Shown: piece by piece, positions 1 to 64,000 of the stretch
How positions within the stretch are numbered: the first letter of the stretch is position 1
How the letters are laid out: each line of letters opens with the position of its first letter
Assembly (NCBI GenBank): GCA_018262715.1
Contig: JADFDS010000040.1
Coordinates: 24,340-88,339, forward strand
Length of the DNA stretch: 64,000 nucleotides
Direction of reading: 5' to 3'
Source of the DNA: Bacteroidota bacterium
Lineage (GTDB): Bacteria; Bacteroidota; Bacteroidia; Bacteroidales; VadinHA17
Program-made: the position numbers and the translations under genes
Notes under the pieces: model-generated
Databases searched by the model: none
What the model was told of the DNA's origin: nothing
Seen by the model: only the letters and a program-made list of their open reading frames with translations

Positions 1-37
1 AATGATTCATGTCTGCATGAAAAAAAGATATAAATAA

Positions 38-45
38 TATATTTG
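38..45 (+). promoter_or_regulatory. Candidate Bacteroidota -7 promoter box TATATTTG (TAnnTTTG)
   Basis: Exact TAnnTTTG match with 19 nt between the box and the ATG at 65. Confidence 0.35.
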
Positions 46-64
46 TCAGGTTAACCTGATCACA

Positions 65-295
65 ATGAACAGCAGCAAAATGTATGACAAGGTCTTCGCG
101 ATCTTCGGAACAGTAATGGTCTTCTTTTATTTCGGACTGGCTATCTTCGTCCTTACCACGAAGATATTCGACATAGATAAAGCCATGAGGATCATACTGG
201 CCGTCCCTTTATTCATCTATGCCATCTACAGGGTTTTTATATCCTATGAAAAGATCAGGGACAGTTTTTTCAGCAATAAGGATGGTGATGAATAA
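65..295 (+). CDS. Small hypothetical membrane protein (two hydrophobic helices)
   Basis: 76 aa ORF with two clear hydrophobic segments (VFAIFGTVMVFFYFGLAIFVL, ILAVPLFIYAIY), preceded by a -7 box. Confidence 0.5.
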   Translation: MNSSKMYDKVFAIFGTVMVFFYFGLAIFVLTTKIFDIDKAMRIILAVPLFIYAIYRVFISYEKIRDSFFSNKDGDE

Positions 296-470
296 TTTAA
301 AGAAAAAGAGAGGGTAACAGCATTACAAAACGGTCATATTCTATTGGTGGCACAGACTTTGAAAACATTAATTGAGGAAGAGGTGATTTTTTTTAATATC
401 ACGGATCCCGATTTATAAGCATATTTTTATTAATATTGTGGCTCATAGCAAGTTGATAAGCAAAGGAACG

Positions 471-1430
471 ATGAATAAAGCAAAATCCCTCACGGCAGCC
501 GTTGCCGGAGTGATCTTCCTGGCATTGCTGAACCTGATGCCGGGCTGCAAGAACAAAGGGACTACAGCCTTAAAGGAGACCCCGACATCAGGCACTATCA
601 GAATTGCATCTGATGAATCCTTCAGACCTATAATAGAGGCGGAACTTGATACCTTCACCGCTCTCTACTCATATGCCCACATCACCCCGCTATACATGCC
701 GGAGAATGAACTGGTGGCCTTCTTCCTGAATGATTCGGTGAAGGTGATAGTCTCATCCTGGGCACCTACGGAAGAACAGAGGAAGCTGCTTCTTGACATG
801 CAGACCGTGGTTCGTACAACCGTTGTGGCATATGACGCCCTGGCTATAGTCCTCCACCGCAGCAATCCTGATTCACTGCTGACCTACGAGAACGTAAAGG
901 ATATCTTCACCGGCGCAGTTACTGACTGGAAACAGATCAACCCTTCATCAAAACTGGGTCAGACAAACGTTGTGTTTGATAACGTCAGGTCCGGCAACAT
1001 AAGATATTTCAGGGAAAAATTCACCCTTCCCGAAGAATTGCTGCCAAACTTCTTCGCAGTAAAATCGAATCCTGAGGTAATTGATTACGTATCACGTACA
1101 CCGGGAGCAATAGGCATCGTCAGTGTCAACTGGATAAGTGACGAGGATGACCCGCAGAGCTTTGGCATGCTGGGCAAGATAAAGGTTGCGGCCATTTCAC
1201 AACCCTACCTCGATAAAACATCATACTATCCGCCTTTGCAGGGACATATTTACGAAAAAACGTATCCGTTTGTGCGTGAGGTAAATATGCACTCAAGGGA
1301 ATCATATACAGGACTTGGCTCGGGATTTGTATCTTTTGTTGCAGGAGAAAAAGGACAAAGGATAATACTTAAATCGGGTCTTGTACCTGCAACGATGCCG
1401 ATTAGAATTATACAGGTAAAGAATGAGTAA
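471..1430 (+). CDS. PstS-like (PBP type 2) substrate-binding lipoprotein
   Basis: Lipobox LMPGC. PBP_like_2-type motifs (GTIRIASDESF, VAYDALAIVLHRSNP, VKDIFTG..TDWKQI). The ATG at 471 is preferred over the GTG at 438. Confidence 0.8.
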   Translation: MNKAKSLTAAVAGVIFLALLNLMPGCKNKGTTALKETPTSGTIRIASDESFRPIIEAELDTFTALYSYAHITPLYMPENELVAFFLNDSVKVIVSSWAPTEEQRKLLLDMQTVVRTTVVAYDALAIVLHRSNPDSLLTYENVKDIFTGAVTDWKQINPSSKLGQTNVVFDNVRSGNIRYFREKFTLPEELLPNFFAVKSNPEVIDYVSRTPGAIGIVSVNWISDEDDPQSFGMLGKIKVAAISQPYLDKTSYYPPLQGHIYEKTYPFVREVNMHSRESYTGLGSGFVSFVAGEKGQRIILKSGLVPATMPIRIIQVKNE

Positions 1431-1445
1431 CTAAACTTGATAACG

Positions 1446-3638
1446 ATGATTATGAGAAGCTTTAAACTCGCGTTGCTGCCCGCAGCGGTATTTTGCATGG
1501 TCTTTGGCACGGGGCTCAAGGCTCAGACCCTCGATGAGGCAAGGACTTTCACCAAGAACGAACAGTATGATAAGGCAGAGGTTCTGTTCCAGCAACTCAT
1601 TAAAAATGAGCCTACAAACAGCAAGATCTTCTTCCATTACGGGGAAAACGCACTGCTGAACTACTTTGCTGACACTATCTCCAACTCGCTGAATATTGCG
1701 ATGAAGGAAGCTGCCGACATCTTCGACAAGGGTGTTGCAGCCAACGCTGCTGACCCGCTGAACCATATAGGGCTTGCAAAGGTTGCCCTGTACAACGGCC
1801 AGAACGCCAGGGCAGAGGAACTGAGGCTGAAAGCCAAGGGACTCCTTCCTCCCTACAAGAAGGTCACCAAGATCAAAGATCCGAAAGGTTACGCCTATGC
1901 CCTTGCCAAGATTGCCGAATCATACATCCGGTTTGAGCAGGTTGACACCAGCAAGGCACTCCCATTCGTCAGGCAGGCACTCTCAATTGATCCGAGAAAC
2001 AGCGAGGTATATATCATTGCTGGCGACATCTATGACCTGGTAAATGACGGCTCAAAGGCTATCAAGAACTATAACCTTGCTCAGGACTGGGATCTGAAAT
2101 CCCCTGCAGCAAACATGAAAATCGGAAGTATCTATGTTAAGGGACGCAACCTCACTGCAGCCATCCCCTACTATGAGCAGGCCATAGCTCTCGACCAGAA
2201 CTATGCACCCGCGTACAGGGAGCTGGGACAGCTTTACTCCATGGCCGGAAGGTTCAATGACTCCAAAAAGTACTTTGAGAAATACCTCGAACTGACCCAG
2301 GGAAACATCCCCGCCAAGATCAGGTATGTCAACGCCCTGTTCTATGCCAAGGAATATGACGAGGTCATCAAGAATGTTGAGGAAATATTTGCCGTTGACC
2401 AGTCAAGGACATATATGAACCGTATTGCCGGTTACTCAGCATATGAAGAGGGCAATTTCGAGCTTGCAAAGCAGTATATGGACAAGCTTTTTGCCAACCT
2501 TGAGGCTGACCGCATCATCAAGAAGGACTATATCTACTATGCAAGGATTCTTGCCAGGAAGAACCAGAATTATTCGAAGCTTATGATAGACGTCGACAAT
2601 GATGCTGACGAACTTAGTAAGCTGCAGGCAAGGTATGTTACACTGAAGAGCCCTGCCAAAGAGCAGGCAAAGGCATCAATTGACGCACTGCAGGCCAGGG
2701 TTGAAGCAGGCCGCACACAGGTCAAAAAAGCCGAAGCCGAGTTTGCAAAGGCATTCGAAGCATATGACAAGGCAATCAGATTCAATGAAGAGGAAGACCT
2801 GAACCTGATGTATGAAAAGGGAACCATTCAGTACGGTGCCCATATGTATGCCGAAGCAGCATCAACCTGGTCACAGCTCCTTGAGAAGGGAAGAGACAGT
2901 GAAAACGATTTCCTGCAGGTGGGAAGGGCTTTTTACCAGGATAAAGCCTTTGACAAGGCTGACCAGGCCTTTAACAAGATGATTGCGAAATACCCTGACA
3001 ACCTGCAGGGTTACCTCTGGCTGGCCAACATTGCCTCTGCGAAGGATCCCGATTCTGAACTCGGCCTTGCAAAACCGAGGTTTCAGATGCTCCTCAACAA
3101 AGCTGCCGCTGACTCGGTAAAGAACGTGAAGGAAATATATGACGCCCTCCGTTATCTTGGCTATGAAGCCCTGCAGAACAAGAGGTACGACGAAGCAAAG
3201 GCTTACTACAACAGGATGATGAACCTCTCACCCGAATATCGCATCAGGGCCCATAGCTCGCTGAGCACCATGTATATGACCATGGGTGACTATCCGAAGG
3301 CAATCGAGGAAAACAACAGGATCCTTGCCATTGAACCCGGAAACGATGGCGCAAAGTCGGCCATCCAGTACATAGCCCAGCTTCAGAAGAGCGCACAGCC
3401 TAAAGCACATCCCAACGAAATCACAGGTGTGATCTCTGATTCCAACGGCGATCCCATCCCGGGAGCCTCAGTAAGGGTTAAGGACACTGCTGCCGAAGCC
3501 TGGACCAATGCAAGGGGTGAATACAAGTTTGTGATGCCGGAAGCATCAGAGACACTTGTTATCAGCGCCAAGGGCTACAAGTCGATTGAAATACCTGTTT
3601 CAAAGAGAAGGACTTACAATGCCACGCTCGACAAATGA
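1446..3638 (+). CDS. TPR-repeat protein with C-terminal carboxypeptidase-regulatory-like domain
   Basis: Signal peptide ending GLKAQ. Multiple TPR-like units (YDKAEVLFQQLIKNEP, AIPYYEQAIALDQNYAPAY and others). C-terminal ITGVISDSNGDPIPGASVRVKD (CarboxypepD_reg-like). ORF opens at TTG 1437; ATG 1446 is used here. Confidence 0.8.
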   Translation: MIMRSFKLALLPAAVFCMVFGTGLKAQTLDEARTFTKNEQYDKAEVLFQQLIKNEPTNSKIFFHYGENALLNYFADTISNSLNIAMKEAADIFDKGVAANAADPLNHIGLAKVALYNGQNARAEELRLKAKGLLPPYKKVTKIKDPKGYAYALAKIAESYIRFEQVDTSKALPFVRQALSIDPRNSEVYIIAGDIYDLVNDGSKAIKNYNLAQDWDLKSPAANMKIGSIYVKGRNLTAAIPYYEQAIALDQNYAPAYRELGQLYSMAGRFNDSKKYFEKYLELTQGNIPAKIRYVNALFYAKEYDEVIKNVEEIFAVDQSRTYMNRIAGYSAYEEGNFELAKQYMDKLFANLEADRIIKKDYIYYARILARKNQNYSKLMIDVDNDADELSKLQARYVTLKSPAKEQAKASIDALQARVEAGRTQVKKAEAEFAKAFEAYDKAIRFNEEEDLNLMYEKGTIQYGAHMYAEAASTWSQLLEKGRDSENDFLQVGRAFYQDKAFDKADQAFNKMIAKYPDNLQGYLWLANIASAKDPDSELGLAKPRFQMLLNKAAADSVKNVKEIYDALRYLGYEALQNKRYDEAKAYYNRMMNLSPEYRIRAHSSLSTMYMTMGDYPKAIEENNRILAIEPGNDGAKSAIQYIAQLQKSAQPKAHPNEITGVISDSNGDPIPGASVRVKDTAAEAWTNARGEYKFVMPEASETLVISAKGYKSIEIPVSKRRTYNATLDK

Positions 3639-3753
3639 CGCTTAATTGTTAATGAGTTATAAAATTGATCTATTTGATTTTGGCTATTGTAAAACAAATT
3701 GATAATAATTATTTTTGACACCTGTTTACTTAAACCAACTAAAGAATACTAAA

Positions 3754-4569
3754 ATGAGTAAAAAAACCAAGTCGTCAAGTGGTGTATGGCAGTCGCTCTT
3801 CGCACCCCTAGCAATCATTCTTGCATTTATTGTTGCTTACCTTATCTTCACCCGCGTTCTGGGTAACCCGGTTAACTTTGAAGGTGGCAACCCCAAGGGT
3901 CATCCCCTGCAGGGTAACCTGCTCGGTCTGATGTACAAGGGCGGTGTCATCGTGCCTGTTCTCATCACAATTGTGATAACGCTTATCATTTATTTCTTTG
4001 AAAGGCTCATCACTCTGACAAGGGTAAAAGGAAGGGCAAGACTTAACGTGTTTGTCTCAAACGTACAGCAGATGCTCGCAGAAGACAGGATTGAGGATGC
4101 AATCGTTGCATGTGACAAGCAGAAGGGTTCACTTGCCAATGTTCTCAAGGCAGGTCTCTCACGCTACCGTGCCCTGGAAAATGACAAGGAACTGGAAAAA
4201 GACCAGAAGATCACTTCAATGAAGCAGGCTATTGAAGAGGCTACAGCTCTCGAGCTCCCTGTTCTTTCAAGGAACATGGTCATCCTCTCAACGATTGCTT
4301 CGATCTCAGTGCTTATCGGTCTTATCGGAACGGTTATCGGGATGATCCGTGCATTCGCCGCCCTGGCACAGTCAGGTGCTCCTGATGCCCTCGCCCTCTC
4401 AACCGGTATTTCCGAAGCTCTTGTCAATACAGCATTCGGTATTACAGGCTCAACCCTGGCTATCATCTTCTTCAACTGGTTCTCATCAATGATTGACAGC
4501 TATGTGTTTAAAATTGATGAGGCTGGCTTCAGTCTGACCCAGACATTCGCCGCCTCTATCAGAAAATAG
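3754..4569 (+). CDS. exbB: MotA/TolQ/ExbB family proton channel
   Basis: Three TM segments and the family signature region LSTIASISVLIGLIGTVIGMIRAF...GISEALVNTAFGI. ATG 3754 (MSKKTK) is preferred over TTG 3715. Confidence 0.9.
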   Translation: MSKKTKSSSGVWQSLFAPLAIILAFIVAYLIFTRVLGNPVNFEGGNPKGHPLQGNLLGLMYKGGVIVPVLITIVITLIIYFFERLITLTRVKGRARLNVFVSNVQQMLAEDRIEDAIVACDKQKGSLANVLKAGLSRYRALENDKELEKDQKITSMKQAIEEATALELPVLSRNMVILSTIASISVLIGLIGTVIGMIRAFAALAQSGAPDALALSTGISEALVNTAFGITGSTLAIIFFNWFSSMIDSYVFKIDEAGFSLTQTFAASIRK

Positions 4570-4614
4570 CTGCCGAATTTATTCTTTTGGTCAAAAAAAG
4601 AAAGGAATTAAAAG

Positions 4615-5253
4615 ATGCCAAAGATTAAATTAGGAGCCAAATCGCCACGAATCGACATGACGCCGATGGTGGACCTGTTCACACTGCTGCTCACATTCTT
4701 CATTCTGACAGCAACGTTCAGGCCCCAGGAATCGGCTCCTGTTGATACACCTTTTTCCGTATCGGAGAAACCCATGATGGATGCCAACGTAATGACGGTA
4801 CTCATCGCGAAGGACAACCGGGTATTTTTCAATGTTGACAACGGACCGGACACCATTCTGAAATTCCGGCCGAAAATCCTTGCCGAAATGGGCAAGCGTT
4901 ACAACATTGAATTCACCGAGGATGAACTTCGCCTCTTCGAGAAGACCGGCACTGCCGTGGGCGTTCCGATACAGGATATGAAGAAATACCTCGCCTCGAA
5001 GGATTCGGATGAGAAAATTGCACTCGAAAAAGGTGTGCCTATTGACTCAACCGATAACCAGCTTGCCTTGTGGATTCTCTTTGCACGCCAGATCAACCCT
5101 GCAGCTGATGCAATGATCAAGGGCGACGCAGACGTTGAATTCCCGGTTGTAAGGGAAGTACTTGATATTCTGCAGGACAAGAATGTGAACAGGTTCAACC
5201 TGATCACGAACCTGAGGTCAGCTGAAGTAACCGAAGAACAAATAGCAGAATAA
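4615..5253 (+). CDS. exbD: ExbD/TolR family biopolymer transport protein
   Basis: N-terminal RIDMTPMVDLFTLLLTFFIL signature with the conserved TM Asp. Directly follows exbB. Confidence 0.9.
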   Translation: MPKIKLGAKSPRIDMTPMVDLFTLLLTFFILTATFRPQESAPVDTPFSVSEKPMMDANVMTVLIAKDNRVFFNVDNGPDTILKFRPKILAEMGKRYNIEFTEDELRLFEKTGTAVGVPIQDMKKYLASKDSDEKIALEKGVPIDSTDNQLALWILFARQINPAADAMIKGDADVEFPVVREVLDILQDKNVNRFNLITNLRSAEVTEEQIAE

Positions 5254-5254
5254 G

Positions 5255-5914
5255 ATGGCAGACGTACAAGTCCAGGAACAAAGCAAAGGCGGGAAAAAGA
5301 AACCAAAAAAAGGTGATGCCCGCGTGGATATGACGCCGATGGTAGACCTCATGAGTCTGCTCATCACGTTCTTCATGCTCACAGCAGCTTTCAGCAAACC
5401 CAAGGTGATGGAAATAATCCTTCCTGAAAAAATCAAGAAGAATGAAAAAGTAGAACCACCGAAGATTGCTGACAGCCGAACTCTCAATATCATCCTCGGT
5501 CCGGAAGACAAAGTCTACTGGTACCCCGGCAAAGCAGACCCTGAAGTGACAGTACTCCAGGAAACTGATTTCAGCGCAACAGGAATCCGTCAGGTACTCC
5601 TTGACCGGAACAGGGCCCTGTTCCGCAAAATAGACCAGTTTGAGAAAGATGTTATCGCAGGTAAGATCAATATCAAACAGGACTCCATGAGATCAGCCAT
5701 CAGCCAGCTGAAAAAGGATGATGATACAGGGCCTATCGTTCTAATCAAAGCCTACAAGACAGCCAAGTACAAAAACTTCGTCGATATCATGGACGAGATG
5801 TCAATTGTGGGTATTGCCCGATACATTTTTACTGACATAGACTGGATTGAGGAGAAACTGGTTGTCGATGCCATCAACAGGGCAGCAGCCACTCCTTCAG
5901 GTTCAGCACAATAG
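5255..5914 (+). CDS. exbD: ExbD/TolR family biopolymer transport protein (second paralog)
   Basis: RVDMTPMVDLMSLLITFFML signature. Starts 1 nt after the first exbD. Confidence 0.9.
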   Translation: MADVQVQEQSKGGKKKPKKGDARVDMTPMVDLMSLLITFFMLTAAFSKPKVMEIILPEKIKKNEKVEPPKIADSRTLNIILGPEDKVYWYPGKADPEVTVLQETDFSATGIRQVLLDRNRALFRKIDQFEKDVIAGKINIKQDSMRSAISQLKKDDDTGPIVLIKAYKTAKYKNFVDIMDEMSIVGIARYIFTDIDWIEEKLVVDAINRAAATPSGSAQ

Positions 5915-5928
5915 GGAGGGATACAACT

Positions 5929-6708
5929 ATGGCAAACGAAAAGAAACGATACCCAAGCTTCGATGATATAGTATTCGAAGGCAGAAACAAGGAATACGGC
6001 GCATACGAAATCCGCAGGAAATATGCCAGGACAATGACAATGTCAATTATCATTGGCATCATCGTGGTCTTCTTTGCAGCCTACATTCCTTATATCAAGG
6101 CCAAGAGTGTTGCACAGATCAAGCAGAGGGACGCCAATGAGGTCATAGCCGAAATGGCCAATGACATCAACCAGGAAGCCGCTGCTCCTCCTCCGCCTCC
6201 GCCACCCCCACCCCCGTCAGAACAGCAGACAGTGGTGAAATATGTGGCCCCTGTAATCGTTGATACCATCAAACCCGAAGACGCATCCCAGTTTATGACT
6301 GCTGACGACGTGGCCGAGACCGTGGTTGACGAGGAAGTGGGACTTGAGGTAATCGAACAGGTACAGGAAGAGGTACAGGAAGAAGCCCCGCGCGAAGTGT
6401 TTGTGGTGGTAGAAGAGATGCCTTCATTCCCGGGAGGGGATACCGAGCTCTTCAAGTTCATCTATGACAACATCAAGTATCCTGAACTTGCCAAGGAAAA
6501 CAACATCCAGGGTAAGGTGATACTTCGCTTCTGCGTCACATACAAGGGCACCGTTGACCAGGTATCCGTGGTCAGGGGCGTTGACCCGTCTCTCGATGAA
6601 GAGGCAATCAGGGTCATCAAGATGCTCCCGCTGTGGAAACCCGGTAAACAGGGCGGTAAACCCGTGAACGTGTGGTACAGCGTACCCATCAGCTTCCAGC
6701 TCAAGTAA
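5929..6708 (+). CDS. tonB: TonB family energy transducer
   Basis: N-terminal TM anchor, a run of 10 prolines (AAPPPPPPPPPPSE) and a C-terminal TonB domain (EEMPSFPGG...NIQGKVILRFCV...KPGKQGGKPVNVWYSVPISF). Confidence 0.9.
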   Translation: MANEKKRYPSFDDIVFEGRNKEYGAYEIRRKYARTMTMSIIIGIIVVFFAAYIPYIKAKSVAQIKQRDANEVIAEMANDINQEAAAPPPPPPPPPPSEQQTVVKYVAPVIVDTIKPEDASQFMTADDVAETVVDEEVGLEVIEQVQEEVQEEAPREVFVVVEEMPSFPGGDTELFKFIYDNIKYPELAKENNIQGKVILRFCVTYKGTVDQVSVVRGVDPSLDEEAIRVIKMLPLWKPGKQGGKPVNVWYSVPISFQLK

Positions 6709-6726
6709 CGGAAACTGAACGGATAT

Positions 6727-6759
6727 AAAAAAGGTGTCTCAATTGAGGCACCTTTTTTT
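6727..6759. terminator. Bidirectional rho-independent terminator between the convergent tonB and 6781-7623 genes
   Basis: Stem GGTGTCTC (6733-6740), loop AATT, stem GAGGCACC (6745-6752, one G-U pair). Flanked by an A-run on the 5' side and T7 on the 3' side. Confidence 0.65.
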
Positions 6760-6780
6760 ATGCTGATTCAAATGCACAGT

Positions 6781-7623
6781 TCAGCGGCCGCCAAGCATCA
6801 ACGTGATGTAACGCTCAGCCAGCGGCGTCCTCTCAAATGGCAGGCCGCTGACCAGTATCAGCTTTCCCCCCTGCCTCGCCATATGCAGTACCCCGTTGAA
6901 CCCGTCCTCAAAGGCATACTTGAAAACCTCCTCATCGGCTGACCATGCATCTCCGGCAAGGGCGGCTCCCATTGCGCCAGCATCAGCCGGATCTTCACAG
7001 CTGAAGAGATATATGTCAAACCGGTCTCCCTCAACCTCGTACGAAGCCCTGAAGGCACCACGAAGAAACTCGTGCCCCAGGACACTCTCAAGCAGGTAGG
7101 TTTCCTGGTTCTTCAGAAGCCCTTCGGAAGGAAAGAGCCCGAGCAGTGCCGGAAACTCCCCCGATCCTCCAATACCGGACGAAATAAGACCCGCAAGATG
7201 GAGCATGGCGCTGTTCACTTTTGCAGAGCGGGAATGGCTCATAACCTTGACATAAAAACAGTCTTTGTAGAAATGAACCGCACCTTCCTCATTGTAGCCC
7301 TGCACCCCTGTGTTAATGAATTTATATCCCGGCGAGCGCTCCATGGAGTAAATACCGAAAGCCCTGGCATCATCACCAAACCGGTAGATCTCAGCCTTGA
7401 TGCTGTTCCTGCCCTTCACATACTCCCTTATGTTCAGGTCAAGGAAGCCAAGCTGAAGGTAGGCGTCGGCTGCACCATTGATATAGTTCCACAGGTCGTC
7501 AGGAGTGTAAACGGGATAGTCATTGCTCATCCTGTACCCCTTCAGATCCGGGAAAAGATCCTGACCCTGAATAGCCTGAAATGAGGCAATGAGCAGTACA
7601 GAAATAAAAAGATTTCTTTTCAT
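6781..7623 (-). CDS. Hypothetical secreted protein
   Basis: 280 aa with signal peptide MKRNLFISVLLIASFQAIQGQ. Lies 12 nt downstream of the Tat-AKR gene on the same strand. I recognise no motif confidently. Confidence 0.6.
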   Translation of the reverse strand: MKRNLFISVLLIASFQAIQGQDLFPDLKGYRMSNDYPVYTPDDLWNYINGAADAYLQLGFLDLNIREYVKGRNSIKAEIYRFGDDARAFGIYSMERSPGYKFINTGVQGYNEEGAVHFYKDCFYVKVMSHSRSAKVNSAMLHLAGLISSGIGGSGEFPALLGLFPSEGLLKNQETYLLESVLGHEFLRGAFRASYEVEGDRFDIYLFSCEDPADAGAMGAALAGDAWSADEEVFKYAFEDGFNGVLHMARQGGKLILVSGLPFERTPLAERYITLMLGGR

Positions 7624-7635
7624 CGCGTTGTTATT

Positions 7636-8820
7636 TTATCCCAGGAGGTCATACGGTACATTCGCCAGCCTGGATATGTCGCTGATCTTACCCCTGATAT
7701 CAAATCCCCTTACGCAGCTGGCAGTGCATGTGTCACAGCCGGCACAGGGATTGGCCTCAACCGCAGTCTCGCTGACAAGCTCTGAGGCCATAGCGGCATT
7801 ATGATAGCCGTAGGCATACATATAAGCCCTCATCAGCTCCGGTATCGGCAGATTATTGGGGCAGCCGGGGACACAGTTGCTGCATGCATTGCAGTAAAGC
7901 CCGGGTAATGAGGCTTCAGCCACCAGGTCAGCCTTTTCCTGATCTGTGAGCACTATGTCCTTCATAATTTTCAGATCTGTCTCCAGCTGGTCAAACGCAG
8001 TGATTCCGGGAATGGTGGTATGCACGTTCGGATTTGACAATACCCACTTCAGGGCAGCCTGTACGTTGACAGGCTTGGTTCTCTCCCTGTCAAGCCATCC
8101 TCCGGCCAATGTTTTCATGGCTACCACGCCAATGCCCGCTGCGGCAGCCTTCTCAATGGCGCTGTTCATCTCAGCAAGGTAGGTCTGGCGGTAGTTGTAT
8201 GATGTGAGCACAACATCCCATATACCATCTTCAACCATGGTATTGATAACCAGCGGCTCATTCTTGTGTGTTGATATCCCAATGAACCGAACCCTTCCCT
8301 GCTTCTTCAGATCAAGCATCGCTTTGACAGTCTCCCTGTGCCTGACCATCTCAACACTGTCTGCAGAGTGCATGTAAAGAATATCAACATAGTCGAGTTT
8401 CAGCCTGCTCAGGCTGAGATTAAACATTGCCAGGAAGCTCTCGGCCGTGGTATCCTTTGAGGGAAGCCCGGTACGGGAGTCAACCCCCGCCGGCTTCACC
8501 TTTGTGGCTAACACAAATGATTCGCGGGGCAGAGTGCTGAAAAATCCTCCGAGCATCTCCTCGTTCCGGCCGTTCATATAGCCGTGAGCCGTGTCAAAAA
8601 GCTTTATTCCACCCTCATGGGCAGCCCTTACCAGAGAACTGTTGTCAGACCTCATCACGCCGAAGCTGACTACGGGCAGCCTGAGATTGGTTTTACCCAG
8701 GGTCCTGTATATAATCTCTCCCTCATCTGTTTTACCGTTTACGGCCAGGGCCCGGTTACCCATCAATGTGATCCCTGCTGCTCCCGCAAGGCCGGATCTG
8801 AAAAAGTTTCTGCGTTTCAT
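7636..8820 (-). CDS. Tat-exported aldo/keto reductase with C-terminal 2x[4Fe-4S]-type cysteine motifs
   Basis: Twin-arginine signal MKRRNFFRSGLAGAAG. AKR core (FDTAHGYMNGRNEEMLG, DILYMHS). C-terminal CNACSNCVPGCP and CAGCDTCTASC. ORF extends to 8865, but ATG 8820 places the RR motif at the N-terminus. Confidence 0.8.
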   Translation of the reverse strand: MKRRNFFRSGLAGAAGITLMGNRALAVNGKTDEGEIIYRTLGKTNLRLPVVSFGVMRSDNSSLVRAAHEGGIKLFDTAHGYMNGRNEEMLGGFFSTLPRESFVLATKVKPAGVDSRTGLPSKDTTAESFLAMFNLSLSRLKLDYVDILYMHSADSVEMVRHRETVKAMLDLKKQGRVRFIGISTHKNEPLVINTMVEDGIWDVVLTSYNYRQTYLAEMNSAIEKAAAAGIGVVAMKTLAGGWLDRERTKPVNVQAALKWVLSNPNVHTTIPGITAFDQLETDLKIMKDIVLTDQEKADLVAEASLPGLYCNACSNCVPGCPNNLPIPELMRAYMYAYGYHNAAMASELVSETAVEANPCAGCDTCTASCVRGFDIRGKISDISRLANVPYDLLG

Positions 8821-8985
8821 TGGGAATTTTTGGTCGTCTTCTATGATTTCTGCAAATATGCTCACTTCAGGGCAGTGTTGATAAATTCATTCTGTTCTTA
8901 TCACCGTGCCGTTGAGAATGAGCCAATATACAAATATTTTATCTTATTTTAGCGAGGCTGTCGCGCAGCAAAAAATCAGGCAATC

Positions 8986-9633
8986 ATGGGACGATATATC
9001 CACAACCTGATATCAGGCGGCGAGGGTTTGAACCTTGACTTCAAGTACTGCATCTCTGACCCGCAGAAGATTGCGCGTACCCTGTCAGCATTTTCAAACA
9101 CTGCCGGGGGAAAGCTGCTTATCGGAGTCAGGGACAACGGATCACTCGCCGGCGTAAGGTCAGACGAGGAGTATTACATGATAGACGCCGCCGCCAGGCT
9201 CCATTGTGACCCCGAAGTGACTATCCGTACAAGAAACCACACTGTTAACGGCAAAAACATCCTTGAGGTAGAGGTGCCGAAAAGCACCATAATACCGGTA
9301 AAGGCCAGGGATGAACATGGAAGGTGGAAAGCCTATTTCAGGCAAAACGACCAGAACTTTATGGCTGACAGGGTGATCCTTCAGGTGTGGCGGCGCAGCG
9401 TAAAGTCACGCGGACTGCTCCTGAGGTTTGAGGAGACTGAAAACCTGCTTCTGAATCATCTGCGAAGCGAGGGCAGGATAACGGTGGAAGAATTCCGGAA
9501 CCTTACAGGTATCAATGCCAGGAGGGCCGAAAAGATACTCAGTGATTTTATCCTCTGCGGCCTGATCACCTACGAGGCCAGTGAAAGGGGAATCTTTTAC
9601 AGGCTCAGCACTGAGTTTGGTTCAGGCAGGTGA
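8986..9633 (+). CDS. AlbA_2 (Schlafen-like) putative nucleic-acid-binding domain protein with C-terminal wHTH-like region
   Basis: GEGLNLDFKY...LSAFSNTAGGKLLIGVRDNG...ILEVEVP pattern typical of the AlbA_2 domain. Confidence 0.6.
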   Translation: MGRYIHNLISGGEGLNLDFKYCISDPQKIARTLSAFSNTAGGKLLIGVRDNGSLAGVRSDEEYYMIDAAARLHCDPEVTIRTRNHTVNGKNILEVEVPKSTIIPVKARDEHGRWKAYFRQNDQNFMADRVILQVWRRSVKSRGLLLRFEETENLLLNHLRSEGRITVEEFRNLTGINARRAEKILSDFILCGLITYEASERGIFYRLSTEFGSGR

Positions 9634-9637
9634 GCAA

Positions 9638-12600
9638 TCAGTCAATTCTTAATCCTGCTACCAATATATCATCAGTCTGCTGCGTTTTTCCCATCCAGCT
9701 GCCGAGACGCTCTTCAAGTATCTCCTTTTGTTTGCTCATCGGGTAATTCTGTATGTCAAGAATCAGCTTCCGCATGTTTCTCCTCATGAATTTCTTACCT
9801 GTGACGCCATTGAACTGGTCAGGGTAACCGTCTGTAAAGAGATAATATGACGAGTCCTTCTCCAGTTTCCATGTGTGCTGTGTAAACACGTGATCACCGT
9901 CAAGATGCATTCCCAGCGGCACCCTGTCGCCGTAAACGGTTTCCAGCAGATACTTGCCGCTCACCTGTGTCCCTGCATTTGGTTTGAATTCGCCGTTGTC
10001 CCATCTGGCCTTCTCCTGGTCACTCATCTCCCTGACCCTGAAGCATTGCATGGCTGCACCCGAATACTCAACAGTCTTCCTGCCCCTGTCAACCGAGAGG
10101 AGGGATATGTCAATGCCCTCATGCTGCACTTCACCGGCAGGAAGGGTTGAGAAAGCCCTGGTCAGCCTGTACCTGAATTCCCTCAGTATTTCCGAGGTGC
10201 TCATATACCCTGGTCTGTCAGCTATCTCATCAAGGAAGCAAAGTGCCATTACCGTACGAAGTGCAGAGTGCACCCCGTGACCCGTACAGTCACCTGCAGC
10301 TATTATTGACCTCTCACCCTGCCTGGCTATCCAGAAGAAGTCTCCGCTGACAGTACCCCTGGGTCTGTTAAGGAGAAAACTGTTCGGGATGGCTTCTCCA
10401 AGCCGCCTCTCCGAAGGCAGCAGAGTCTGCTGAACCAGGCCGGCATATTTCTCAAGCCCTTCAATCTCGTTCTTTCCCCTTGCCGTAGCTTCATTCCTCT
10501 GCCTGAGCAGGCTGTCAAGCCTCCTGTTCCTTATGCGCAGCCTCCTTGCAAAGTACCTTATCAGGAGGAACAGGAGCCAGCCTGCCACGGCTGCGTAGAA
10601 TAGTCTTGCAATAAGTGAGGTCAGCCACGGCTTCCTGACAGAGAATGAATAGGAAAGCTCCTCTCCCTCAAACCCCGTTATTGTTCTTGCCTTGACAACA
10701 AACCGGTAATCACCCGATGGCAGATTGGTGAAATCCCTGTAGTTACGTTTTTCCCAGGCTGACCAGTCATCATCATAACCCTCCAGCCGGTGCCTGTACT
10801 CTGTCTTCTCCTCATCGATATAAGAGGTAGTGGTCCAGCTGAAGGTAAGGCTGTTGTCACTGTTGGGAAGGGTGATACCTGGTTTATCAGGCTGTATTGG
10901 GGACGGTATCCGTTGCCCCTCCTTCGTGTCGGTATAAAAGGTGCCATCCATGAGTACCAGTCCGCTTCCGGTAATTATCCTGGTAAACAGCGTGCTGAAA
11001 TCACCGTACCTGAACGAAAGCTTCGACTTGTCCATTACAAAGAGATTCTGCCCCTTTGCAAGCCAGACGCTTCCGTCAGCATACGATATTCCCGCTGTTG
11101 CCAGATCAGGCAGGAAATCGAACTGACGCCTGAAGACCACATGACCCTGGCGGGTGGTTGTAACCATAGCATCAAAGTTGCGCGAGTCACAGCCTGAGAT
11201 GACAATTTCCCTCTCCGGTGTGCTGGTCACCATCCTTATGTTGGCATCATCAAAAGTTTCTCCGGTCAGATTATGATCCTTCCTGAAAGTATCATTCTGC
11301 CGGTCGTAAACACAGATACCCCTTCCTGTGCAGAGGTAAAGACTATCATTGATGACTGCAAGACTGTTCAGGGTGTCAGATCTCACCCCGCTGTCCCTGC
11401 CATAAACTATAAAAGCAGTGTCATTTGACTCACAGTGCATTCTTACCAGTGATGCCGGATCTGATGTTGCGAGCCACCATTCACCCGGTGCGGTCTGTTC
11501 AATATCACTGATACGGCCTGTAACCGCGTTGCTGATGGTATGCCTGACTTCCCATTCATAACCATCATAAATCAGCGTTCTGATTGTTCCGTCGGGGGAG
11601 CCTGATACCATCACCCCGGGATTCCGGACTGAGTTGCAGGCAGCAGTAAGGTGCAGCCCGGGAAGAAAACGCTCAAGGTCGTCATTCCTGTCAATCTGCA
11701 GGAGTCCGTTTTCTGTTGCAGCCAGCAGCACACTTCCTTCCCGGAGTTCCACCACGGCCAGTGAATAAACCCTGGCTCCCTGGCTCCCTTTTCTCCTGAA
11801 CCGCCTCACTCCTGATGGGTCGGTATAGCTGACAAGAAGACCATCTTCAGCTCCGGCATATATCGCCCCGGCGTATTCAGCAACCGTACCGCAGACAGAG
11901 GTTATACCTCCTGCAGGGGTGAATCCGGATGCCGGCATTGATATGGATGCCCTGTTTATAAAGCCACTGGTGCAGAACCACAGCTGTGAATTGGACGTGT
12001 TATTGCAATACATGGCTGTCACTGAAGACTCAGCCACTGCCGCCGTTCTTTCTGATATGTGCTGGAGGAGCCTCCCCTCATGACTATAGATATAGACCCC
12101 TCCCCTGTCTGAATAACCGGCAGCAATCAGGTTGCCGGGGAGCAGGACAACATCGGTGAGTGAACCGCCCGGCACCGTGGTCTTTGATTCCGTAACAACC
12201 GGAAGACGAGCGATAGTGCCTGTTCTGATGTTGAACAGCATCAGTCCCTTTTGTGCATCGCCGATGAGAAGGTTGTCCCTGTCATATGGAAGAAGCCTGA
12301 CAAACCTGGCAGGGGCCGCTTTTTCCCCTCCCGGGATTCTTTCGGTTCTGTCAGCGCTGAATGCAAACAGTCCCTCCTGGTTGTCAGCAATTATTATCCT
12401 GTTGTCAAATGCAAGCAATGCAGAGACATTTCGTATCCCCAATTCATTTTCCAGGTCGGTAACTGTAACTGAATCTGATTTATGACCTGAGACAAACAGT
12501 CTTCTGCCATCACTGAAACAGACATGATTGCTGTCAGCCGCACCTGAGGTAATGGGACTGTAGTTCCCCTCCCCGCTTCTGGTAAGTCCTGCGAGTGAAA

Positions 12601-12946
12601 TATAGGTCAGTCTGCCTGCATTGTCAGGCTGCAGGAAACCGAACCCGTTTCTTCCTCCGGCATAGACAATTCCGCGAGTGTCAGTGATCAGTGAGGTAAC
12701 TGCTCCGATACCCGGGGTGGCTATCCTGCTCCACCTGCTGCCGTCATATGTGACAATTCCGCCGGATTCATTGCCAAAGTACATTACCCCGCGGCTGTCC
12801 ATAGTGATACACAGGTTGCGGAGCTCTCCCGGAGTAGCGGATGCATCAAACCGGCTGATCAAAGGGGTGCCATACCTGTTGACCTGCGAAAATACTGACA
12901 ATGATGATAATAGAAGGAGTATCGTAACCTTGAGGCCCTTCTTCAT
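9638..12946 (-). CDS. Membrane-anchored sensor: periplasmic two-component-regulator propeller / Y_Y_Y domain fused to cytoplasmic PP2C (SpoIIE-type) phosphatase
   Basis: Signal peptide, long beta-propeller-like repeats, and a Y_Y_Y segment (YRHRLEGYDDDWSAWEKRNYRDFTNLPSGDYRFVVKA). One TM (LFYAAVAGWLLFLLIRYF). PP2C motifs (SGDFFWI, AAGDCTGHGVHSAL, TDGYPDQ, TDDILVAGLRI). Confidence 0.85.
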   Translation of the reverse strand: MKKGLKVTILLLLSSLSVFSQVNRYGTPLISRFDASATPGELRNLCITMDSRGVMYFGNESGGIVTYDGSRWSRIATPGIGAVTSLITDTRGIVYAGGRNGFGFLQPDNAGRLTYISLAGLTRSGEGNYSPITSGAADSNHVCFSDGRRLFVSGHKSDSVTVTDLENELGIRNVSALLAFDNRIIIADNQEGLFAFSADRTERIPGGEKAAPARFVRLLPYDRDNLLIGDAQKGLMLFNIRTGTIARLPVVTESKTTVPGGSLTDVVLLPGNLIAAGYSDRGGVYIYSHEGRLLQHISERTAAVAESSVTAMYCNNTSNSQLWFCTSGFINRASISMPASGFTPAGGITSVCGTVAEYAGAIYAGAEDGLLVSYTDPSGVRRFRRKGSQGARVYSLAVVELREGSVLLAATENGLLQIDRNDDLERFLPGLHLTAACNSVRNPGVMVSGSPDGTIRTLIYDGYEWEVRHTISNAVTGRISDIEQTAPGEWWLATSDPASLVRMHCESNDTAFIVYGRDSGVRSDTLNSLAVINDSLYLCTGRGICVYDRQNDTFRKDHNLTGETFDDANIRMVTSTPEREIVISGCDSRNFDAMVTTTRQGHVVFRRQFDFLPDLATAGISYADGSVWLAKGQNLFVMDKSKLSFRYGDFSTLFTRIITGSGLVLMDGTFYTDTKEGQRIPSPIQPDKPGITLPNSDNSLTFSWTTTSYIDEEKTEYRHRLEGYDDDWSAWEKRNYRDFTNLPSGDYRFVVKARTITGFEGEELSYSFSVRKPWLTSLIARLFYAAVAGWLLFLLIRYFARRLRIRNRRLDSLLRQRNEATARGKNEIEGLEKYAGLVQQTLLPSERRLGEAIPNSFLLNRPRGTVSGDFFWIARQGERSIIAAGDCTGHGVHSALRTVMALCFLDEIADRPGYMSTSEILREFRYRLTRAFSTLPAGEVQHEGIDISLLSVDRGRKTVEYSGAAMQCFRVREMSDQEKARWDNGEFKPNAGTQVSGKYLLETVYGDRVPLGMHLDGDHVFTQHTWKLEKDSSYYLFTDGYPDQFNGVTGKKFMRRNMRKLILDIQNYPMSKQKEILEERLGSWMGKTQQTDDILVAGLRID

Positions 12947-13070
12947 TCCCTGAACAATTTCCCTGAATTTATGGTTAAATATACGAATTCAATTCATATA
13001 ACGGCTGAAACCACTTCCGGCATATAAATTGAGGTAATTTTTAGTTATATTGGCTTCGTATATTCAGGCT

Positions 13071-16000
13071 ATGAGGGTAAAACAGAGGGCAACCGCAGTG
13101 TTGGCGGCCATTATGCTGCTGCTTAACCTGCCCGATGCTGATTCCCAGGCTTATGCCGGAAGGACGGCCGGTGACAAACCTGGCGTAAAAGTGTCGCGTC
13201 AGCTGTCTGATTTCATTTACCGCTCAGGTGAATCAGAATTTCAGACCATCACCGACCCTTCAGGCAAGTACCTGAGGCTGTTTCTTCCCGGGCACCATCA
13301 GTCTCCCGAGACCGGACAGCCCGAGCTGCCCGTGTGGAGCCGGCTGGTTGAAGTACCGGATGGAATGGAGGTGGTTGTCTCCATCTCGGAAGTGAGTTCA
13401 CGCAGAATCCGGTTCGCTGACCGGGGAGCCCCTCAGGCCGAGCTTTTCCCGGCACAGCCGGCAAGGACCAAGAATCAGGTACGTGATGACAGGATAACCG
13501 TAAAGGACCGAAAAGCCTATGGCAGCCGGAACACCCTGATGCATGACACCGTAAGGGTGACTCATGAAGGCATATTCAGGGGCCGCCGTCTGGCAAACAT
13601 CGCAGTCTATCCGGCTTTCTACAATCCAGGGGGCAGATACGTTGATCTTATCACGTCAATGAAGGTGGAGATCGGGTTCAGACCGGAAGCAACAAAGGGT
13701 GAAGAGGATACGGAGGATCCGGTCAACAAGGGCGGATTTGCTTCAGACTCCTATATTACAGGCTACACTGACCGGCCGGTTCACATGATCATAGTCACCG
13801 ACTCCATCTTCCGGAAACATCTTGAGCCACTGGTCAGATGGAAAACACTGAAGGGAATACGTACAACTGTAATTTACAGGAAATCAGGGCCTGCTGACAC
13901 AGTATACAAGGATCTGAAAAACAGGATATCAACCGTTTATTTCAGTCTTCAGGAAAAGGGGATCCCGGTACATTACCTGATGATCGCCGGCGATCAGTCC
14001 ATAATACCCACATCACGCGGTACCACCAATGTGTCAGACCTTTACTACGGCGAGTTTGACGGCCAGGGCGACTATATCCCCGAACTGTTCATTGGCAGAC
14101 TTCCGGCATCAGATACCACCCAGATGAAGGGGATGGTCAAAAAGATTATCGATTACGAGACAAACAGGTTTGGTCCCGCTATTGACAACTGGTCACGGGC
14201 ACTGGCCACCGCTGGGAATGCGCCGGGATTTGAGCTCTATATGAACGGACAGGTGTCATACATCTACAACACTTACCTGAAAGCAGACAAATCCCTGAAT
14301 GCCATCGGCTGGCTGTATCCCGACGCTCCTCAGAAGGATGACTCGCTGAAGACCGTTTTCAACAAGGGAGTCAGCATACTTAATTACACCGGTCACGGTG
14401 AAGCCACCGGCTTCAGCGACCCTGCTTTCAGAACCTCAATGATGAACGAGTTCAGCAATGAAAACAAGTACCCTCTCATCATAGCCAATGCCTGCCGTAC
14501 AGCCCAGATAAACGTTGCATCGTGCTTTGGCACAGCCATGGTTGCCACCCCGAACAAGGGGGCCATCGGTTATATAGGATGTACAAATGACTCTTACTGG
14601 AGCGATGATTTCTTCTGGTCAGTGGGTCCGGGAACACCAGGGCCGAATGTCACCTTCGAGACTACCGGTGCAGGCGCCTTTGACAGGCTGTTCCATACAC
14701 ACGGTGAGCCTCCGGGCGAATGGTACTACACCATGGGTCAGGTAAACTTTTCCGGAAACATGTCCGTATCGGCCAGTACCAGTCCGCGAAAGAAGTATTA
14801 CTGGGAGACGTACATGCTGCTGGGTGATCCTTCCTTGTCTCCGGTAATAGGAAGGCCTGACACTTTCAGGATTGACCTTCCGGACAGGGTGCCCCAGCAA
14901 CTGCAGGTCCTTAGTTTCTTTACCGGGCCTTTTGCATATGCAGCACTGTCAGATTTCGACACGCTTTGGGATGCCAGGTTCGTCAGTCCTTCCGGGAACA
15001 TCTCTCTGGCCGTCCCGGCAGGCGTCAAGGACTCATGCCTCCTGGTGGTCACAGGACAGAATATGCTTCCTTTCTACAAGACCATCCATTTCGGTGATGT
15101 GCCTGAACCATTCATAACCGTCGGCGACATAGTATTCGATGACGCCGATGGCAATGGAAACGGCCTCCCCGACTACAGTGAACCGGTGAATCTGCAGGTT
15201 ACGGTGAAGAATATCGGAAAGATGCGTACCTCAAAGATGACAGCCCGGCTAAGCGTCGCCTCCGGGATGATAACCGTGGAAGCTGATACTGCCACGATAG
15301 GGGTGTTGCTCCCGGGACAGACACGCACAATAACCGGAAAGTTCATCTTCAGGGTTTCAGACAGTGTGGAGGACGGCGAGCTGGCTGCCCTGCTGCTCAG
15401 CATCAAGGATGGCAGCGAAGAGTACAGGTACGGCATTGATATGACTCTTAATGCCCCGGAACTGAAGATTATTTCAGCCATTCATGACGATTCCTCGCTG
15501 GGAAATTCCAATTTCCTTCCCGATCCGGGGGAAAAACTGCATCTCCGGGTCAGGGTAAAAAATGACGGATCAGCTGCTGCCACCGGGTTGGTGAAGATAA
15601 CCCCTGCCGGACCAATGCTTACCGTATACCAGCCCGAGCTGGCTACTGACAGCATCAAACCAGGGCAGGTGAAGGATATTTATTTTGAGACAGAAATCTC
15701 ACCCCTTGCCGGATCCGGGAAGGTTATCCCCTATGACGTAAGCTTCATTTGCGGCAAATATGAGGCAAGGGGCAGGTGGTCAGTCAGTACGGGGAAAACA
15801 CGCGAAACCTGGGAGTTCGACAGGTTCGACGTGTTCCCGTGGATACTTAATGGCGAATACCCGTGGATAATAACATCCTCGGTATCGTATGAGAACGTTT
15901 TTTCAGCACGGTCAGCCCCTATACCTGACAAAACGGAATCGATCCTTGCCATATATGTCAACAATCCGGTAGCCGACACCATGTCATTTTTTGTACGGGT

Positions 16001-16805
16001 CTCCTCCGAACCCATATATGACGAGCTTACCTTCAGGGTAGACAGCGTCACTGACATGCAGATCTCGGGTGACACACCCTGGGCACAAAGAAAGAAAGTG
16101 CTGAAGCCGGGCGTACACCTGCTGGAGTGGATATATTCAAAGGATGTCTCACTCTCGGGCGGACTTGACGGAGCATGGCTCGACCAGGTTACATTCCCCG
16201 ACATTTCGTTCCTTGAGGCAGACCTGCATATTGATTCGGTCTTTGCTCCCCCAGCAGAGGCAATGCTTTCGGAGGTGACCGTGAAAGGGAGGGTGATCAA
16301 CCTTGGACGCAACGCACTGACAAGCTTCCCGCTGGCATACAGTATCAATGAAGGGGAATTGGTCAATGAAACCTTCTACAGGAAAATAGACCCGGGTGAC
16401 ACTGTTGATGTGGCTTTCACACAGAAATGCAGTCTGCTGAAGGATATACCATATCATATTCATATTTTCAGCCGGCTGCCTGAAGACGGTTATGCAGGAA
16501 ATGATACCGCATTCGTTTCGTTTGTCATATCCGGAACCGGACCGGAAATCAATGAGGATCAGGTAATCCTGCATCCCAATCCTTTCAATGAGGATTTCTC
16601 GCTTGAAGTTGACTTCGGGGGAAGTGAGACGGCAGGCTTTGAACTGTTTGATGCTTCGGGAAGGATCGTCATGCAGTCAGAGGCTGAGCTGTCGCCCGGC
16701 AGGAACCGGATTCCGTTCAATTGCCGGCACCTTGGATCTGGTATCTATACCCTTCGGATCACATACGGGGGCAGGAGCTTCTCGATGAAGGCAGTTAAAA
16801 AGTGA
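13071..16805 (+). CDS. Peptidase C25 (gingipain-family) protein with T9SS C-terminal sorting domain
   Basis: Propeptide-like N-terminus (GQPELPV). Catalytic-type motifs NYTGHGEATGF (His) and IANACRTAQ (Cys). C-terminal Por_Secre_tail-like segment (ILHPNPFNEDFSLEV...GIYTLRITYGGRSFSMKAVK). ATG 13071 preferred over TTG 13050. Confidence 0.85.
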   Translation: MRVKQRATAVLAAIMLLLNLPDADSQAYAGRTAGDKPGVKVSRQLSDFIYRSGESEFQTITDPSGKYLRLFLPGHHQSPETGQPELPVWSRLVEVPDGMEVVVSISEVSSRRIRFADRGAPQAELFPAQPARTKNQVRDDRITVKDRKAYGSRNTLMHDTVRVTHEGIFRGRRLANIAVYPAFYNPGGRYVDLITSMKVEIGFRPEATKGEEDTEDPVNKGGFASDSYITGYTDRPVHMIIVTDSIFRKHLEPLVRWKTLKGIRTTVIYRKSGPADTVYKDLKNRISTVYFSLQEKGIPVHYLMIAGDQSIIPTSRGTTNVSDLYYGEFDGQGDYIPELFIGRLPASDTTQMKGMVKKIIDYETNRFGPAIDNWSRALATAGNAPGFELYMNGQVSYIYNTYLKADKSLNAIGWLYPDAPQKDDSLKTVFNKGVSILNYTGHGEATGFSDPAFRTSMMNEFSNENKYPLIIANACRTAQINVASCFGTAMVATPNKGAIGYIGCTNDSYWSDDFFWSVGPGTPGPNVTFETTGAGAFDRLFHTHGEPPGEWYYTMGQVNFSGNMSVSASTSPRKKYYWETYMLLGDPSLSPVIGRPDTFRIDLPDRVPQQLQVLSFFTGPFAYAALSDFDTLWDARFVSPSGNISLAVPAGVKDSCLLVVTGQNMLPFYKTIHFGDVPEPFITVGDIVFDDADGNGNGLPDYSEPVNLQVTVKNIGKMRTSKMTARLSVASGMITVEADTATIGVLLPGQTRTITGKFIFRVSDSVEDGELAALLLSIKDGSEEYRYGIDMTLNAPELKIISAIHDDSSLGNSNFLPDPGEKLHLRVRVKNDGSAAATGLVKITPAGPMLTVYQPELATDSIKPGQVKDIYFETEISPLAGSGKVIPYDVSFICGKYEARGRWSVSTGKTRETWEFDRFDVFPWILNGEYPWIITSSVSYENVFSARSAPIPDKTESILAIYVNNPVADTMSFFVRVSSEPIYDELTFRVDSVTDMQISGDTPWAQRKKVLKPGVHLLEWIYSKDVSLSGGLDGAWLDQVTFPDISFLEADLHIDSVFAPPAEAMLSEVTVKGRVINLGRNALTSFPLAYSINEGELVNETFYRKIDPGDTVDVAFTQKCSLLKDIPYHIHIFSRLPEDGYAGNDTAFVSFVISGTGPEINEDQVILHPNPFNEDFSLEVDFGGSETAGFELFDASGRIVMQSEAELSPGRNRIPFNCRHLGSGIYTLRITYGGRSFSMKAVKK

Positions 16806-16853
16806 CTGATCAGACGGATCATAAGTGCAATTATTCAAATTTAAAATCAGGAA

Positions 16854-17444
16854 ATGACAGGCAAAACACCCACCAGGGAAGAAGCTGTTGAGCTTTTCAG
16901 GAGGTACAACAGGTCAGACAGCCTCTACAAACACGCCCTATCAGTTGAGGCGGTCATGAGATACATGGCGCGCAAACATGGTGAGGATGAGGAAAAGTGG
17001 GGAATCATCGGACTGGTGCATGATCTCGATTATGAGATGTATCCTGACCAGCACTGTACCATGACGGAGAAGATACTTAAGGAGGAGGGATGGCCTGTGG
17101 ATTATGTAAGGGCCGTAGTCAGCCACGGGTACGGTATCTGCTCTGACACTGAGCCCCTGACTCTCCTTGAGAAAACGCTGTTTGCAATTGATGAGCTGAC
17201 CGGGCTCGTGACTACGAGCGCACTAGTCAGGCCTTCACGAAGCGTGCTTGACATGGAAGCAAAGTCAGTCCGCAAAAAATGGACAGACAAAAGGTTTGCT
17301 GCGGGCGTTGACCGGAGTGTCATTGAAAAGGGCGCTGCCATGCTCGGCGTTGACCTGAATGATCTCATCTCAGACACAATATCAGGGATGCGCGAGGTGG
17401 CAGGGGATATCGGATTGTATGGTAATCCTGCCCCACGGGCATGA
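16854..17444 (+). CDS. HD/HDIG domain metal-dependent phosphohydrolase
   Basis: H...HD signature (KHALSVEAVM...GLVHDLDYE) and a second His cluster (VVSHGYG). Confidence 0.8.
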   Translation: MTGKTPTREEAVELFRRYNRSDSLYKHALSVEAVMRYMARKHGEDEEKWGIIGLVHDLDYEMYPDQHCTMTEKILKEEGWPVDYVRAVVSHGYGICSDTEPLTLLEKTLFAIDELTGLVTTSALVRPSRSVLDMEAKSVRKKWTDKRFAAGVDRSVIEKGAAMLGVDLNDLISDTISGMREVAGDIGLYGNPAPRA

Positions 17445-17463
17445 AATACGTACATATGATAAC

Positions 17464-17508
17464 GTAACGACAGGTCTGAGACCTGTCGTTACCTGCCCCC
17501 CCGGGCAG
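17464..17508. repeat. Palindromic intergenic unit, copy 1 (13-bp perfect hairpin plus adjacent 6-bp GC hairpin)
   Basis: GTAACGACAGGTC-TGA-GACCTGTCGTTAC (17464-17492), followed by CTGCCC-CCCC-GGGCAG (17493-17508). Sits between convergent genes. Confidence 0.7.
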
Positions 17509-17527
17509 AAATTCTGTATATGATGCC

Positions 17528-17562
17528 GTAGCGGCGGGTCTCAGACCTGCCGTTACCTGCCC
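17528..17562. repeat. Palindromic intergenic unit, copy 2
   Basis: GTAGCGGCGGGTC-TCA-GACCTGCCGTTAC (17528-17556) followed by CTGCCC. Same architecture 64 bp after copy 1. One compensatory pair change and two G-U wobbles that pair only in the + strand RNA. Confidence 0.7.
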
Positions 17563-17571
17563 TGATGATAA

Positions 17572-18318
17572 TTATAATTCCCTGATCTGGATATTACGAT
17601 ACCAGACGTCATCGCCGTGATCCTGCAGGCCTATGAAACCCTCGGCGGCAACATTGGCCCAGTTGGGATTCAATGCGGGGAATTTGCTTCCGGCAACCAG
17701 GGTGTTCCATTCGGGAGTCCAGAGATGGTACTCGAGAACGGTCTCACCATTCTGGATGTGCCATACTGATCCCTTGTAAACCTTAATCTCGGCGGTGTTC
17801 CACTCACCGGCTGGTTTTGCATTCTGTGGTTTGGCGGGAATCAGGTCATATAGTGACCCGGCCTGGCGGTTTCCGTCTTTTCCGGCCTGAGCATCGGGGT
17901 GCCTTTCATTGTCAAGGACCTGCATCTCGGGAGCGGTCTTGTATATGTAATCCCACTCCGGACCTTCCTGTGCCAGGTAGAATATTCCGCTGTTGCCACC
18001 TTCCGAGATTTTCCATTCCATCTTGAGGTGGAAATTTGAGAACTTCTTGTCATAGATGATATCACCGCCGCCACCGCCGGCTTCACCCCTCCCGGAACCG
18101 ATGCAATGCAGTGTACCGTCAACAATCTCCCATCCCTGTGTGGGGAACTCGGGCTTGTTGTAGTTACGCCAGCCCTGGGTGCCTGATCCGTCAAAGAGAT
18201 AGGTCCAGACCTCGGCTTCAGTCGATTTCTTTTCAGCATTCTTTTTCTCCTTTCCTGATCCGCAGGAGACAAACGAGACCGCAAGGAGAAGAACAAACAT
18301 TGTCTTTATCAGTTTCAT
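17572..18318 (-). CDS. DUF1080 (3-keto-disaccharide hydrolase-like, concanavalin-type) lipoprotein
   Basis: Lipobox FVSCGSG. Family-typical W..Y......GW....G.L motifs and C-terminal GFIGLQDHGDDVWYRNIQIREL. Confidence 0.85.
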   Translation of the reverse strand: MKLIKTMFVLLLAVSFVSCGSGKEKKNAEKKSTEAEVWTYLFDGSGTQGWRNYNKPEFPTQGWEIVDGTLHCIGSGRGEAGGGGGDIIYDKKFSNFHLKMEWKISEGGNSGIFYLAQEGPEWDYIYKTAPEMQVLDNERHPDAQAGKDGNRQAGSLYDLIPAKPQNAKPAGEWNTAEIKVYKGSVWHIQNGETVLEYHLWTPEWNTLVAGSKFPALNPNWANVAAEGFIGLQDHGDDVWYRNIQIREL

Positions 18319-18355
18319 AAGTTATTTATTTTAAGTATTAGTTTTGGTTTTAGCG

Positions 18356-19855
18356 TTATGCGGGCATTTCGGGAAGTGACCAGCCTGATCGGTAAGTATG
18401 CCTGATCATTTCGGCAGCAAACTGCCTGGCATTGATCGGATCAGTGAACTTCCTGTCGAATGTCGGATGACCGTCAGTGATGCTGAAATGATCCTCGACA
18501 CATATCTTAATAGTTTCTTCGTCACTGATATTGGCAAACTCCATCTTTTCTCCGTTCCACTCGAGTATCTTGTTCAGTCCCTGGAGCCTTACGGCCAGGA
18601 CGCCCATAACCACCATTTCATTGAACGGACCTGCTTCGGAGAAATCAGACTTGGTAAGGATTCTGTTATCAGGGTTTTCCTTGCATGCTCTTACCCAATC
18701 CATCTCATGACCTCCACTTGTGGCATTCTTAACACGCCTTTCAGTTTCAGGAGCATTTGGCACCCTGCCTGAGAGGAGCCATGGATTGATGCCATAGCAA
18801 CCGCATATGAGCTTATCCTTGGTCCCATGGAAGATGACTCCGCCTCCCTGGTCATTCATATCCTTTCCGATTGGCCATCCTTCGGGCTTCATGGGTTGAA
18901 TTCCCCCGTCATACCATGTCACCTCCACTTCAGGCAGGTCAATCTTGTAATGCGATGGCGCCTTTCTGGCAGGGTAGGTATACTTGACAGTCTGTGCGTT
19001 TGGCGCACAGTCGGTCAGCAGAAGGGTTGAGCTTGCCTGTACTTTTGTCGGGTATGTGAGCTTGAGAGACTTGAAAACAGGATGAAGGATATGGCATGCC
19101 ATATCACCCAGCGCACCGGTCCCGAAATCCCACCATCCTCTCCAGTTCCACGGATGATATATTGCGTTGTAGGGTCTGACGGGAGCAGGTCCCAGGAACA
19201 GGTCCCAGTCAAGCGTCTTCGGCACCTTATCTACTTTTGATGGCCGGTTCAGACCCTGGGGCCATATCGGACGGTCAGTGAAGGCTTCTACCTTTGTCAC
19301 CTCACCTATTTCACGGTTCTGTATCCACTCCTGAACAAGGTCCACACCGATGGCTGACGAACCCTGATTTCCCATCGAGGTTGCCACTTTATGCTTCGCT
19401 GCAAGCTTCGTCAGAAGTCTTGATTCATATACACTGTGCGTAAGGGGTTTCTGAAGGAAGACATGCTTGCCCATGGTCATAGCGTGAGCTGCAGTAAGGG
19501 CATGAGTGTGGTCAGCCGTTGCAATGATCACTGCATCAATTGACTTGCCCATTTCATCATACATCTTCCGGTAATCCCAGAACCGCTTCGCTGCCGGGTA
19601 GGCATCAAAGACCCTCTTCGAGTAGCCCCAGTCCACATCACAGAGCGCCACTATGTTTTCTGATGCGGCAACATTCCTGAGGTTTGTAGCACCCATACCT
19701 CCGATACCAATTCCGGCGATGTTGAGCTTATCGCTCGGAACACGGTGGCCGAGCCCGCTGACCACGTTGCTGGGCAGGATGGTAAGTCCGGCAATTGCGG
19801 CGCCCGTAGTGCCCACAAATGACCGTCTTGTGAATTTTCTTGTCTCCTCTTTCAT
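18356..19855 (-). CDS. Tat-exported Gfo/Idh/MocA family oxidoreductase
   Basis: Twin-arginine signal FTRRSFVGTTGAAIAG. Rossmann motif NIAGIGIGGMGATNL. Gfo/Idh/MocA-type core (VALCDVD, VIIATADHTHA, HVFLQKPL). Confidence 0.9.
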   Translation of the reverse strand: MKEETRKFTRRSFVGTTGAAIAGLTILPSNVVSGLGHRVPSDKLNIAGIGIGGMGATNLRNVAASENIVALCDVDWGYSKRVFDAYPAAKRFWDYRKMYDEMGKSIDAVIIATADHTHALTAAHAMTMGKHVFLQKPLTHSVYESRLLTKLAAKHKVATSMGNQGSSAIGVDLVQEWIQNREIGEVTKVEAFTDRPIWPQGLNRPSKVDKVPKTLDWDLFLGPAPVRPYNAIYHPWNWRGWWDFGTGALGDMACHILHPVFKSLKLTYPTKVQASSTLLLTDCAPNAQTVKYTYPARKAPSHYKIDLPEVEVTWYDGGIQPMKPEGWPIGKDMNDQGGGVIFHGTKDKLICGCYGINPWLLSGRVPNAPETERRVKNATSGGHEMDWVRACKENPDNRILTKSDFSEAGPFNEMVVMGVLAVRLQGLNKILEWNGEKMEFANISDEETIKICVEDHFSITDGHPTFDRKFTDPINARQFAAEMIRHTYRSGWSLPEMPA

Positions 19856-19937
19856 ATCATTTCAGGTTAAGTTCTTCAACGGATGGATAAAAATAGAAAT
19901 TTCTCCAGAATAATTCTCCCTGCGGGACTATTTCTTA

Positions 19938-19945
19938 TATTTTTG
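19938..19945 (+). promoter_or_regulatory. Candidate -7 promoter box TATTTTTG only 4 nt upstream of the ATG (possible leaderless transcript)
   Basis: Exact TAnnTTTG match at 19938-19945; ATG at 19950. Confidence 0.3.
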
Positions 19946-19949
19946 AAGA

Positions 19950-21152
19950 ATGAGACTCAGAAGAGGCCTGACAACCTTAATTATAGCCAACTTCGGGATT
20001 TTATCCTCCTATGGGCAGTATTTCACCAGGCTGGGAATCGGCCTCGATACCCGGACAAACGTAAGCATACCTGTGGCTGTGGCTGATCCGAATGATCCTC
20101 AATTTTCAGGAGAGTTACTGGCCGCCAAGTACCCGGGCCTGAATATCCCGCCCGGAAAAATTGACCTCGTGTACCCGGTGATCCCGGACGCTGCCGATAC
20201 GGTGGCCATTCTATGGTACCTGATGCCCGAGGAGATCTCTGCCGTGCCCGGAGAAATGAACGTGATCATAGTTGAAATCACCCCCGGAAATGAAAAAAGA
20301 TTCTGGATTGACAATAACAATGATCGCGTGTTCAGCAGCAGCGAGAGATCATTTATTTTCAGGAACACTGAAGAAAGCCGGCCTGTGAACATAATGGTCG
20401 CAGGCTCCTATTACTCCTATACTCTGTTTAACCCCGACTACTCCCCTCCTTCTGCCCCTTCGGAAACCATCAGGCAATCCAAAAGCTCCTGGTCAGACAG
20501 AAAGGGAAAACCATCTTTTGCGATTGACCTGTCAGCGTCATTCCTCAGGGCAGATGCAAGTCTCTCATATATAAAGCAATCAAGACCATCAAATACAATC
20601 ACCTATTCCGCCAGAATCCCCGGAAGCTTCAGGCCTGCCATCGGATTCGACTTTTCATGGTATGACTTTCATCTTCTTCTGGGTGGCGGTTTCGAGAAAG
20701 CCAAGTACACTGAAAACATACTGGTTTCAACAAATGACGGCAGCCAGACTACAAGCTACAACAGCGGAACCTGGCCAACTTCGAGGTTCATCCTCAGCAT
20801 TGCACTGGAGTATGACATCAGCGCCGGCAGGTATCTTTACCTCACACCCTTCGCCGTATGGTCCAATTTCAAAAATGACAGCAGGTTCAACTTTGACAGG
20901 TACCAGGGATCTAGTGCAGGTGCAGAATACACAGACTCAAAATCTTATGAAGCAGGCTTAAAGCTTAAAATGCCGGTTGACAGGCAGGTCATCATTCACC
21001 TCAGCCTCGCATACTCTTCGGTGTATTTCAATGCTGAAAAGCATTTTACTGATGTTTTACCCGGATCATACCGCATGAGTATGGAAGGATTCTATTACGG
21101 TGTCGGCGTTAATTTCAGCCTCAGAGGTTCGGCAGGGCAGGATGCTGAATGA
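19950..21152 (+). CDS. Hypothetical exported protein, C-terminal half beta-barrel-like
   Basis: Signal peptide (LIIANFGILSSYGQ). C-terminal half has alternating hydrophobic/aromatic strands (FDFSWYDFHLLLGGGF, LSIALEYDIS, GFYYGVGVNFSL). Confidence 0.55.
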   Translation: MRLRRGLTTLIIANFGILSSYGQYFTRLGIGLDTRTNVSIPVAVADPNDPQFSGELLAAKYPGLNIPPGKIDLVYPVIPDAADTVAILWYLMPEEISAVPGEMNVIIVEITPGNEKRFWIDNNNDRVFSSSERSFIFRNTEESRPVNIMVAGSYYSYTLFNPDYSPPSAPSETIRQSKSSWSDRKGKPSFAIDLSASFLRADASLSYIKQSRPSNTITYSARIPGSFRPAIGFDFSWYDFHLLLGGGFEKAKYTENILVSTNDGSQTTSYNSGTWPTSRFILSIALEYDISAGRYLYLTPFAVWSNFKNDSRFNFDRYQGSSAGAEYTDSKSYEAGLKLKMPVDRQVIIHLSLAYSSVYFNAEKHFTDVLPGSYRMSMEGFYYGVGVNFSLRGSAGQDAE

Positions 21153-21191
21153 GCCTTGTAATCAAAAAATATTACTTTGCAGAAAAAACAG

Positions 21192-21686
21192 ATGAAAAGC
21201 CAGAGATTTAATCTCGATCCCGGAGAAAATGACCGTATTAACAGGATTCTGAAGGCTCTGTTCGGACTGGTGTGCATTGCTGCGGCAATCACAACCGGAA
21301 TAATGATGACCGGTTCGGATAAGCTGACAACCAACAGTTTCATTGCCATAGCTTTTATGGGTCTTATTGGTATAAGCCTCCTGATATCAGGACTGGGCCT
21401 GACCGAAAGATTTCTGACCCTCACCGGGGACACTATTATTCTCAGGGACAAGGTTTATGCCCCTGCCAGAACAATAAGCGTGTCTGATCTGAGAAAAGTT
21501 GAATTCAGCCAGCTTAAAGTTGCATTTTACCTGAAGTCAGAAGAGGTTATATCATTGCGTTTGGGGACGTTTTACAGGGAGAGTCCCGTAAGGATTATGG
21601 AGGCTCTTGAGAAATTCTGTGCCTCAAACGGCGTTTTGACTGAAGGATTGCCATCTAACAGGGACGACGACGGTCATGAAAATTAG
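21192..21686 (+). CDS. Hypothetical two-TM membrane protein
   Basis: Two hydrophobic helices followed by a soluble about 90 aa domain. 3' end overlaps the next gene by 11 nt. ATG 21192 preferred over TTG 21177. Confidence 0.5.
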   Translation: MKSQRFNLDPGENDRINRILKALFGLVCIAAAITTGIMMTGSDKLTTNSFIAIAFMGLIGISLLISGLGLTERFLTLTGDTIILRDKVYAPARTISVSDLRKVEFSQLKVAFYLKSEEVISLRLGTFYRESPVRIMEALEKFCASNGVLTEGLPSNRDDDGHEN

Positions 21687-22824
21687 ATATGGAATGATCG
21701 GCGGAGGCGAAGGCTCGCTCATCGGGCCCGTACACCGGATGGCAGCACGCCTCGACGGTATCTGTGAGCTTGTTTCCGGCGCATTCAGCAGTAACCCGGA
21801 AATCTCGCGGCTGACAGGAACCAGGGAGGCTCTTAATGAAGCACGCATCTATGACAGATGGCAGGAGATGATCACAACCGAAAGCACCCTGCCCGAAGAG
21901 GTCAGACCCCACTTCATCACCATAGCCACCCCGAACCATCTTCATTACAGTCCGGCAAAAATGGCCCTGGAGGCAGGATTTCATGTTATTTGCGACAAAC
22001 CCCTATGTCTCAGTGTATCTGAAGCTCTGGACCTCCATGAAACAGTTGAGCGGACAGGGAAACTGTTTTGCCTGACCCATAATTATACCGGTTATCCCAT
22101 GGTTAAGGCAGCACGCAATATGGTGCTTGCGGGGGAGATCGGGAAAGCCAGGAAGGTGATTGTTCAGTACCTGCAGGGATGGCTCGCGTCACCGCTGGAA
22201 AGAACTGGCAACCGGCAGGCTGAATGGAGGTCTGACCCGGCAAGGGCAGGCATAGCCGGGGCAATGGCTGACATAGGAACACATGCATTCAACCTCGCGG
22301 AATATGTGACGGGCGAAGAGGTTGTCTCATTGTCGGCAAAACTGAATTCAGCGGTTCCCGGAAGAATCCTTGACGATGATGGCACAGTCTCTCTCACCTT
22401 TGGAAACAACATAAGCGGGACTCTTCTTGCCAGCCAGGCGGCTACCGGAGAGGAGAACAACCTGTCAATAAGGATTTACGGTGAAAGCGGAGCACTTATC
22501 TGGCGCCAGATGGAGCCAAATACCCTCACCCGGCTCCGTCCTGATGCCCCTGCGCAGGTTATCCGGACCGGCGCCTCCTTTGCCGGATCGGGCTTACCGG
22601 CCTCTATGCACACAAGACTGCCGGCAGGGCATCCTGAAGGATTCATTGAGGCATTCGGCAACCTGTACAGGAATTTTGCATTGCATATAATAGCAGTCAA
22701 CGATGGTCAGAAACCTGACCCGGTGGCTGATTACCCGGGCATCAATGAGGGAGTCAGGGGAATGAAATTCCTGGAGGCGGTGGTCTCTTCTTCACGGAAC
22801 GGATCAGTCACGATAAAACTCTGA
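21676..22824 (+). CDS. Gfo/Idh/MocA family oxidoreductase (cytoplasmic, no signal peptide)
   Basis: N-terminal MKIRYGMIGGGEGSLIG Rossmann motif. ATPNHLHY and VICDKPL family motifs. Confidence 0.9.
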   Translation: MKIRYGMIGGGEGSLIGPVHRMAARLDGICELVSGAFSSNPEISRLTGTREALNEARIYDRWQEMITTESTLPEEVRPHFITIATPNHLHYSPAKMALEAGFHVICDKPLCLSVSEALDLHETVERTGKLFCLTHNYTGYPMVKAARNMVLAGEIGKARKVIVQYLQGWLASPLERTGNRQAEWRSDPARAGIAGAMADIGTHAFNLAEYVTGEEVVSLSAKLNSAVPGRILDDDGTVSLTFGNNISGTLLASQAATGEENNLSIRIYGESGALIWRQMEPNTLTRLRPDAPAQVIRTGASFAGSGLPASMHTRLPAGHPEGFIEAFGNLYRNFALHIIAVNDGQKPDPVADYPGINEGVRGMKFLEAVVSSSRNGSVTIKL

Positions 22825-22881
22825 GAAGAATATAGCAAGCCCCCCGGGCACGAGATGCCGGAGGGCTGCAGTACATCTTTG

Positions 22882-22911
22882 CCGGAAATGATTTCCGGAG
22901 TCTTATTTTTT
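22882..22911 (+). terminator. Weak candidate terminator after the 21676-22824 gene
   Basis: CCGGAA-ATGAT-TTCCGG hairpin (22882-22898), then AGTCTTATTTTTT. The T-run overlaps the stop region of the convergent gene. Confidence 0.3.
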
Positions 22912-23754
22912 CAGAAGTCCGAGGTAATAATCCCTGCTTATCCTGATGCTTTCCATCGGAGTATGCGTGCGGCAAAAGTCCTGCTCCAGGAACCAGTATT
23001 TCATGCCTGCTGTCCGGGCCTCAGCAAGAATCGGCCTGAAATCGATGATTCCCTCTCCAAGGGTTGCATCCTGTTTCTCCGGGGTAAGGTCCTTCAGATG
23101 CCATACCTCGAACCGGCCGGGGTATTTCCTGAAGTAGGCCACCGGGTCCTTCCCTGCAGCGGATATCCATGCCAGGTCCATTTCAAAGATTACCAGCTTT
23201 GGATCACTCTGTTCAACGAGTATATCATAAGGCACACGGCCATTTATCTCCCTGAACTCCACCTGGTGGTTGTGGAACCCAAAGGTGATGCCGGCCTTCC
23301 GGCACTTCGCCCCTGCCCTGTTAAAGAAATCGGCTGCCCGCTGGTAACCGTCAATAGTGTTGCTCCAGTCACCGGGAAGGGATGGCAGTATTATATACTT
23401 CATCCCGGCCTCAGCAGCTTCGTCAATCATCTTCTCGTAATTTTCAGGATTCAGACCGCTGTGTGAGCTGATGGCAACCATTCCGTTCTTCCTTACCAGC
23501 TTACTGAATTCCTTCGGCTTCATGCCATAAAACTTTCCGTCACGGTGGTCAGCTGCCTCAATCCATGTGTAACCCGTTTCCGCAGCCCCGGCAAGCGCAG
23601 CGGCAGGGTCCTTGACCATGGCGTCACGTATGGTGTACAATGCAAGACCTGTCTTCTTTGAAGGCCTGGATGATGCAATCATCTCGCTGTTGATCATCGG
23701 TGCTGCAGCAATGACAAGGGCTGATTTCCTTAAAAAGTCTCTTCTGGTAGTCAT
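22903..23754 (-). CDS. Tat-exported sugar phosphate isomerase/epimerase (xylose isomerase-like TIM barrel)
   Basis: Twin-arginine signal MTTRRDFLRKSALVIAAAP. AP_endonuc_2-type motifs (FGFHNHQVEF, WHLKD, LEQDF). Confidence 0.85.
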   Translation of the reverse strand: MTTRRDFLRKSALVIAAAPMINSEMIASSRPSKKTGLALYTIRDAMVKDPAAALAGAAETGYTWIEAADHRDGKFYGMKPKEFSKLVRKNGMVAISSHSGLNPENYEKMIDEAAEAGMKYIILPSLPGDWSNTIDGYQRAADFFNRAGAKCRKAGITFGFHNHQVEFREINGRVPYDILVEQSDPKLVIFEMDLAWISAAGKDPVAYFRKYPGRFEVWHLKDLTPEKQDATLGEGIIDFRPILAEARTAGMKYWFLEQDFCRTHTPMESIRISRDYYLGLLKK

Positions 23755-23857
23755 AATTTCAGGTTAAGTTTTAACGGATCATGAAGTTGCCACCCCAATC
23801 TAACCAGGGATGAAGGGAAAACAAAAATAGCATTAAATTTATAAGATCAAAAGCCAA

Positions 23858-24865
23858 ATGCAGATGAGGTTGTGGGAGAAACATAAGGAAGGCAGCGTGA
23901 GATGTACCCTGTGCCCTCATTACTGCATCATCAGGCCCGGAGAGAGAGGTATCTGCGGAACCAGGGAAAACCGCGAAGGAGAAATTTACCCGGTTACCGC
24001 CGGCATCATCTCCGGATATGCCCTCGATCCCATTGAAAAGAAACCTCTCTACCACTTCCACCCGGGGTCGGTGATTCTGTCAGTAGGATCATACGGATGC
24101 AACCTCAAATGCGATTTTTGCCAGAACTATCACATTTCACAAAATGTCAAAGGGGAACAGTCAGCAAGGCTTGATCCGGAAGAGCTTGTCCGTCAGGCTG
24201 TAACAGCCCGGGGAAGCATTGGCATCGCATATACCTACAATGAACCGGCGATATGGTTTGAATACGTAACTGAAAGCGCCAGGCTTGCCCGTGAAAAAGG
24301 GCTCCGCAACGTAATGGTTACCAATGGCTATGTAAATCAGGAACCGTTGAAGGAACTGACACAGGTCATAGACGCATTCAACATAGACCTGAAGGCGTTC
24401 AGCAACGACTTTTACCGGAATTATACCGGAGCCACCCTTAAGCCGGTGCTGCAGGCAATAAAGACTGTGGCCGGATCAGGCAGGCATCTCGAGATAACCA
24501 CCCTGGTCCTTCCGGGAATGAACGATTCGCCTGATGAGATGGAACGGGAGGCTGAGTGGATCGCCGGAAATGCGGGCAGGTCCGTTCCGCTTCATCTCAG
24601 CCGCTACTTCCCGACATACAGGAGAACCACACCTGCAACGCCGCCCGAAACAATACTAAGACTCAGGGAAATAGCAGAGAAGTATCTCGATTTTGTGTAC
24701 ACCGGCAACATGCCCGGTGAAGAGGGTGGCAGTGACACGAGGTGCCCCGACTGCCATACCACAGTGATAAGAAGATCAGGATATTATGCCCGGATTTCCG
24801 GTCTTACGGATGAAGGAAGCTGCGTAAAATGCAGCCGGCAGATCATAGCCGCATCGGATGTCTGA
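23858..24865 (+). CDS. amrS: AmmeMemoRadiSam system radical SAM enzyme
   Basis: N-terminal CTLCPHYCIIRPGERGICGTR motif, radical-SAM CNLKCDFCQNY (CxxxCxxC), and a C-terminal Cys cluster CPDC...C..C. Confidence 0.85.
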   Translation: MQMRLWEKHKEGSVRCTLCPHYCIIRPGERGICGTRENREGEIYPVTAGIISGYALDPIEKKPLYHFHPGSVILSVGSYGCNLKCDFCQNYHISQNVKGEQSARLDPEELVRQAVTARGSIGIAYTYNEPAIWFEYVTESARLAREKGLRNVMVTNGYVNQEPLKELTQVIDAFNIDLKAFSNDFYRNYTGATLKPVLQAIKTVAGSGRHLEITTLVLPGMNDSPDEMEREAEWIAGNAGRSVPLHLSRYFPTYRRTTPATPPETILRLREIAEKYLDFVYTGNMPGEEGGSDTRCPDCHTTVIRRSGYYARISGLTDEGSCVKCSRQIIAASDV

Positions 24866-24900
24866 TATTACCGGAACGAATATCTGATGTGTGGCCGGAA

Positions 24901-25188
24901 CTACTGTTTAGTAATACTGCTCAGCTTCTCGAAGAATTCATTGATCTTGCCGAACAGCTCCTTGCGGAGGTCCGCATAATAAGCCCTGACAAGTGCCGGA
25001 TTATCTTTTCCATCGGGGTGATTTGCCCTGTCAATGAATTCATTGCGCATAACTACCGCTTCTTCAATCAGGTTCTGCACCTCCATCTTCTTGGCTCCGT
25101 CATGAAGACTTGAAGCCATAAAACAATCAGAGATCAGCTCGAAGAAGAGAAAATCGATATCCTTTTTCAGACTTTTAATACTGGCCAT
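24901..25188 (-). CDS. Hypothetical small helical protein
   Basis: 95 aa ORF with coding-like composition and its own -7 box upstream. No motif recognised. Confidence 0.5.
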   Translation of the reverse strand: MASIKSLKKDIDFLFFELISDCFMASSLHDGAKKMEVQNLIEEAVVMRNEFIDRANHPDGKDNPALVRAYYADLRKELFGKINEFFEKLSSITKQ

Positions 25189-25205
25189 TGCTGTTGGTTT
25201 TGATG

Positions 25206-25213
25206 CAAATATA
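25206..25213 (-). promoter_or_regulatory. Candidate -7 promoter box TATATTTG for the 24901-25188 gene
   Basis: Reverse complement of 25206-25213 is TATATTTG, with 17 nt between the box and the ATG at 25188. Confidence 0.35.
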
Positions 25214-25217
25214 TTGA

Positions 25218-26054
25218 TTAATCCGCTTCATCCCCCATTTTGTAATCATTCATGCTCCGTCCGGCAAGGTCTGAGTAAGCTTCGCGAAGCCTTCCAATGA
25301 GCGGATCGGCGACATTAAACTGCAGACCCTCAATGCTCCTGACGGCAAGTACCATAGGAGAGGTGCCGGTAATGAAAGCCGACCTGAATCTGCCGGCGTC
25401 ACTCTCTTTTACGGCTTCAGTAACCAGGGTGATCCCTTCCTTCAGGATAATATCAGTCACATATCTCCTGGTGATCCCGGAAAGGACCATGCTGTCAGGG
25501 GCCGTTTGTATTGTCCCGTCTTCCGCAATGAAAAAGATGTTTGACCTGCTCCCCTCTGTAATGAATCCATCGTGATTTACCAGCAGCGCTTCGTAAGCGT
25601 TCCTTCTTGCCAGCTCCCCGTTGACCGAGAGACGTAGCCTGTTGTTCAGCATCTTAACCCCCGGATCAAGCCGTTCGGCATGGTGAAGAATCAGCGGCAC
25701 TCCCTCTCTTACCATCGTTTCCGACGGATAGAATGAAGGAATATAGCAGATATGCAGAGAGTGGTCATACCCGCTGAAGGACACTGTCACCCTGACATTT
25801 ATTTCATCATGCCGCTCGTGGTTTGCAAGCGCTTTCATTCCTGCCCTGACCTCTGCAGCGATATCCTCCCGAAGGTCATACCTTGTGGCAATACCATCCT
25901 TAAGGCGGTTCATGTGATCACTGAAGAAGAGAGGTACTCCGTCACGGGTTCTGACCACCTCATAGAAGGTGACCTCGCCGGAAGGGATCTCCTCATTGCC
26001 CGATGCGGGCACTATGGCTCCGTCAAGCCAGATGTAACTGCCTGTGCAATCCAT
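25218..26054 (-). CDS. Class IV aminotransferase (branched-chain aminotransferase / aminodeoxychorismate lyase family)
   Basis: Family motifs EGSRSNIFFIAEDGTIQTAP....LSGITRR and fold-type IV length (278 aa). Confidence 0.85.
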   Translation of the reverse strand: MDCTGSYIWLDGAIVPASGNEEIPSGEVTFYEVVRTRDGVPLFFSDHMNRLKDGIATRYDLREDIAAEVRAGMKALANHERHDEINVRVTVSFSGYDHSLHICYIPSFYPSETMVREGVPLILHHAERLDPGVKMLNNRLRLSVNGELARRNAYEALLVNHDGFITEGSRSNIFFIAEDGTIQTAPDSMVLSGITRRYVTDIILKEGITLVTEAVKESDAGRFRSAFITGTSPMVLAVRSIEGLQFNVADPLIGRLREAYSDLAGRSMNDYKMGDEAD

Positions 26055-26074
26055 GTCCGGATTTCTATTTTTAT

Positions 26075-26082
26075 CAAAAATA
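26075..26082 (-). promoter_or_regulatory. Candidate -7 promoter box TATTTTTG for the aminotransferase gene
   Basis: Reverse complement of 26075-26082 is TATTTTTG, 20 nt from the ATG at 26054. Embedded in the AT-rich inverted repeat CTATTTTT-ATC-AAAAATAG (26065-26083). Confidence 0.35.
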
Positions 26083-26133
26083 GGAATAATGTCGCAGCCT
26101 TAAAAGTAATTATCTTAGTGCTTTCCCGAAGAG

Positions 26134-27498
26134 ATGTATGCCATCGTAGACATAGAGACAACAGGTGGAAGCGCGAGGCTTGAGAGAATAACCGAGATAG
26201 CCGTTTACATACATGACGGCAACCGGGTGGTGGAGGAATATTCGACCCTGATCAATCCCGAGCGCAATATTCCCTACTTCATCACTTCCCTTACAGGTAT
26301 AACCAACGAGATGGTTGAGGACGCACCTAAATTTTATGAGGTGGCACGCCGGATTGTAGAGCTTACGGAAGGAAAGGTATTCGTGGCACACAATGCAAGG
26401 TTCGATTATTCATTCATCAGGCAGGAATTCGGCATGCTGGGATACAATTTCAAACGCCCGATGCTTGATACCGTTGCCCTGAGCCGCAAACTGATTCCCG
26501 GGCACAGGTCTTACAGCCTGGGAAACCTTTGCAATGACCTCGGGATAGAGATCAACGGCCGCCACAGGGCTTCGGGTGATGCCCTCGCAACTGTGAGGCT
26601 TCTGGAGCTGCTGCTCGAGAAAGACCGTGAGCTGAATTCCGGCAGCCTGATCAAAAACAGGAAAGCGGCGAAACTGCACCCTGCACTTGACATGACAAAG
26701 CTTGAAGAGATTCCTGAAGAACCTGGAGTATACTACTTCCATGATGAAGGCGGAGATGTAATCTATGTGGGGAAAAGCCGTAACCTGAGCGAGCGGGTCA
26801 GCTCACACATCTCAAACAACACCTCGGCAAGGGAGATGGAGATGAGGTCAATGATTGCAGACATCACCTGGGAGCGCACAGGAAGTGAGCTGATTGCCCT
26901 GCTGATGGAGTCAGCCGAGATAAAGAGCCGTAAACCTCGCTTCAACAGGGCACAGCGACGCACCGGGTTCCGCTGGGGTATCTACAGTGAAACGGATGAG
27001 GCCGGATACATCAGGTTCTCATACAGAAATGTCAGAGATGAGGAAGTGCCTCTTGCGGTATTCACCTCACGTGACAGGGCGCGGGGCAAGCTGGAGCAGA
27101 TTATCACTGACTACAACCTCTGTCAGAAACACTGCGGATTGTATGAAACTTCCGGACCCTGTTTCCACCGCCAGGTGAGCATGTGCCGCGGGGCCTGCTG
27201 CGGAGAGGAGGATCCGAAGCAGTACAACGAAAGAGCCCTCATGGCTCTCGATGAATTCATCTTCAGGGAAAGAAACTTCTTTATCATTGACCGCGGACGC
27301 GATGAGCAGGAACGGTCAGCTGTCAAGATAGTCAACGGCAAGTTTGCGGGCTACGGATTCTTCAGCATCAACGACGTGGGATTCGGGCTGACGGCCGTAC
27401 ATGATTGCATAAAACCCGCAAATGACAATCGCGACATCCAGGTCATCATCAAGGGTTACCTGAAGAAAAACCGGGTGGAGAAAATTATTGATTTCTGA
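26134..27498 (+). CDS. DEDDh 3'-5' exonuclease (DnaQ/epsilon-like) fused to a GIY-YIG (UvrC/Cho-like) nuclease domain
   Basis: Exo I YAIVDIETTG, Exo II FVAHNARFDYSF, Exo III HRASGDALAT. GIY-YIG: GVYYFHDEGGDVIYVGKSRNLSERVSSH. Followed by a Cys cluster CFHRQVSMCRGACCG. Confidence 0.85.
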   Translation: MYAIVDIETTGGSARLERITEIAVYIHDGNRVVEEYSTLINPERNIPYFITSLTGITNEMVEDAPKFYEVARRIVELTEGKVFVAHNARFDYSFIRQEFGMLGYNFKRPMLDTVALSRKLIPGHRSYSLGNLCNDLGIEINGRHRASGDALATVRLLELLLEKDRELNSGSLIKNRKAAKLHPALDMTKLEEIPEEPGVYYFHDEGGDVIYVGKSRNLSERVSSHISNNTSAREMEMRSMIADITWERTGSELIALLMESAEIKSRKPRFNRAQRRTGFRWGIYSETDEAGYIRFSYRNVRDEEVPLAVFTSRDRARGKLEQIITDYNLCQKHCGLYETSGPCFHRQVSMCRGACCGEEDPKQYNERALMALDEFIFRERNFFIIDRGRDEQERSAVKIVNGKFAGYGFFSINDVGFGLTAVHDCIKPANDNRDIQVIIKGYLKKNRVEKIIDF

Positions 27499-27556
27499 CT
27501 CTTCGGACTGCTGCGCTTTTCTTAATATATTTGCCTTAAACAACACAAGCCCGCAT

Positions 27557-28207
27557 ATGTCGCTTTTTACCCGCACCAACAGGGAACTCAGCGTAAGAAT
27601 TGATGAATTCTTTGATACAATAGAGATTGGCATTCTGATCTTCAAGGAGGGCATCAAGGCATATGTCAACGGTGACACAAATGCCTTCCGGAACCACCTC
27701 TCAAAGATCGATGACCTTGAAGGCAAGGCCGACAAGCTGCAGCGCAGCATCGAGAACGACATGATAGTTCATTCAATCCTGCCGCAGCAGAGGAGTGAGA
27801 TCGTTAAGCTGCTCTGGCAGCTCGATGAGATTATTGACACGGCGAAGAAATCGCTTAATGAGTTTTATGTCGAGATGCCTCGAATACCCGCTTCACTGTC
27901 ACATGAGTTCATTTCTCTCTCGGAGGTCTCGGGTAACTCGGCCGAGGAGCTTATGCCAGCCGCCAGGGCTTTCTTCCGCGAGCCTCACCTGGTACGGGAA
28001 AAGCTCATCAAGGTCTATTTCTTCGAGAGGGAAACGGATAAGGCGGCGTTTCAGATGAAGAAGAAGGTTTTTCATGAGATGAATGACCTCTCACTGGCTG
28101 AAAAGGCTCATATCAGGTACATCACACACCATATTGAGAATATTTCAGACACGGCTCAGGATGCAGCCGACCTCCTCGCCTCCATGGCCATAAGGCAAAT
28201 GCTCTGA
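27557..28207 (+). CDS. DUF47 / PhoU-like phosphate transport accessory protein
   Basis: Helical protein of about 216 aa immediately upstream of, and 2 nt from, a PiT transporter gene. This is the typical DUF47-PiT pair. ATG 27557 preferred over TTG 27488. Confidence 0.8.
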   Translation: MSLFTRTNRELSVRIDEFFDTIEIGILIFKEGIKAYVNGDTNAFRNHLSKIDDLEGKADKLQRSIENDMIVHSILPQQRSEIVKLLWQLDEIIDTAKKSLNEFYVEMPRIPASLSHEFISLSEVSGNSAEELMPAARAFFREPHLVREKLIKVYFFERETDKAAFQMKKKVFHEMNDLSLAEKAHIRYITHHIENISDTAQDAADLLASMAIRQML

Positions 28208-28209
28208 TC

Positions 28210-29409
28210 ATGATTTTCCTGTTTCTCACCAGCGGTCTCTTCCTGGGATGGACACTCGGCGCCAACGATGCTTCCAACGTGTTCGGATCCGCCGTCGGTT
28301 CAAGGATGGTCTCCTTCACACGCGCTGCAGTTACGGCCGCTGTTTTCGTTATTATAGGCGCTGTTGTACAGGGTGGTGGCGCCGCTGACACGCTGAGCCG
28401 CCTCGGATCAGTAAATGCAATGGGCGGTGCTTTTACGGTGGCACTGGCAGCCGGATTGACTGTATACTTCATGACAAGGGCCGGGTTGCCGGTATCAACT
28501 ACACAGGCCATCGTGGGTGCTATCATCGGCTGGAACTTCTTTACCGACAACGCAGTCGATACCAGGGTGCTGACACAGATCGTATCTACCTGGATCACGG
28601 GACCGGTGCTCGGAGCAATATTCGCATATGCCTTATATCACCTTGTGAAAACAGCAAGGCGAAGAATCAGAATGCACCTCCTGAAATACGAAAACTGGCT
28701 GCGCATGGGTCTGATGACCGTTGGCGCATTCGGCGCTTACAGCCTTGGGGCAAACAATATTGCCAACGTTATGGGTGTATTCGTGCCAAGCATCCCTCTT
28801 GAGGATGCGGACTTCGGCATCTTTGTGCTCAGCGGGGCACAGCAGCTCTTCTTCCTCGGTGGCATCGCCATAGCAGCCGGCATACTGACTTATTCAAAGA
28901 AGGTGATGCAGACGGTAGGAACCAACCTCATGGAGCTTTCATCCGAGGCCGCTTTCGTGGTGGTGCTCGCACAGGCACTGGTACTGTTTATCTTCTCATC
29001 ATCTTCACTCTCAGGATTAATGGTAAGGATCGGTCTGCCACCCATACCCCTGGTACCGGTTTCAAGCACACAGGTGGTGGTAGGTTCAATACTTGGAATA
29101 GGTCTTTACAAGGGAGTCAGAAACATCAACCTTAAAGTGCTCGGAAGCATCGCCTCAGGTTGGATAACCACCCCCGTGGCTGCAGGAATACTTGCTTTCC
29201 TTATGCTCTTCATCGTAAAAAACCTCTTCAGCATTGACGTAGGACACTCGGTTAATCCCCCGGTATCTGCCGGCGAAGGGGTGAGCATGGCAACGATCAT
29301 CCGATACAGCATTCCGGCACTGCTGCTGATCACTGCAATATACCTGGTCTACCTTGTTCTGTCAGAAAAGAAAAAGACCGAACGGCTAAACAAAAAATAC
29401 TATGAATAA
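28210..29409 (+). CDS. Inorganic phosphate transporter, PiT family
   Basis: Polytopic membrane protein with the duplicated PiT signature GANDASNVFG / GANNIANVMG. Confidence 0.9.
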   Translation: MIFLFLTSGLFLGWTLGANDASNVFGSAVGSRMVSFTRAAVTAAVFVIIGAVVQGGGAADTLSRLGSVNAMGGAFTVALAAGLTVYFMTRAGLPVSTTQAIVGAIIGWNFFTDNAVDTRVLTQIVSTWITGPVLGAIFAYALYHLVKTARRRIRMHLLKYENWLRMGLMTVGAFGAYSLGANNIANVMGVFVPSIPLEDADFGIFVLSGAQQLFFLGGIAIAAGILTYSKKVMQTVGTNLMELSSEAAFVVVLAQALVLFIFSSSSLSGLMVRIGLPPIPLVPVSSTQVVVGSILGIGLYKGVRNINLKVLGSIASGWITTPVAAGILAFLMLFIVKNLFSIDVGHSVNPPVSAGEGVSMATIIRYSIPALLLITAIYLVYLVLSEKKKTERLNKKYYE

Positions 29410-29842
29410 GATTATACATCATCCGGTTGAGAATATTACCATGCGCCTCATCAAGAGCGAGGACCTGAATCATCACGGCACCCTTTTCGCAGGGCGTACG
29501 GCTGAGTGGTTCATCGAATCAGGGTTCATTGCCGCCACTGCCCTGCTCGATCCCAGAAGCGTGGTCTGCCTGAAGGTCCATGGAATGTATTTCGCCAGCC
29601 CTGCCAAGCCCGGCGAGGTACTGAAATTTGAATCCAAAATTGTCTATACTGGCAGGTCAAGCCTGGTGGCTCATATAAGCGTCTGCAAATCAACCTGTCC
29701 TAAAACGCTGGTTGAAGGCTTCGTTACCTTTATTCATGTCGACGAGGAGACCCGCCCACTGCCCCACAACATTGTCACGGAACCACTGACCGAGGCTGAC
29801 AGATTACTGTCCGACCAGGCAGCGGATCTGAAGAGATCCTGA
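29402..29842 (+). CDS. Acyl-CoA thioesterase (hotdog fold)
   Basis: N-terminal pattern LIKSEDLNHHGTLFAGRTAEWF, typical of the 4HBT/acyl-CoA hydrolase family. 146 aa. Confidence 0.75.
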   Translation: MNKIIHHPVENITMRLIKSEDLNHHGTLFAGRTAEWFIESGFIAATALLDPRSVVCLKVHGMYFASPAKPGEVLKFESKIVYTGRSSLVAHISVCKSTCPKTLVEGFVTFIHVDEETRPLPHNIVTEPLTEADRLLSDQAADLKRS

Positions 29843-29881
29843 TTCAGACTCGCTCCCCGGAGCCAGGCTGATCCTGACAAA

Positions 29882-31933
29882 TCACCAGACCGGAAGGAAG
29901 GAATATTTCTTCCCGTATTCCATCATCTGGCCCAGGAAATCTGAACAGTACTCAATTTTCACATCTGTTATCTTACCATTGCTGTCTGTGACAGGTGTCA
30001 TGACCGGATTAACGAATCCGCTGTATGGAGCCAGATTCAGTCCGGCATACCTTGCAAGTATCTCACCATGAAGTTCCTGATCTATCTTTACACCATAGTT
30101 CTCAATCATGTCGCGGCCAGCTGCGAAATCACCTTCCGACTTGATTCTCTGCACCTCCTTCAGCATCTCTCCGAAGAGTCCGCGCAGTTTCTGATAATCA
30201 TTTATCCGGACAAACGTCTTGTTGTCACGCTTTACCACCTCAATCACATTCTCAGACCTGCCCTTCTCATATACCCAGTGGGCTATTGAAGACCGGCACC
30301 TCATATGAGCCTGTTCTATGTCCTTGCCTGGCTGGATTCTTACTATCTGGGTCAGGAAACCATTGCGTATATAACCGTCATACTGTGCCCTGGCAGGTTC
30401 GTCCGTAGGCATAAGCCCGATCTCCGTCATCTTCGGATCCATCATGAAGTAAAGGGCAAACAGGTCAGCTCTCATCTCCTCCAGGGGAGAGGCATAGTTT
30501 TTCAGGGCATTGGGATCAGTTCCGGGAGCCAGCTTGCCGCTGGCGTGGCCGATGCACTCATGCATGTCAGTGTGCAGTGCATCGGAGAGTGATCCCCATT
30601 TTACCGCCCTGTCAATCTCGGCCTGATCACAGGCGAACTCCTCCAGGAACCCGCTTCCCCGTGACACGATATCCTTTGCATCAGTGATATTGGCAAGGGT
30701 GACTGATTTGGAGCCGGCTTCCGTTCTGATCCAGTTTGAGTTTGGCAGGTTGATCCCCAGCGGAGAGGCCGGGTAGCAGTCGCCTCCGAGCATTGCCACA
30801 TTGATTACGCTGGCGGCCACCCCGGTGACCTTTTCCTTGCGGTATTTCCCATCCACAGGTGAATGATCCTCGAACCACTGGGCGTTCTCCGTTATCAGAG
30901 CCGTCCTCTTCGAGGCTTCAGTGTCCTTATAATCGACTACAGCCTCCCATGTGGCTTTCATACCCAGCGGATCACCATATGTTTCAATGAATCCGTTGAT
31001 ATAGTCAACTGACAGTCCGGTGTTGCCGGCCCATACAACATTGTATTCATCCCATGTCTTCAGATCAGCGCTCCTGTAGTATTGTACAAGCAGGTCGAGC
31101 TCATTCTTCTGTGTTTCGCTCAGCGCAACATCACGTGCTTTTTCCAGCCAGTAGACTATTTTGTCGATGGCCTGACCGTACATTCCGCCACTCTTCCATG
31201 GAATCTCAGTCACCTTGCCGTCAGCCTTCACCACCTTTGTGTTCAGGCCCCATGAAACCGGTCTGGGATCTGCCGGATCAGCGAGCGAGGCATAATACTT
31301 CTCCACTTCGGCCTGTGTCACTCCCTCATAGAAATTGTTGGCTGATGCGGTTATCATGTCAGCACCCTCCGACTGGTCAACTCTTCTGGCATACAGTGCA
31401 GGGTCAAACAGCACCGGTGTGAGCATGGCGGTAAGGTCACCTGCGGTCTGTCCCTCTTTTAACGGCAGGCGGGCTGCGTCAGAACCGCTGACCAGCCCGG
31501 CAAAATAATCCGCTGAAAATCCCGGAACAAATTTGTCATTTGAATAGTGATGGTGTATGCCGTTGGCGAAGAAGACCCGCTTGGCATAGGTGATGAATGC
31601 CTTGTAATCAGTGCTCTCGCGGTCACCGTCATATGTATCGATTATTGCCTCGATGGTCTTGCGGATGAGCATGTTATATTTAAAGTTCTGATCCCAAAGT
31701 ATGTCGCGGCCACACAGAGCTGCCTCAGACAGGTAATAGATGAATTCCTTCTCCCCTGACGTCAGTTGTTCAAACGCTGGCAGGCGGTACTTAAGCACGC
31801 TGATATCTTCAAACCTGTCAACTTCATAGTTGAATTCAGCCTCCGGTGCTGCCTTTTTGCCGGCCTGCCCGCATGAGGTCAATAGCGCTGTTCCCATAAA
31901 TGCAATCGTTCCGATTAGTAAGAATTTTTTCAT
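29882..31933 (-). CDS. Dipeptidyl-peptidase III (M49) family lipoprotein
   Basis: Lipobox LLTSCGQ. M49 zinc motifs HECIGH (HExxGH) and EEMRAD (EExRAE/D). Confidence 0.85.
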   Translation of the reverse strand: MKKFLLIGTIAFMGTALLTSCGQAGKKAAPEAEFNYEVDRFEDISVLKYRLPAFEQLTSGEKEFIYYLSEAALCGRDILWDQNFKYNMLIRKTIEAIIDTYDGDRESTDYKAFITYAKRVFFANGIHHHYSNDKFVPGFSADYFAGLVSGSDAARLPLKEGQTAGDLTAMLTPVLFDPALYARRVDQSEGADMITASANNFYEGVTQAEVEKYYASLADPADPRPVSWGLNTKVVKADGKVTEIPWKSGGMYGQAIDKIVYWLEKARDVALSETQKNELDLLVQYYRSADLKTWDEYNVVWAGNTGLSVDYINGFIETYGDPLGMKATWEAVVDYKDTEASKRTALITENAQWFEDHSPVDGKYRKEKVTGVAASVINVAMLGGDCYPASPLGINLPNSNWIRTEAGSKSVTLANITDAKDIVSRGSGFLEEFACDQAEIDRAVKWGSLSDALHTDMHECIGHASGKLAPGTDPNALKNYASPLEEMRADLFALYFMMDPKMTEIGLMPTDEPARAQYDGYIRNGFLTQIVRIQPGKDIEQAHMRCRSSIAHWVYEKGRSENVIEVVKRDNKTFVRINDYQKLRGLFGEMLKEVQRIKSEGDFAAGRDMIENYGVKIDQELHGEILARYAGLNLAPYSGFVNPVMTPVTDSNGKITDVKIEYCSDFLGQMMEYGKKYSFLPVW

Positions 31934-32002
31934 GATACGGCTTTGTTGTAATCAGGTATCTAAGGTAGCAAAAAGCTTTATCTCCTATGGGAAATTTACT
32001 AT

Positions 32003-32761
32003 CTATTGCTTTTTGCCCAGCAAATCCATTAAGCCGTTAATGAACGTCAACGGATGGGCAGGATTGCCGGGAATGTAAAGATCAATATGATGATTTTCAA
32101 TGAAATTCCTCTTAATGGCAGGACTGCCGGCAAAGAGCCCTCCGCTGATGGCGTCAGTGCCGACAAGAATGATTAACCTTGGCGCAGGAGTTGCTTCGTA
32201 GCAGATCTCCAGTGCCCTGGACATGTTTTCGGAAACAGGACCGGTGATGACAATTCCGTCGGCATGACGGGGTGAAGCCACAAATTCAATTCCGTACCTG
32301 CCCATATCAAAATTCACGTTCCCCGTTGCCCCCAGTTCCATCTCGCATGAGTTATCGCCTCCTGCCGACACCTGGCGGAGTTTCAGGGACTGCCTGAACA
32401 ACCTGCGGATCTCCTTCCTGACAGCAGTCTCATCTATCCGGACCGGATCAGCCTGGCCGGGCTTTATGACCAGGTCTTCCTTCCTGGTGGCAGCAATACG
32501 GTAGTCATTGGTGAACCTGTAAACCTCCGGCATTGCCAATGCACACTCATTGCAGAAGGAGCACCTGCCAAGATCAATGGCACCGCTGTTGCCGTCAATG
32601 GCGCCTGCCGGGCATAACGCAGCAGCTCTTCCGGCCAGGGCTGCAGTAATATCTGCTGAGATTACCGGCCTGCCCCTGAACAGGGCAGAGACGGGTTGAT
32701 TACGGAGATCAGGTACGTACTGTTTGCCGTGATCGGCGAGTATTTTAATCTCTTTTAGCAT
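32003..32761 (-). CDS. NuoB/HycG-like small subunit of the Hyf/Ech-like complex, fused to a half-degenerate ferredoxin segment; proximal-cluster cysteines mostly lost
   Basis: NuoB/HycG family blocks RHADGIVITGPVS, GTDAISGG and YIPGNPAHP. The expected Cys positions read D136, C139, D203 and N233. N-terminal AxxAxxAxxxCP (40-51) plus CxxCxxCxxxMP (67-78). Confidence 0.85.
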   Translation of the reverse strand: MLKEIKILADHGKQYVPDLRNQPVSALFRGRPVISADITAALAGRAAALCPAGAIDGNSGAIDLGRCSFCNECALAMPEVYRFTNDYRIAATRKEDLVIKPGQADPVRIDETAVRKEIRRLFRQSLKLRQVSAGGDNSCEMELGATGNVNFDMGRYGIEFVASPRHADGIVITGPVSENMSRALEICYEATPAPRLIILVGTDAISGGLFAGSPAIKRNFIENHHIDLYIPGNPAHPLTFINGLMDLLGKKQ

Positions 32762-32778
32762 TGCCTTTCAGGTATTAT

Positions 32779-34299
32779 CTACAGGTCGTTGCCACAGTAA
32801 GAAAGGTTAAAGCTCTTGTTGCATACCGGGAAATCAGATATCTCCTGGCTTCGTACGGCAAGGACAAGGGCCATCCAGTTATGCATGGAGGGATCCTTGA
32901 CCTTATACATGGCCAGCTTTCCGTCACTGTCAGTCACCGCCACATGGCATATCTCCCCTCTCCATCCTTCTGTCGCCGAGACAGCCAGGCAGTCAGGCCT
33001 GAATTTCAGGTCATACTGCGGTCTGCCGGTCTCCTTCGCACCACTTCTCCAACTGTCAATCAGCCTGCGGATAATCTCCACCGATTCTTTTACTTCAAGG
33101 GCACGGAGCATCCCACGGGCGAGAACGTCACCCGTTTCCTGCATCACCGGGTTGATCTCCATCTTCCTGTAATACTGGAAGGGATGGGTCGCACGCATAT
33201 CCCTGGGCACCCCGCAGGTGCGTGCAGCCATACCCACCGCGCCTATGGAAGTTGCCTGCTTCCGCGTAACATTACCTATATCCTCAAAGCGCCCGAGAAC
33301 GCTTGGAAGGGTATAAACACAACCGGTAACATTGCCGTATCTCCTGTCAACATCTTCCAGAACCCTGAGTATTTCGACCGCGGACTCCTCAGTGAGCGGG
33401 AAGTTCGATCCGCCGGGACGTATAAGGCCCTTCCCAAACCGGTTTCCACACCAAAACTGGGTTGTGTTTATTACCATTGTTCTCAGAGCCTCGCAAGCCA
33501 CCTGTCCCAACTGGTAAGCCACATCACCGCACAGAGCAGCCGTATCACCTATGTGCACGGCAATTCGTTCAAGCTCCAGGGCAATGCAGCGCTCGGCCTG
33601 GAGTGAAACCGGAGGCTCAAAACCTGCCAGCGATTCAGCCAGCTGTGCATGTGCCAGACCGTGTGCCACGGCACTGTCGCCTGCAATGTCTTCCGCAAGG
33701 AGTGCCCGACGCAGACTGTCACCGGCAGACGTGAGGAGCTTCTCAATACCCCGGTGCTGGTATCCAAGCTGAATCTCAAGATGCAGTACCCTCTCACCGT
33801 TGCATATGAACCGGAAGTGACCGGGCTCGATCACACCTGCATGAATGGGCCCCACTCCCACCTCATGAAGCTCCTCGCTCTCCATGCTGTAGAATGGATA
33901 GTTATCCATCACACTGAGCCTGTCAGCCCTGTCATGCGGATACCTCACCGGTTTGAGCCAGGGATGACCCTCGAAAACCACACCATGATTTTCATGTATC
34001 TCACGTTCAAATATATGCATCGCGTAACACGACGCCGTCAACGACTTCAGCGACGTGCCGTCATCTTTCTTAATGTGGCTTAGTATCCTTATCTCCCCGG
34101 AACCGTCATCGGCAATGATGCAGATGAACCTGAATCCTTCGCCGGTCCTGAAACAGGAGTAGCTCAGGCAATGATAACGTTCATCTGTCAGCATGGAGGT
34201 GACTTCTTCATGGAACAGGTCATAACCGATCACCGGGATCTCAGAAAATCCTGCGGGTGACGAACCGTTCCTGACTACTGTATACCTGTTGCTGCTCAT
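32779..34299 (-). CDS. HycE/HyfG-like (NuoC-NuoD fusion) large subunit lacking [NiFe] cysteine ligands
   Basis: NuoC-like FEREIHENHGVVFEGHP. NuoD/large-subunit blocks GPIHAGVIEPGHFRF and GYQHRGIEKL. The L1 position reads AGDSAVAH (nt 33661-33684) instead of CGxCxxxH. The C-terminus reads FNLSYCGNDL with no CxxC. Confidence 0.9.
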   Translation of the reverse strand: MSSNRYTVVRNGSSPAGFSEIPVIGYDLFHEEVTSMLTDERYHCLSYSCFRTGEGFRFICIIADDGSGEIRILSHIKKDDGTSLKSLTASCYAMHIFEREIHENHGVVFEGHPWLKPVRYPHDRADRLSVMDNYPFYSMESEELHEVGVGPIHAGVIEPGHFRFICNGERVLHLEIQLGYQHRGIEKLLTSAGDSLRRALLAEDIAGDSAVAHGLAHAQLAESLAGFEPPVSLQAERCIALELERIAVHIGDTAALCGDVAYQLGQVACEALRTMVINTTQFWCGNRFGKGLIRPGGSNFPLTEESAVEILRVLEDVDRRYGNVTGCVYTLPSVLGRFEDIGNVTRKQATSIGAVGMAARTCGVPRDMRATHPFQYYRKMEINPVMQETGDVLARGMLRALEVKESVEIIRRLIDSWRSGAKETGRPQYDLKFRPDCLAVSATEGWRGEICHVAVTDSDGKLAMYKVKDPSMHNWMALVLAVRSQEISDFPVCNKSFNLSYCGNDL

Positions 34300-34304
34300 G
34301 ATTT

Positions 34305-35732
34305 CTATCTGGGTAGCGATGAGATGCTGGTGCTGATCAGGTCAGTAAGAAAGGGTGGCTGCCAGAAGCAGATCATAATCACGAGGGCCAGCAGGATGAA
34401 CTGGCTGACCGTCTCTACCGGGCTGACCATGCCCGGTTGCAGCAATTCACTGTCATTCCTCGGTGATGAAAAGCTGACATGCATTATCCTCGTGCTCATC
34501 GCATAAATTATATAGCAGAGAAGAATGACTGTCAAAGCCATGACCAGCCACTGGCCGTTGACTACCATCGCCCTGAGGATCATAAGTTCAGAGATGAACA
34601 TTCCTGACGGGGGTATGGCAAGAATGCAGATCATGCCTGTCATAAGCACCATAGCCCCTGCGGGATAGAGTTTCATATACCTGCCGCTTTCATCGAGCCT
34701 GAATGTGTGAAGGATCCTTGAAAGCTGTCCCATCTGGTAAAAAAGGCTTGACTTGGCTAAAGAATGGAGTACTATAAGCAGCAGGGCGGCATAATAGCCG
34801 TATCCGCCAACACCCAGGGCGATTGCAACAAGTCCCATATTCTCGAGGCTCGAGTATGCAAGCATGCGTTTCAGATGTTTTGCCTTCAGCATGTAACCGG
34901 CAGCTATAAGCAACGAAAGTACACCGGCCAGGATAAGTACATTACTCATGAATGAGAGCGCCGGAGTGCCGGAAAAAAGCGTGTAAACGCGATAGATGGC
35001 AAGGAATCCCACATTCATCAGGGTGGTGGAGATGAGCGCGCTCACAGGAGGTGGCGCCACAGAGTGGGCATCGATGGTGACTGTATGCATGGGAAAGAGA
35101 CCCATCTTGGTGCTGAATCCCACCAGCACAAATATGAACGCTATCTTGAGATACAGGGGATTGGCGTTGCTGATAACGTGACTAAAAGAGGAGAAGGAGA
35201 GGTTCGGGGCATCGCCGCGTCCGTAGATAAATCCCAGGAATAGGATTCCGAGGTAAGCCAAAGCAATACCCGTGGAACAAATAAATACGTATTTCCACGT
35301 AGCCTCCAGCGCCATCTCAGTGCGGTCGTGGTAGATGAGCACCGCCACGGCAAGGGTGGTTGCCTCCACGAAAATCCACAGAACCGTCATCGTGTTGGCC
35401 AGGTACGCTCCGGCCATGAATGTCATAAGTGCTATCAGCCCGGAGTGATATATATTAAGTCTCTTGACGGTGTCATCACGGGTATAGATAAAGCCATGGT
35501 AAACCGTAGGAAGAGTCAGCAGGGTCAGTACTGACAACAGCAGCACCGCCGTACTGTCATAGGTGAACCAGGTGAGTTCGGTGTTGCCCCTGTTAATCCA
35601 GGCGTGAACCGTAATGGCAATGAGAAGGGCAGAGAACGCAAGTGCAAATGCCCTCGTCAGTCCCCTGTTCCGGGAGAGGAGTGTAACGCCGCTCAGCGCC
35701 AGTGACAGTATGAAGAAGAGCAACAGCATCAT
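34305..35732 (-). CDS. HyfF/NuoN-like antiporter-type membrane subunit
   Basis: Polytopic. Mrp/Nuo antiporter-like blocks WIFVEATTLAV, GFSTKMGLFPMHT, MLAYSSLENMG and HSLAKSSLF. Confidence 0.85.
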   Translation of the reverse strand: MMLLLFFILSLALSGVTLLSRNRGLTRAFALAFSALLIAITVHAWINRGNTELTWFTYDSTAVLLLSVLTLLTLPTVYHGFIYTRDDTVKRLNIYHSGLIALMTFMAGAYLANTMTVLWIFVEATTLAVAVLIYHDRTEMALEATWKYVFICSTGIALAYLGILFLGFIYGRGDAPNLSFSSFSHVISNANPLYLKIAFIFVLVGFSTKMGLFPMHTVTIDAHSVAPPPVSALISTTLMNVGFLAIYRVYTLFSGTPALSFMSNVLILAGVLSLLIAAGYMLKAKHLKRMLAYSSLENMGLVAIALGVGGYGYYAALLLIVLHSLAKSSLFYQMGQLSRILHTFRLDESGRYMKLYPAGAMVLMTGMICILAIPPSGMFISELMILRAMVVNGQWLVMALTVILLCYIIYAMSTRIMHVSFSSPRNDSELLQPGMVSPVETVSQFILLALVIMICFWQPPFLTDLISTSISSLPR

Positions 35733-35734
35733 CC

Positions 35735-36349
35735 TTAATCCTTTAACATGGTCAGTTCATTTGTATGCGGCTTGAGCCGAAGCCCGAAAAAGCCCAGGAT
35801 CAGGACACCTACGAAGATGTCAAGAAGTATCCCGATGTTGATAAGCATCGGCATCTCATTGCCTATGGCCAGAGAAAAGAGGAAGACCGCATTCTCAACC
35901 ACAAGGAACCCGATCAGGTGCGAAATAATGAGCTTGTGGGTCACAATCAGAAGCAACCCGGTCAGAAGGGTGAACAGTGCTATTGCAAGGTATATCGAAT
36001 TGATGAAGGGATTCACAAGGATCACGGCAAGAATAACACTGATCAGCAGTCCCGCTATTGAAAAAAGCAGCAGGTAAAACCCGGGAACAGCCTGCCTGTG
36101 CACCTTTGTCACACCCGACTTCCGGATAATCCGGCTCAGCAGGTATGGCAGAAGCAGAGTCTTGAAAAGCAGCGTCTCTGCCACTATGAAGAGCAGGTTT
36201 GCCAGGTTGACCTCCTTAAGTTCAAACACTGCAATACCGCACAGCAGAAGGCCCTGCAGCGCCACCAGCCTTACATACGTACTCAGCCTTTCTGCCGAGG
36301 CAAAGTAGATGAGAGTCACCGCAAAGAGAACTATAAGGTAGTTTACCAT
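35735..36349 (-). CDS. HyfE-like small membrane subunit (NuoK-related)
   Basis: 204 aa with about 6 TM helices and an intramembrane Glu (FLVVENAVFLF). Its position between the HyfC-like and HyfF-like genes matches hyf gene order. Confidence 0.7.
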   Translation of the reverse strand: MVNYLIVLFAVTLIYFASAERLSTYVRLVALQGLLLCGIAVFELKEVNLANLLFIVAETLLFKTLLLPYLLSRIIRKSGVTKVHRQAVPGFYLLLFSIAGLLISVILAVILVNPFINSIYLAIALFTLLTGLLLIVTHKLIISHLIGFLVVENAVFLFSLAIGNEMPMLINIGILLDIFVGVLILGFFGLRLKPHTNELTMLKD

Positions 36350-36355
36350 TTCCTT

Positions 36356-37270
36356 TCAGGCCAGTTTTTCAGTCAGTATCAGAATAACCATAAACGCGAT
36401 GAGGGCTATCGAGGACAGAGTCAGGATGAACTTCGGATTCTTGTTCATCTTGTTCCTTGCCCTGAATGATTCCGTAAATCCGATTACCACGGCAAAAAGA
36501 GCCTGCACAGCGAAAAAGAGCCCGGTCTGCAGAATCACATTCCATCCGGCAGGTACAACGAGATTATATATCAGCGAGCCATAGATGGCAAATTTCAGGT
36601 ATGTGCCAATATGGATCAGCGCCTTATCGAAGCCGCTGTAGTCAAGTATCATCACCTCGTGGATCATGGTCAGCTCAAGGTGTGTCTTCGGATCGTCGAC
36701 AGGCAGCCTGCTGTTTTCTATCATGGCAATCTGAACCAGGAGATAAGCCCCTATAATACTGTAAATCAACACATAATCATTCCCGGTAATAAAGAAGTGG
36801 TTAAATATTACGGAAAATGAGGTGTATCCGGTGAACATTGCAAAGGTGGCAATCAGAATGAAGAAGGCCGGTTCAACAAGCATTGAGAAGAGGGCTTCAC
36901 GGCTGGCTCCCATCCCTTCAAAGCTGCTTCCGGTATCAAGAGCTGCAATTATCGTAAAAAACTTTCCGAGAGCTAGCAGGTAAGCGAACATGATGAAATC
37001 GCCCTCAAAGGAAAGCACTGCCTTTTGCTCCGCAAAGGGCAGAAACAGCATGGCTCCGGTGACTGTTGCCAGGGTGACCGACGGAGCTATTCTGAAAATC
37101 AGGCCGGTGGTGTCACTGAATACACTCCCTTTCCTGAACAGGACAGCAATATCCTTCCATGGCTGGAATATACCCGGGCCTTTGCGTCCGGAGGCGATGC
37201 TCTTCGTCCGGAGGATTACTCCGGGGAAAAAGAAGGCTGCGACAGCTATGAGTACAAATCCTGCCATCAT
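36356..37270 (-). CDS. HycD/HyfC/NuoH-like membrane subunit
   Basis: Signature block ENSRLPVDDPKTHLELTMIHEVMILDYSG (compare the HycD/NuoH family) and N-terminal RTKSIASGRKGPGIFQPWKD. Confidence 0.85.
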   Translation of the reverse strand: MMAGFVLIAVAAFFFPGVILRTKSIASGRKGPGIFQPWKDIAVLFRKGSVFSDTTGLIFRIAPSVTLATVTGAMLFLPFAEQKAVLSFEGDFIMFAYLLALGKFFTIIAALDTGSSFEGMGASREALFSMLVEPAFFILIATFAMFTGYTSFSVIFNHFFITGNDYVLIYSIIGAYLLVQIAMIENSRLPVDDPKTHLELTMIHEVMILDYSGFDKALIHIGTYLKFAIYGSLIYNLVVPAGWNVILQTGLFFAVQALFAVVIGFTESFRARNKMNKNPKFILTLSSIALIAFMVILILTEKLA

Positions 37271-39264
37271 CAGATTATTTTGAGCATTGCCAGCAACAAT
37301 ACAAGCAACATGAAGACAAATGCATAGAGAATATAATGTCTTATCTGACCGGTCTGCATCACGGCTATCCTTTTAAGCAATCCCGAGACCAGGTCAACCG
37401 GCCTGTCTACAAGGTGTCGCTTGAAGAGGTCATCGCTGTGCGAAAGGAATTTCCTCCCATGAGGGAATATCTCATCCTCTCCGATCTCTTCAATTTCCTT
37501 CCTGGTCTGCAGCAATGGCTTGGCGATGTGGTTATAGTTGTAGGCGAACGATGTTGCTGTATACTGTTGCTTCGCTGACCCGGCCGTATAGCCGCAGCCC
37601 CAGGTGGGGCCGGTTTCCACCACGCGCCGGCTCAGGTGATACCTCCGGTAGAGCAGAAGCACGGCAACAGTGACGACAAATATCCCTCCTGCCAGGCTGA
37701 GCTGAGCCAGATTGGCGGTGAAGGCTCCGGAGACCAGTGGCTGTGCGCCCAGGTTCCATATCTGCCCGACAATGCCAAAAACCGGTTTCACCACCAGCGG
37801 TGATCCAAGCCCGATAAAGATGATCATGGCTGCAGTGGCCAGCTGCGGATAAATCATGGATTTTCCCGCCTCACGGGCATGTCCGGCCTGATCTGACCTC
37901 GGCTCGCCAAGAAACACGATTCCGAAAGCCTTGGTGAAGCAGAAGATAGCAAGTCCGCCAATAAGTGACAATGCTGCAATTGACCCCACAATGAGTATGG
38001 AGTGGAAGAGATTGGCACCGGAAAGGCTGCCGAACATCCCCATATATATCAGGTATTCAGAGATAAAACCGTTGAACGGCGGCAGTCCGCAGATAGCCAG
38101 CGATCCGGTCAGAAACAGGATGGCAGTCCATGGCATCCGTTTCATCAGGCCTCCCGTTTGCTCCATATTGCGAGTATGGGCAGCCAGGTAAACAGAGCCG
38201 GCATTAAAGAAGAGCAGTGACTTGAAAAGAGAATGATTCAGGACGTGGAGAAGGCCTCCTGAATAGCCAAGCAGGGAAAGGGTATGATTGCCTGTTGCCT
38301 GGCCTATGACTCCCAGGCCGAGACCAATTCCGATAATGCCTATGTTCTCGATGCTGTGATAGGCGAGCAGCCTTTTAAGGTCATGCTGGACTATAGCCAT
38401 CATCACACCCAGGACTCCTGATACGAGAGATATAATCAGGATAATGACACCCGTGACCAGCAGGTCTGACTGCATTGCAGCCAGTACCCTTACGATACCG
38501 TAAATGCCCATCTTGATCATCACCCCTGACATCACCCCTGAGACATGTGACGGGGCAGCCGGATGCGCCTCAGGAAGCCATGTGTGCAGCGGAATGAATC
38601 CGGCCTTGATGGCAAAACCGGCAAAGAAGAGCAGGAATACCGGGAGGTTTCGGTGTCTGCCAAAATATTCACCGAGTGCGTCGAAGCTCATCCTTCCTGT
38701 ATCCTGCTGTACAATCAGGAATGCGACAAGAATGAAGAACATGCCCACATGCATCTGGATGAGATAGCTGATTCCTGTCTTCATGATGCTCCTCTCTTCC
38801 GCATCGAAGATCACGAGGAAGAACGATGAGAGAGCCATTATCTCCCATACTATCAGGAAAGAAAGCCCGTCACGCACCATCACAACCATAAGCATTGAAA
38901 TCCACAGCCACAGGTATGAGAAGTAATGGATTGAAAAACGGAGAGCGTTCATCCGGGCACGGTAAGGCTCAAGATACCCCCTGGCGTAGAGGAACCCGAC
39001 AAGTACGGTAAAATTGATGACAAGAATGAAAAAAGCAGAAAGACTGTCAATTACCAGCACCATCCTGGTGCCTGTTGCCGCAGTGAACAGGGATAATTCG
39101 CAGGTCTGCCCGGCGTCTGGAAGCACACCTGTACACCATGATGTGGAAAGTGCAATCCCTGCTGTCAGGAGGCCCAGGGTAAAGTAATACTTCAGCCATT
39201 CAGGCACTGCAAAGACGAACAGTGAGAGAAGCAAGATGACCAGAAAGGCTGTTGATCCAAACAT
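37270..39264 (-). CDS. HyfB/HycC/NuoL-like antiporter-type membrane subunit
   Basis: 664 aa, polytopic. Blocks WEIMALSSF, GFAIKAGFIPLHTWLPEAHPAAPS, LLAYHSIENIG and NHSLFKSLLF. Its stop overlaps the next gene's ATG by 1 nt (TGATG). Confidence 0.9.
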   Translation of the reverse strand: MFGSTAFLVILLLSLFVFAVPEWLKYYFTLGLLTAGIALSTSWCTGVLPDAGQTCELSLFTAATGTRMVLVIDSLSAFFILVINFTVLVGFLYARGYLEPYRARMNALRFSIHYFSYLWLWISMLMVVMVRDGLSFLIVWEIMALSSFFLVIFDAEERSIMKTGISYLIQMHVGMFFILVAFLIVQQDTGRMSFDALGEYFGRHRNLPVFLLFFAGFAIKAGFIPLHTWLPEAHPAAPSHVSGVMSGVMIKMGIYGIVRVLAAMQSDLLVTGVIILIISLVSGVLGVMMAIVQHDLKRLLAYHSIENIGIIGIGLGLGVIGQATGNHTLSLLGYSGGLLHVLNHSLFKSLLFFNAGSVYLAAHTRNMEQTGGLMKRMPWTAILFLTGSLAICGLPPFNGFISEYLIYMGMFGSLSGANLFHSILIVGSIAALSLIGGLAIFCFTKAFGIVFLGEPRSDQAGHAREAGKSMIYPQLATAAMIIFIGLGSPLVVKPVFGIVGQIWNLGAQPLVSGAFTANLAQLSLAGGIFVVTVAVLLLYRRYHLSRRVVETGPTWGCGYTAGSAKQQYTATSFAYNYNHIAKPLLQTRKEIEEIGEDEIFPHGRKFLSHSDDLFKRHLVDRPVDLVSGLLKRIAVMQTGQIRHYILYAFVFMLLVLLLAMLKII

Positions 39265-39283
39265 TAATCCGGCAATTTGCCCG

Positions 39284-39291
39284 CAAATGTA
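39284..39291 (-). promoter_or_regulatory. Candidate -7 promoter box TACATTTG for the Hyf/Ech-like operon
   Basis: Reverse complement of 39284-39291 is TACATTTG (TAnnTTTG), with 19 nt between the box and the ATG at 39264. Confidence 0.45.
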
Positions 39292-39326
39292 AAAAATATA
39301 TTATCCGGTTATACTTTAAACCGGAT
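39292..39326 (-). terminator. Candidate rho-independent terminator of the upstream GH109-like gene
   Basis: Read on the minus strand: ATCCGGTT-TAAAGTAT-AACCGGAT (39326-39303), followed by AATATATTTTTT. Confidence 0.45.
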
Positions 39327-39344
39327 TAAGTCAGAACTGACCGG

Positions 39345-40808
39345 TTATATCTCCAGCTGGTTGTTGCCGCCCTTGAGGCCTATCACCATTGTATTTCCGC
39401 CTGCCGGGATGTTGGGGTCAAAAGGAAGATTTGCCTTGTATGATCCGCAGGTAAAGTCCGGTACATCAATTGATGACGACCTGTTTGCCACTGACCATTC
39501 GCTGAGAGGGGTGATAACGCTCCAGAGGGCGGCGTCATAGACATCCTGGTCGAGAGGCAGTCCGTTTCGCAGGCAGTCTATCAGCCTCCAGTCCATGATG
39601 AAGTCCATCCCGCCGTGACCACCTATGACCTTTGCCATCTCTCCCACCCTTTTAACAATCTCAGGTGTGTACTGAGCCTCAAGGGCAGCCTGATCCTCAG
39701 GTTTCAGCCATGAATGGCCGAGGGCTATCCTTGCCGGTGATGGCCACTTCTGGGCAAATCCTTTGGTGCCGCTGACGAGATGTATCCTCGAATATGGCCT
39801 CGGGCTTGAAACGTCATGCTGGATCATAATGCTCCTTCCGAGTGCCGTCTTTACCAGAGTGGTGTTCATGTTGCCACGGTAACTCTTCCCGGCAAATGGA
39901 GCATAAAACGGGTCCTCCTTTGCCAGTTGTTCCAGCTCCGGTCCCATGGCGAAATCATTTGATGAGAGTGATGTCAGGTATTCCATCCTGTCACCCCTGT
40001 TGATGTTCATTATCTGACAGACCGGTCCCAGGCCATGGGTCGGGTAAAGGTCGCCGTTGCGCACATTTTCCTTCAGCCTCCACATGTCAGCATAACCGTT
40101 CTTATCATAGGTGAAGTCCCATCGCAGGTCATGGATATAAGCCCCCTCCCCGTGCACTATGTCGCCAAAGAGTCCCTGGCGTGCCATGTTAAGTGTCAGC
40201 AGCTCAAAAAAGTCATAGCAGCAGTTTTCAAGCTGCATGCAGTGTTTCTTTGTCCGCTCGGATACCTCAACAAGTTGCCAGCACTCCTCCACAGTCTTTG
40301 CAGCGGGTACTTCCACCGCCACATGCTTGCCTGCTTCCATGGCATAGACAGCCATAGGGGTGTGCCATGCCCAGGGTGTGCAAATGTAAACAAGGTCGAT
40401 GTCGGGGTCATCACACAATCCTTTCCATGCTTCCTCGCTGCCGCTGAAGCCCTTTGCCTGTGGCAGCCCGAACTTTGTGAGCATCGCCTGCGCCTTTTCA
40501 ACCCTGTCGGGATACTTGTCGCAGAGCGAAGCTATCTCTACCCCTTCTATGTGTGCCATCCGCTCGACGGCACCCGGACCCCTCATTCCGAGGCCGATGA
40601 AACCTATCCTGATTTTTCCCAGCGGCGGAGCAGCATAGCCTGACATGTTGAAGCTCTGGTTGTGTACGGCCATTGCTGCCGCCCTGACCTCTGCCATGGC
40701 TTCGGTTGATTTTTCTCGGCGGACACATGAGGATGTACTGACAGCCGTCAGAGTTCCTGCTCCGGCAACTGCAGCAGTGCGGAGAAAATTCCTTCTGTTG
40801 GTTTTCAT
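39345..40808 (-). CDS. Tat-exported Gfo/Idh/MocA family oxidoreductase, GH109-like
   Basis: Twin-arginine signal MKTNRRNFLRTAAVAGAG. Rossmann motif RIGFIGLGMRGPG. Length and architecture resemble NAD-dependent GH109-type enzymes. ATG 40808 preferred over 40850. Confidence 0.8.
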   Translation of the reverse strand: MKTNRRNFLRTAAVAGAGTLTAVSTSSCVRREKSTEAMAEVRAAAMAVHNQSFNMSGYAAPPLGKIRIGFIGLGMRGPGAVERMAHIEGVEIASLCDKYPDRVEKAQAMLTKFGLPQAKGFSGSEEAWKGLCDDPDIDLVYICTPWAWHTPMAVYAMEAGKHVAVEVPAAKTVEECWQLVEVSERTKKHCMQLENCCYDFFELLTLNMARQGLFGDIVHGEGAYIHDLRWDFTYDKNGYADMWRLKENVRNGDLYPTHGLGPVCQIMNINRGDRMEYLTSLSSNDFAMGPELEQLAKEDPFYAPFAGKSYRGNMNTTLVKTALGRSIMIQHDVSSPRPYSRIHLVSGTKGFAQKWPSPARIALGHSWLKPEDQAALEAQYTPEIVKRVGEMAKVIGGHGGMDFIMDWRLIDCLRNGLPLDQDVYDAALWSVITPLSEWSVANRSSSIDVPDFTCGSYKANLPFDPNIPAGGNTMVIGLKGGNNQLEI

Positions 40809-40947
40809 GGTTAGGTAAGTTTCGAAATGGATTATGTATGCAATATACAATGTTTCCGATTACAATATTATGTCCGCGGCTGGAAGTCAAATGGCTTAAA
40901 GGGGGCACCCGGGCCGGGCTTCTCGGAATGAGCCGGACAGCCACTTC

Positions 40948-41181
40948 TCAGTGGCCTTCCTGTTCCGGCGGTCTCTTTCTCTTCCTGATGAGATCACCTG
41001 CCACTGATCCGGCCAGATAACCTAGCACGGCAGCCAATGGTATCATCAGGTACCAGTTTGACTTGATGGAGCATGTTCCGGAGACGCATCCGACATATTT
41101 CCAGTATAGAAATCCTCCTGCTGCCCCTGCAACCGTGCCGATTATTTCCGGAAGATATTTCCTGAGAAGATCTTTTTTCAT
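40948..41181 (-). CDS. Small two-TM membrane protein with GCxSGxC motif
   Basis: 77 aa with two glycine-rich helices flanking YVGCVSGTCSI. Its start overlaps the stop of the upstream glycosyltransferase gene by 4 nt. Confidence 0.6.
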   Translation of the reverse strand: MKKDLLRKYLPEIIGTVAGAAGGFLYWKYVGCVSGTCSIKSNWYLMIPLAAVLGYLAGSVAGDLIRKRKRPPEQEGH

Positions 41182-42314
41182 TTTATGCTGTTTTCTTTAA
41201 TAACCCTTATGAACAGGTCACGTTCCGCTATTTGTTCCTTTTCCCAGGAAAGTTCTTCTGCAGCACTGAGGGCATTCCCCTTCAGATCTGAGAGTAACTG
41301 CTGGTCATCCCTGAGCAATGAAAGTGCACCGGCAATTGCCCGGGGCGTCAGCTCATCAAGCACCAGGCCGCATCTGTACTTCGCGATTATGGCTGACACC
41401 TCAGGCAGCGGGGAAACGATCACAGGCACTCCTGCACCTATGGTATCGAATAGTTTATTGGGCAGACTGAAGCGCTGATTGGCACAGGTGTCTGCGTCGA
41501 TTGATAAACCTGCATCACAGCACTTTATAAAGCCCATCATCTCTTCCCATCTCATTCTTGGCAGGAAGATGACTTTGTGATCAATGCGCTGGTTCTGCAC
41601 CTGTTGCCTGGCCTCCTCAATTCTTTTGCCGGTACCAATGATAACAAGCTTCACATTTTCAAGAAGCGTCATTGCCTCAAGCAGTTCTGACACACCCCTG
41701 CCCGGATTATCACCGGAGCCATCCTGAAATACCACAAGCAGGTCATCTGCCGAGGCAGCCAGATTGCGGCGCTGATACGGCAGGATATTCAATACAGGCA
41801 TGGGAAGGTTTCTGATCACAACCGGTTCACATCCGTACTCCTGGCTGTAAATTTCTGCTAATGAATCAGATACCGTCATCATGTAACGCACCTTGGGCAG
41901 CAGCCTGCGCTCAGCGTTCTTCCAGAGAGAGCGCTTGAACTTTCTTTCAGTGAGGCTGTATTGCCCGGTAAAATATTCATGTGCATCGTACACAAGCGGT
42001 CTCCTGAATAAACGCGAAACCATATGACACGGAATCATTGTGTCAAGATCATTGGCGATATACAAGTCAGCTCTCCTCAGCAATAAAAGCCTGAACAATA
42101 AGGCCACATTGAACCATAAATACATCATCGGCCCCTTCCTGAAAGGCACCCTGATCATTGCCACGGCTGCTGAAGGAAGAGAAAGAGGCAAAGAGCCTTC
42201 CATGTGCCTCCCGATGAGCGTCACGCTGAAGCCCATCGATGAAAGCACAGCTGAATGCTTCTGAACCCGCATATCAGTTGACAGATCACTGATGACTGCA
42301 ACTATTGCCCTCAT
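41178..42314 (-). CDS. Glycosyltransferase, GT4-like (GT-B fold)
   Basis: Length and C-terminal GT-B pattern (CDAGLSIDADTCANQRFSLPNKLFDTIGAGVPVIVSPLPE). ATG 42314 preferred over TTG 42332. Confidence 0.75.
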   Translation of the reverse strand: MRAIVAVISDLSTDMRVQKHSAVLSSMGFSVTLIGRHMEGSLPLSLPSAAVAMIRVPFRKGPMMYLWFNVALLFRLLLLRRADLYIANDLDTMIPCHMVSRLFRRPLVYDAHEYFTGQYSLTERKFKRSLWKNAERRLLPKVRYMMTVSDSLAEIYSQEYGCEPVVIRNLPMPVLNILPYQRRNLAASADDLLVVFQDGSGDNPGRGVSELLEAMTLLENVKLVIIGTGKRIEEARQQVQNQRIDHKVIFLPRMRWEEMMGFIKCCDAGLSIDADTCANQRFSLPNKLFDTIGAGVPVIVSPLPEVSAIIAKYRCGLVLDELTPRAIAGALSLLRDDQQLLSDLKGNALSAAEELSWEKEQIAERDLFIRVIKENSIK

Positions 42315-42389
42315 ATTCTGTCCGTTACACAAAACACCATTTATACAAATGCTGTTAAAATTGGTGTAAGATACAAAGAAAATTATAGC

Positions 42390-42397
42390 TATGTTTG
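42390..42397 (+). promoter_or_regulatory. Candidate -7 promoter box TATGTTTG
   Basis: Exact TAnnTTTG match with 19 nt between the box and the ATG at 42417. Confidence 0.4.
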
Positions 42398-42416
42398 TGC
42401 ATTGTTTGAATGCTTA

Positions 42417-43565
42417 ATGGAGAGAGCTCCCGCCAAAAGAATAGTCCATCTTGTGAGTTTCAACATCCCTTACCCTCCTGACTACGGTGGCATAATGGAT
42501 GTTTTCTACAAGATCTCCGCCCTTAAGAGACAGGGTGTCGGGGTAATACTCCACTGTTTCAGCTATGGGCGCGGCCGTTCAAGAACACTTGAACGCGAAT
42601 GCCTCAGGGTACATTACTACAGGAGGGAGCTGAATCTTTTTCACCTCTTCCGTAAGGAGCCGTTCATCGTGGTTTCACGCAGGAACGATATGCTCCTCAA
42701 AGACCTTCTGACCGACAGCCACCCGATAATTTTCGAAGGGTTGCATACAACCCATTTCCTGGGCCATAAGGCCTTGGAAGGAAGGATCACAATGGTGCGG
42801 ACTCATAACATCGAGCATGTCTACTACCGCAACCTGGCCTCGAATGAGAAAAATCCCTTCAGGAAGCTTTATTACAGCACTGAAGCCAGGAAGCTCGAGC
42901 GGTACGAACCGAAGCTCGCAGGTGCCACATGGCTGCTGTCAATTTCTCCGGGCGACACAGAATATTTCAGTTCAAAGTATGGCAATGCAATGTTTGTCGG
43001 TCCTTTCCATCCGGCAGACGGATCATTTCCTGGCAACGGCAGGGGTGATTATGTACTGATGCATGGTGATTTCTCCACTGCCGAGAATGATGCTGCTGCA
43101 CTGTATATTCTGAAGGAGGTGGCCTCTCACTGGAAATACCGGACTGTCATTGCCGGCAAGAGACCGTCGGCAGAACTGTCGGACGCAGCCTCGGCATTAA
43201 GGCATGTGAAACTGGTTCCAAACCCTTCACTGACCCAGATGAATGAACTCATCGCAAATGCTCAGGTATGCCTTCTGAACGCCACCCAGCCTACCGGCAT
43301 GAAACTGAAGCTCATTAATGCGCTCACCACCGGCCGTCACGTCGTGGCCTCACCTGCAATCGTATCAGGGACAGGACTTGGAGAACTATGCCATGTGGCT
43401 ATCAAGCCAGGGGAATGGATAAGTCTGACTGACAGTCTGATGAAAGAGGATTTTACCGGTGCCATGAGGGCCAGGCGCAACCTCCTTCTGAAGGAAGTGG
43501 CTGACAATGACAACAATGCAAAGAAAATAGTCGAGACAATCGACAGTTACAATCCTGAATTATAG
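42417..43565 (+). CDS. Glycosyltransferase, GT4-like
   Basis: N-terminal VHLVSFNIPYPPDYGG, typical of GT4-type N-terminal domains. C-terminal GT-B pattern (GMKLKLINALTTGRHVV). ATG 42417 preferred over TTG 42402. Confidence 0.75.
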   Translation: MERAPAKRIVHLVSFNIPYPPDYGGIMDVFYKISALKRQGVGVILHCFSYGRGRSRTLERECLRVHYYRRELNLFHLFRKEPFIVVSRRNDMLLKDLLTDSHPIIFEGLHTTHFLGHKALEGRITMVRTHNIEHVYYRNLASNEKNPFRKLYYSTEARKLERYEPKLAGATWLLSISPGDTEYFSSKYGNAMFVGPFHPADGSFPGNGRGDYVLMHGDFSTAENDAAALYILKEVASHWKYRTVIAGKRPSAELSDAASALRHVKLVPNPSLTQMNELIANAQVCLLNATQPTGMKLKLINALTTGRHVVASPAIVSGTGLGELCHVAIKPGEWISLTDSLMKEDFTGAMRARRNLLLKEVADNDNNAKKIVETIDSYNPEL

Positions 43566-43573
43566 GCTTATCC

Positions 43574-44599
43574 CTACTGGTATATCCTTCTCCTGTTAAG
43601 TTCGCGCCTGTAGGCAGCGGCATACCTGTTGTGCTCGGCCAGCGTTCTGGAAAAATGGTGATAACCTGATCCGTCATACCTCGCAACGAAGAATAGATAT
43701 TCATGTTTTTCCGCATTTAAAACAGCATCAAGGCCTGAGCGTGACGGACACCGTATCGGTCCCGGTGGCAAACCTGCATACTTATATGTGTTGTAGGGTG
43801 AGTCAACTTCAAGGTGCCTGTTGAGGATGCGTCTGAGTGTGAAGTCATTGACTGCGAACTTCACCGTCGGATCAGCCTGAAGCGGCATTCCGAGGCGAAG
43901 CCTGTTGAGATAAACCCCGGCAATTCGTGACTTTTCATCCTCTCGCGAGGCTTCCTCGTCAACGATGGAGGCCAGAACAGACACCTCCGGCGGTGTAAGC
44001 CCCAGTGATTCAGCCTTCGCAGTCCGGTCATCATTCCAGTAGTCGCGGTACTCCTTCAGCATGCGCCGGTAAAAACCGCGGGGGTCAACTGACCAGTACA
44101 ATTCATATGTATCAGGAATGAACACTGCTATCAGTGTTCCGCGGGTAAACCCGTCAGCTGAGTAATTGGACTCATCATGGAAGAATTCCGCCAGGGATGC
44201 TGAATCTGCCTCTATCTGCCCTCCTGTTTTGCCTGCAAGCTCCTCAAGGGTTCTTATATTGTTGAACGTGACGTTTACAGGGGTCTGGCGGCCCGAGCGC
44301 AGCATGTTGACAAGGCTGTTGTTGCTCATCCCGGGTTCAATGACATATGAACCAGGCTTGACTGTTTTTCCGAAAGACTTGAGCCGCGAGGTGATTATGA
44401 AGCTTTCCCTGCTCCGCAGGAGATCAGCTCTCTCCAGCGTATCAGTCAGAGCCCTGAAATCTGACCCGGTGGGTAGATATATCCTGACCGGTTCATCATG
44501 CTTCACATTCTCCCTGAGCACTATAACCCACAGAAGCAGTACCAGCACAAAACCGGCAGCAAGGAGAGTGTAAAAAAGTGTCAGAAGTATCTTTCTCAT
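43574..44599 (-). CDS. mltG: Endolytic murein transglycosylase MltG (YceG-like)
   Basis: N-terminal TM anchor. YceG motifs LASIVDEEA, LQADPTVKF and YNTYKYAGLPPGPIRCP. ATG 44599 (MRKILLTLF) avoids overlap with cls. Confidence 0.9.
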   Translation of the reverse strand: MRKILLTLFYTLLAAGFVLVLLLWVIVLRENVKHDEPVRIYLPTGSDFRALTDTLERADLLRSRESFIITSRLKSFGKTVKPGSYVIEPGMSNNSLVNMLRSGRQTPVNVTFNNIRTLEELAGKTGGQIEADSASLAEFFHDESNYSADGFTRGTLIAVFIPDTYELYWSVDPRGFYRRMLKEYRDYWNDDRTAKAESLGLTPPEVSVLASIVDEEASREDEKSRIAGVYLNRLRLGMPLQADPTVKFAVNDFTLRRILNRHLEVDSPYNTYKYAGLPPGPIRCPSRSGLDAVLNAEKHEYLFFVARYDGSGYHHFSRTLAEHNRYAAAYRRELNRRRIYQ

Positions 44600-44610
44600 C
44601 GGGTACGAAT

Positions 44611-46092
44611 TTAATAGAGAGGCCCGAATATCCGTGCCAGTGACTCCCTGTATCTCTCCCTCCTGTTTCGTTTTGACCACTCCTGAATGGTTACCTCGGC
44701 ACAGTTCTTAAGGTCCTCGGCGAAGAGCACCCCCAGGCGGAGTGCAAAATCTTCATCATAAATCAGGGCGGTAACCTCGAAGTCAAGGTCGAAACTCCGG
44801 ACATCAACGTTGGGAGACCCCACTGAGGAAAAGATGCTGTCAACCAGCAGGTATTTGGAATGGATGAACCCGTTGCGGTACAGGAAGATCCTGACACCCG
44901 CCTCGAGCAACTCCATGATATAGGAACGGGTGTTCCAGTTTGCAATAATCGAATCTGAATTTTCAGGAAATATCATTCTCACATCAACACCGCTCAGGGC
45001 AGCGGTCTTCAGGGCTGTCAGCAGACTCTCGTCAGGACTGAAGTACGGTGAAGTCAGGTATATTGACGATTTTGCCGTAGCAATTGCAGAAAAATAAACC
45101 TGCATTATCGTGGCCCAGTCAGTATCAGGTCCGCTGGAGGCGACCTGGACCAGGCACCTGTTGCCTGTGCGGACCACATGCTCAAGTGAACCGTCCGGCG
45201 GCAGTTCCTCGCCGCTCACAAAATCCCAGTCGGCCAGGAAAACCCTGTCAAGTGCTGCAACGGCTTCACCCTCAACCCTCAGATGGGTATCAACCCAGGG
45301 TCCAAGGTGAGGCAGGCCGTGCAGATACTTGTCTGCAATATTCAGCCCGCCCACAAAACCAACCTTCCCGTCAACCACCAGTATTTTCCTGTGGTTCCGG
45401 TAGTTGATCTTGCTTGAGAAGCTGGGGAAACGAACCGGAAGGAACGGAAATATCTGCACCCCGGCATCACGCATCATGTTTATAAAAGGTTTGCGGATGT
45501 TCCAGCTGCCGACATCGTCATAGATGACCCTGACCTTTACCCCTTCCCTTGCCTTGCGCATCATCAGCTCACTGAATTCCATCCCGATGGTGTCAGGTTC
45601 AAAACGGTAGAACTCAAGGTGTATAAAGCCGGTGGCCGATGCCACGGCGTCAAGCATGGCGGGAAACGTCTGGCTGCCGTTTACCAGCAGGTCAATCTGG
45701 TTGTCAAGGGTAAGCAGTGACCGGTTATTCCTGAGCATCAGGTGTATGAGATGACTCTTGGACCTGATTGCATCACTCTCGCCGGCCAGCACCGATGAGA
45801 GCAGCCTGACCTGGCGATCGGCATGGTCGGTCAGCCTGGCGCTGTCAGCCATGCTCTTCCGGGTATACATCTTCTGCTTCCGGTAGTTCTTGCCGAAAAA
45901 GAAATAGACGATGATCCCCACAACGGGAACAAACAGGATCACCAGCAGCCATGAAAGGGTCTTGAGAGGATTGCGGTTCTCAAAGACAATCATCAGGCAA
46001 ATGGCAAAAACAGCTATCAGATAGATAACTGTGAGGACATTTCTGATAATATAGATAGTGTTCCCTGCCAGGATCATCCTGCTTCCGTTCAC
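44611..46092 (-). CDS. cls: Cardiolipin synthase (PLD superfamily)
   Basis: Two N-terminal TM helices and two HKD motifs (HRKILVVDGKVGFVGGLN and HSKYLLVDSIFSSVGSPN). Confidence 0.9.
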   Translation of the reverse strand: MNGSRMILAGNTIYIIRNVLTVIYLIAVFAICLMIVFENRNPLKTLSWLLVILFVPVVGIIVYFFFGKNYRKQKMYTRKSMADSARLTDHADRQVRLLSSVLAGESDAIRSKSHLIHLMLRNNRSLLTLDNQIDLLVNGSQTFPAMLDAVASATGFIHLEFYRFEPDTIGMEFSELMMRKAREGVKVRVIYDDVGSWNIRKPFINMMRDAGVQIFPFLPVRFPSFSSKINYRNHRKILVVDGKVGFVGGLNIADKYLHGLPHLGPWVDTHLRVEGEAVAALDRVFLADWDFVSGEELPPDGSLEHVVRTGNRCLVQVASSGPDTDWATIMQVYFSAIATAKSSIYLTSPYFSPDESLLTALKTAALSGVDVRMIFPENSDSIIANWNTRSYIMELLEAGVRIFLYRNGFIHSKYLLVDSIFSSVGSPNVDVRSFDLDFEVTALIYDEDFALRLGVLFAEDLKNCAEVTIQEWSKRNRRERYRESLARIFGPLY

Positions 46093-46108
46093 ATACTACC
46101 GTAAATAT

Positions 46109-46149
46109 AAAAAAAGAACTCTTCCGGCAGACTGCGGAAGAGTTCTTTT
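46109..46149. terminator. Strong bidirectional rho-independent terminator (ends the 46164-46781 gene)
   Basis: 15-bp perfect stem AAAAGAACTCTTCCG (46112-46126) / CGGAAGAGTTCTTTT (46135-46149) with an 8-nt loop. A/T runs on both flanks. Confidence 0.7.
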
Positions 46150-46163
46150 ATATGTCACGGATA

Positions 46164-46781
46164 TCAGAAGATCAGTCCCACCTGCAAAAGCAATGCTCCT
46201 GTGCGGTCATCAAGCTGGAAGTTCTGGTCACCGATTTCTATCTCCTCACCGAACTGGTTGAGGTTCCCTTCATACCTCAGGTCAAAGGTGAGCCTTTTGA
46301 AAAGGTCAAATCCAAGACCTGCCTGGTATCCGAAGGTTGCCCTTTTATAGGTGGCTCCCTGTATTATCTCCTTCGGGTCAGATATCATGACTGAAGCTGC
46401 TGGACCAGCATTCAGCCTGAGCGGACCAACCTTTACCCCGAGAAGAACTGGAATGTTCAGTTTGTTGAACTTCTGGTTGTAGATCACCGGAGCGCCGCCG
46501 CCTTCCACATCCTCATATGATACCGAGTTGGTTGCTGTGGCAAGAAGCAGTTCAGGCTGAATATAGAATCCTGAAAAGGTGGCTCTCATGAATACTCCCC
46601 CCTGGAATCCCCATTCAGCATCCTTCGCATTCTGAAGAATCACCTCGAAATCGGTACCTTTAAAGGTCTGATCGGTAAAGGTGAAGTCGGTGCTTGCCCC
46701 GGCCTTAAGACCGAATTTGACCTGTGAAAACAACGGTGCGGCAAGAACCAGTGCAAGAATAATGACAATGAACTTTTTCAT
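46164..46781 (-). CDS. Outer-membrane beta-barrel protein (porin-like, 8-strand class)
   Basis: Signal peptide ending LFSQ, alternating beta-strand pattern, and a C-terminal aromatic-terminated strand (LLLQVGLIF). Confidence 0.7.
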   Translation of the reverse strand: MKKFIVIILALVLAAPLFSQVKFGLKAGASTDFTFTDQTFKGTDFEVILQNAKDAEWGFQGGVFMRATFSGFYIQPELLLATATNSVSYEDVEGGGAPVIYNQKFNKLNIPVLLGVKVGPLRLNAGPAASVMISDPKEIIQGATYKRATFGYQAGLGFDLFKRLTFDLRYEGNLNQFGEEIEIGDQNFQLDDRTGALLLQVGLIF

Positions 46782-46882
46782 TTCTCTCAGTTTTGGTTAA
46801 TAGAACAGTAGTAGTTATTGTTCTGATAAACGCAATATTCAGGCCAAAGGTTGCACCGGCAACCGGGAAAGAGCCTGTTTTT

Positions 46883-47410
46883 TTACTTTTTTGCCAGCTC
46901 TGAGAATATAACTGACTTCATTTTGTCAAACTCTTCACGCTCGAAAAGGCGGGTCAGAAAGATTATTTTGCCGTTGCGGTCAATGATGATATTCCGGGTA
47001 ACTCCGGCCTGTTTCTCGGCGTACAACCCGAAAATGTCAGCCCCCGGGTCAAGTGCCAGAGGGTAGGTGATTTTCATATCAGCGGCAAATTTCCTGACCG
47101 TTGCCTCAGGCTCGTCACGGTCAATACCGATAACCACAAGCCCCTGCTTCCTGCCCGGCATCCATATCTCCTCCTCGATGAATGGCATCTCCTTACGGCA
47201 TACGCTGCACCAGCTTGCCGTGAACTGGAGCATCACCACCTTTCCCTTCAGGTCTGACAGCTTATAGCTTTTCCCGCCAGCTTCATTAATTGCAAAATCA
47301 GGCGCACTGTCACCCACCTTTACAAGATAGTTGTTCTCATATACCTTTTGCCCGTGAGATAAAGCAGCAACCACCAACAGGGCAATCACCATCAAAACTG
47401 TTCTTTTCAT
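46883..47410 (-). CDS. TlpA/ResA-like thiol-disulfide oxidoreductase (redoxin family)
   Basis: Signal peptide and thioredoxin-fold motif FTASWCSVCRKEMP (CxxC). Confidence 0.85.
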   Translation of the reverse strand: MKRTVLMVIALLVVAALSHGQKVYENNYLVKVGDSAPDFAINEAGGKSYKLSDLKGKVVMLQFTASWCSVCRKEMPFIEEEIWMPGRKQGLVVIGIDRDEPEATVRKFAADMKITYPLALDPGADIFGLYAEKQAGVTRNIIIDRNGKIIFLTRLFEREEFDKMKSVIFSELAKK

Positions 47411-47515
47411 CGCTCTATATTAAAAGTACTAAGATATATGATTTCTCGGTTTACTTTGGTTATCGGGACAGGGTAATTATGTCTGCCCGGCAACTCCGGA
47501 GAATGCTGCTCCTCC

Positions 47516-48871
47516 CTATTTCAGAAGCTCATAGGAAAGACCTGCCTGAAACGATACATTCTTATCCAGATAGGGATTTCCCAGCAACCAGCCTTTTGTT
47601 TTTCCTGATACCGAAACAAATCCCGAGAAACTGTCATTGAACAAATACCTTGTCCTGATTCCTGCATACCCTCCGGTAACCATGGAATCTGAGAAGAATG
47701 ATTCAGGCTGGCTCCATACATTCAACCTGAGCTCCGACCGTACCTTGCCTGAGACACCCAGGTTGTACAGCGACAGACCAGCTCCAAGACCCGTGTCACT
47801 TTTGTTGCTGTACCTGTGAGCATTTACCATGACACCGAATCTTCTGAACCTGACCGGAACAAAGAGTGCAATGTCATTGCCAAAATGAGTGGGTGAATAC
47901 TGGGTGAAGAAATTGAATGAGAAACCCTCACTGAACTTAATTCTGTCGATAAAGAATATGCCGGGATTAAGAAAATTAAGAAGGGAAAGGTCCTTCTGCC
48001 TGGTAAGATAATCCTGCCCTTCGGACGAGAGATCAGAAAAGCCGATTCGCCTGTTTACCCCTTCACCTCCGGGGAACGGATCTCTTTCAGTATAAGGCAG
48101 GCCGGGATTGAACATGTCGTGTATCCAGGCATTAAGGTCAGCCCCTGCATAATCCCTCTCAGCAGGATTGGTGTTCTCATGTGGCGGAGCCAGCACTTTT
48201 ACAGAGTCGCTGGCCGGACTTGCAGAGAATCTGAAGTAATTATACACATACCAGGCATTGTACAATAACAAAGAGGCTTTGGGCAAAGACCTTTCGAAAT
48301 AGAATTCACTGATGGCAATCCGTTCATTCAGATTGATTTCATATTGCACTCCGGCGACATAAGAGTAGAGCAGGTTATTAATTCCGGTGGTCTTCAGGTC
48401 CTGCAGAGTCATATCCGAAATCCCGTAAACAGTCCCGTCCCAGCGGCTGAGGAACCAGTTACCGTTCTTCGAAGAGACTCCGCTGGTGCCGAGGACAGCC
48501 CGGTGATATTCCTCATGAGCCCATACTCCGAGCGGAATCGGAAGTTCACTGCCATATTTTGAAAATCCAAGTCCCAGAGCATACTTGAATGCACTATTGG
48601 TAAACCTGCCGAATCTTGTTTCCGGCTTTGACCTGGAAGTGAAAATTGCATCTCCGAGTTCATCAATTCCCCAGTATGCGAGGTCATACATGCCGGAGGA
48701 GAATTCAAGTGCCTGGTTCATGGATGGATACCTGTATGGCAGGTCAATGTTCTGTGGCAGGTCAATCAAAGGAATGTCAAGCCGCAGCCTGTATTCAGGA
48801 TTGTCCTGACCTGATGAGAGTGCTGATGATAATAGAAAGACTACCATCAAAAAGTTTTGACTTGATTTCAT
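47516..48871 (-). CDS. Hypothetical exported / outer-membrane protein
   Basis: 451 aa with signal peptide (VVFLLSSALSSGQ). C-terminal third has beta-strand alternation. No motif recognised. Confidence 0.55.
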   Translation of the reverse strand: MKSSQNFLMVVFLLSSALSSGQDNPEYRLRLDIPLIDLPQNIDLPYRYPSMNQALEFSSGMYDLAYWGIDELGDAIFTSRSKPETRFGRFTNSAFKYALGLGFSKYGSELPIPLGVWAHEEYHRAVLGTSGVSSKNGNWFLSRWDGTVYGISDMTLQDLKTTGINNLLYSYVAGVQYEINLNERIAISEFYFERSLPKASLLLYNAWYVYNYFRFSASPASDSVKVLAPPHENTNPAERDYAGADLNAWIHDMFNPGLPYTERDPFPGGEGVNRRIGFSDLSSEGQDYLTRQKDLSLLNFLNPGIFFIDRIKFSEGFSFNFFTQYSPTHFGNDIALFVPVRFRRFGVMVNAHRYSNKSDTGLGAGLSLYNLGVSGKVRSELRLNVWSQPESFFSDSMVTGGYAGIRTRYLFNDSFSGFVSVSGKTKGWLLGNPYLDKNVSFQAGLSYELLK

Positions 48872-48922
48872 AGTGCAGATTTTAAGGATTTGAAGAAGAA
48901 CAGAAATAAATCCTTATTGTTT

Positions 48923-48969
48923 ACTCCGGGCCGGAGTACCCGGCTCCGGGAAGCGGCCTGTCCCGGAGC
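48923..48969. other. GC-rich tandem hairpins sharing a CTCCGG/CCGGAG core
   Basis: ACTCCGG-G-CCGGAGT (48923-48937) and GCTCCGGGA-AGCGGCCTG-TCCCGGAGC (48943-48969). Located between two minus-strand genes. Confidence 0.3.
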
Positions 48970-49041
48970 TGTTGAAGGTACATGCCACATAATCACCGGC
49001 AGCATAAATAATGGGCGTCTGAGATATATCACAACGCTTTT

Positions 49042-49491
49042 TCAGACCTCCTCCTCATCAATGATTGCCTCCAGGTAAACACTGCTTTTTATCAGCTCAA
49101 GGTATCCCTCATCAGACTCCCTGAATCCAAATTCAAAACAGTAAGACCAGCGTAAACCCTCCCTGGTTTCGACAAGATGCGTAAAGAAGGTGAAATTGTA
49201 GCCCTGGGCTATAAGTGCATCACGGTGAATCCGGTGATGACCGTCCCCGTAGAGATCTGACAGGATTTTCCTGTTCCGCCTGAGCTGCGCATGCACATTG
49301 CGCACGTAGTTGTTCTGATCACGGTTGAGACGGTTGTTGTAGTTGTTCCGGCACTGGTCAGAACAAAATTTCTTATCAGACCGTCCGTGGAGCCTGGCTC
49401 CGCAGTCAAGACATACCCTTTCCACAGCGAGAATGTTTTCATAAAGGTAAAATAATTCCGTGGAACGGGCATACTGAAAACTGCACATCAT
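49042..49491 (-). CDS. Hypothetical protein with N-terminal zinc-ribbon/FCS-type motif
   Basis: CLDCGARLHGRSDKKFCSDQCRNNYN (CxxC...CxxxC), followed by a basic helical region. Confidence 0.55.
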   Translation of the reverse strand: MMCSFQYARSTELFYLYENILAVERVCLDCGARLHGRSDKKFCSDQCRNNYNNRLNRDQNNYVRNVHAQLRRNRKILSDLYGDGHHRIHRDALIAQGYNFTFFTHLVETREGLRWSYCFEFGFRESDEGYLELIKSSVYLEAIIDEEEV

Positions 49492-49511
49492 TCTGATTAC
49501 TATTCTGTAAC

Positions 49512-49525
49512 CCGTTTACAAACGG
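49512..49525. promoter_or_regulatory. 14-bp palindrome CCGTTT-AC-AAACGG in the divergent promoter region (candidate operator)
   Basis: Perfect 6-bp arms between the divergently transcribed zinc-ribbon gene and ssb. Confidence 0.25.
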
Positions 49526-49631
49526 ATATAAACGACTGCTAAATGTATAGAAGTGATTAACAACCGGATCAAATGCCGGCGAGGGTGCACATTTGTATCG
49601 TTAACAGCTTTATTAACTAAAAACGAATGTC

Positions 49632-50096
49632 ATGAATGCATTGAGAAACAAAGTTCAGCTGATCGGTCGCCTGGGACAGGATCCGGAAATCAAAACGCTT
49701 GAGAGCGGAAAGAAGGTTGCCCGCTTCAACCTCGCCACCAATGAGAGCTACAAAAACTCTGAAGGTGCAAAGATCGATGAGACCACCTGGCACAGTATCG
49801 TGGTATGGAACGGTCTTGCCGAGCTTACCTCGAAGTATCTCACAAAGGGTAAGGAAGTATGCATCGAGGGGCGCATAAGCTATCGCTCCTATACTGACAA
49901 AAACGGAATCCAGAGGAATGTTACGGAAATCGTGGCCTCGGACATGGTAATGCTTGGTTCCGGAGCCAGGCCGAGAGGACTGATCGGTGACGAGCCAGGG
50001 GAGGACATGGCCGATGATCCGGCAGCAGGGCTGGCTGATGAACCGGTTGAGGCCGGGGCTTCCACCCACCGGGGCAGCAGGGTCAGGATGAAGTGA
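49632..50096 (+). CDS. ssb: Single-stranded DNA-binding protein (OB fold), atypical C-terminus
   Basis: OB-fold N-terminus NKVQLIGRLGQDPEIKTLESGKKVARFNLATNE...TTWHSIVVW. The C-terminal tail is acidic and then ends RGSRVRMK, not in an acidic hydrophobic tip. Confidence 0.85.
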   Translation: MNALRNKVQLIGRLGQDPEIKTLESGKKVARFNLATNESYKNSEGAKIDETTWHSIVVWNGLAELTSKYLTKGKEVCIEGRISYRSYTDKNGIQRNVTEIVASDMVMLGSGARPRGLIGDEPGEDMADDPAAGLADEPVEAGASTHRGSRVRMK

Positions 50097-50219
50097 ATCA
50101 GGCGCTTCGCTTTATCCCGGGCGCAAGACCGGAATGAAGTGAGGCCGTCCGGGATTTGTTACCAGATCAAAGCCATTCATGGAGGGGGGAGAGAGTGTGG
50201 AGAGGGTGTCTCGCCGGAA

Positions 50220-50242
50220 GGCCCCGGCAAAGCGCCGGGGCC
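50220..50242. terminator. Candidate GC hairpin terminator between the convergent ssb and iorB genes
   Basis: GGCCCCGGC-AAAGC-GCCGGGGCC perfect 9-bp stem. The following T-tract is weak (TGTTTG). Confidence 0.35.
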
Positions 50243-50285
50243 TGTTTGCCTGGTTGCCTTTTCTATCTGCAGGCAGGTGCACGCG

Positions 50286-50864
50286 TCACCTGGCAGCTGC
50301 CGCATCCCTCCCGGCACGCAGTGCCTTCAGATTGACCTCAACAACCTCTTCTCCCTTGCGGCCGAACATCTTCCTGACCGCATCTTCGAGCGCCGTGAAG
50401 GGCATCGAGATGAATGACGAAGCAGCACCCAGGATGACCATGTTGCCTGATCTGGCTGATCCCAGGTCACGTGCAATGCCGTCTGCATCAAGCACAATGG
50501 TGTTACCCGCCCTGTTAAGTTCAGCCAGCACCTCTCCTACCTCCGGGTAATCGGAGATATTCACGAAGGGAACCGAATTGGTAACCAGCCATCCGCTCTC
50601 TGAGAGCCATGGCAGATAACGAAGTGCCTCCATGGGTTCAACACTTATGATGAGATCTGCACCTCCGTGCGGTATAAGATCTGAAAAAATCTCGCTGTCG
50701 GAGAGACGCAGGTGCGACTGCACGTCGCCCCCGCGCTGGCTCATACCATGTACCTCCGCCTGCTTGAGGAAGAGGTTCTGTTCAACGGCTGCAAGCCCTA
50801 TCGTGGCTGCAATGGAGAGAATACCCTGTCCTCCCACTCCTGCAAGTATAATATCACATTTCAT
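50286..50864 (-). CDS. iorB: Indolepyruvate:ferredoxin oxidoreductase subunit beta
   Basis: N-terminal MKCDIILAGVGGQGILS (OFOR gamma-type domain). Starts 1 nt after iorA. Confidence 0.9.
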   Translation of the reverse strand: MKCDIILAGVGGQGILSIAATIGLAAVEQNLFLKQAEVHGMSQRGGDVQSHLRLSDSEIFSDLIPHGGADLIISVEPMEALRYLPWLSESGWLVTNSVPFVNISDYPEVGEVLAELNRAGNTIVLDADGIARDLGSARSGNMVILGAASSFISMPFTALEDAVRKMFGRKGEEVVEVNLKALRAGRDAAAAR

Positions 50865-50865
50865 A

Positions 50866-52485
50866 TCATTCCCTTGATTTGTTTTTCTCAGCCGCTTCGG
50901 CCTTTTTGTTGCGTGATGCCGTCTGGATGCACTCCCGTCTTGCCAGTATCACCGAGATACCGTGATAATTGAGTTCAGCGCGGATAACGGCTTTGTTCTC
51001 CTCATGATTCTTTCTCAGAGGCACTATCACCTTCAGGTGATCAGGATCAACACCCAGCCCCAGGCAGATGCTCTCAAGCCTGTCAGTGGCCTGCGATTTC
51101 TGCCCCCCGGTCATCCCGGTGGTGGAGTTGTCAGAGATAATCAGTGTTACCGGTGAATTCTTGATCACCGCATCAAGCAGTCCTGTCATGCCTGAATGGG
51201 TAAATGTGGAGTCACCTATCACGGCCACTGCCGGAAACAGACCGGCATCTGCAGCTCCGATTGCCATTGTCACCGAGGCTCCCATATCAACACACGAATT
51301 GACCATGTTGTATGGTGGCAGGGCGCCGAGGGTATAACAGCCGATATCTGAAAAGACGCGTCCGGGCCCGGCTTCTGCCATTACCTCTGACAACGCCTGG
51401 TACAGGTCGGCATGTCCGCAGCCCTTGCAGAACGACGGGGGACGCTGACGCACCAGCGAGGGAACCTCCCTGCCCTGACCGGCCCTGAGACCCAGGGCAC
51501 TGGCAACAATTGACGGATTAAGCTCCCCGTCGCGGGGTACCGTACCGTCCATCCTGCCCAGAACTTTGACGTCACGGTCAAGAAGACCCCTTAGCTGCTC
51601 CTCGATTATCGGATAACCCTCTTCCAGCACAAGAACCCTGTCACAGTTTTCCACCAATGCTGCAACCTTTTCCCTTTTGAGGGGATAAGCACCCACTGAT
51701 AGAACGTGATAATCTCCTGCTCGGTCAGCAATGTTTTCCATCAGGTAATTGTAAGCAATCCCGCAGGTAATGACCCCTGTGCCCCTGCCGTTTCCGGATT
51801 TCAGCCTGTTGAGCCCGTCAACAGCATCGTCAGTGCGCAGTTTCTCATAAACCGCTGTAAGAGCCCTGTACTGCTTCCTGGCTATCGCTGGAAGAAGCAC
51901 AAACTGCCGCGGATTCGAAGGCAGGGCAACACTGTTCTGAGCAATCTTTTCCCTCCGTGCAACAGATGACCTTGAATGTGCCAGCCTGGTTGTAATCCTG
52001 AACAACACAGGAAGCCTGTACTTCTCCGAGAGGGCAAAGGCTTCAAAGATCATGTCATAGGCCTCCTGCTGGTTACGCGGCTCCATTACCGGAACCAGGG
52101 CAAACTTGCCATAAAAGCGCGAGTCCTGCTCATTCTGGGATGAATGCATTGACGGATCATCTGCTGATACAACCACCAGCCCGCCGTTGACTCCCGTCAC
52201 CGCCGAGTTGATGAACGCATCAGCCGCCACATTCAACCCTACATGCTTCATTGCAACCATCGCCCTCTTGCCTGCATATGACATCCCCAGGGCAGCCTCC
52301 ATGGCTGTCTTCTCATTTGACGACCATTCACGGTGAACACCGTCCGCAGCAGCCTGCGGCGAAGCCTGGATGTACTCCATAATCTCAGTTGACGGAGTAC
52401 CCGGATAAGCATACATTCCGCTCAGGCCTGCATCCAGGGCAGCCTGCGCAATAGCCTCATCTCCAAGCAATAAGAGTTTATGCAT
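50866..52485 (-). CDS. iorA: Indolepyruvate:ferredoxin oxidoreductase subunit alpha (TPP enzyme)
   Basis: N-terminal LLLGDEAIAQAALDAGLSGMYAYPGTPSTEI. TPP-binding region GDSTFTHSGMTGL. Paired with iorB. Confidence 0.9.
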   Translation of the reverse strand: MHKLLLLGDEAIAQAALDAGLSGMYAYPGTPSTEIMEYIQASPQAAADGVHREWSSNEKTAMEAALGMSYAGKRAMVAMKHVGLNVAADAFINSAVTGVNGGLVVVSADDPSMHSSQNEQDSRFYGKFALVPVMEPRNQQEAYDMIFEAFALSEKYRLPVLFRITTRLAHSRSSVARREKIAQNSVALPSNPRQFVLLPAIARKQYRALTAVYEKLRTDDAVDGLNRLKSGNGRGTGVITCGIAYNYLMENIADRAGDYHVLSVGAYPLKREKVAALVENCDRVLVLEEGYPIIEEQLRGLLDRDVKVLGRMDGTVPRDGELNPSIVASALGLRAGQGREVPSLVRQRPPSFCKGCGHADLYQALSEVMAEAGPGRVFSDIGCYTLGALPPYNMVNSCVDMGASVTMAIGAADAGLFPAVAVIGDSTFTHSGMTGLLDAVIKNSPVTLIISDNSTTGMTGGQKSQATDRLESICLGLGVDPDHLKVIVPLRKNHEENKAVIRAELNYHGISVILARRECIQTASRNKKAEAAEKNKSRE

Positions 52486-52602
52486 AATTATTTAGCTTTA
52501 GTTTGTTTACGGTTACGGTGACAGTAAAGATGATTAAAGTTAAGTTAAAATCAAGAAGTAAATGTCATTATTGTTTACTTTACATCACAAAATTATCTGT
52601 CT

Positions 52603-53283
52603 TTGAAGAAGTTTTTGGTGATTTGCATCATGCTGTTGTTCTCGTTCCCGTGGCTGGGTGCCCAGACCGGAGAGAGAAAATATATCCAGATCGACGGCAT
52701 GACTGCAGATGAAAGGGGATTCATTGTTCCTGATGTAAGCATATATTCGAAGCACCTGCGCCGGGGAGCTGCAAGTGATCACCGGGGTATCTTCTCCATT
52801 ATAAGCGCTCCCGGTGACACTGTATTCTTCAGTTCCATTGGCTATAAACCGACACTGCTGACCATCCCCGTAACTGCCACAGGCGACCATTACATAACAG
52901 ATGTGATAATGGTCACCGATACAATCCAGATCGGAGAGGTACTGGTCCTTCCGTGGAAGACCTATTCAGAGTTCAAGAGGGCTGTTCTCGAAGATAAACC
53001 CAGGGACCCCCTGATGGAGAACATGGAATATAACCTTGCCATGGTCCAGCAGCAGATCTGGAGTGACATGCGCCCCACACCCGGGGAGGCATACCACTAC
53101 ACCATGCAGCAAATGTCTGACCAGCTCTACACCAGGGGCCAATCTCCCGCAAACAACCTGCTCAATCCATTTGCCTGGCAGAAGTTTGTCCAGGGAGTCA
53201 AAAGCGGAATGCTGAAGAACGAACCCTCAAAGGCCGTCAAGGTTAAGAAGCACAAAAGCCGCAAGAAAAAAAAGAGTGACTGA
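52603..53283 (+). CDS. Carboxypeptidase-regulatory-like domain protein (exported)
   Basis: Signal peptide (TTG start, ...FPWLGAQ). CarboxypepD_reg-like segment (IQIDGMTADERGFIVPDVSIY...GIFSIISAPGDTVFFSSIGYK). Lys-rich C-terminus. Confidence 0.65.
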   Translation: MKKFLVICIMLLFSFPWLGAQTGERKYIQIDGMTADERGFIVPDVSIYSKHLRRGAASDHRGIFSIISAPGDTVFFSSIGYKPTLLTIPVTATGDHYITDVIMVTDTIQIGEVLVLPWKTYSEFKRAVLEDKPRDPLMENMEYNLAMVQQQIWSDMRPTPGEAYHYTMQQMSDQLYTRGQSPANNLLNPFAWQKFVQGVKSGMLKNEPSKAVKVKKHKSRKKKKSD

Positions 53284-55706
53284 TGGTCAGGTCTTCAGCC
53301 ATAAGACTGCTTACAGTATCCTTATTCCTCTCAATCATCCCCGCCGGCTTCCTTAACGGACAGGAGAAAGTCATCTCCGGCATTGTCACAGATACTGCAG
53401 GTGTGGCGGTTGCAGGTGCTACGGTATTCATTCCTTCCGTGGAAAGGGGAACATTATGCGGAAATGACGGTTCGTTCCGGCTTGCCTTCACCCCGGGAGA
53501 ATCTGAGAGCCTGACGGTTATCTTCTCGTGTGTCGGATACAGCGCTGACACTGTCACCCTGAAGGCAGATGGCACCCTTGATGGCATTCGTGTGGTACTC
53601 ATCCCTGCAACGACAATCATCGAGGGTGTTGAGGTAAGAGCCAGCCGTCCTGACAATGTCACGGTGATAGGCATACCTGCTGTGGCAGGTGCAGTTATAC
53701 CATCGGTAAGCGGAGGAGTGGAATCAGCGGTTGCCACCCTGCCGGGAGTCAGCGCCTTCAGTGAGCTGAGCTCAGGCTATTCAGTCAGGGGTGGCAGCTA
53801 CGACGAAAACCTTGTCTACCTTAATGACGTTGAGATTTACCGTCCGTATCTCCTCCGTACCGGTCAGCAGGAAGGGCTTAGCAGGATCAATCCCGATCTC
53901 ACTGCCTCGGTAAATTTCTCTCCGGGAGGATTCAGCGCTGCCTACGGTGACCGCATGTCGTCAGTGCTTGACATAACTTACCGGGAGCCTGAATCCCGTG
54001 AGGGATCGGTCTCGCTGAGTCTGCTCACCTCATCGGTGCATGCCGGGGCCCGCAGCAATGACAACAGGTTCTGGTTCATCGCCGGGGCCCGCTACCGGTC
54101 AAATGCCATCCTTCTGGGCGGCCTTGATACCCGCGGCGCCTACCGTCCCCATTTTGCAGATATCCAGGCTATAGGCGGATTCCGGCCTGACAGCCGCACG
54201 GGAATCACCCTGACTCTATGGGGCTCACTAAACCGTTATACATTCTTGCCGAGAAGCCAGACAACCACATTTGGTACTGTCGAGAACGCATACCGTCTTT
54301 ATGCCTTTTTCGAAGGGGGTGAACGTGACAGATACAACAGCGGCGGCGGAGCTCTCACCCTTGAACGGAAACACACTGACCGCCTGTTGACTAAGCTGAT
54401 CATCTCATCCAGCCACGCGGGTGAGTATGAGAGCTATGACATAAGGGGTGCATACAGCCTGTCGGCCCTCGACATGAATGTGGGAAGTGAAAACAATCCG
54501 GATACGCTGCTCAATGCAGGCGCCGGCAGCTGGCTGTCTCACGCCCGTAACTCCTTCAGGAGTCTCATCGCGGGAGTCTCATACCGCGGTTCACTCTCCT
54601 CGGGGAAAAACGGCCTTGAGTGGGGCCTTGCCGCCAGGCAGCGCAGCTATGACTCTTTCCGGAATGAGTGGCTCAGGGTTGACTCTGCCGGTTATACACC
54701 AGGCCAACCAGGTGATGGGCTGGCTCTGACTTCCCGCACTGTCCTCGGGAATGAGACCCGCAGCCTCACCAGTGAGGGATGGCTCATCAGCCGCAGGCGC
54801 TTTGCCGTGGCCGGGCGGGCGTGCGACCTCAACGCCGGGATCAGAGCCTCATATGATACATACAGTTCCGAAATACTTATCTCACCACGCGTATCACTGC
54901 GCAGTGAGATTACCCGGCAAGTCTCCCTTTACCTTGCTGCCGGCGCATATCACCAGCCTCCCGAAGGCAGGGAACTGATCCGTGAAGATGGTGAAAGCGG
55001 ATCTTACCCAAAGGCACAGCGTTCTTACCACCTGACGGCCGGAGTTCGCTATGACTTCACAGCCTGGGAAAGACCATTCAGATTCACCGCTGAAGCCTGG
55101 GGCAAACTGTTTGACAGGCTTATTCCATATAAGTCAGACAATGTCAGGCTTATTTACTACGGCGGCAATATTGCCGAAGGATACTCCGCAGGAATTGACA
55201 TGCGTGTCAATGGTGAATTTGTGCCGGGAGTGGAATCATGGTTCAGCATGTCACTTATGAAATCCGAAATACAGATACCTGAGCTGTCTACCGGCTGGTA
55301 TCCGGCCCCGTTCGACCAGAGGATGCACTTCAGCATCTTCTTCCAGGATTACCTCCCGGGCCATCCTGACTTCAGGGCACATATCAATATTGCCTTCGGT
55401 ACCGGAATCCCGACCTCCCCTCCTGGTCATGAACAGTGGGATATATGGTTCAGGATGCCACCCTACAGGCGCATTGATATCGGCTTTTCGAAAGTCCTAT
55501 TGGGTGCCGGAAGAGCCAACAGGGATTCGTTCATGAAAGAGCTTGTGGCAGGTGTTGAGATATTCAACCTTGCCGATATAAGGAACACAATCTCATATAC
55601 ATGGATAAGGACTGTCAGAAACAGCCAGGGACAGACACGGGAATATGCTGTTCCGAATTATCTCACAAGAAGAAGCCTGAACCTGAAACTGACAGCACAA
55701 TTCTGA
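53283..55706 (+). CDS. TonB-dependent receptor-like outer-membrane protein with N-terminal CarboxypepD_reg domain
   Basis: ISGIVTDTAGVAVAGATVFI (CarboxypepD_reg). Plug-like SVRGGSYDENLVYLNDVEIYRP. Long beta-barrel ending in a terminal aromatic residue (LKLTAQF). Confidence 0.8.
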   Translation: MVRSSAIRLLTVSLFLSIIPAGFLNGQEKVISGIVTDTAGVAVAGATVFIPSVERGTLCGNDGSFRLAFTPGESESLTVIFSCVGYSADTVTLKADGTLDGIRVVLIPATTIIEGVEVRASRPDNVTVIGIPAVAGAVIPSVSGGVESAVATLPGVSAFSELSSGYSVRGGSYDENLVYLNDVEIYRPYLLRTGQQEGLSRINPDLTASVNFSPGGFSAAYGDRMSSVLDITYREPESREGSVSLSLLTSSVHAGARSNDNRFWFIAGARYRSNAILLGGLDTRGAYRPHFADIQAIGGFRPDSRTGITLTLWGSLNRYTFLPRSQTTTFGTVENAYRLYAFFEGGERDRYNSGGGALTLERKHTDRLLTKLIISSSHAGEYESYDIRGAYSLSALDMNVGSENNPDTLLNAGAGSWLSHARNSFRSLIAGVSYRGSLSSGKNGLEWGLAARQRSYDSFRNEWLRVDSAGYTPGQPGDGLALTSRTVLGNETRSLTSEGWLISRRRFAVAGRACDLNAGIRASYDTYSSEILISPRVSLRSEITRQVSLYLAAGAYHQPPEGRELIREDGESGSYPKAQRSYHLTAGVRYDFTAWERPFRFTAEAWGKLFDRLIPYKSDNVRLIYYGGNIAEGYSAGIDMRVNGEFVPGVESWFSMSLMKSEIQIPELSTGWYPAPFDQRMHFSIFFQDYLPGHPDFRAHINIAFGTGIPTSPPGHEQWDIWFRMPPYRRIDIGFSKVLLGAGRANRDSFMKELVAGVEIFNLADIRNTISYTWIRTVRNSQGQTREYAVPNYLTRRSLNLKLTAQF

Positions 55707-55751
55707 CGTATAAAGAGGTCAGAGTGACTTTTTTACTAATTTCGTACCCTG

Positions 55752-56492
55752 ATGAACCGGTTTGAGATCACATTTACGGCAGTGATGGCCACGATCATAA
55801 TACACCTGACTGTGGCTGTGATCTTTATGTCTGTAAAAATCTCAGCACTCAGGCGTGAGATCGCCGCCGAGATCATACTGTCAATAGATGAGGAGATGCC
55901 GGATCCTGCAATGGAGAAGGCCATTGAGCTTGCAAAGAGCGACCAGTTCCAGGGCATCAGCCCTGAGGAGATGGTAAACATAATCAAGAATATTGCTGAC
56001 AAGCCTCTGGACATTGATCCCAAGGAGTATGAGGACATGGTCAAGGAGGAGATGATCAAGAGCGGTCTTCTTAATGAAAATAACTTCATTGACCAGCAAA
56101 AGATGGCGGAGGAGGCAGGGATGGAAGAGATTGCTGCCACACCTGAGGAGGTAAAGCCCCAGGTCACCGAGAAGAAGGAGAAACCCCAGGAACAGGGGAC
56201 TTTCCGGGGTCCCACAAGGATTTTTTATGATCTTGCCGGCCGCCACCATGTCTACCTCCCTATACCTATTTACAAGTGTGAGGGTGCAGGTCAGATAACG
56301 CTCGCCATTGTGGTTGACCGCGGCGGAAATGTGCTAAAGGCCGAGCCGGCCTCAAAACTTTCCACCACCAGGGATCAGTGCCTCACCGAGACAGCAGTGG
56401 AACATGCACTTAAAACAAGGTTCAATGCTGACCAGAGCGCTCCCGAAAAGCAGGGAGGCTTCCTCACCTTCGTGTTTGTATCGCAGAATTAA
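55752..56492 (+). CDS. Hypothetical membrane protein with TonB-like architecture
   Basis: N-terminal TM helix, an acidic/Lys-Pro-Glu-rich linker (PEEVKPQVTEKKEKPQEQG) and a compact C-terminal domain of about 90 aa. This is an architectural analogy only. Confidence 0.45.
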   Translation: MNRFEITFTAVMATIIIHLTVAVIFMSVKISALRREIAAEIILSIDEEMPDPAMEKAIELAKSDQFQGISPEEMVNIIKNIADKPLDIDPKEYEDMVKEEMIKSGLLNENNFIDQQKMAEEAGMEEIAATPEEVKPQVTEKKEKPQEQGTFRGPTRIFYDLAGRHHVYLPIPIYKCEGAGQITLAIVVDRGGNVLKAEPASKLSTTRDQCLTETAVEHALKTRFNADQSAPEKQGGFLTFVFVSQN

Positions 56493-56497
56493 TCTGA

Positions 56498-57220
56498 TCA
56501 GAAAAGTGTTCCCTGTACAGGGTAACTGAAAGGCATGATAAGTTCAGGCCTGTTTCTGTCAGCCCTTGCATTGGTTATCAGGGGGCTGATCGTATGGGCT
56601 GAGAGCATGTCCGGGGCCACGGGCTCCATGAGCGCAGCCAGTGCACTTTCATCTGCTCCATCCCTGAGCCACATCCGTTCCGCTGAAGCGGGAAGGATAA
56701 CCGGCATCCTCTTTTTTGAATTGTGGATCTCTTCCATGAGCTCATTGGCACGGGTGGTGACAACGGAAAATGTATTCAGGGTCATCCCGCCCTCCACGGT
56801 CCATGAGTCCCAGATTCCTGCCAGTGAGAAAATATTCTCTCCCCTGAGGGTTATATACCACGGTATCTTTCTACCGCCGTGATGCTGCCATTCGAAGAAT
56901 CCGCATACCGGAACGAGACAACGGCGCGATGCAAATGAATCCCTGAAAGCAGGCTTGGAAGAGATGGTCTCGGAACGGGCGTTGAAGGTCTTGAGCATAA
57001 TCTCATTGGCTTCACCCTCATCTTTAACCCATGATGGTATAAGTCCCCATCTGAATAGCCTGATCCCTGCATCCCGGTCAGAACAAACCACGGGCATTGA
57101 AGGGAGGCTGTAGGCATGGTAATAGTAACTCGGTCTGTACTTGTCGTGATCAATGAGGTCACTGCCGTAACGTGCTTCGAGCTCTTCCTTGACGATATTT
57201 ACATTAACAGTGAAGCACAT
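56498..57220 (-). CDS. SOS-response-associated peptidase (SRAP/YedK family, abasic-site processing)
   Basis: N-terminal Met-Cys (MCFTV). Family blocks FNARSETI, RCLVPVCGFFEW and RMPVIL. Confidence 0.85.
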   Translation of the reverse strand: MCFTVNVNIVKEELEARYGSDLIDHDKYRPSYYYHAYSLPSMPVVCSDRDAGIRLFRWGLIPSWVKDEGEANEIMLKTFNARSETISSKPAFRDSFASRRCLVPVCGFFEWQHHGGRKIPWYITLRGENIFSLAGIWDSWTVEGGMTLNTFSVVTTRANELMEEIHNSKKRMPVILPASAERMWLRDGADESALAALMEPVAPDMLSAHTISPLITNARADRNRPELIMPFSYPVQGTLF

Positions 57221-57238
57221 CGTGGAGTTGATTCTTGA

Positions 57239-58555
57239 TCAGGGTTCAGAAACCCTGGCAAATTTCAGCGGTACCGGCGTGTAATAGCTGAACAGGTCAG
57301 TGTCAGGCCACTGGCTGACCCGTTGCAGGAATTTAGCCATCATCTGGTCAATGTCGCCTGTCAGTTCGGGACCGTTCCATCCGCTGCTGTTCATAAGTAC
57401 CACCCATGCGGTACCGTCAGGCATCCTCTTCATCATTGCTGAAGTGCCCGAGAATGAACCGGTACGCCACCACACGCCGTTGGAGAGTGTGGCCCTCCAG
57501 CCTACAGGGGCGTATCCGTTCTCCGCATCCGTCATGAACTCTATGCTTTCAGGTGAGAGGATATCCTTCGGGAATTCAAAGCCATCCACAGCAAGGAGCA
57601 GTCTCATCAGGTCAGGAGCAGTGGCCACCCATGCTCCGGCTGCTCCGAGGGTCTCTATGTCATTTCCTCCCCTGCTGGCCCGAACCATCTCGCCGGTCCC
57701 GTAGATGGAAGGCCTGAGAGGTGCATTGTCGACATCATAGTAGGAGACCTCAAGAGGCAGGGCGTTCTCAGGCAGGTTTTTCCCGAGTGCCATGTCATAG
57801 ATTCCCAGCGGTTCAAGCACCTTCTTCCTGCAATAGGATTCATAATCCATCCCCGAAGCCTCTTCGATGACGAGGCCCAGGATGGCATATCCGAGATTGC
57901 TGTATGACTGCCCTGCTCCGGGGGTGAAATGCAGGTTTTTTGTCAGTGCGAACTTTATTATGGTCTTAAGATCCACAGGCATCGGAACCCCAAGGGTACG
58001 GGAAATTACTTCAGGCATAAACATCTGATCACCATACCTTTGCGACCAGCCACCCTCATGAGCCAGGAGATGCCCGACCGTGATGTCAAATGCACGCTTG
58101 TCCCTGGGATGGTCAAAAATAGTGTCATCAAGTATTGCGCCGGGGCCGAACACCTTTTCGTTCACTGAAAGCCTGCCCTCCTCCTGCAGTTGCATGATTG
58201 CCACCGCAGTTACCAGCTTGGAGACGCTGGCAATACGAAAACGGTGATATGGCTCAACAGGAATTGAATCATCAAGTGAAGCATAGCCAAAACCTCGTGC
58301 ATACAGCAGCTTCCCTTCCTTTGCCACAGCAACCGATGCACCCTTTATGTCCCAGTTCTTCATAAACCATTCCACCCCCACTTCCGCATTTACAAACATA
58401 TCATTCTCAGACAGGGAGTTATCTAGCCTCAGGTTAACAGGGACATAGTGGCCGTCAATCATTGCCACCTGTTCCGTGCCAACCTTGGGCACAACCATGA
58501 ATAGCACCAGGAAGACTATTATCAGCAGTCGCATTGGTTTTACAGGCAGAATCAT
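57239..58555 (-). CDS. Serine hydrolase, beta-lactamase/PBP4-like family (exported)
   Basis: Signal/anchor sequence. SxxK motif RIASVSKLVTA. A YSN-type motif (QSYSNLGYAILG). Confidence 0.85.
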   Translation of the reverse strand: MILPVKPMRLLIIVFLVLFMVVPKVGTEQVAMIDGHYVPVNLRLDNSLSENDMFVNAEVGVEWFMKNWDIKGASVAVAKEGKLLYARGFGYASLDDSIPVEPYHRFRIASVSKLVTAVAIMQLQEEGRLSVNEKVFGPGAILDDTIFDHPRDKRAFDITVGHLLAHEGGWSQRYGDQMFMPEVISRTLGVPMPVDLKTIIKFALTKNLHFTPGAGQSYSNLGYAILGLVIEEASGMDYESYCRKKVLEPLGIYDMALGKNLPENALPLEVSYYDVDNAPLRPSIYGTGEMVRASRGGNDIETLGAAGAWVATAPDLMRLLLAVDGFEFPKDILSPESIEFMTDAENGYAPVGWRATLSNGVWWRTGSFSGTSAMMKRMPDGTAWVVLMNSSGWNGPELTGDIDQMMAKFLQRVSQWPDTDLFSYYTPVPLKFARVSEP

Positions 58556-58683
58556 AAGAGTGTACTTCTCAGAAAACGGCGGTAAAATTAGAATATTATC
58601 CTGCTCGCAACCCCTTCCGGCAACATTTTTCTTAACCGGAGAAAAAAAATATCAACAAAATTGGAAGGGTCGTAATCTGAGAG

Positions 58684-58691
58684 TAAATTTG
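58684..58691 (+). promoter_or_regulatory. Candidate -7 promoter box TAAATTTG 5 nt upstream of the ATG (possible leaderless transcript)
   Basis: Exact TAnnTTTG match at 58684-58691; ATG at 58697. Confidence 0.3.
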
Positions 58692-58696
58692 TATGC

Positions 58697-60199
58697 ATGA
58701 GGCATTCCTTAAGAAAGTCATTATTCCTGGTTCCTCTGCTGATCTGCTGTTTAGACCTGAGTGGCCAGACCGACAGCCTGGTTATTGATTCAATAATGGG
58801 GAGAATCAAGGAAATCCTGGAGATTTACAATGCACGCACGCTATATGTTGACACCTCTGAGTATGTTCACGGATTTGAAGATGCAGACAATATAAACCTG
58901 CAGACTGCTGCATCAATGGGTGCATGCAATGAGATCATATTCCTGAGGGCCAGAGGGGCAGATGTAAATAATACCGTCGGGAATATTGCGACTCCTCTCC
59001 ACTATGCGGTCAACTCGGGAAATTGGGGTGCCGTGGAGATACTGCTGCTTCTTGGAGCCAATCCCGATGTGAAAGATATCTACGGGAACACGCCGCTTGT
59101 TGCAGCTGTCCGGGCTGATCAACGGGAAATTGCCGAAAAACTCATCAGGTACGGTGCATCGATCGACGAAACTGACAGGCAACTCTCTTCGCCATTGCAC
59201 CATTCCGTGGCGCTGCGAAACTTTTCCATGACAGACATGCTTCTTTACTACGACTCTCCCACGGAGCTGTTTGACATTGAAGGGAACACTCCCCTGATGA
59301 CCGGAGTATGCTTTGGTTACCATGACATTGCGGACCTCCTGCTGCAATCAGGCGCAGATCCCAACGCTGCTGACAGGCGGGGTTTTACGCCTCTGATGGC
59401 AGCAAGCCAGAACGGAGACACGCTTATGATGAGCATACTGGTAAAGGCAGGGTCAAACCTTTATGCGCTGAATGACGACGGGGTTGACGCCCTCGGCTGC
59501 GCAGTGATAGGATCACAGAAAGATGCTGCAGATTTTCTGCTCTCACATGGAAACCGATGGAACCAAACCAGTGGTACGCGTGGCGACCCGGTGATACTGG
59601 CAAACACTTCAGGTGAGTCAGATATTCTTCAGATGATGAATGAACACGGGCTGAAGGCAAAGCGGGAGTATACCTTTGACCAGCTCTCATTTTCAGCAGG
59701 AGGATGGATTACTTCACATTATCAGCTTGCAGGAGGGTCAATTTCCGTTTCTGAGCCCGGCCTTGGAGCCGGAATAACTCTTGGCGCTGCCGTTAACCCC
59801 GTAAATCAGCGTGTTCTGGTCGGCGGGGATAACAGCACAATTTACCAGTATAATGTAAAATCAAACCTCATCTACGCAGGCCTGTTCAGGGAATTTCCTC
59901 TAAACGGTAAGTTGAACGTGCTGCGGGTCAGCGTTATTCCGGCCCTGAATTTCGGATACATGTTTCATTCACTTTACGCCGGAACTGAAGAAAAGCCTGA
60001 TGACAAATTTTGCATTATTCCTGAGGCAGACATCCGGTTCGGCTGGCACAACCTGAGCCTGAATCCCGGCCTTGCTTTCATGAAATCACCGTTTCGCAAG
60101 GTTGGACCATTATGGTTCACCCTTAAGGTGGCCTATGACCTCAAACGCCCTCAGGACAAAATCAAGGGCAAACGAATCAGAATCTACGACTATGAGTAA
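58697..60199 (+). CDS. Exported ankyrin-repeat protein with C-terminal beta-rich domain
   Basis: Signal peptide (LLICCLDLSGQ). At least 6 ANK units (TPLHYAVNSGNWGAVEILLLLGANPD, GNTPLVAAV..., GFTPLMAASQNGD..., and others). The C-terminal about 170 aa has alternating-strand character. Confidence 0.85.
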   Translation: MRHSLRKSLFLVPLLICCLDLSGQTDSLVIDSIMGRIKEILEIYNARTLYVDTSEYVHGFEDADNINLQTAASMGACNEIIFLRARGADVNNTVGNIATPLHYAVNSGNWGAVEILLLLGANPDVKDIYGNTPLVAAVRADQREIAEKLIRYGASIDETDRQLSSPLHHSVALRNFSMTDMLLYYDSPTELFDIEGNTPLMTGVCFGYHDIADLLLQSGADPNAADRRGFTPLMAASQNGDTLMMSILVKAGSNLYALNDDGVDALGCAVIGSQKDAADFLLSHGNRWNQTSGTRGDPVILANTSGESDILQMMNEHGLKAKREYTFDQLSFSAGGWITSHYQLAGGSISVSEPGLGAGITLGAAVNPVNQRVLVGGDNSTIYQYNVKSNLIYAGLFREFPLNGKLNVLRVSVIPALNFGYMFHSLYAGTEEKPDDKFCIIPEADIRFGWHNLSLNPGLAFMKSPFRKVGPLWFTLKVAYDLKRPQDKIKGKRIRIYDYE

Positions 60200-60611
60200 A
60201 ACCAGCCTCATTCTGGTACTCCTGATAATGCTCCTCTTTTCATGCGAAGAAGGTTTCCTGACTGATTGTGACAAGTGTTACACTGGCCCTGACTTCAGTG
60301 TTGAACTCAATGTAATTTACAGAAATCCTGACAGGGTTCCGGTAAATCCGCTCCTCACAATTTATGAAGGGAACATCAGCGACAGTATCATCATATCAAG
60401 GATCCGTATCGCGGATCCGTACTCCTATATGTATCAGCCGGCTATACTTTACAAAGATTACTCAGCCACCCTTGAGTTTACGTATGACGGTCAGAAATAC
60501 CTCACCACTGCCTCAGCCTGCCCCGGGGTACGGTATGACGAGACGACCTGTGATGAACCCTGTTACTTTGTTTATGACAACGTGCTTGACCTGAGGCTAA
60601 GGTATGACTGA
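60192..60611 (+). CDS. Hypothetical lipoprotein
   Basis: MSKTSLILVLLIMLLFSCEEG lipobox. The ATG at 60192 overlaps the stop of the ankyrin gene. Cys-rich (CDKC, C...C..C). Confidence 0.55.
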   Translation: MSKTSLILVLLIMLLFSCEEGFLTDCDKCYTGPDFSVELNVIYRNPDRVPVNPLLTIYEGNISDSIIISRIRIADPYSYMYQPAILYKDYSATLEFTYDGQKYLTTASACPGVRYDETTCDEPCYFVYDNVLDLRLRYD

Positions 60612-60679
60612 CAGTGCCCGCGGAAGGCTGTTCCCCGCGCATCTGTGCTGACTGGACACAGGCTTTAAAGTCAAATGCA

Positions 60680-61450
60680 TCAAATTCTGATAGTCAGAAG
60701 TACCTGCCTGAGCTCATTGGGTGTCACATCTTCCTGGATCTTCCCGGCATCGGCTACGGATATCCTTCCTCTCTCTTCGGATACGACGATGACCATGGCA
60801 TCAGTCTGCTCCGTAAGGCCGATTCCGGCGCGGTGCCGCATGCCAAACCGTGCCGGAAGGTTTGTCTGGTCGGTGGATGGCAGCGGGCAGCGCGCGGCAA
60901 GTATCTTCCCGTTCTGTATAAGCACTGCCCCGTCGTGCAGCGGTGACCCTTTGTAAAAAATTGTCTTCAGGAGCTCGTCAGTTACGAGAGCGTTGAGCAA
61001 CTCACCCCCGTCAGAGTAAATGTCAAGGAGACTGGTGCGACCCACGGCAATAAGTGCACCCGTGCGCGACTGAGCCATTGATTCAACTGCATGAACAATC
61101 TCCTCAACAATCTGGCTGGTGGTCTGGTCCACCTCTCCTGACGGGAAATACCGGTCAAATGAGAACCTGTTCCGGCTCATATACCTGTTCCCGATAGCCA
61201 AAAGAAATCTTCTGATCTCCTGCTGGAACACAATGATAAGCGCAATGACCCCTACCCCGATCACCTGTCCTATTATGGCGCTTATAAGCTCCATATTGAG
61301 AGCCTTCACCACGAGCCAGAACAGATAGACGAAGAAAATCCCGAGAAAAATGCTGAATGCAGCAGTGCCCCTGATAAGACGGTACAACTGGTAGAAAATG
61401 ATTGCTACCATTAATATATCGATGATATCGAGGACAGTGATCTGGAACAT
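60680..61450 (-). CDS. cdaA: Diadenylate cyclase CdaA (c-di-AMP synthase)
   Basis: Three N-terminal TM helices. DAC-domain motifs GALIAV, HDGAVLI, GMRHRAG and VVSEERGRIS. Confidence 0.9.
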   Translation of the reverse strand: MFQITVLDIIDILMVAIIFYQLYRLIRGTAAFSIFLGIFFVYLFWLVVKALNMELISAIIGQVIGVGVIALIIVFQQEIRRFLLAIGNRYMSRNRFSFDRYFPSGEVDQTTSQIVEEIVHAVESMAQSRTGALIAVGRTSLLDIYSDGGELLNALVTDELLKTIFYKGSPLHDGAVLIQNGKILAARCPLPSTDQTNLPARFGMRHRAGIGLTEQTDAMVIVVSEERGRISVADAGKIQEDVTPNELRQVLLTIRI

Positions 61451-61476
61451 ATGTCAGAGTGCAGTGACCGACAAAT

Positions 61477-62331
61477 TTAAGAATAATGATCAAATTGGAT
61501 GCCCGTCGGGTACATCTTTTCAAAAAGTAACACAACCTGCCGTGCCTCACTGACATCATGGACTCTCAGTATGGAAGCTCCTTTCATGAGTGCAGCCATA
61601 TTGAGGGCTGTTGTGCCGTTGAGCGCGAGATCGGGAGAGATGTCAAGGGTCTTCCAGATCATGGTCTTCCTTGAAAGGCCGGCAACAAGGGGCATGCCCG
61701 CAATCCGGAACTCGGAGAACCTGCGCAGCATCTCAAAATTATGATCCGCTTTCTTGCCAAACCCGAAGCCCGGATCAAGTATGATGTCCCTGACGCCAGA
61801 CTCCCTCAACGGCGCCATTCGTCGCGAAAACCAGGCAAGAATGTCTGCGACGACATCATCATAATGAGGATTCACCTGCATCGTCCGGGGCGTGCCCTGC
61901 ATATGCATAAGTATATATGGCACATTCAGCCGGGCAACAAGGGGAAACATCCCCTCGTCAAGCTCTCCGCCCGAAATGTCGTTTATCATTGCAGCGCCGT
62001 AATCGGAAACGGCAGCAGCAGCAACCGAAGACCTGTAGGTGTCAACTGATATTACTGCCTCAGGAAATTTCCCGAGAATCAATCCTGCAGCCCTGCATAC
62101 CCGTTCCCTTTCAACATCTTCAGGCACCTCCTCAGAACCAGGACGGGTGGAGCATCCGCCGATATCAAGAATATCAGCGCCATGCTCGAGCATCATGGCA
62201 GCTGCCCTGACAATATCATCATCCTGCATATAGCGGCTGCCCTGAAAGAACGAGTTGTCAGTGACGTTTATGATGCCCATCACACGAGGCCTGGAAAGAT
62301 CCATCAGCCTCCCCCTTACATTGATATTCAT
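61477..62331 (-). CDS. folP: Dihydropteroate synthase
   Basis: Pterin-binding motifs GIINVTDNSF, DIGGCSTRPG, INDISG and LDPGFGFGK. Confidence 0.9.
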   Translation of the reverse strand: MNINVRGRLMDLSRPRVMGIINVTDNSFFQGSRYMQDDDIVRAAAMMLEHGADILDIGGCSTRPGSEEVPEDVERERVCRAAGLILGKFPEAVISVDTYRSSVAAAAVSDYGAAMINDISGGELDEGMFPLVARLNVPYILMHMQGTPRTMQVNPHYDDVVADILAWFSRRMAPLRESGVRDIILDPGFGFGKKADHNFEMLRRFSEFRIAGMPLVAGLSRKTMIWKTLDISPDLALNGTTALNMAALMKGASILRVHDVSEARQVVLLFEKMYPTGIQFDHYS

Positions 62332-62414
62332 GCCTGTTGTTTTATTCCAGGGTAAAGATAGTCATTGGCCCCGTACTGATAGCGCAGAGTTCTTACCGTT
62401 GCCGTCAAATTAAG

Positions 62415-62422
62415 TATATTTG
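62415..62422 (+). promoter_or_regulatory. Candidate -7 promoter box TATATTTG
   Basis: Exact TAnnTTTG match with 25 nt between the box and the ATG at 62448. Confidence 0.4.
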
Positions 62423-62447
62423 CTTTCTGTAAATTCAGACAATACAT

Positions 62448-62789
62448 ATGAAAGGCATAGACTGGGCTGAGGAACTGGGTGTGGCAATAACAGTTTCTGA
62501 CACGGATGGAAAGATACTTTACATGAACGGGAAATCAGCCTCCACATTCGCAAAGCAGGGAGGACGGGCACTGGTGGGTTCCGGCCTGGATGCGTGCCAC
62601 AAAGCTGAATCATGGAACAAAATCCTGCAGATACTTGACACCGGGAATGCAAACTGCTACACCATTGAAAAAAACGGCATAAAAAAGATGATTTACCAGG
62701 CTCCGTGGTACAGCGACGGAACCGTTGCGGGGCTGGTTGAACTTTCGATGGAGATTCCGTTTAATATGGATCACTTTGTCCGCAGCTGA
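62448..62789 (+). CDS. Stand-alone PAS-like domain protein
   Basis: 113 aa. The pattern VAITVSDTDGKILYMN....F...G....G......H is consistent with a single PAS fold. Confidence 0.55.
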   Translation: MKGIDWAEELGVAITVSDTDGKILYMNGKSASTFAKQGGRALVGSGLDACHKAESWNKILQILDTGNANCYTIEKNGIKKMIYQAPWYSDGTVAGLVELSMEIPFNMDHFVRS

Positions 62790-62807
62790 AAACAAATCCC
62801 CCAGGCC

Positions 62808-63497
62808 ATGAAACTAATTGTAATAGAAGGTCTTGACGGCGCCGGCAAATCTACCCAGATCTCATTGCTGAAGGAGTGGTTTGCAACCAGGCAGATGCAG
62901 TGCAGATATATTCACTTTCCTCGCACAGACGCTCCCTACTTTGGCGAACTGGTTGCCCGGTTCCTGAGAGGCGAGTTCGGAGACATCAGCAGCGTCGATC
63001 CTTACCTTGTTGCCCTGCTCTATGCAGGCGACAGGAAAGATGCAGCTGCAATGATAGAAACATGGCTCGAAGAGAAATACTTCGTCGTTCTTGATCGTTA
63101 TACTTATTCCAACATTGCCTATCAGTGCGCCAAAATGAACACTGAGGATGATGTGAGAAGACTGAAAGAGTGGATACTGAAACTGGAATTTGAGCATTTT
63201 GGAATCCCGAAACCGGATATCAATATTTTCCTTGATGTTCCCTTCAGGTTCACTGAGGAGAAGCTCAGGAACAGGAGGCTCGGTGATGACAGGAGTTATC
63301 TCCTTGGAAGCAGTGATATACATGAGAGCAGCCTCGAGTTCCAGAAGAAGGTACGCGATATCTACATTAGTGTAGCTGAGGATGATCAAAACCTGCAGGT
63401 CATAAACTGCCATGATGAGGATAACCGCATGCCTGCACCGGAAGAGATTTTCGAAATGATTCTTGACAAACTAAAAGAAAGGAATATTCTGAGATGA
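62808..63497 (+). CDS. tmk: dTMP (thymidylate) kinase
   Basis: P-loop IVIEGLDGAGKSTQ, DRY-type motif LDRYTYSNIAY, and a lid region. Confidence 0.9.
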   Translation: MKLIVIEGLDGAGKSTQISLLKEWFATRQMQCRYIHFPRTDAPYFGELVARFLRGEFGDISSVDPYLVALLYAGDRKDAAAMIETWLEEKYFVVLDRYTYSNIAYQCAKMNTEDDVRRLKEWILKLEFEHFGIPKPDINIFLDVPFRFTEEKLRNRRLGDDRSYLLGSSDIHESSLEFQKKVRDIYISVAEDDQNLQVINCHDEDNRMPAPEEIFEMILDKLKERNILR

Positions 63498-64000
63498 AGT
63501 TGCTGATACAGATTGCCAGGATACTCACAGGGCTGGTTTTTGCTTTCTCCGGCTTTGTTAAAGGAATTGACCCGATGGGCACGGCATTCAAGTTAGGCGA
63601 TTACTTTTCGGCATTCAGATTTGGTTTCCTCGATGACTTTACCCTTCCCCTCTCACTGCTGCTCTGCGTCGTTGAATTTGTTACGGGTATGATGCTCCTG
63701 TCCGGAGCGTTGCTAAAGCCGGCATCATGGATGGCAGCCATTTTCATGGCCATATTCACCCCCCTGACACTTATTCTTGCCATATGGAATCCGGTCTCTG
63801 ACTGCGGATGCTTCGGTGATGCAATTGTGCTCACCAACTGGCAGACATTCTTCAAGAATGTGATCATTATTATTCCGGTTGTGTTCGTGTTCATCACGAG
63901 GAACGATGAGACCGGAGTCATGCCGGTAAAAGCCGGCCTCAACTTCACGCTGGCATTTATTTTCCTGTTTCTCCTTTTCATGAGGATAAACCTCGCGTAC
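63494..64000 (+). CDS. MauE/DoxX-like redox-associated membrane protein (partial, runs off the window)
   Basis: My own translation from ATG 63494 (ATGA overlap with the tmk stop): MKLLIQIARILTGLVFAFSGFVKG...NPVSDCGCFGDAIVL. Multiple TM helices and a CGCFG motif. No stop codon before 64000. Confidence 0.7.
   Translation, partial: MKLLIQIARILTGLVFAFSGFVKGIDPMGTAFKLGDYFSAFRFGFLDDFTLPLSLLLCVVEFVTGMMLLSGALLKPASWMAAIFMAIFTPLTLILAIWNPVSDCGCFGDAIVLTNWQTFFKNVIIIIPVVFVFITRNDETGVMPVKAGLNFTLAFIFLFLLFMRINLAY

Follow-up and report, generated by a model that had tools for sequence, protein, structure and literature searches.

A six-gene Ehr-type operon of a Bacteroidales bacterium without Ni-Fe ligands and with one of three iron-sulfur cluster sites

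We analyzed a stretch of DNA of 64 kb (the window) from an uncultured Bacteroidales bacterium and found a six-gene operon whose product is almost certainly an energy-converting hydrogenase-related (Ehr) complex and not a hydrogenase. As a tentative explanation of the sequence data, the complex may translocate ions without depending on electron transfer any more. The Ehr class itself is already known. New here are the fused ferredoxin domain with a single cluster motif, the clade-specific loss of two out of three cluster sites, the purifying selection and the adjacency of DabAB and SulP genes in a few distant relatives.

The operon (32003-39264, minus strand) consists of six co-directional and intact open reading frames. 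By similarity they follow the order HyfB-, HyfC-, HyfE-, HyfF-, HyfG- and HyfI-like, with successive spacings of -1 (a TGATG overlap), 6, 2, 5 and 17 nt. Operon structure, gaps and gene order are exactly as described in an initial annotation of this DNA. The following genes and signals were identified:

39303..39326, minus strand: hairpin (consensus match) with 8-bp arms ATCCGGTT / AACCGGAT and a loop of 8 nt, followed by the T-run AATATATTTTTT
39284..39291, minus strand: candidate Bacteroidota -7 promoter box TACATTTG (consensus match), 19 nt upstream of the ATG of gene 1
37270..39264, minus strand: gene 1, HyfB/HycC/EhrA-like antiporter-like subunit, 664 aa (Proton_antipo_M; top NCBIfam model hydrogenase-4 subunit B)
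36356..37270, minus strand: gene 2, HyfC/NuoH-like anchor of the peripheral arm, 304 aa (NADHdh)
35735..36349, minus strand: gene 3, HyfE-like small membrane subunit, NuoK-related, 204 aa (NCBIfam NF008556, E = 3e-12)
34305..35732, minus strand: gene 4, HyfF-like antiporter-like subunit, 475 aa (Proton_antipo_M; top model hydrogenase-4 subunit F)
32779..34299, minus strand: gene 5, large subunit of EhrL type, 506 aa, NuoC-like part fused to a HycE/NuoD-like part (Complex1_30kDa and Complex1_49kDa)
32003..32761, minus strand: gene 6, small subunit of EhrS type, 252 aa, HycF/MbhN-like ferredoxin domain fused to a NuoB/HycG-like domain (Oxidored_q6 and a weak Fer4/HycF-like N-terminus)

The hairpin is placed immediately 3' of the preceding GH109/Gfo-Idh-MocA gene (39345-40850) and is likely the terminator of this gene. 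Both the hairpin and the TAnnTTTG box attributed to the operon before could be located, but the box is not enriched in the 64-kb window (29 matches compared with 26.6 expected) and taken alone is statistically meaningless. Several TAnnTTTG copies in the window fall 5-25 nt ahead of gene starts. Among the roughly 50 (of 56) window ORFs that were scanned against Pfam, there was no gene for hyp, hycI, NuoEFG, a formate dehydrogenase or a nickel transporter, in agreement with the initial annotation for all of these except the transporter, on which it made no statement. Genes for fdhF, hyfA and DabA (PF10070) are not encoded in the window either. A gene for an IorAB-like ferredoxin-reducing enzyme lies 11 kb from the operon.

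The large subunit is most similar to HycE, both in sequence (E = 4.7e-33) and in fold (7z0s_E, TM 0.77). Ligand positions were judged by three independent alignments and compared with HycE and MbhL, for which structures are solved, and with the nearest true hydrogenases. Both metal-binding motifs are changed:

33661..33693, minus strand: former L1 motif, now EDIAGDSAVAH, residues 203-213; A206/S209 align to HycE C241/C244
32782..32835, minus strand: former C-terminal L2 motif, now DFPVCNKSFNLSYCGNDL, residues 489-506; S500/G503 align to HycE C531/C534

The alignments bear out the loss of the L1/L2 metal ligands that had been proposed. In the nearest true hydrogenases, found in a search of 1.8 billion proteins, the same columns read ER[IV]CG[VA]C..SH and DFPLINKSF.LCYSC.DR. 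No cysteine occurs at the four L1/L2 positions of the window protein; the same is true of 14 close homologs, of 74 orthologs representing more than ten phyla and of most of 150 library representatives. E203, G207 and D208 of the former L1 motif are invariant across the family. Two further cysteines, C493 and C502, lie off the ligand positions; they are conserved in about 85% of the orthologs and replaced in about 15%. A genuine Hyf/Ech-type [NiFe]-hydrogenase, similar to formate hydrogenlyase-2 and with ligands that were simply misaligned, has next to no probability. The gene order resembles hyfBCEFGI and the public annotation reads 'Ni,Fe-hydrogenase III large/small subunit', but all three alignments give A/S and S/G at L1 and L2, and the only nearby cysteine, C502, is one residue off and not universal. 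The ligands of the proximal cluster are missing as well, and hyp, hycI, fdhF and hyfA are not found in the window. The [NiFe]-hydrogenase identity was rejected at the sequence level because the L1/L2 and the proximal ligands are gone.

Marreiros, Batista, Duarte and Pereira (2013, BBA 1827:198-209) are cited in later papers as having introduced Ehr for energy-converting hydrogenase-related complexes without Ni-Fe ligands; the initial annotation named this work correctly, including the definition. HydDB leaves Ehr out as non-hydrogenases. Ehr was first named in Geobacter sulfurreducens for GSU0739-0745 (Coppi, 2005; Marreiros et al., 2013). In a single tight unit, the window operon encodes a large subunit that is homologous to group 4 hydrogenases without having their Ni-Fe cysteines. 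The same unit contains the genes of the small subunit, of the NuoH-like anchor and of membrane subunits similar to Mrp/antiporter proteins. Loci and proteins of Geobacter, Geomonas, Pelobacter, Citrifermentans and Pelotalea show the same order and motifs at 43% identity; the comparison with the founding cluster runs through these sequences. The link to GSU0739-0745 is indirect, as a search with the Geomonas large subunit gave no match with the source name 'EhrL'. The gene order recurs in Geobacteraceae and more than ten other phyla, and synteny is kept in at least 60 loci. Together with the missing L1/L2 cysteines, which are common to these groups, this agrees with the Ehr type that was claimed. 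Papers from 2019-2023 still call the function of Ehr unknown, as had also been stated, and a search for literature on Ehr or hyf genes of Bacteroidota brought up no relevant paper.

In the small subunit, two domains carry the former iron-sulfur sites:

32462..32680, minus strand: ferredoxin-like domain, residues 28-100; MbhN and HycF match weakly (E about 0.02), AF2 pLDDT 83-94
32015..32389, minus strand: NuoB-like domain, residues 125-249; D136, C139, D203 and N233 at the Cys positions of the proximal [4Fe-4S] cluster

The initial annotation reported no separate ferredoxin subunit. This holds, but the HycF/MbhN-like domain fused into the small subunit had been overlooked. The domain keeps a single four-Cys set, C50-P51 and C67xxC70xxC73, which is invariant everywhere in the family comparisons. 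The ligands of its other cluster are replaced by T39, A43, A46 and M77, and this stretch is variable. The retained position would correspond to either N6a or N6b. In the NuoB-like domain, which matches MbhJ with E = 3.6e-20, alignment to solved structures places D136, C139, D203 and N233 at the four MbhJ cysteines, so the earlier statement that the N2-type ligands are lost holds. These positions are Cys in hydrogenases, in complex I and in the Ehr of most other phyla. All 121 close homologs have the pattern D-C-D/E-N, and all 27 Bacteroidota-type loci have D/E203-N233; positions 136 and 139 vary in a few of these loci, and a few members (L009 and L008) have no Cys left at the proximal site. 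C187 is an additional cysteine specific to the Bacteroidota clade. Aspartate is able to ligate Fe-S clusters. In total the small subunit has five Fe-S cysteines and keeps the ligands for one of three ancestral [4Fe-4S] sites. The AF2 models of the large (pLDDT 71) and small subunit (pLDDT 65) are both poor at the former metal site, in the large subunit exactly at the pocket, and fold searches with them only re-confirmed the HycE and NuoB folds.

The Bacteroidota clade is nested inside an Ehr family with all cysteines, so two of the three cluster sites were lost secondarily. Judged from these alignments, the loss of the proximal cluster belongs to a Bacteroidota clade and not to Ehr in general. 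Clade-specific changes of the large subunit are concentrated in residues 257-301, including K290, which aligns with Nqo4 H169/H170. This suggests that the interface was remodelled around the lost cluster. The pocket residues of the large subunit are conserved equally with and without the Fe-S chain, so the role of the pocket seems to be independent of electron delivery.

All six genes are under strong purifying selection, with dN/dS values of 0.056 (B), 0.025 (C), 0.010 (E), 0.049 (F), 0.101 (G) and 0.075 (I). Within the small subunit, the NuoB domain without cluster shows the lowest values (0.02-0.06). The decaying relic of a hydrogenase operon is hardly credible as an explanation. Cofactor ligands were lost and three related loci (L012, L013 and L032) are fragmented, but the six ORFs are intact, dN/dS lies between 0.01 and 0.10, and thousands of intact homologs carry invariant functional residues. 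The fragmented loci belong to MAGs built from long reads, which often contain frameshift errors, and probably reflect such errors. A pseudogene cluster was rejected on these grounds, and the decay named in the initial annotation as evidence against its proposal is not seen. The neighbourhoods of close relatives (L083 and L086-L088) are simply syntenic with the window.

The membrane arm was described as looking intact before, and the conservation of its residues agrees with this. The top PDB match of gene 1 is HycC (7z0s_C, E = 6e-59), and E141 in TM5, K220 in TM7, K251 in TM8 and K348 in TM12 are retained. In gene 4, E123, K209 and K327 are invariant, and the TM8 position is Asn family-wide. 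With this one exception, the ion-channel residues of the antiporter-like subunits (Glu in TM5, Lys in TM7, TM8 and TM12) are invariant both in the Bacteroidota-type and in the all-Cys clade. Gene 2 shares 1 nt of its start codon with the stop codon of gene 1. Its product contains the NuoH-like loop R188-P190-D192-D193-P194-T196-H197-L198-E199...H204-E205, which is at least 90% conserved in both clades. The protein of gene 3 has no Pfam match, and the PDB sequence search gave spurious matches only. In one locus (L048), the gene at the position of gene 3 matches PF00420 (NuoK).

The operon encodes an apparently functional complex of the Ehr type. Its membrane arm, similar to that of complex I and FHL-2, combines two antiporter-like subunits with a NuoH-like anchor and a subunit related to NuoK, and its cap is made of two proteins, the HycE-like large subunit and the ferredoxin-NuoB fusion. 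The electron wire appears to be cut in the Bacteroidota clade. One of three cluster sites is left and D-C-D-N stands next to the large subunit; therefore, electron transfer is most likely not used. The arm may translocate H+ or Na+/H+ in an Mrp-like manner, linked to an ion gradient. The polar pocket of the cap (E158, E203, D208, H213, K495, Y501 and D505 with D136, C139, D203 and N233) could serve as a gated site for ion or proton binding or for regulation, with coupling via the NuoH-like subunit to the antiporter-like channels. Anatomy, ligand loss, selection and distribution are seen directly in the sequences; non-redox operation, ion species and direction are what we infer here, and the non-redox part is consistent with the loss of all four Ni-Fe and of three of the four proximal-cluster ligand positions. 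The initial annotation called the operon the best candidate in the window for a system of unknown chemistry, which may prove to be non-redox chemistry altogether.

Several observations speak against such a non-redox reading. C139 and the clade-specific C187 remain, so D-C-D-N might hold an atypical cluster or a mononuclear metal with redox activity. The conserved four-Cys motif shows that some Fe-S chemistry was kept. Partner proteins could have their genes in parts of the genome beyond the window. Most Ehr outside Bacteroidota have a complete chain of three clusters, from which a redox function of the ancestor can be argued. The Mrp-like part of the reading is weakened by the fact that the complex has no MrpE/F/G-type subunits.

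An unlikely but serious alternative, drawn from the same sequences, is a redox-driven ion pump. Electrons of reduced ferredoxin or another donor would pass the remaining [4Fe-4S] cluster and an unconventional metal center of D136/C139/D203/N233 and reduce an acceptor in the pocket. This acceptor could be menaquinone, a sulfur compound or a bound cofactor, and the scheme would resemble Mbs/Mbx, Fpo or the 11-subunit NDH-1. The invariance of C50/C67/C70/C73 fits such a pump, as do the near-invariant replacement residues at the proximal site, which are potential metal ligands, and the three clusters kept by most of the family outside Bacteroidota. Geobacter Ehr subunits rise on formate, and the IorAB-like enzyme encoded at 11 kb could also be counted in its favour. 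However, there is one Cys at the proximal site and none in L009 and L008. The distances over which electrons are transferred in complex I would make the way from the remaining cluster to the pocket too long without a proximal cluster. The residues equivalent to the quinone-binding Tyr87 and His38 of Nqo4 are G207 and I157. No conserved partner gene lies nearby: an electron-input partner is neither present in the window nor recurrent beside Bacteroidota operons, and no formate dehydrogenase or NuoEF cluster recurs within 6 kb of the operon in the surveyed loci, of which the single-copy neighbours were partly annotated. The published idea of an FDH-Ehr is not supported by these loci.

More far-reaching, and quite unlikely, is that electron transfer was abandoned entirely and that in Bacteroidota the Ni-Fe pocket and D-C-D-N became a new non-redox active or ion-binding site. 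Ion flow through the antiporter-like subunits would drive this site or would be gated by it, e.g., for vectorial CO2/bicarbonate handling, at which the DabAB/SulP genes beside distant relatives hint. By analogy to DabAB and to cyanobacterial NDH-1/CupA, the cap could likewise perform catalysis or substrate handling without redox chemistry, driven by an ion gradient. The leading candidate would be vectorial CO2 hydration or bicarbonate handling, and in a related reading the complex would energize such transporters; we regard this as decidedly improbable. DabB is a PF00361 protein which couples a proton path to a Zn site similar to that of beta-carbonic anhydrases. In four loci (L039, L096, L097 and L091), DabA-DabB follow G-I in the same direction with SulP behind, which in L039 is fused to P-II. 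In L009, which has a D-x-D-N-type operon, DabB-DabA are divergent from the operon and SulP lies downstream, and SulP adjoins the operon in L008, L021, L071, L089, L090 and L099. D208, H213, C493 and C502 are found in the region of the former metal site of the large subunit. On the other hand, this association comprises about five independent lineages among about 150 loci and is absent beside the window operon and in its close relatives, and the estimates of chance adjacency use assumed and not measured background gene densities. In addition, C493/C502 are not kept in all orthologs, and the cap does not resemble carbonic anhydrases.

Ehr complexes are widespread among the anaerobes of many phyla. 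Databases routinely label them as 'Ni,Fe-hydrogenase III' or 'NADH-quinone oxidoreductase subunit C', and metagenome surveys should not score such genes as belonging to hydrogenases or to complex I. In effect, nature has knocked out the electron wire in the Bacteroidota clade, while pocket, coupling loop and channels are still under strong selection. If the non-redox explanation is true, the coupling machinery of complex I can be reused for non-redox work, and these genes would have to be read differently in metabolic reconstructions of Bacteroidales from gut, digester and sediment. If the reading as a carbon or ion site is true, Ehr would fill a gap, as a functional class of its own, between Mrp antiporters, DAB pumps and the redox-driven relatives of complex I.

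Compared with known systems, the DAB (DabAB) pump also has a PF00361 proton-conducting subunit, in its case coupled to a non-redox cytoplasmic catalytic subunit. The window operon has no DabA homolog and is not DabA (PF10070) plus DabB; its cap is not homologous to carbonic anhydrases, and the link is the gene neighbourhood in distant relatives. With the Mrp antiporter it shares MrpD/MrpA-like PF00361 subunits with intact charged residues. Mrp contains no homologs of NuoH, NuoD and NuoB and needs MrpB/C/E/F/G, whereas the window operon lacks the latter and combines MrpD/A-like and NuoK-like parts with a peripheral arm, which is not the composition MrpA-G. Complex I/NDH-1 and Mbs/Mbx share with it homologs of NuoB, C, D, H and K and antiporter-like L/M/N subunits with Glu/Lys channel residues. 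Unlike complex I, it has four membrane subunits only and no separate NuoA/J/I/E/F/G, N2 ligands or quinone Tyr87/His38, and the set of N2, quinone Tyr/His and NuoA, J, K, L, M and N is not present. Mbs/Mbx comprise 13 subunits with an Mrp module and three [4Fe-4S] clusters; the window complex has six subunits and a single cluster motif. MbsL (E = 1.9e-15) is a weaker match than HycE, and MbsL/MbsJ in general match more weakly than Hyc/Mbh.

In sequence and in fold, the subunits match formate hydrogenlyase-1 (E. coli Hyc, PDB 7Z0S) and Pyrococcus Mbh (6CFW) best. These enzymes contain Ni-Fe and three [4Fe-4S] clusters and produce H2, whereas the window complex has ligands for one cluster and lacks the L1/L2 CxxC pairs and the four-Cys proximal [4Fe-4S] site of group 4 [NiFe]-hydrogenases. 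Formate hydrogenlyase-2/hydrogenase-4 of Enterobacteria (HyfABCDEFGHIJ) matches in the types and order of HyfB, C, E, F, G and I and in a common five-part logic of anchor, antiporter-like subunits and NuoK-like HyfE. HyfA, HyfD, a separate HyfH, HyfJ, FdhF, Ni-Fe ligands and proximal cluster are absent from the window complex, and the NCBIfam scores of all its subunits are far under the equivalog cut-offs. Geobacter Ehr differs in details: in Geobacteraceae and most other phyla the small subunit has 12 Fe-S cysteines in place of five, the operon often has seven genes in place of six, and elsewhere an HTH+PTS-EIIA gene, missing in the window, is found directly upstream in 24 of 80 loci. It shares with the window complex a large subunit without L1/L2 cysteines, a ferredoxin-NuoB fusion as small subunit and NuoH-, HyfE- and antiporter-like subunits, and the Geobacteraceae loci L050, L059 and L066 show the same order B-(B')-C-E-F-G-I with 43% identity of the large subunit.

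The six tightly packed minus-strand genes in Hyf-like order proposed by the initial annotation agree with our analysis in coordinates, gaps and Pfam/NCBIfam assignments:

37270-39264, minus strand, gene B (HyfB-like): Proton_antipo_M; best NCBIfam model hydrogenase-4 subunit B
36356-37270, minus strand, gene C (HyfC-like): NADHdh (NuoH-like)
35735-36349, minus strand, gene E (HyfE-like): HyfE model NF008556 (E = 3e-12); without Pfam match
34305-35732, minus strand, gene F (HyfF-like): Proton_antipo_M; best NCBIfam model hydrogenase-4 subunit F
32779-34299, minus strand, gene G (HyfG-like, large subunit): Complex1_30kDa and Complex1_49kDa; NuoC-NuoD/HycE-type fusion
32003-32761, minus strand, gene I (HyfI-like, small subunit): Oxidored_q6 (NuoB-like); weak N-terminal match to HycF/HyfH

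Genes B and C overlap in TGATG (spacing -1 nt); the further spacings are 6, 2, 5 and 17 nt. NCBIfam scores of all six proteins are far under the equivalog cut-offs. The 80-nt intergenic region upstream, behind a GH109-type gene, contains the previously suggested terminator, an 8-bp hairpin with a T-run (39326-39291), and TACATTTG (39291-39284), 19 nt ahead of the gene B ATG, plausibly a Bacteroidota -7 element. The box described as the operon's own is thus present, but its motif shows no enrichment across the window (29 matches, 26.6 expected). An M49 (DPP III-like) peptidase gene (within 29882-32002) follows on the same strand, 69 nt past gene I; since no terminator-like hairpin was found between the two, read-through is possible. 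In the relatives L086 and L087, operon and M49 gene are separated by an oppositely oriented M20 peptidase gene.

The large subunit has lost the Ni-Fe ligands at both cysteine motifs (L1 and L2), as the initial annotation had claimed. When aligned by phmmer with solved structures, the protein has A206/S209 in the columns of HycE C241/C244 and of the MbhL cysteines, and S500/G503 in those of HycE C531/C534, with C502 between both former L2 positions. Its homologs number thousands, and 120 clusters show at least 63% identity to the window protein. These are mostly from Bacteroidales MAGs and labelled 'NADH-quinone oxidoreductase subunit C' or 'Ni,Fe-hydrogenase III large subunit'. In a full HMMER scan of 1.84 billion representative proteins, the matches form a graded series, and nearly all of the best 150 carry E-x-x-[AS]-G-D-[ST] and DFP.CNKSF.LSY.G.DL. 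Five homologs with 33-37% identity (P0232, P0239, P0258, P0260, P0264) carry ER[IV]CG[VA]C..SH and DFPLINKSF.LCYSC.DR and are true hydrogenases. They can be aligned to the window protein column by column, which confirms that it has no ligand cysteine. Among 74 orthologs, E203, G207 and D208 never vary, and nearly all share an unchanged C-terminal motif. In line with the earlier reading, Pfam scans covering about 50 of the 56 window ORFs detected no hyp, hycI, FDH, NuoEFG or Ni-transport gene. The Hyf-like gene order notwithstanding, a true hydrogenase can practically be dismissed.

Besides the small subunit, the only ferredoxin-linked or dicluster genes noticed in the window are an IorAB-like two-gene 2-oxoacid:ferredoxin oxidoreductase (50286-52485), 11 kb from the operon, and an aldo/keto reductase fused to a 4Fe-4S dicluster domain (7636-8865).

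The operon was searched for in one genome per species, which yielded 80 loci from Bacteroidota, Spirochaetota, Planctomycetota, Verrucomicrobiota, Melainabacteria, Elusimicrobiota, Fibrobacterota, Lentisphaerota, Desulfobacterota (Geobacter, Geomonas, Pelobacter) and others. According to tblastn and ORF assignment, the order B-(B')-C-E-F-G-I occurs in almost all of them; two are rearranged. At many loci a second antiporter-like gene brings the operon to seven genes; that of the window has six. In the seven-gene Bacteroidota loci (L014, L016, L018, L020, L021, L023, L026, L027, L029, L036) the extra HyfB/HyfD-like gene lies ahead of the NuoH-like gene. In other phyla, gene B is immediately preceded by a co-oriented HTH_17 and PTS_EIIA_2 gene (~235 aa) at 24 of the 80 loci (within L033-L080; e.g., L044 4151-4924). 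Most all-cysteine metagenome loci also have this gene, and Bacteroidota-type loci lack it. In Prolixibacteraceae (L016, L021, L029), a Crp/FNR-family regulator (cNMP-binding and HTH_Crp_2) is divergently encoded upstream of gene B. In close relatives the entire neighbourhood is the same, which makes their synteny uninformative. Solitary large-subunit genes with full family motifs occur in a Prevotellaceae MAG (L006, 6405-7907) and a Cytophagales MAG (L037, 10001-11521); within 5-10 kb no other Ehr subunits were found, the neighbours being FKBP, AhpC and RimP. One contig (L123, 4282-20955) carries two tandem Ehr operons, the second of which shares just 34-38% identity with the window proteins.

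A feature beyond the initial annotation is that the small subunit is a fusion protein: its residues ~28-100 give weak but consistent alignments with MbhN and HycF (E about 0.02; NCBIfam NF009053). One four-cysteine set (C50-P51 and C67xxC70xxC73) is invariant family-wide. The remaining eight cysteine positions, four of a second ferredoxin-type cluster and four proximal, are not uniform and divide the family. They are mostly kept in non-Bacteroidota loci and in two Bacteroidota loci (L010, L040). In the window and 27 Bacteroidota-type loci, residues other than cysteine occupy the first-cluster positions, and the proximal site reads D/x/D/N. The loss of the N2-type ligands noted before is borne out here, as the four MbhJ/HycG proximal cysteines align with D136, C139, D203 and N233. 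D-C-D/E-N is present in 121 of 121 close homologs. A neighbor-joining large-subunit tree, rooted on true hydrogenases and without support values, places the Bacteroidota-type clade within the all-cysteine Ehr, which indicates that ligand loss is derived. The large subunits of the two clades are much alike: 106 positions reach at least 90% conservation in each. The few differences that set the clades apart are concentrated in residues 257-301 and include K290 (R in the other clade), which aligns with Nqo4 H169/H170, a region that by homology would face the small-subunit cluster. At the position of large-subunit C257 (33529-33531), at least 90% of the D-x-D-N clade has Cys and the other clade mostly Ala; that of small-subunit C187 (32201-32203) is mostly Cys in the former and usually Thr in the latter.

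Decay of the operon would be a further explanation. The operons of L012, L013 and L032 are broken into many short ORFs, which could be long-read MAG frameshift errors or real decay. For the window operon, the dN/dS values from a comparison with L082 (dS about 0.85-1.2; amino-acid identity 84-99%) are 0.056 (B), 0.025 (C), 0.010 (E), 0.049 (F), 0.101 (G) and 0.075 (I). The most constrained part of the small subunit is its cluster-less NuoB-like domain (0.02-0.06; ferredoxin-like domain 0.10-0.15). The HyfB-like TM5 Glu and TM7, TM8 and TM12 Lys are invariant in both clades, as are the HyfF-like TM5 Glu and TM7 and TM12 Lys, the HyfF-like TM8 position being Asn family-wide. The NuoH-like TM5-6 loop is also conserved in both. 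Together, these values and residues argue that the operon is not decaying and that its membrane module is intact, as first described; a relic is very improbable.

Architecture, ligand loss, selection and clade structure are thus shown directly; the mode of action is inferred from them. Electrons are unlikely to reach the large-subunit pocket, as the proximal site and the outer ferredoxin cluster have been lost. Pocket, coupling loop and channels are conserved nevertheless, which favours a non-redox, ion-linked reading. We tentatively prefer a machine linked to an ion gradient, whose membrane arm would translocate H+ or Na+/H+ in an Mrp-like manner, while the cap may serve as a gated site that binds ions or protons or has a regulatory role. 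Less likely, though ahead of the other rivals, is a pump that is still redox-active via an unconventional centre at the D-C-D-N site.

Ion-driven non-redox catalysis, e.g., CO2/bicarbonate handling, is a less probable alternative. DabAB hydrates CO2 at the expense of the PMF and is built around a proton conduit of complex-I type, and several distant loci unexpectedly couple Ehr with inorganic-carbon uptake genes. L039 (177-12371) has the order EIIA-G-I-DabA-DabB-PF00361-SulP::P-II. In the D-x-D-N-type L009 (4880-20283), DabB-DabA is divergent and SulP downstream; SulP also adjoins the operon in L008, L021 and L071. A metagenome scan with the L039 large subunit found G-I-DabA-DabB(-SulP) again in L091, L096 (8213-16078) and L097 (9129-20615), SulP beside Ehr in L089, L090 and L099, and neither DabAB nor SulP in 69 standard-type loci. 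In L039, L091, L096 and L097, G-I is co-directional with the Dab genes and the membrane-arm genes are divergent. This linkage is a lead for the Ehr family and no evidence on the window complex. The remaining probability falls to functions outside these readings.

Ehr was defined by Marreiros et al. (2013), after the Geobacter 'Ech-hydrogenase-related' cluster GSU0739-0745, which includes EhrA, EhrC, EhrL and EhrS; the initial annotation had given this grouping correctly. HydDB removes Ehr as non-hydrogenases. Their role has 'never been investigated' or 'remains unknown' in the literature, as was also assumed. The window operon falls within the operational definition of Ehr, and failed the defining tests for group 4 hydrogenase, complex I, Mbs/Mbx, Mrp and DAB. 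It is an Ehr, a known uncharacterised kind and not a new class. No published description of the Bacteroidota variant was found; an earlier mention in Marreiros et al. (2013) is possible. The Bacteroidota form is set apart by its single cluster motif, its invariant D-C-D-N site, its six genes and the lack of the EIIA regulator. It would offer a clean natural experiment, the Ehr/complex-I coupling machinery without its electron wire.

Follow-up and report, generated by a model that had tools for sequence, protein, structure and literature searches.

Group 4 [NiFe]-hydrogenases (Hyc, Hyf, Mbh, and Ech) are characterized by four cysteines at the NiFe site of the large subunit, carried by the motifs L1 (RxCGxCxxxH) and L2 (DPCxxCxxR/H), and by a four-cysteine proximal cluster in the small subunit; hyp maturation genes and an endopeptidase gene accompany them in the genome. 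Homologous subunits are found in complex I and NDH-1 (NuoB/NuoD/NuoI and NdhK/H/I, respectively), where the clusters N6a, N6b, and N2 follow the same ligand logic and N2 is carried by NuoB. Mbh and MBS keep all three [4Fe-4S] clusters; MBS (Mbx; PDB 6u8y) is a hydrogenase relative that has lost the NiFe site and is still energy-transducing, with the proximal cluster as its proposed catalytic site. The Mrp antiporters (PDB 7qru, 6z16) share with the complexes described below antiporter-like subunits with conserved Glu/Lys motifs, and have no homologs of NuoB, NuoD, NuoH, or NuoI.

[quoted passage not shown] In Geobacter, EhrA, EhrC, EhrL, and EhrS have been named (PMC7894505), and the Margulisbacteria complex comprises a NuoC-NuoD fusion, a NuoI-NuoB fusion, HyfB, HyfF, NuoH, and HyfE (PMC6349859, supplementary note 4). 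Both complexes were described as being of unknown function (PMC7894505, PMC6349859), and the function is still called unknown in later literature, some of which assumes that electrons pass through the complex; in the Margulisbacteria paper, they are assumed to pass down to the membrane subunits (PMC6349859). The Ehr literature covered here describes only the gene fusions and the missing NiFe cysteines, and makes no mention of a loss of N2 ligands, of an Asp pair, or of a single-cluster NuoI-like domain; Coppi 2005 and Marreiros 2013 lie outside this scope and may describe them.

In the window (the whole stretch of 64,000 nucleotides that was analyzed), we found a six-gene operon on the minus strand, ehrA-B-C-D-L-S (positions 32003-39264), whose composition matches that of the Ehr complexes of Geobacter and Margulisbacteria (PMC7894505, PMC6349859). 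The ehrA gene (37270..39264) encodes a HyfB/NuoL-like antiporter-type subunit of 664 aa (Pfam Proton_antipo_M; NCBIfam HyfB, E = 1.9e-166), ehrB (36356..37270) a NuoH/HycD-like membrane subunit of 304 aa (Pfam NADHdh, E = 1.5e-27), ehrC (35735..36349) a HyfE-like membrane subunit of 204 aa (NCBIfam hydrogenase 4 membrane subunit, E = 3e-12), and ehrD (34305..35732) a HyfF/NuoN-like antiporter-type subunit of 475 aa (Pfam Proton_antipo_M; NCBIfam HyfF, E = 2e-70). The peripheral arm is encoded by ehrL (32779..34299), a large subunit of 506 aa that corresponds to a NuoC-NuoD/HycE-like fusion without NiFe ligands (Pfam Complex1_30kDa and Complex1_49kDa; HycE alignment), and by ehrS (32003..32761), a small subunit of 252 aa. 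None of the six proteins reached the curated NCBIfam cut-off; judged by its motifs and by the composition of the operon, the product is an Ehr complex. Neither the strand nor the placement in the Ehr family had been given in the original prediction.

The gene order was identical in all 80 Bacteroidales genome loci, as far as the contigs reach. Overall, the membrane subunits, which are closest to HyfB, HyfE, and HyfF, were more conserved than the peripheral subunits, EhrC being 100% identical in the closest genomes. The charged motifs of EhrD (V-E-x-T-T, T-K-x-G-x-x-P-x-H, K-R-x-L-A-Y-S, and H-x-x-x-K), which we assign, by comparison with antiporter-like subunits, to what are presumably TM5, TM7, TM8, and TM11, were kept family-wide, down to ~30% identity. 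Complex I and NDH-1 are encoded by 11 or more nuo genes, including separate NuoA, NuoJ, and NuoK, whereas the Ehr complex has six genes, no N2, and no NADH or ferredoxin input module. Compared with Mrp, it possesses NuoB-, NuoCD-, and NuoH-like genes and a full, strongly conserved peripheral arm.

The operon is flanked by unrelated genes, a GH109-like gene upstream and an M49 peptidase gene downstream. A terminator-like hairpin (39303..39326, minus strand), identified by a consensus match only, lies between the GH109-like gene and ehrA and is the probable upstream boundary of the operon; terminator-like sites in the region are no more numerous than expected from shuffled sequence. The upstream gene, of the Gfo/Idh/MocA type (39345-40850), was discounted as a candidate redox partner: it is absent beside Ehr in other lineages, its GH109-like product carries a twin-arginine signal and is probably periplasmic, and the hairpin separates it from ehrA. 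An ORF of 281 aa on the plus strand (32761-33606), antisense to ehrL, was treated as spurious. Among the ORFs of the window that were scanned, we identified neither hyp maturation genes nor an endopeptidase gene.

The N- and C-terminal parts of EhrS are related to two different subunits of the hydrogenases. Residues 1-100 (32462..32761) form a HycF/HyfH/NuoI-like domain, as indicated by matches to NCBIfam NF009053 (the HycF family; residues 18-100 against profile positions 19-109, E = 5.8e-6) and HyfH (residues 1-100 against positions 1-109), and by the best PDB sequence matches of this part, namely HycF, MBS subunit N, NuoI, and MbhN. Residues 125-252 (32006..32389) form a NuoB/HycG-like domain devoid of the N2/proximal cluster, which was recognized by Pfam Oxidored_q6 (residues 138-247, 2e-19), whereas the Pfam Fer4 match was weak and corresponded to a single cluster (residues 62-93). 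The AF2 model had a pLDDT of 91.2 and a pTM of 0.88; in Foldseek, the NuoB-like domain was structurally most similar to MbhJ of Pyrococcus furiosus Mbh (PDB 6cfw), with an rmsd of 2.0 Å over 131 columns and a TM of 0.84. The best sequence matches, with the same fold, were the formate hydrogenlyase and hydrogenase 4 of E. coli (HycF-HycG and HyfH-HyfI; PDB 7z0s). In these systems, HycF and HycG are separate proteins, each with full cluster cysteine motifs, whereas EhrS is a fusion with one cluster site and has only six cysteines (50, 67, 70, 73, 139, and 187).

The four ligand positions of the N2/proximal cluster read D/C/D/N in EhrS, so that three of the four cysteines are replaced. D136-N-S-C139 (32345..32356, minus strand) stands in place of the C-x-x-C of ligands 1 and 2, D203 (32153..32155) in place of ligand 3 (G-A-C becoming G-T-D), and N233 (32063..32065) in place of ligand 4 (P-G-C-P becoming P-G-N-P). 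These correspondences were obtained in HMMER alignments with MbhJ (6cfw_J, E = 3.6e-20; S-C-N-G-C-D-I-E, G-A-C, and P-G-C-P) and HycG (7z0s_G, E = 4.5e-18; G-G-C-N-G-C-E-I-E, G-A-C-G-N-S-G-G, and P-G-C-P-P), which bear out the homology and the replacements noted in the original prediction; the residues it quoted, A40/A43/A46/C50-P51, C67/C70/C73/M77-P78, G-G-D136-N-S-C139-E, G-T-D203-A-I-S-G-G, and P-G-N233-P, are all present.

To describe conservation at these positions, we aligned EhrS with its best 120 homolog clusters, none less than 71% identical, which gave 121 rows. D136, C139, and N233 were found in 121 out of 121 rows and D203 in 119, the remaining two having Glu; conservation of this kind goes well beyond what chance would produce. 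In a wider alignment of 146 sequences, down to ~30% identity, D136 and D203 were still at least 90% conserved. Conservation of C139 was confined to the Bacteroidales clade, other sequences having T, N, V, I, or E at this position: close relatives read DTDN or DNDH at the four positions, and a second Ehr lineage reads DVDD, DIDD, DEDS, or DVDS, with D or S at the position of N233 and no cysteine at any of the four. By this distribution, the family-wide feature is the Asp pair 136/203 rather than C139, which is clade-specific and unlikely to be a key ligand. The NuoB-like domains of the N2-less clade and of all-Cys relatives differed at only ~10 diagnostic positions. Among these, smaller residues were replaced by phenylalanine (V/I to F160 and I/V to F240) in the N2-less clade only, suggesting that F160 and F240 fill the former N2 pocket; no compensating gain of a basic residue in EhrS was detected in the same comparison.

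The N-terminal domain has retained a single cluster site. Instead of two intact CxxCxxCxxxCP motifs, EhrS has AxxAxxAxxxCP (motif 1) and CxxCxxCxxxMP (motif 2). In relatives, the N6b ligands are the cysteine of the motif 1 Cys-Pro and the first three cysteines of motif 2, and N6a is the electron-entry cluster, to which ferredoxin donates (PMC6358722). C50(-P51), C67, C70, and C73 (32543..32614, minus strand) thus provide a full ligand set for a surviving [4Fe-4S] cluster equivalent to N6b. A40, A43, A46, and M77(-P78) (32531..32644, overlapping the former span) occupy the former N6a positions, all four of which are cysteines in a relative with three cluster sites (P0499). C50, P51, C67, and C70 were found in all 121 rows of the closer alignment and C73 in 120; the four cysteines were among only 22 invariant columns of the wider one. 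Positions 40, 43, 46, and 77, on the other hand, drifted freely among the 121 rows, with variable small or hydrophobic residues.

As had been predicted, then, the domain is the remnant of a two-cluster domain with exactly one complete ligand set. It is not a generic ferredoxin, as the original description had it: it is colinear with HycF, HyfH, and NuoI from residue 1, which identifies EhrS as the NuoI-NuoB fusion known from Ehr complexes. Judged by its ligand pattern, the surviving set is that of N6b, the medial cluster, whereas the clusters at either end, N6a (entry) and N2 (exit), are both lost. Since the wire would be cut at both ends, the proposal of a remodeled electron-entry site finds no support. 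The single-cluster state of the N-terminal domain is not peculiar to EhrS, as it also occurs in many relatives that have all four N2 cysteines.

In EhrL, none of the four NiFe cysteines was found at its canonical position, in contrast to HycE, which has a NiFe site. In the alignment with HycE (7z0s_E, E = 4.7e-33), R-V-C-G-I-C corresponds to D-I-A206-G-D-S209 and D-P-C-Y-S-C to N-L-S500-Y-C502-G503, so that A206/S209 take the place of the L1 cysteine pair and S500/G503 that of the L2 pair. The replacement motif was conserved in 72 orthologs. Moreover, 111 positions were invariant across the lineage of the window (or at least 97% conserved among Bacteroidales orthologs), including E158, D208, C166, C284, C493, and C502, a pattern that looks like that of a working site rather than of a scaffold. 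In a single HMMER alignment, in which His38 could not be cleanly aligned, Tyr87 of Thermus Nqo4, which we take to be a quinone-binding residue, aligned with Gly207 of EhrL.

The number of cluster sites varied among relatives whose large subunits share the motifs I-A-G-D-[ST] and C-N-K-S-F-x-L-S-Y-C-G-x-D-L: there are three in the locus L092 (small subunit P0499), two in Cloacimonetes (L090) and Wallbacteria (L091), and one in the window. A PFOR gene is located 2.4 kb from the three-cluster relative L092, a hint that ferredoxin drove the ancestral complex, which would make some residual redox function conceivable.

The second lineage appears to have acquired the Asp pair separately. EhrS scored 219-234 bits against all-Cys relatives (P0124, P0125, P0127, and P0129), and only ~120-145 bits against the listed members of the clade with DVDS, DIDD, or DEDS. 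The latter has all-Cys relatives of its own (P0306, P0351, and P0389), and the partner of P0351 is an Ehr-type large subunit (L088). EhrL identity was 43-45% within lineages versus 25-31% between them, and the gene order was A-B-C-D-L-S in Bacteroidales versus B-C-D-L-S-A in the second lineage. Because both lineages retain all-Cys members, the Asp pair at N2 ligands 1 and 3 most likely arose twice, in separate Ehr lineages, as judged from similarity scores, shared motifs, and a rough neighbor-joining tree. No conserved redox-partner gene adjoining the operon was found in the neighborhoods of either lineage.

Several explanations can be given for a complex with these features. Given that two of three clusters have disappeared along with the catalytic metal site, the peripheral subunits might be decaying relics of a former hydrogenase, pseudogene-like baggage in which the substitutions have no functional meaning. 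This is scarcely credible. The dN/dS ratio of ehrS was 0.05-0.12, and that of the NuoB-like domain 0.03-0.08; for six pairs, both domains gave a value, and in five of these the NuoB-like domain had the lower ratio. As these low ratios and the near-invariance of D136, C139, D203, and N233 show, the substitutions in EhrS are under strong purifying selection and are not decay, in agreement with what the original prediction had proposed for orthologs. Moreover, 80 genomes carry the gene intact and in synteny, the replacement residues are kept while dispensable positions drift, the identical Asp pair occurs in the second lineage, and the AF2 model has a pLDDT of 91; the selection data already refute the relic explanation for practical purposes. 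Alternatively, D136, C139, D203, and N233 might ligate an Fe-S cluster of atypical kind, or else some redox-active metal, so that the wire would be kept in an altered form. Asp can ligate [4Fe-4S] clusters, as does Asp14 of the Pyrococcus furiosus ferredoxin, the four residues are (near-)invariant in the Bacteroidales clade, and the carboxylates, with no basic residue gained in EhrS, need a counter-charge that could be a metal. We nevertheless consider such a site improbable, and cluster ligation by the two Asp, which the original prediction had allowed for, unlikely, because the second lineage has no cysteine at any of the four positions (DVDD) and because the bulkier Phe at 160 and 240, restricted to the N2-less clade, looks as if it filled the pocket. 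Cys is also missing in the close relatives with DTDN or DNDH, a cubane held by a single Cys together with three O/N ligands is not known to us, and the carboxylates would be explained equally well by salt bridges to R366 or R124 of EhrL or by a hard, redox-inert cation such as Mg, Ca, or Na.

A less doubtful alternative, which we still consider only a possibility, is that the complex is a redox-driven ion pump, in which ferredoxin gives one electron to the N6b-like cluster, exposed since N6a was lost, for direct transfer to a bound substrate or non-cubane metal, located either close to the former N2 pocket or in EhrL (e.g., at D208/C493/C502). The invariance of the four cluster cysteines at ~30% identity is in keeping with a redox role, and EhrL is rich in invariant cysteines and polar residues around the former NiFe motifs. 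Ferredoxin-linked enzymes are encoded elsewhere in the window (e.g., an IorA-like protein at 50866-52485), a PFOR gene lies near the three-cluster relative, and MBS offers a precedent for catalysis by an Fe-S cluster after NiFe loss, although the proximal cluster proposed to be catalytic in MBS is the one that is missing in EhrS. Against this, the gap to EhrL without N2 is probably too long for fast tunneling: in complex I structures, N6b and N2 are ~14 Å apart (center to center), and the large-subunit pocket lies a further ~12 Å or more away. The stepwise loss from three to two to one cluster looks like a progressive abandonment of electron transfer, and no partner oxidoreductase is conserved in the neighborhood.

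Taken as a whole, the features of the locus are best explained if the N2-less, wire-cut Ehr complex is a cation or proton translocator with a non-conducting peripheral arm, to which we give a probability of about 0.5. According to this explanation, N2 would be truly absent, and the chain from an external donor to the large-subunit pocket would be interrupted both before and after the remaining cluster. Such a complex, which has neither the four NiFe cysteines nor the four-cysteine proximal cluster of group 4 hydrogenases, could not act as a hydrogenase or as a reductase that depends on N2. Because the antiporter-type Glu/Lys motifs are conserved, it would most likely be a translocator with an intact membrane arm. 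The peripheral arm would no longer conduct electrons, and its only cluster would have a structural role or act as a redox-sensing gate. The former N2 pocket would be occupied by the two selected carboxylates, which would place charge at the interface by which the membrane arm of relatives is coupled to the redox site; the carboxylates may bind a cation or a proton, or make salt bridges, and C139, invariant in Bacteroidales, could help to bind something. As to the mode of action, a redox-independent translocator, as in Mrp, or a redox-gated one is our best inference. We put forward more tentatively a specific form of the translocator explanation, a complex I-like machine without an electron wire. 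In it, a selected carboxylate pair would have taken the place of the N2 cubane independently in at least two lineages, once the NiFe site had gone; by binding a cation or proton where N2 used to be, the pair would drive or gate the membrane arm, and N6b would act as a one-electron redox sensor or switch and not as a relay.

Ehr complexes are spread over Geobacter, Nitrospira, ammonia-oxidizing archaea, Margulisbacteria, and CPR bacteria, to which Bacteroidales and Cloacimonetes are added here. The residues found at the cluster positions show that a large part of the family, as far as can be judged from ligand positions, cannot have the canonical N6a-N6b-N2 wire. Natural versions with three, two, and one cluster that share one type of large subunit represent concrete constructs for comparison, and comparing them is relevant to the coupling between redox site and membrane arm in relatives of complex I. 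In Ehr, the terminal cluster would have been replaced by fixed charges while the coupling machinery was kept. If the machine without an electron wire is real, the three-, two-, and one-cluster relatives would be snapshots of an energy-converting redox enzyme becoming a redox-gated or redox-independent ion transporter.

Six co-oriented, closely packed genes extend from position 39264 to position 32003 on the minus strand, with ehrS as the last. Pfam and NCBIfam searches indicated that they encode, in order, a HyfB/NuoL-like antiporter subunit (EhrA, 664 aa), a NuoH-like subunit (EhrB, 304 aa), a HyfE-like subunit (EhrC, 204 aa, 35735-36349; NCBIfam only, with no Pfam match), a HyfF/NuoN-like antiporter subunit (EhrD, 475 aa), a NuoC-NuoD/HycE-like large subunit (EhrL, 506 aa, 32779-34299) and a NuoI-NuoB-like small subunit (EhrS, 252 aa, 32003-32761). 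None of the six proteins reached an NCBIfam curated cut-off. When aligned to E. coli HycE (E = 4.7e-33), EhrL lacked all four NiFe ligands: R-V-C-G-I-C was replaced by D-I-A206-G-D208-S209, and D-P-C-Y-S-C by N-L-S500-Y-C502-G503. Since the large subunit is homologous to HycE but devoid of NiFe ligands, we assigned the operon, from sequence, to the Ehr (energy-converting or Ech-hydrogenase-related) complex. The same six components were described for the Ehr complexes of Geobacter (PMC7894505) and of Margulisbacteria, with explicit mention of NuoC-NuoD and NuoI-NuoB fusions in the latter (PMC6349859, supplementary note 4). The gene is thus a Bacteroidales member of a known family, whose function is stated as unknown in the papers examined, which mention the NiFe cysteines as the only ligand losses.

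Translation of the ehrS ORF yielded every residue quoted in the original prediction and only six cysteines (50, 67, 70, 73, 139 and 187). Ferredoxin motif 1 reads A40/A43/A46/C50-P51 and motif 2 reads C67/C70/C73/M77-P78, while the NuoB part contains D136-N-S-C139-E, T-D203-A-I-S-G-G and P-G-N233-P. Pfam detected the NuoB family domain Oxidored_q6 at residues 138-247 (E = 2e-19) and, weakly, a single-cluster ferredoxin at residues 62-93. The positions of N2, the proximal (exit) [4Fe-4S] cluster, were fixed by HMMER alignment to solved structures. Both MbhJ (6cfw_J, E = 3.6e-20) and HycG (7z0s_G, E = 4.5e-18) have Cys at the equivalents of D136, D203 and N233, leaving C139 as the sole N2-position Cys kept in EhrS; the four positions therefore read D/C/D/N, as had been predicted.

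The N-terminal 100 residues of EhrS are colinear with HycF/HyfH, with residues 18-100 matching positions 19-109 of the NCBIfam HycF family profile (E = 5.8e-6) and residues 1-100 matching positions 1-109 of the HyfH profile. Top PDB sequence matches for this segment were HycF, the NuoI-like subunit of MBS, NuoI and MbhN, and alignments paired motif 2 with the second CxxCxxCxxxCP motif of HycF, MBS subunit N and NuoI. In this family, N6a, the entry cluster, takes its ligands from the three Cys of motif 1 and the Cys-Pro cysteine of motif 2; for N6b, the middle cluster, the arrangement is reversed, with the Cys-Pro cysteine of motif 1 and three Cys from motif 2. Electrons from ferredoxin enter at N6a and pass to N6b and then N2 (PMC6358722). 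According to this pattern, C50 with C67/C70/C73 would be the equivalent of N6b. EhrS is thus predicted to have kept the middle cluster and lost both the entry and exit clusters.

Thousands of EhrS homologues were retrieved from a set of 5.8 billion proteins; the best 120 clusters were all at least 71% identical and, where named by organism, came from Bacteroidales MAGs. The original prediction had called for a check of the substitutions in orthologues: among the query and these best 120 clusters, C50-P51, C67, C70, D136, C139 and N233 occurred without exception, C73 in 120 of 121 sequences and D203 in 119 (Glu in the other two), and positions 40, 43, 46 and 77 varied freely. Pairwise dN/dS for ehrS was 0.05-0.12, and 0.03-0.08 in the cluster-less NuoB domain, which indicates strong purifying selection, not decay. 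The A-B-C-D-L-S order was found in 80 genome loci, all from Bacteroidales or Bacteroidota MAGs, wherever the contig was long enough. In the GTDB species set, 228 matches were confirmed. Conservation was in general higher for membrane than for peripheral subunits; EhrC of the two nearest genomes was 100% identical and their EhrS only 88-90%.

The flanks of the operon were unrelated to it. A twin-arginine GH109-like Gfo/Idh/MocA protein (39345-40850, minus strand) is encoded immediately upstream of ehrA, with a terminator-like hairpin between the two genes (39303-39326, minus strand); this gene is syntenic in 49 of the 80 loci, and we judged it unrelated to Ehr function. Downstream, only 69 nt (31934-32002) separate ehrS from an M49 peptidase gene, versus 1.3-2.5 kb in most related loci, so that this genome appears to lack one gene. 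A 281-aa ORF antisense to ehrL (32761-33606, plus strand) is almost certainly spurious. Elsewhere in the window, an IorA-like subunit of a 2-oxoacid:ferredoxin oxidoreductase (domains POR_N and TPP_enzyme_C), followed downstream by a 192-aa ORF (50286-52485, minus strand), about 11 kb from the operon, shows ferredoxin-linked metabolism in the organism. We also observed a fusion protein with aldo/keto reductase and 4Fe-4S dicluster domains (Aldo_ket_red and Fer4_9; 7636-8865, minus strand), adjoining a DUF6599 gene, and a large gingipain-like protease (13050-16805, plus strand; Peptidase_C25 with propeptide, CARDB domain and type IX secretion C-terminal sorting domain), which fits a Bacteroidota origin.

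A wider survey (1.84 billion cluster representatives and two more homologue searches) revealed two lineages. In lineage 1, which includes the Bacteroidales proteins, the nearest relatives with all four N2 cysteines ("all-Cys") were 45-52% identical to EhrS of the window and came from Cloacimonetes (P0408, locus L090), Wallbacteria (P0129, locus L091) and one further locus, L092 (P0499). Their large subunits also lack the NiFe cysteines and share the Bacteroidales motifs I-A-G-D208-[ST] and F-P-x-C493-N-K-S-F-x-L-S-Y-C502-G-x-D-L, located in the former NiFe motifs and their vicinity, and are therefore also Ehr. Invariance extended to C166 and C284 and, in total, to 111 EhrL positions (invariant, or at least 97% among Bacteroidales orthologues), at only 43-45% overall identity across these groups; the conserved residues may form a new metal or substrate site in place of NiFe. 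Cluster sites were graded: all three in P0499, N6b plus N2 in the Cloacimonetes/Wallbacteria type (94 of the 121 aligned sequences of that set), and N6b only in Bacteroidales. L092 (GCA_037975375.1, JBAWSS010000007.1, operon at 3324-10759; small subunit 52% identical) thus combines three cluster sites with a large subunit already lacking NiFe cysteines; this operon comes directly after an HTH_17/PTS_EIIA_2 gene and has a PFOR gene 2.4 kb upstream of it. In the Wallbacteria locus, ehrS is directly followed by a gene for an Rrf2-family regulator (10976-11410), a family whose members often contain Fe-S clusters.

Lineage 2 (EhrS about 30-39% identical to that of the window; EhrL 25-31% identical between lineages) has different EhrL motifs, the gene order B-C-D-L-S-A and the same single N6b-type site, and its N2 positions read DVDD, DIDD, DEDS, DVDS or DIDS. 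This lineage, too, includes all-Cys members (P0306, P0351 and P0389); P0351, the only one of the three checked, has an Ehr-type large subunit (L088). Bit scores (219-234 within versus about 120-145 between lineages), EhrL identities and a rough neighbour-joining tree grouped all-Cys forms with forms carrying Asp at N2 positions 1 and 3 within each lineage; at least two origins of the Asp pair are therefore most likely, each Cys-to-Asp change requiring two nucleotide substitutions (TGY to GAY). Residue 139 may be C, T, N, V, I or E, and residue 233 may be N, D, S or H; the feature common to both lineages is the Asp pair, not the remaining Cys. Near three divergent operons of this DVDD/DEDS/DVDS lineage (L081, L083/L084 and L085/L086), we observed two adjacent MutS_V-domain genes and, near the latter two, universal stress protein and enolase genes; no redox partner gene was found in these three neighbourhoods.

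Within the NuoB domain, 120 Bacteroidales EhrS lacking the N2 ligand set differed from 117 all-Cys lineage 1 relatives at only about 10 diagnostic positions. Besides the three ligand replacements, these comprised A/G to S138, E/D to I186, two changes to bulkier residues (V/I to F160 and I/V to F240) and a few conservative substitutions. EhrS had no newly gained basic residue in this comparison; Bacteroidales EhrL gained R366 and R124, among other changes. The Phe gains suggest that the old N2 pocket is filled. The two carboxylates could be balanced by a hard cation, by protons or by salt bridges to EhrL.

The AF2 model of EhrS (146-sequence alignment) had a pLDDT of 91.2 and a pTM of 0.88, with 96-97 pLDDT in the HycF-like domain. 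Foldseek matched the C-terminal domain to MbhJ (rmsd 2.0 Å, TM 0.84) and to complex I PSST subunits. In Thermus complex I, N6b and N2 lie about 14 Å apart (centre-to-centre), and roughly another 12 Å separates N2 from the quinone or NiFe site. In alignments to MBS and Mbh subunits and across both lineages, EhrD keeps the antiporter-type charged motifs V-E-x-T-T, T-K-x-G-x-x-P-x-H, K-R-x-L-A-Y-S and H-x-x-x-K, presumably in TM5, TM7, TM8 and TM11; the ion-translocating machinery looks intact.

The interpretation first given to EhrS stands in part. Selection rather than random decay agrees with the dN/dS values, which make decay of EhrS extremely improbable, and the N-terminal domain does have one complete ligand set. 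A remodelled electron-entry site was not supported, as the kept cluster would be the middle one, which is the opposite; nor was the emphasis on C139, a position that varies outside the Bacteroidales clade. Asp as cluster ligands, or more broadly a cluster with non-Cys ligands, or a redox metal, at the D/C/D/N site, is improbable: lineage 2 has no Cys at all at the N2 positions, which argues against an Fe-S cluster there, and the pocket seems to be filled. Somewhat less unlikely, though still doubtful, is a pump that is still redox-driven and whose terminal site is the N6b-like cluster. The N2-less state, the convergent Asp pair and the isolated medial cluster were absent from the Ehr literature that we searched, with two founding papers outside that search, and we claim no novelty for them.

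We regard the protein identity, ligand complement, selection, graded series and common Asp pair as established. We infer that N2 is absent and that, consequently, the large subunit is reached by no canonical electron path. Our overall reading has a probability of about 0.5, lower for its functional part: the Ehr complex would be a cation/proton translocator, redox-independent or merely redox-gated, in which the lone EhrS cluster would serve as a structural or sensing element and the Asp pair as a selected charged element, placed in the pocket by which relatives couple redox site and membrane arm.

Follow-up and report, generated by a model that had tools for sequence, protein, structure and literature searches.

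Energy-converting or Ech-hydrogenase-related (Ehr) complexes, for example those of Geobacter sulfurreducens (GSU0739-0745) and of Margulisbacteria RA1A, are relatives of the membrane-bound hydrogenases, with a function that has been open since 2005. They were reportedly described by Coppi in 2005 and by Marreiros et al. in 2013. Ehr has no CxxC motifs, lies close to group 4f of the [NiFe]-hydrogenases, which is named as its neighbour, and is of unknown function (PMC10284858). The published Ehr composition, namely NuoCD, NuoIB, HyfB/HyfF, NuoH and HyfE (PMC6349859, Supplementary Note 4), is the same as that of the locus described below; Lentisphaeria and Spirochaetia stand in the Ehr clade of that work, the supplementary lists of which give names alone, without clade structure. 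In G. sulfurreducens, whose Ehr is of a different type, the Ehr subunits rise on formate (PMC7894505), and the Geobacter Ehr has also been treated as non-functional (PMC13194489).

In this paper, we have analysed a 64-kb stretch of DNA from a member of the Bacteroidota (the window), in which six genes form an operon on the minus strand. Pfam and NCBIfam models assign their products, in order, to HyfB, NuoH, HyfE, HyfF, NuoCD and NuoI-NuoB:

37270 to 39264, minus strand: operon gene no. 1, HyfB/NuoL-like antiporter-type membrane subunit, 664 aa (Pfam Proton_antipo_M, 9e-53)
36356 to 37270, minus strand: NuoH/HycD/HyfC-like membrane subunit, 304 aa (Pfam NADHdh, 1.5e-27)
35735 to 36349, minus strand: HyfE-like small membrane subunit, 204 aa (NCBIfam 'hydrogenase 4 membrane subunit', 3e-12, under the cut-off)
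34305 to 35732, minus strand: HyfF/NuoN-like antiporter-type membrane subunit, 475 aa (Pfam Proton_antipo_M, 1.8e-40)
32779 to 34299, minus strand: EhrL-like large subunit, a fusion of NuoC-like and NuoD/HycE-like parts, 506 aa (Pfam Complex1_30kDa and Complex1_49kDa)
32003 to 32761, minus strand: EhrS-like small subunit, a fusion of a NuoI/HycF-like ferredoxin part and a NuoB/HycG-like part, 252 aa (Pfam Oxidored_q6, 2e-19, and weak Fer4)

Searches with Pfam and NCBIfam models detected in the operon neither genes for NuoA, J, K, E, F or G nor homologues of MrpB, C, E, F or G, and all the NCBIfam Nuo models score far under their cut-offs for the operon proteins. A preliminary description of this DNA had proposed a Hyf-type layout that lacks a quinone-reductase context. 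Both points are borne out: the membrane subunit set and the gene order are confirmed, the same order being present in a Cys-containing sister locus (L085), and the operon is devoid of NuoA/J/K and of an NADH module, with a NuoB-like partner that has lost the N2 cluster. The Rfam scan gave no match in the window. Upstream of the operon, 20 nt before its first ATG, stands a Bacteroidetes-type -7 box (TACATTTG, 39284-39291); it was dropped as promoter evidence, because the window has 29 matches to TAnnTTTG, roughly as many as chance would give.

The 506-aa translation of the large-subunit gene, as well as all the strings and nucleotide coordinates quoted for it earlier, proved correct; its scaffold strings are FEREIHENHGVVFEGHP (residues 97-113) and GYQHRGIEKL (residues 179-188). 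The segments that bear on the former Ni-Fe site and on the comparison with NuoD are the following:

33661 to 33684, minus strand: former L1 Ni-Fe motif, A206-G-D208-S209-A-V-A-H213, where HycE has C-G-I-C-G-F-A-H (phmmer, MAFFT)
32782 to 32811, minus strand: former L2 Ni-Fe motif, residues 497-506, FNLS500-Y-C502-G503-N-D505-L, where HycE has DPCYSCTDR
33808 to 33852, minus strand: beta1-beta2 loop, residues 150-164, GPIHAGVIEPGHFRF, of hydrogenase type and with no equivalent of NuoD His38

When the protein was searched against the PDB with phmmer, DIAGDSAVAH paired with RVCGICGFAH of HycE and RMCGICSFSH of MbhL, and SFNLSY paired with SLDPCY of HycE; with true hydrogenases included, a MAFFT alignment gave the identical register. 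The four Ni-Fe ligand positions are occupied by A206, S209, S500 and G503 in both alignments, so that the replacement of both ligand motifs, first noticed by eye, stands. C502, the sole Cys of the C-terminal motif, is one position ahead of the fourth ligand position. No intact pair lies elsewhere, as the protein contains 15 Cys and zero CxxC, and the alignment register of L1 and L2 is upheld. It was also rightly noted that a C-terminal extension for processing is absent, the protein stopping at FNLSYCGNDL; since the nearest Cys-containing relatives likewise stop at ...CYSCTD[R/L], this absence is ancestral to the lineage and not a consequence of the metal-site loss. The AlphaFold2 model of the large subunit (pLDDT 78.7, pTM 0.83) is of low confidence at residues 116-179 and 482-506, which are exactly the sites of interest, and we therefore draw no pocket geometry from models.

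These nearest Cys-containing relatives are [NiFe]-hydrogenases from Planctomycetota MAGs (e.g. Ca. Wujingus californicus; P0232, P0338), which are probably members of HydDB group 4f. They show about 35-37% identity, the same six-gene order HyfB-C-E-F-G-(I/B fusion) and the same beta1-beta2 loop, and they too lack a C-terminal extension, their KSFxLCYSCTD[R/L] ending corresponding to KSFNLSYCGNDL here. However, they keep C-G-x-C...H, C-Y-S-C, both ferredoxin motifs and the four proximal Cys. E. coli FHL/hydrogenase-3 and hydrogenase-4 (HycE/HyfG, PDB 7Z0S) have the same fusion of NuoC-like and NuoD-like parts and Hyf-like membrane subunits. They differ in that HycE carries Ni-Fe ligands and a cleaved C-terminal extension, both absent here, in that HycF and HycG are separate proteins with three clusters, compared with one fused small subunit with one cluster, and in that FHL receives its electrons through HycB and FdhF, neither of which is present here.

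The residues that replace the ligands are themselves widely conserved. Among representative relatives from many phyla (50% clustering), 146 of 151 are Cys-less, with the common pattern [A/S/C]-G-D-[S/T] and S-Y-x-G. Counted among these 146, Asp is found at position 208 in 133/141 and Ser or Thr at 209 in 124/141, while S500 is kept in 121/130 and G503 in 119/129; position 502 is variable (C61, S32, A23). The ending NLSYCGxDL is present in 120 of 120 close homologues, and GD[S/T] in nearly all of them. The Cys-less signature spans Bacteroidota, Lentisphaeria, Sulfurospirillum, Spirochaetia, Binatia, Acidimicrobiales, Aquicultor and Thermoplasmatota, and, judged by these counts, the replacement pattern is far above chance. 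The sister hydrogenases carry Val or Ala where the Ehr clade gained Asp208. A loop of the form GPxHxGxxEPGHFRF is nearly invariant in Ehr and in the sister hydrogenases, and E158, R245, R287, D367, R369, D391 and R395 are scaffold residues common to both.

The neighbour-joining (NJ) analysis separated Ehr together with the Planctomycetota hydrogenases from HycE, MbhL and Nqo4 in 186/200 bootstraps, and placed the Bacteroidota loci in a monophyletic group in 200/200; all Cys-less sequences are monophyletic in the point tree, with 45/200 bootstraps only. The large subunit of the window groups with Cys-less sequences of Lentisphaeria and Spirochaetia, and cluster look-ups of 20 representatives did not find a Geobacter member. 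On the basis of the replaced Ni-Fe ligands, the conserved signature, the operon composition as published and the description in the literature, we assign the gene, by comparison with Cys-less relatives other than Geobacter EhrL, to an Ehr-type complex, as the one for its large subunit. The likeness extends to a group-4-homologous large subunit without both CxxC motifs, to an identical subunit set including both fusions, and, in some Bacteroidota loci, to two tandem HyfB-like genes comparable to EhrA-1 and EhrA-2.

The small subunit has its best PDB matches in MbhJ and HycG, and its N-terminal domain aligns to MbhN and HycF. Its kept and former iron-sulfur sites are as follows:

32543 to 32614, minus strand: single kept [4Fe-4S] cluster, C50(-P51) ... 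C67-x2-C70-x2-C73, aligned to HycF
32345 to 32356, minus strand: former proximal (N2-like) CxxC, D136-N-S-C139; GGDNSC here, GSCNGC in MbhJ and GGCNGC in HycG
32153 to 32155, minus strand: third proximal ligand position, D203; GTD here, GAC in MbhJ and HycG
32063 to 32065, minus strand: fourth proximal ligand position, N233; PGNP here, as against PGCP

Ferredoxin motif 1 has lost its first three Cys, C-P alone being kept, and motif 2 reads CxxCxxC with Met77 in the place of the fourth Cys. The kept cluster, which corresponds to N6b of complex I, has C50 in 75/76 loci and C67, C70 and C73 in 76/76, and likewise in 120/121 protein clusters. The four-Cys proximal [4Fe-4S] cluster of group 4 hydrogenases was not found, three of its four Cys being replaced; D136 is present in 74/76 loci, C139 in 60/76, D203 in 73/76 and N233 in 74/76, a state also supported in 120/121 protein clusters. 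For this subunit, the AlphaFold2 confidence is low at residues 126-178, and Foldseek gives weak matches to NuoB-like chains over about 92 columns.

This loss of the proximal cluster is a more unusual feature than the loss of Ni-Fe. Other Ehr complexes mostly keep the proximal cluster, with 4/4 ligands in seven of the eight loci from outside the Bacteroidota and 3/4 in the eighth, whereas the Bacteroidota clade has one cluster left; by its losses of proximal and ferredoxin ligands, as read from the aligned proteins, that clade is set apart from the other Ehr. In the Ehr literature searched, of which Marreiros et al. 2013 is not a part, we found no earlier report of Ehr small subunits without N2 ligands. 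One Bacteroidota locus, L063, keeps every ligand, and its small subunit is native. Yet it is basal to the other Bacteroidota loci in 0/200 bootstraps, which means either repeated losses of the cluster ligands or an error in the NJ placement. Ordered by their clusters, the loci form a series from the hydrogenase (L085) through Ehr with three clusters (L082, L063) and with two (L081) to the one cluster of the window. NuoCD/NuoB of complex I and Mbs/Mbx of P. furiosus (PDB 6U8Y) also share the fold and the modular architecture, with the Ni-Fe site lost or remodelled; complex I, however, has a His/Tyr quinone site and N2, neither of which is found here, and Mbs reduces sulfane via a proximal cluster, which is absent here.

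The large-subunit gene of the Bacteroidota clade is present in at least 591 species-level genomes, and its carriers extend to Prolixibacteraceae, Lentimicrobiaceae, Cytophagales and Chitinophagaceae. Of 80 loci, each from a species-level genome, nearly all have the whole operon in synteny, with no ORF of the six broken, and we read the genes as being under purifying selection, without decay. Within the clade, where identity falls to about 50%, columns at least 95% identical make up 0.30 of the small, 0.28 of the large and 0.27 of the NuoH-like subunit (the last across 61 loci), compared with 0.13-0.17 of the antiporter-like and HyfE-like ones; no part of the complex is more conserved than the peripheral arm. 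Around the operon, no conserved flanking gene family is found in more than 21 of the 80 loci. A GH109-like oxidoreductase and an M49 peptidase were ruled out as partners, as their presence reflects synteny among close relatives, and so were the remaining common flank families, which resemble spurious reverse-strand ORFs. Among the Pfam-matched ORFs of at least 200 aa in the window there are no hyp, hycI, fdh or ferredoxin genes.

The membrane subunits retain the residues associated with ion transport. The HyfB-like subunit (best PDB match HycC, 7z0s_C, 6e-59; NCBIfam 'hydrogenase 4 subunit B', 555 bits against a cut-off of 667) has E141, K220, K251, H340, H344, K348 and E403 invariant in 66-69 loci. 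E125, E133, E185, R188, D192, D193, E199, E205, D210 and E267 are invariant in the NuoH-like subunit, E58, K63, E152 and D177 in the HyfE-like subunit, and E123, K209, H323, K327 and E382 in the HyfF-like subunit (NCBIfam 'hydrogenase 4 subunit F', 238 bits, under the cut-off), TM8 of which has an invariant Asn240 where MbhH and MbsH have Lys. As far as these residues tell, the transport machinery is intact, comprising the TM5 Glu, the TM7 Lys, the TM8 Lys (Asn240 in the HyfF-like subunit), the TM11 His, the TM12 Lys/Glu and the carboxylates of the NuoH-like and HyfE-like subunits. The Mrp Na+/H+ antiporter (PDB 6Z16, 7QRU) has two MrpA/MrpD-family subunits with the same Glu/Lys/His chain, and works without redox chemistry. 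Unlike the complex studied here, it has neither a peripheral arm nor a NuoH-like subunit; by analogy, our complex may work like Mrp, although it is not a member of the Mrp family.

We propose that the operon encodes a six-subunit membrane complex that would be the descendant of a group-4 (4f-like) [NiFe]-hydrogenase and would no longer be able to bind Ni-Fe. In the Bacteroidota lineage, the decay would have gone further, with the loss of the proximal [4Fe-4S] cluster and of one cluster of the two in the ferredoxin domain. As this leaves a single isolated cluster, the electron wire to the former active-site pocket would be absent, and redox chemistry is probably no longer done by the complex. 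Strong selection maintains the membrane ion path and the junction of the large, small and NuoH-like subunits. At this junction, the former Ni-Fe pocket would now be lined by D208, S/T209, S500, E158 and D505 of the large subunit, and the former proximal-cluster site by D136, D203 and N233 of the small subunit, so that the junction, with its carboxylate and hydroxyl lining, would be a putative ion-binding or gating site; the lone Fe-S cluster may be structural or serve as a redox sensor. The function that we regard as the most likely, at about even chances, is that of a redox-independent ion translocator, perhaps comparable to an Mrp-type H+/cation antiporter or to a pmf-linked cation transporter. 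The homology, the ligand losses and their conservation, the make-up of the operon and the kept transport residues are observed; the absence of redox chemistry and the direction and species of ion transport are inferred, and the sequence does not indicate which ion is moved. It is also possible, if somewhat doubtful, that the Bacteroidota Ehr is the first case, in the superfamily of complex I and the membrane-bound hydrogenases, of a whole hydrophilic arm kept under strong selection without its electron chain, the Ni-Fe site and the N2-like and N6a-like clusters all being gone; the arm would now be a non-redox module for ion binding, gating or sensing, or for catalysis. In such a module, the junction of D208, S/T209, S500, D136, D203 and N233 would control an antiporter-type ion path, and the lone [4Fe-4S] cluster could be a sensor of redox state or of oxygen.

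The best surviving alternative to a redox-independent translocator, though an unlikely one, is a redox-driven pump as in the classical hypothesis on Ehr, in which electrons from reduced ferredoxin, or from a formate- or NAD(P)H-linked partner with genes elsewhere, would pass via the kept [4Fe-4S] cluster to an acceptor in the pocket and drive ion translocation. The four invariant Cys of the retained cluster, which is complete, also fit an electron entry point that is still in use, and the strong conservation of the peripheral arm, the part that is most conserved, means a specific role beyond that of a simple 'cap'; the coupling loop GPxHxGxxEPGHFRF and the carboxylates of the NuoH-like loops are invariant as well. 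FDH-Ehr complexes have been proposed in the literature, and the greater abundance of the Geobacter Ehr subunits on formate (PMC7894505) hints at a redox link for Ehr generally. Furthermore, the window encodes an IorA/IorB-like 2-oxoacid:ferredoxin oxidoreductase (50286-52485), and reduced ferredoxin is therefore probably available. However, three of the four ligands of the relay cluster are gone, with their Asp, Asp and Asn replacements conserved. In complex I structures, N6b is more than about 14 A from the pocket, too far for single-step tunnelling once N2 is missing, and the kept cluster, being of the N6b type, would be too far away. We know of no [4Fe-4S] site held by one Cys, two Asp and one Asn, and C139, the Cys in question, is missing in 16/76 loci. 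A partner gene conserved beside the operon is also absent across the 80 loci.

It is less probable still that the Asp, Ser/Thr and Ser of the pocket bind a hard metal or a small molecule and couple non-redox chemistry to proton flow, such that a hydration, a decarboxylation or a change in binding would drive, or be driven by, the protons of the membrane arm. The CupA-dependent hydration of CO2 on cyanobacterial NDH-1MS offers an analogy. Consistent with such chemistry are the clade-wide gain of Asp208 (133/141) together with S/T209 and S500, the conservation of Asp136, Asp203 and Asn233 at the former cluster site, and the fact that the three junction-forming subunits are under the strongest constraint. 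The idea, however, is drawn purely from the chemistry of the residues: no hydrolase or lyase site proved homologous, substrate-related genes are absent from the operon and its flanks in the 80 loci, and the AlphaFold2 confidence is low at the pocket.

That the operon is a dead hydrogenase, a relic drifting to loss, is very improbable. All the catalytic metal ligands are gone, and one paper regards the Geobacter Ehr as non-functional (PMC13194489), but a relic would hardly keep six intact and syntenic ORFs in almost all of 80 genomes, a large-subunit gene in at least 591, replacement residues that are themselves conserved, and, in the NuoH-like and peripheral subunits, 27-30% of columns with an identity of 95% or more.

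The preliminary description had found the large subunit to resemble NuoD more than a hydrogenase, which would point to a NuoD-like quinone-reducing module. The nearest Pfam and NCBIfam models are indeed Complex1_49kDa (7e-34) and NuoD, and fused NuoCD chains are close in fold (Foldseek TM about 0.75). This resemblance fails on closer comparison, in that HycE is the top PDB match both by sequence (7z0s_E, phmmer E = 4.7e-33; MbhL, 6e-28) and by fold (Foldseek E = 4e-21, TM 0.75), the beta1-beta2 loop is of hydrogenase type, and the NCBIfam NuoD model scores 148 bits against a cut-off of 360. The His/Tyr pair of NuoD, whose presence had been put forward as a check, is absent: in the MAFFT alignment, His38 and Tyr87 of T. 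thermophilus Nqo4, which we take from complex I structures to be the quinone-site residues, correspond to Ile157 and Gly207. As the N2 cluster and NuoA, J, K, E, F and G are missing too, a quinone-reducing module is exceedingly improbable. That the complex is still a hydrogenase, with a metal centre held by unconventional ligands, is next to inconceivable, for although E158, R245, R287, D367, R369, D391 and R395 are kept, 0/4 thiolate ligands are left, C502 is variable (C61, S32, A23), the proximal cluster is absent, and hyp and endopeptidase genes are absent among the ORFs of at least 200 aa in the window. The complex is thus neither a hydrogenase nor a quinone reductase.

The large subunit without Ni-Fe belongs to the already described Ehr class, and the loss of clusters from the small subunit is a variant on it. 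Ehr is widespread, occurring in at least 591 species-level Bacteroidota genomes in one clade and, in related clades, in many other phyla. Annotations routinely mislabel its genes as 'Ni,Fe-hydrogenase III large subunit' or 'NADH-quinone oxidoreductase subunit C/D', and metagenome-based predictions of hydrogen metabolism and complex I come out too high as a result; these genes should be counted neither as hydrogenases nor as complex I. If the electron wire is truly cut while the junction and the ion path are kept under strong selection, then at least the Bacteroidota type of Ehr needs no redox chemistry, which would narrow the hypotheses for the whole Ehr class. If this holds, the complex would be a natural minimal system for studying the way in which the junction loops drive or gate ion translocation in complex I-type machines, and the stepwise series of clusters would be a natural dissection of the coupling machinery without redox chemistry.

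The large-subunit gene stands fifth in a compact run of six genes with the same orientation, whose products are as follows.

39264-37270, minus strand: HyfB/NuoL-like subunit (first gene)
37270-36356, minus strand: NuoH/HycD-like subunit (second gene)
36349-35735, minus strand: HyfE-like subunit (third gene)
35732-34305, minus strand: HyfF/NuoN-like subunit (fourth gene)
34299-32779, minus strand: NuoC+NuoD-like large subunit (fifth gene)
33661-33684, minus strand: former L1 motif AGDSAVAH, residues 206-213 of the large subunit
32782-32811, minus strand: C-terminus FNLSYCGNDL, residues 497-506 of the large subunit
32761-32003, minus strand: small subunit, a 252-aa fusion of a NuoI/HycF-like ferredoxin domain and a NuoB/HycG-like domain (sixth gene)

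Translation of 32779-34299 (minus strand) gave the 506-aa protein of the preliminary description, and every sequence string and coordinate quoted there, including those of the two motifs listed, was found to be correct. The NCBIfam matches of the operon proteins are all under the curated cut-offs. When all PDB chains were searched with phmmer, E. coli HycE (7z0s_E) ranked first (E = 4.7e-33), followed by P. furiosus MbhL (6e-28) and T. thermophilus Nqo4 (1.5e-24). In these alignments, DIAGDSAVAH lies beneath RVCGICGFAH of HycE and RMCGICSFSH of MbhL at the first Ni-Fe ligand motif (L1), and SFNLSY lies beneath SLDPCY of HycE at the second (L2). From this register, the Ni-Fe ligand positions are A206, S209, S500 and G503, which bears out the claim that both motifs are replaced. 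The protein contains 15 Cys, none of them forming a CxxC pair anywhere in the 506 aa, and C502, the sole C-terminal Cys, does not coincide with a ligand position.

Searching 5.8 billion proteins yielded 120 clusters with 64-100% identity to the large subunit, all of which end in NLSYCGxDL and nearly all of which have GD[S/T] at L1. When 1.84 billion cluster representatives were scanned in full with HMMER, 584 matches fell below 1e-30, and 145 of the best 150 (146 of 151 counting the query) lack the Cys ligands. In these Cys-less representatives, position 206 is A, S or C, while G207 (132/141), D208 (133/141), S/T209 (124/141), S500 (121/130) and G503 (119/129) are well kept. Position 502 varies (C in 61, S in 32, A in 23), hence the single Cys pointed out earlier is no conserved ligand. 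The named members of the Cys-less clusters are from Lentisphaeria, Sulfurospirillum, Spirochaetia, Binatia, Acidimicrobiales, Longimicrobiales, Ca. Aquicultor and Thermoplasmatota. The other five of the 151 representatives are genuine hydrogenases that carry ER[IV]CG[VA]C...H and LCYSCxD[R/L], the one named cluster among them coming from Planctomycetota MAGs. As these Cys-containing relatives stop at the same place, the lack of a C-terminal processing extension, rightly noted before, is ancestral to the lineage. In a neighbour-joining (NJ) tree, the Cys-less sequences and these sister hydrogenases split from HycE, MbhL and Nqo4 in 186/200 bootstraps. The Cys-less set is monophyletic in the point tree, yet in only 45/200 bootstraps, so that a single ancient loss of the Cys ligands is plausible but unproven.

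The complex is almost certainly a non-hydrogenase of the published energy-converting hydrogenase-related (Ehr) class. Its subunit set is exactly the Ehr composition listed in Supplementary Note 4 of PMC6349859 (NuoD-NuoC fusion, NuoB-NuoI fusion, HyfB, HyfF, NuoH and HyfE). That note, with reference to Marreiros et al. 2013, gives the same arrangement for Ehr in Firmicutes and hyperthermophiles. Ehr adjoins group 4f and its function is unknown (PMC10284858), with still no known function in 2023 (PMC10432482) and 2026 (PMC13194489). The Cys-containing sister locus from Planctomycetota (L085) has the same six-gene order as the window operon; a PDDEXK_3-family gene (L085:11644-12036) is inserted there between the large- and small-subunit genes. 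The preliminary description had found the pattern closer to NuoD than to a hydrogenase, which the alignments contradict where it matters: the complex I quinone-site residues, Nqo4 His38 and Tyr87, align to Ile157 and Gly207, and the beta1-beta2 loop GPIHAGVIEPGHFRF is of the hydrogenase type, common to the Cys-containing sisters and HycE. Furthermore, the best Foldseek match of the AlphaFold2 model (pLDDT 78.7, pTM 0.83) is HycE (E = 4e-21, TM 0.75), followed by fused NuoCD chains. No solved structure in the PDB exceeded 25% identity to the large subunit in the Foldseek-aligned region, so the PDB copy holds no Ehr structure. The original observation stands and its interpretation was partly right, a known class having been rediscovered.

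The small subunit is a more unusual part of the complex than the Ni-Fe loss of the large subunit. When aligned to MbhJ and HycG, it proves to lack three of the four Cys of the proximal [4Fe-4S] cluster: GGD136-N-S-C139 stands in place of GSCNGC, GTD203 in place of GAC and PGN233P in place of PGCP. At these four positions, 76 related loci have D in 74, C in 60, D in 73 and N in 74, and the pattern D-C-D/E-N-H is found in 120 of 121 small-subunit protein clusters. In the ferredoxin domain, alignment to HycF and MbhN confirmed that motif 1 keeps only its terminal C50-P51, the first three Cys being gone, and that motif 2 keeps C67-x2-C70-x2-C73, with Met77 at the fourth Cys position. By the standard cross-ligation rule between motifs of 2x[4Fe-4S] ferredoxins, exactly one four-Cys cluster (C50, C67, C70 and C73, all invariant) is left, the equivalent of complex I N6b. 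In the small-subunit model, pLDDT is above 90 in the ferredoxin domain and below 50 in NuoB-like residues 126-178.

In contrast, of the eight Ehr loci from other phyla, L081-L084 and L086-L089, seven keep all four proximal Cys and one keeps three, and several also keep both ferredoxin motifs. Among the 76 loci, L063 (Bacteroidetes MAG CAWHOW010000017) is the only Bacteroidota one whose small subunit (L063:11513-12259) has all ferredoxin and proximal-cluster Cys, and its large subunit is Cys-less. The Fe-S losses are therefore later than the Ni-Fe loss and fall within Bacteroidota. The Bacteroidota Ehr clade is monophyletic in 200/200 bootstraps, and the L063 small subunit is native to it; L063 is nested in the NJ tree, not basal, which implies repeated Fe-S loss or a placement error. 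The small subunit is plain NuoB-like (162-179 aa), lacking the NuoI-like domain, at L083:3288-3803, L084:3405-3893 and L089:9549-10088, and in L083 (Binatia) and L084 (Acidimicrobiales) its gene is first in the operon, not last; at least two Ehr operon architectures thus exist. Genes for ArsR/SmtB-type HTH_5/HTH_20 regulators directly adjoin the operon in four of the eight loci (L083:2475-2834; L084:10652-11784; L087:2478-2801, Aquicultor; L089:387-686), and a cation-efflux (CDF) gene is also near that of L087; these neighbours may hint at metal- or ion-responsive control. In a Thermoplasmatota MAG (L088:339-9991), the Ehr genes lead straight on to the membrane-subunit genes of another set (Proton_antipo_M, NADHdh and one unannotated gene), with a Usp-family gene between the two sets.

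Relatives are encoded at no fewer than 591 loci (one genome per species scanned). Bacteroidota MAGs make up almost all of the best 80, and nearly all 80 share the six-gene set in unchanged order; the closest is a Bacteroidales bin (L001, 91% identity). Seven of the 80 (L064, L069, L070, L075, L077, L079 and L080) carry a second, tandem HyfB-like gene (2878-4902 and 4803-6926 in L070), the HyfB-like and NuoH-like genes lying about 2 kb apart, recalling EhrA-1 and EhrA-2 of Geobacter. No flanking gene family occurs in more than 21 of the 80 loci; a GH109-like periplasmic oxidoreductase and an M49 peptidase were rejected as partners, the identifiable flank families being synteny among close relatives. 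No hyp, hycI, formate dehydrogenase or ferredoxin gene is present among the Pfam-matching window ORFs of at least 200 aa.

The window context is typical of Bacteroidales, with TonB/ExbBD genes and a 1251-aa gingipain-like C25 cysteine peptidase (13050-16805, plus strand; propeptide, CARDB domain and Por/T9SS C-terminal sorting domain), which fits such a host. An IorB-like (192 aa) and IorA-like (539 aa; POR_N and TPP_enzyme_C domains) gene pair at 50286-52485 (minus strand) is likely an indolepyruvate/2-oxoacid:ferredoxin oxidoreductase, so the organism probably makes reduced ferredoxin. No Pfam match at E <= 1e-5 was obtained for the ORFs at 19950-21152 (plus, 400 aa), 47516-48871 (minus, 451 aa; signal-peptide-like N-terminus) and 55752-56492 (plus, 246 aa). 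In the 80-nt gap 5' of the operon (39265-39344, minus strand) lie a perfect inverted repeat of 6 bp (CCGGTT...AACCGG) and a TACATTTG box, the latter 20 nt ahead of the ATG. The box matches the Bacteroidetes -7 consensus TAnnTTTG, but the window has 29 copies of this motif, close to what chance would give.

The membrane arm keeps E141, K220, K251, H340, H344, K348 and E403 in the HyfB-like, E123, K209, H323, K327 and E382 in the HyfF-like, E125, E133, E185, D192, D193, E199, E205, D210 and E267 in the NuoH-like, and E58 and E152 in the HyfE-like subunit. Asn240 of the HyfF-like subunit (34305-35732, minus strand), found in 76 of 78 loci at the TM8 position where aligned MbhH and MbsH have Lys, marks a conserved interruption of the usual chain of Lys residues.

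Since the Ni-Fe centre, the proximal cluster and the quinone-site residues are all absent, there is no electron path to the junction pocket, and we know of no precedent for a cluster with two Asp, one Asn and a single (dispensable) Cys as its ligands. The former metal site of the large subunit would now be lined with the conserved oxygen ligands D208, S/T209, S500, E158 and D505, and that of the small subunit with conserved D136, D203 and N233, both probably adjoining the invariant acidic loop of the NuoH-like subunit. The lack of an electron path and the oxygen-lined sites favour a redox-independent ion translocator that may work like an Mrp-type antiporter; in this picture, the junction would bind or gate ions, and the lone cluster would be structural or a redox sensor. 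We give this model as a whole an even chance, its transport mechanism being inferred. The main rival, the classical idea of Ehr as a redox pump, draws on the invariant four-Cys cluster of the small subunit and on the formate induction of Ehr in Geobacter, but the relay cluster and partner genes are missing, and we regard it as unlikely. That the pocket hosts pmf-coupled non-redox chemistry appears less probable still. A decaying relic is ruled out by strong constraint: over the 61 complete six-gene loci, the share of columns with 95% identity or more is 0.30 for the small subunit, 0.28 for the large subunit, 0.27 for the NuoH-like, 0.17 for the HyfB-like and 0.13 for each of the HyfE-like and HyfF-like subunits. 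Constraint is thus highest in the peripheral arm, poor in cofactors as it is, and in its membrane anchor, which argues that the junction retains some specific role.

The Bacteroidota variant with a cut electron wire may be new. The main value of these results lies in a corrected annotation and in a smaller set of hypotheses for complexes that have stayed unexplained for about 20 years.
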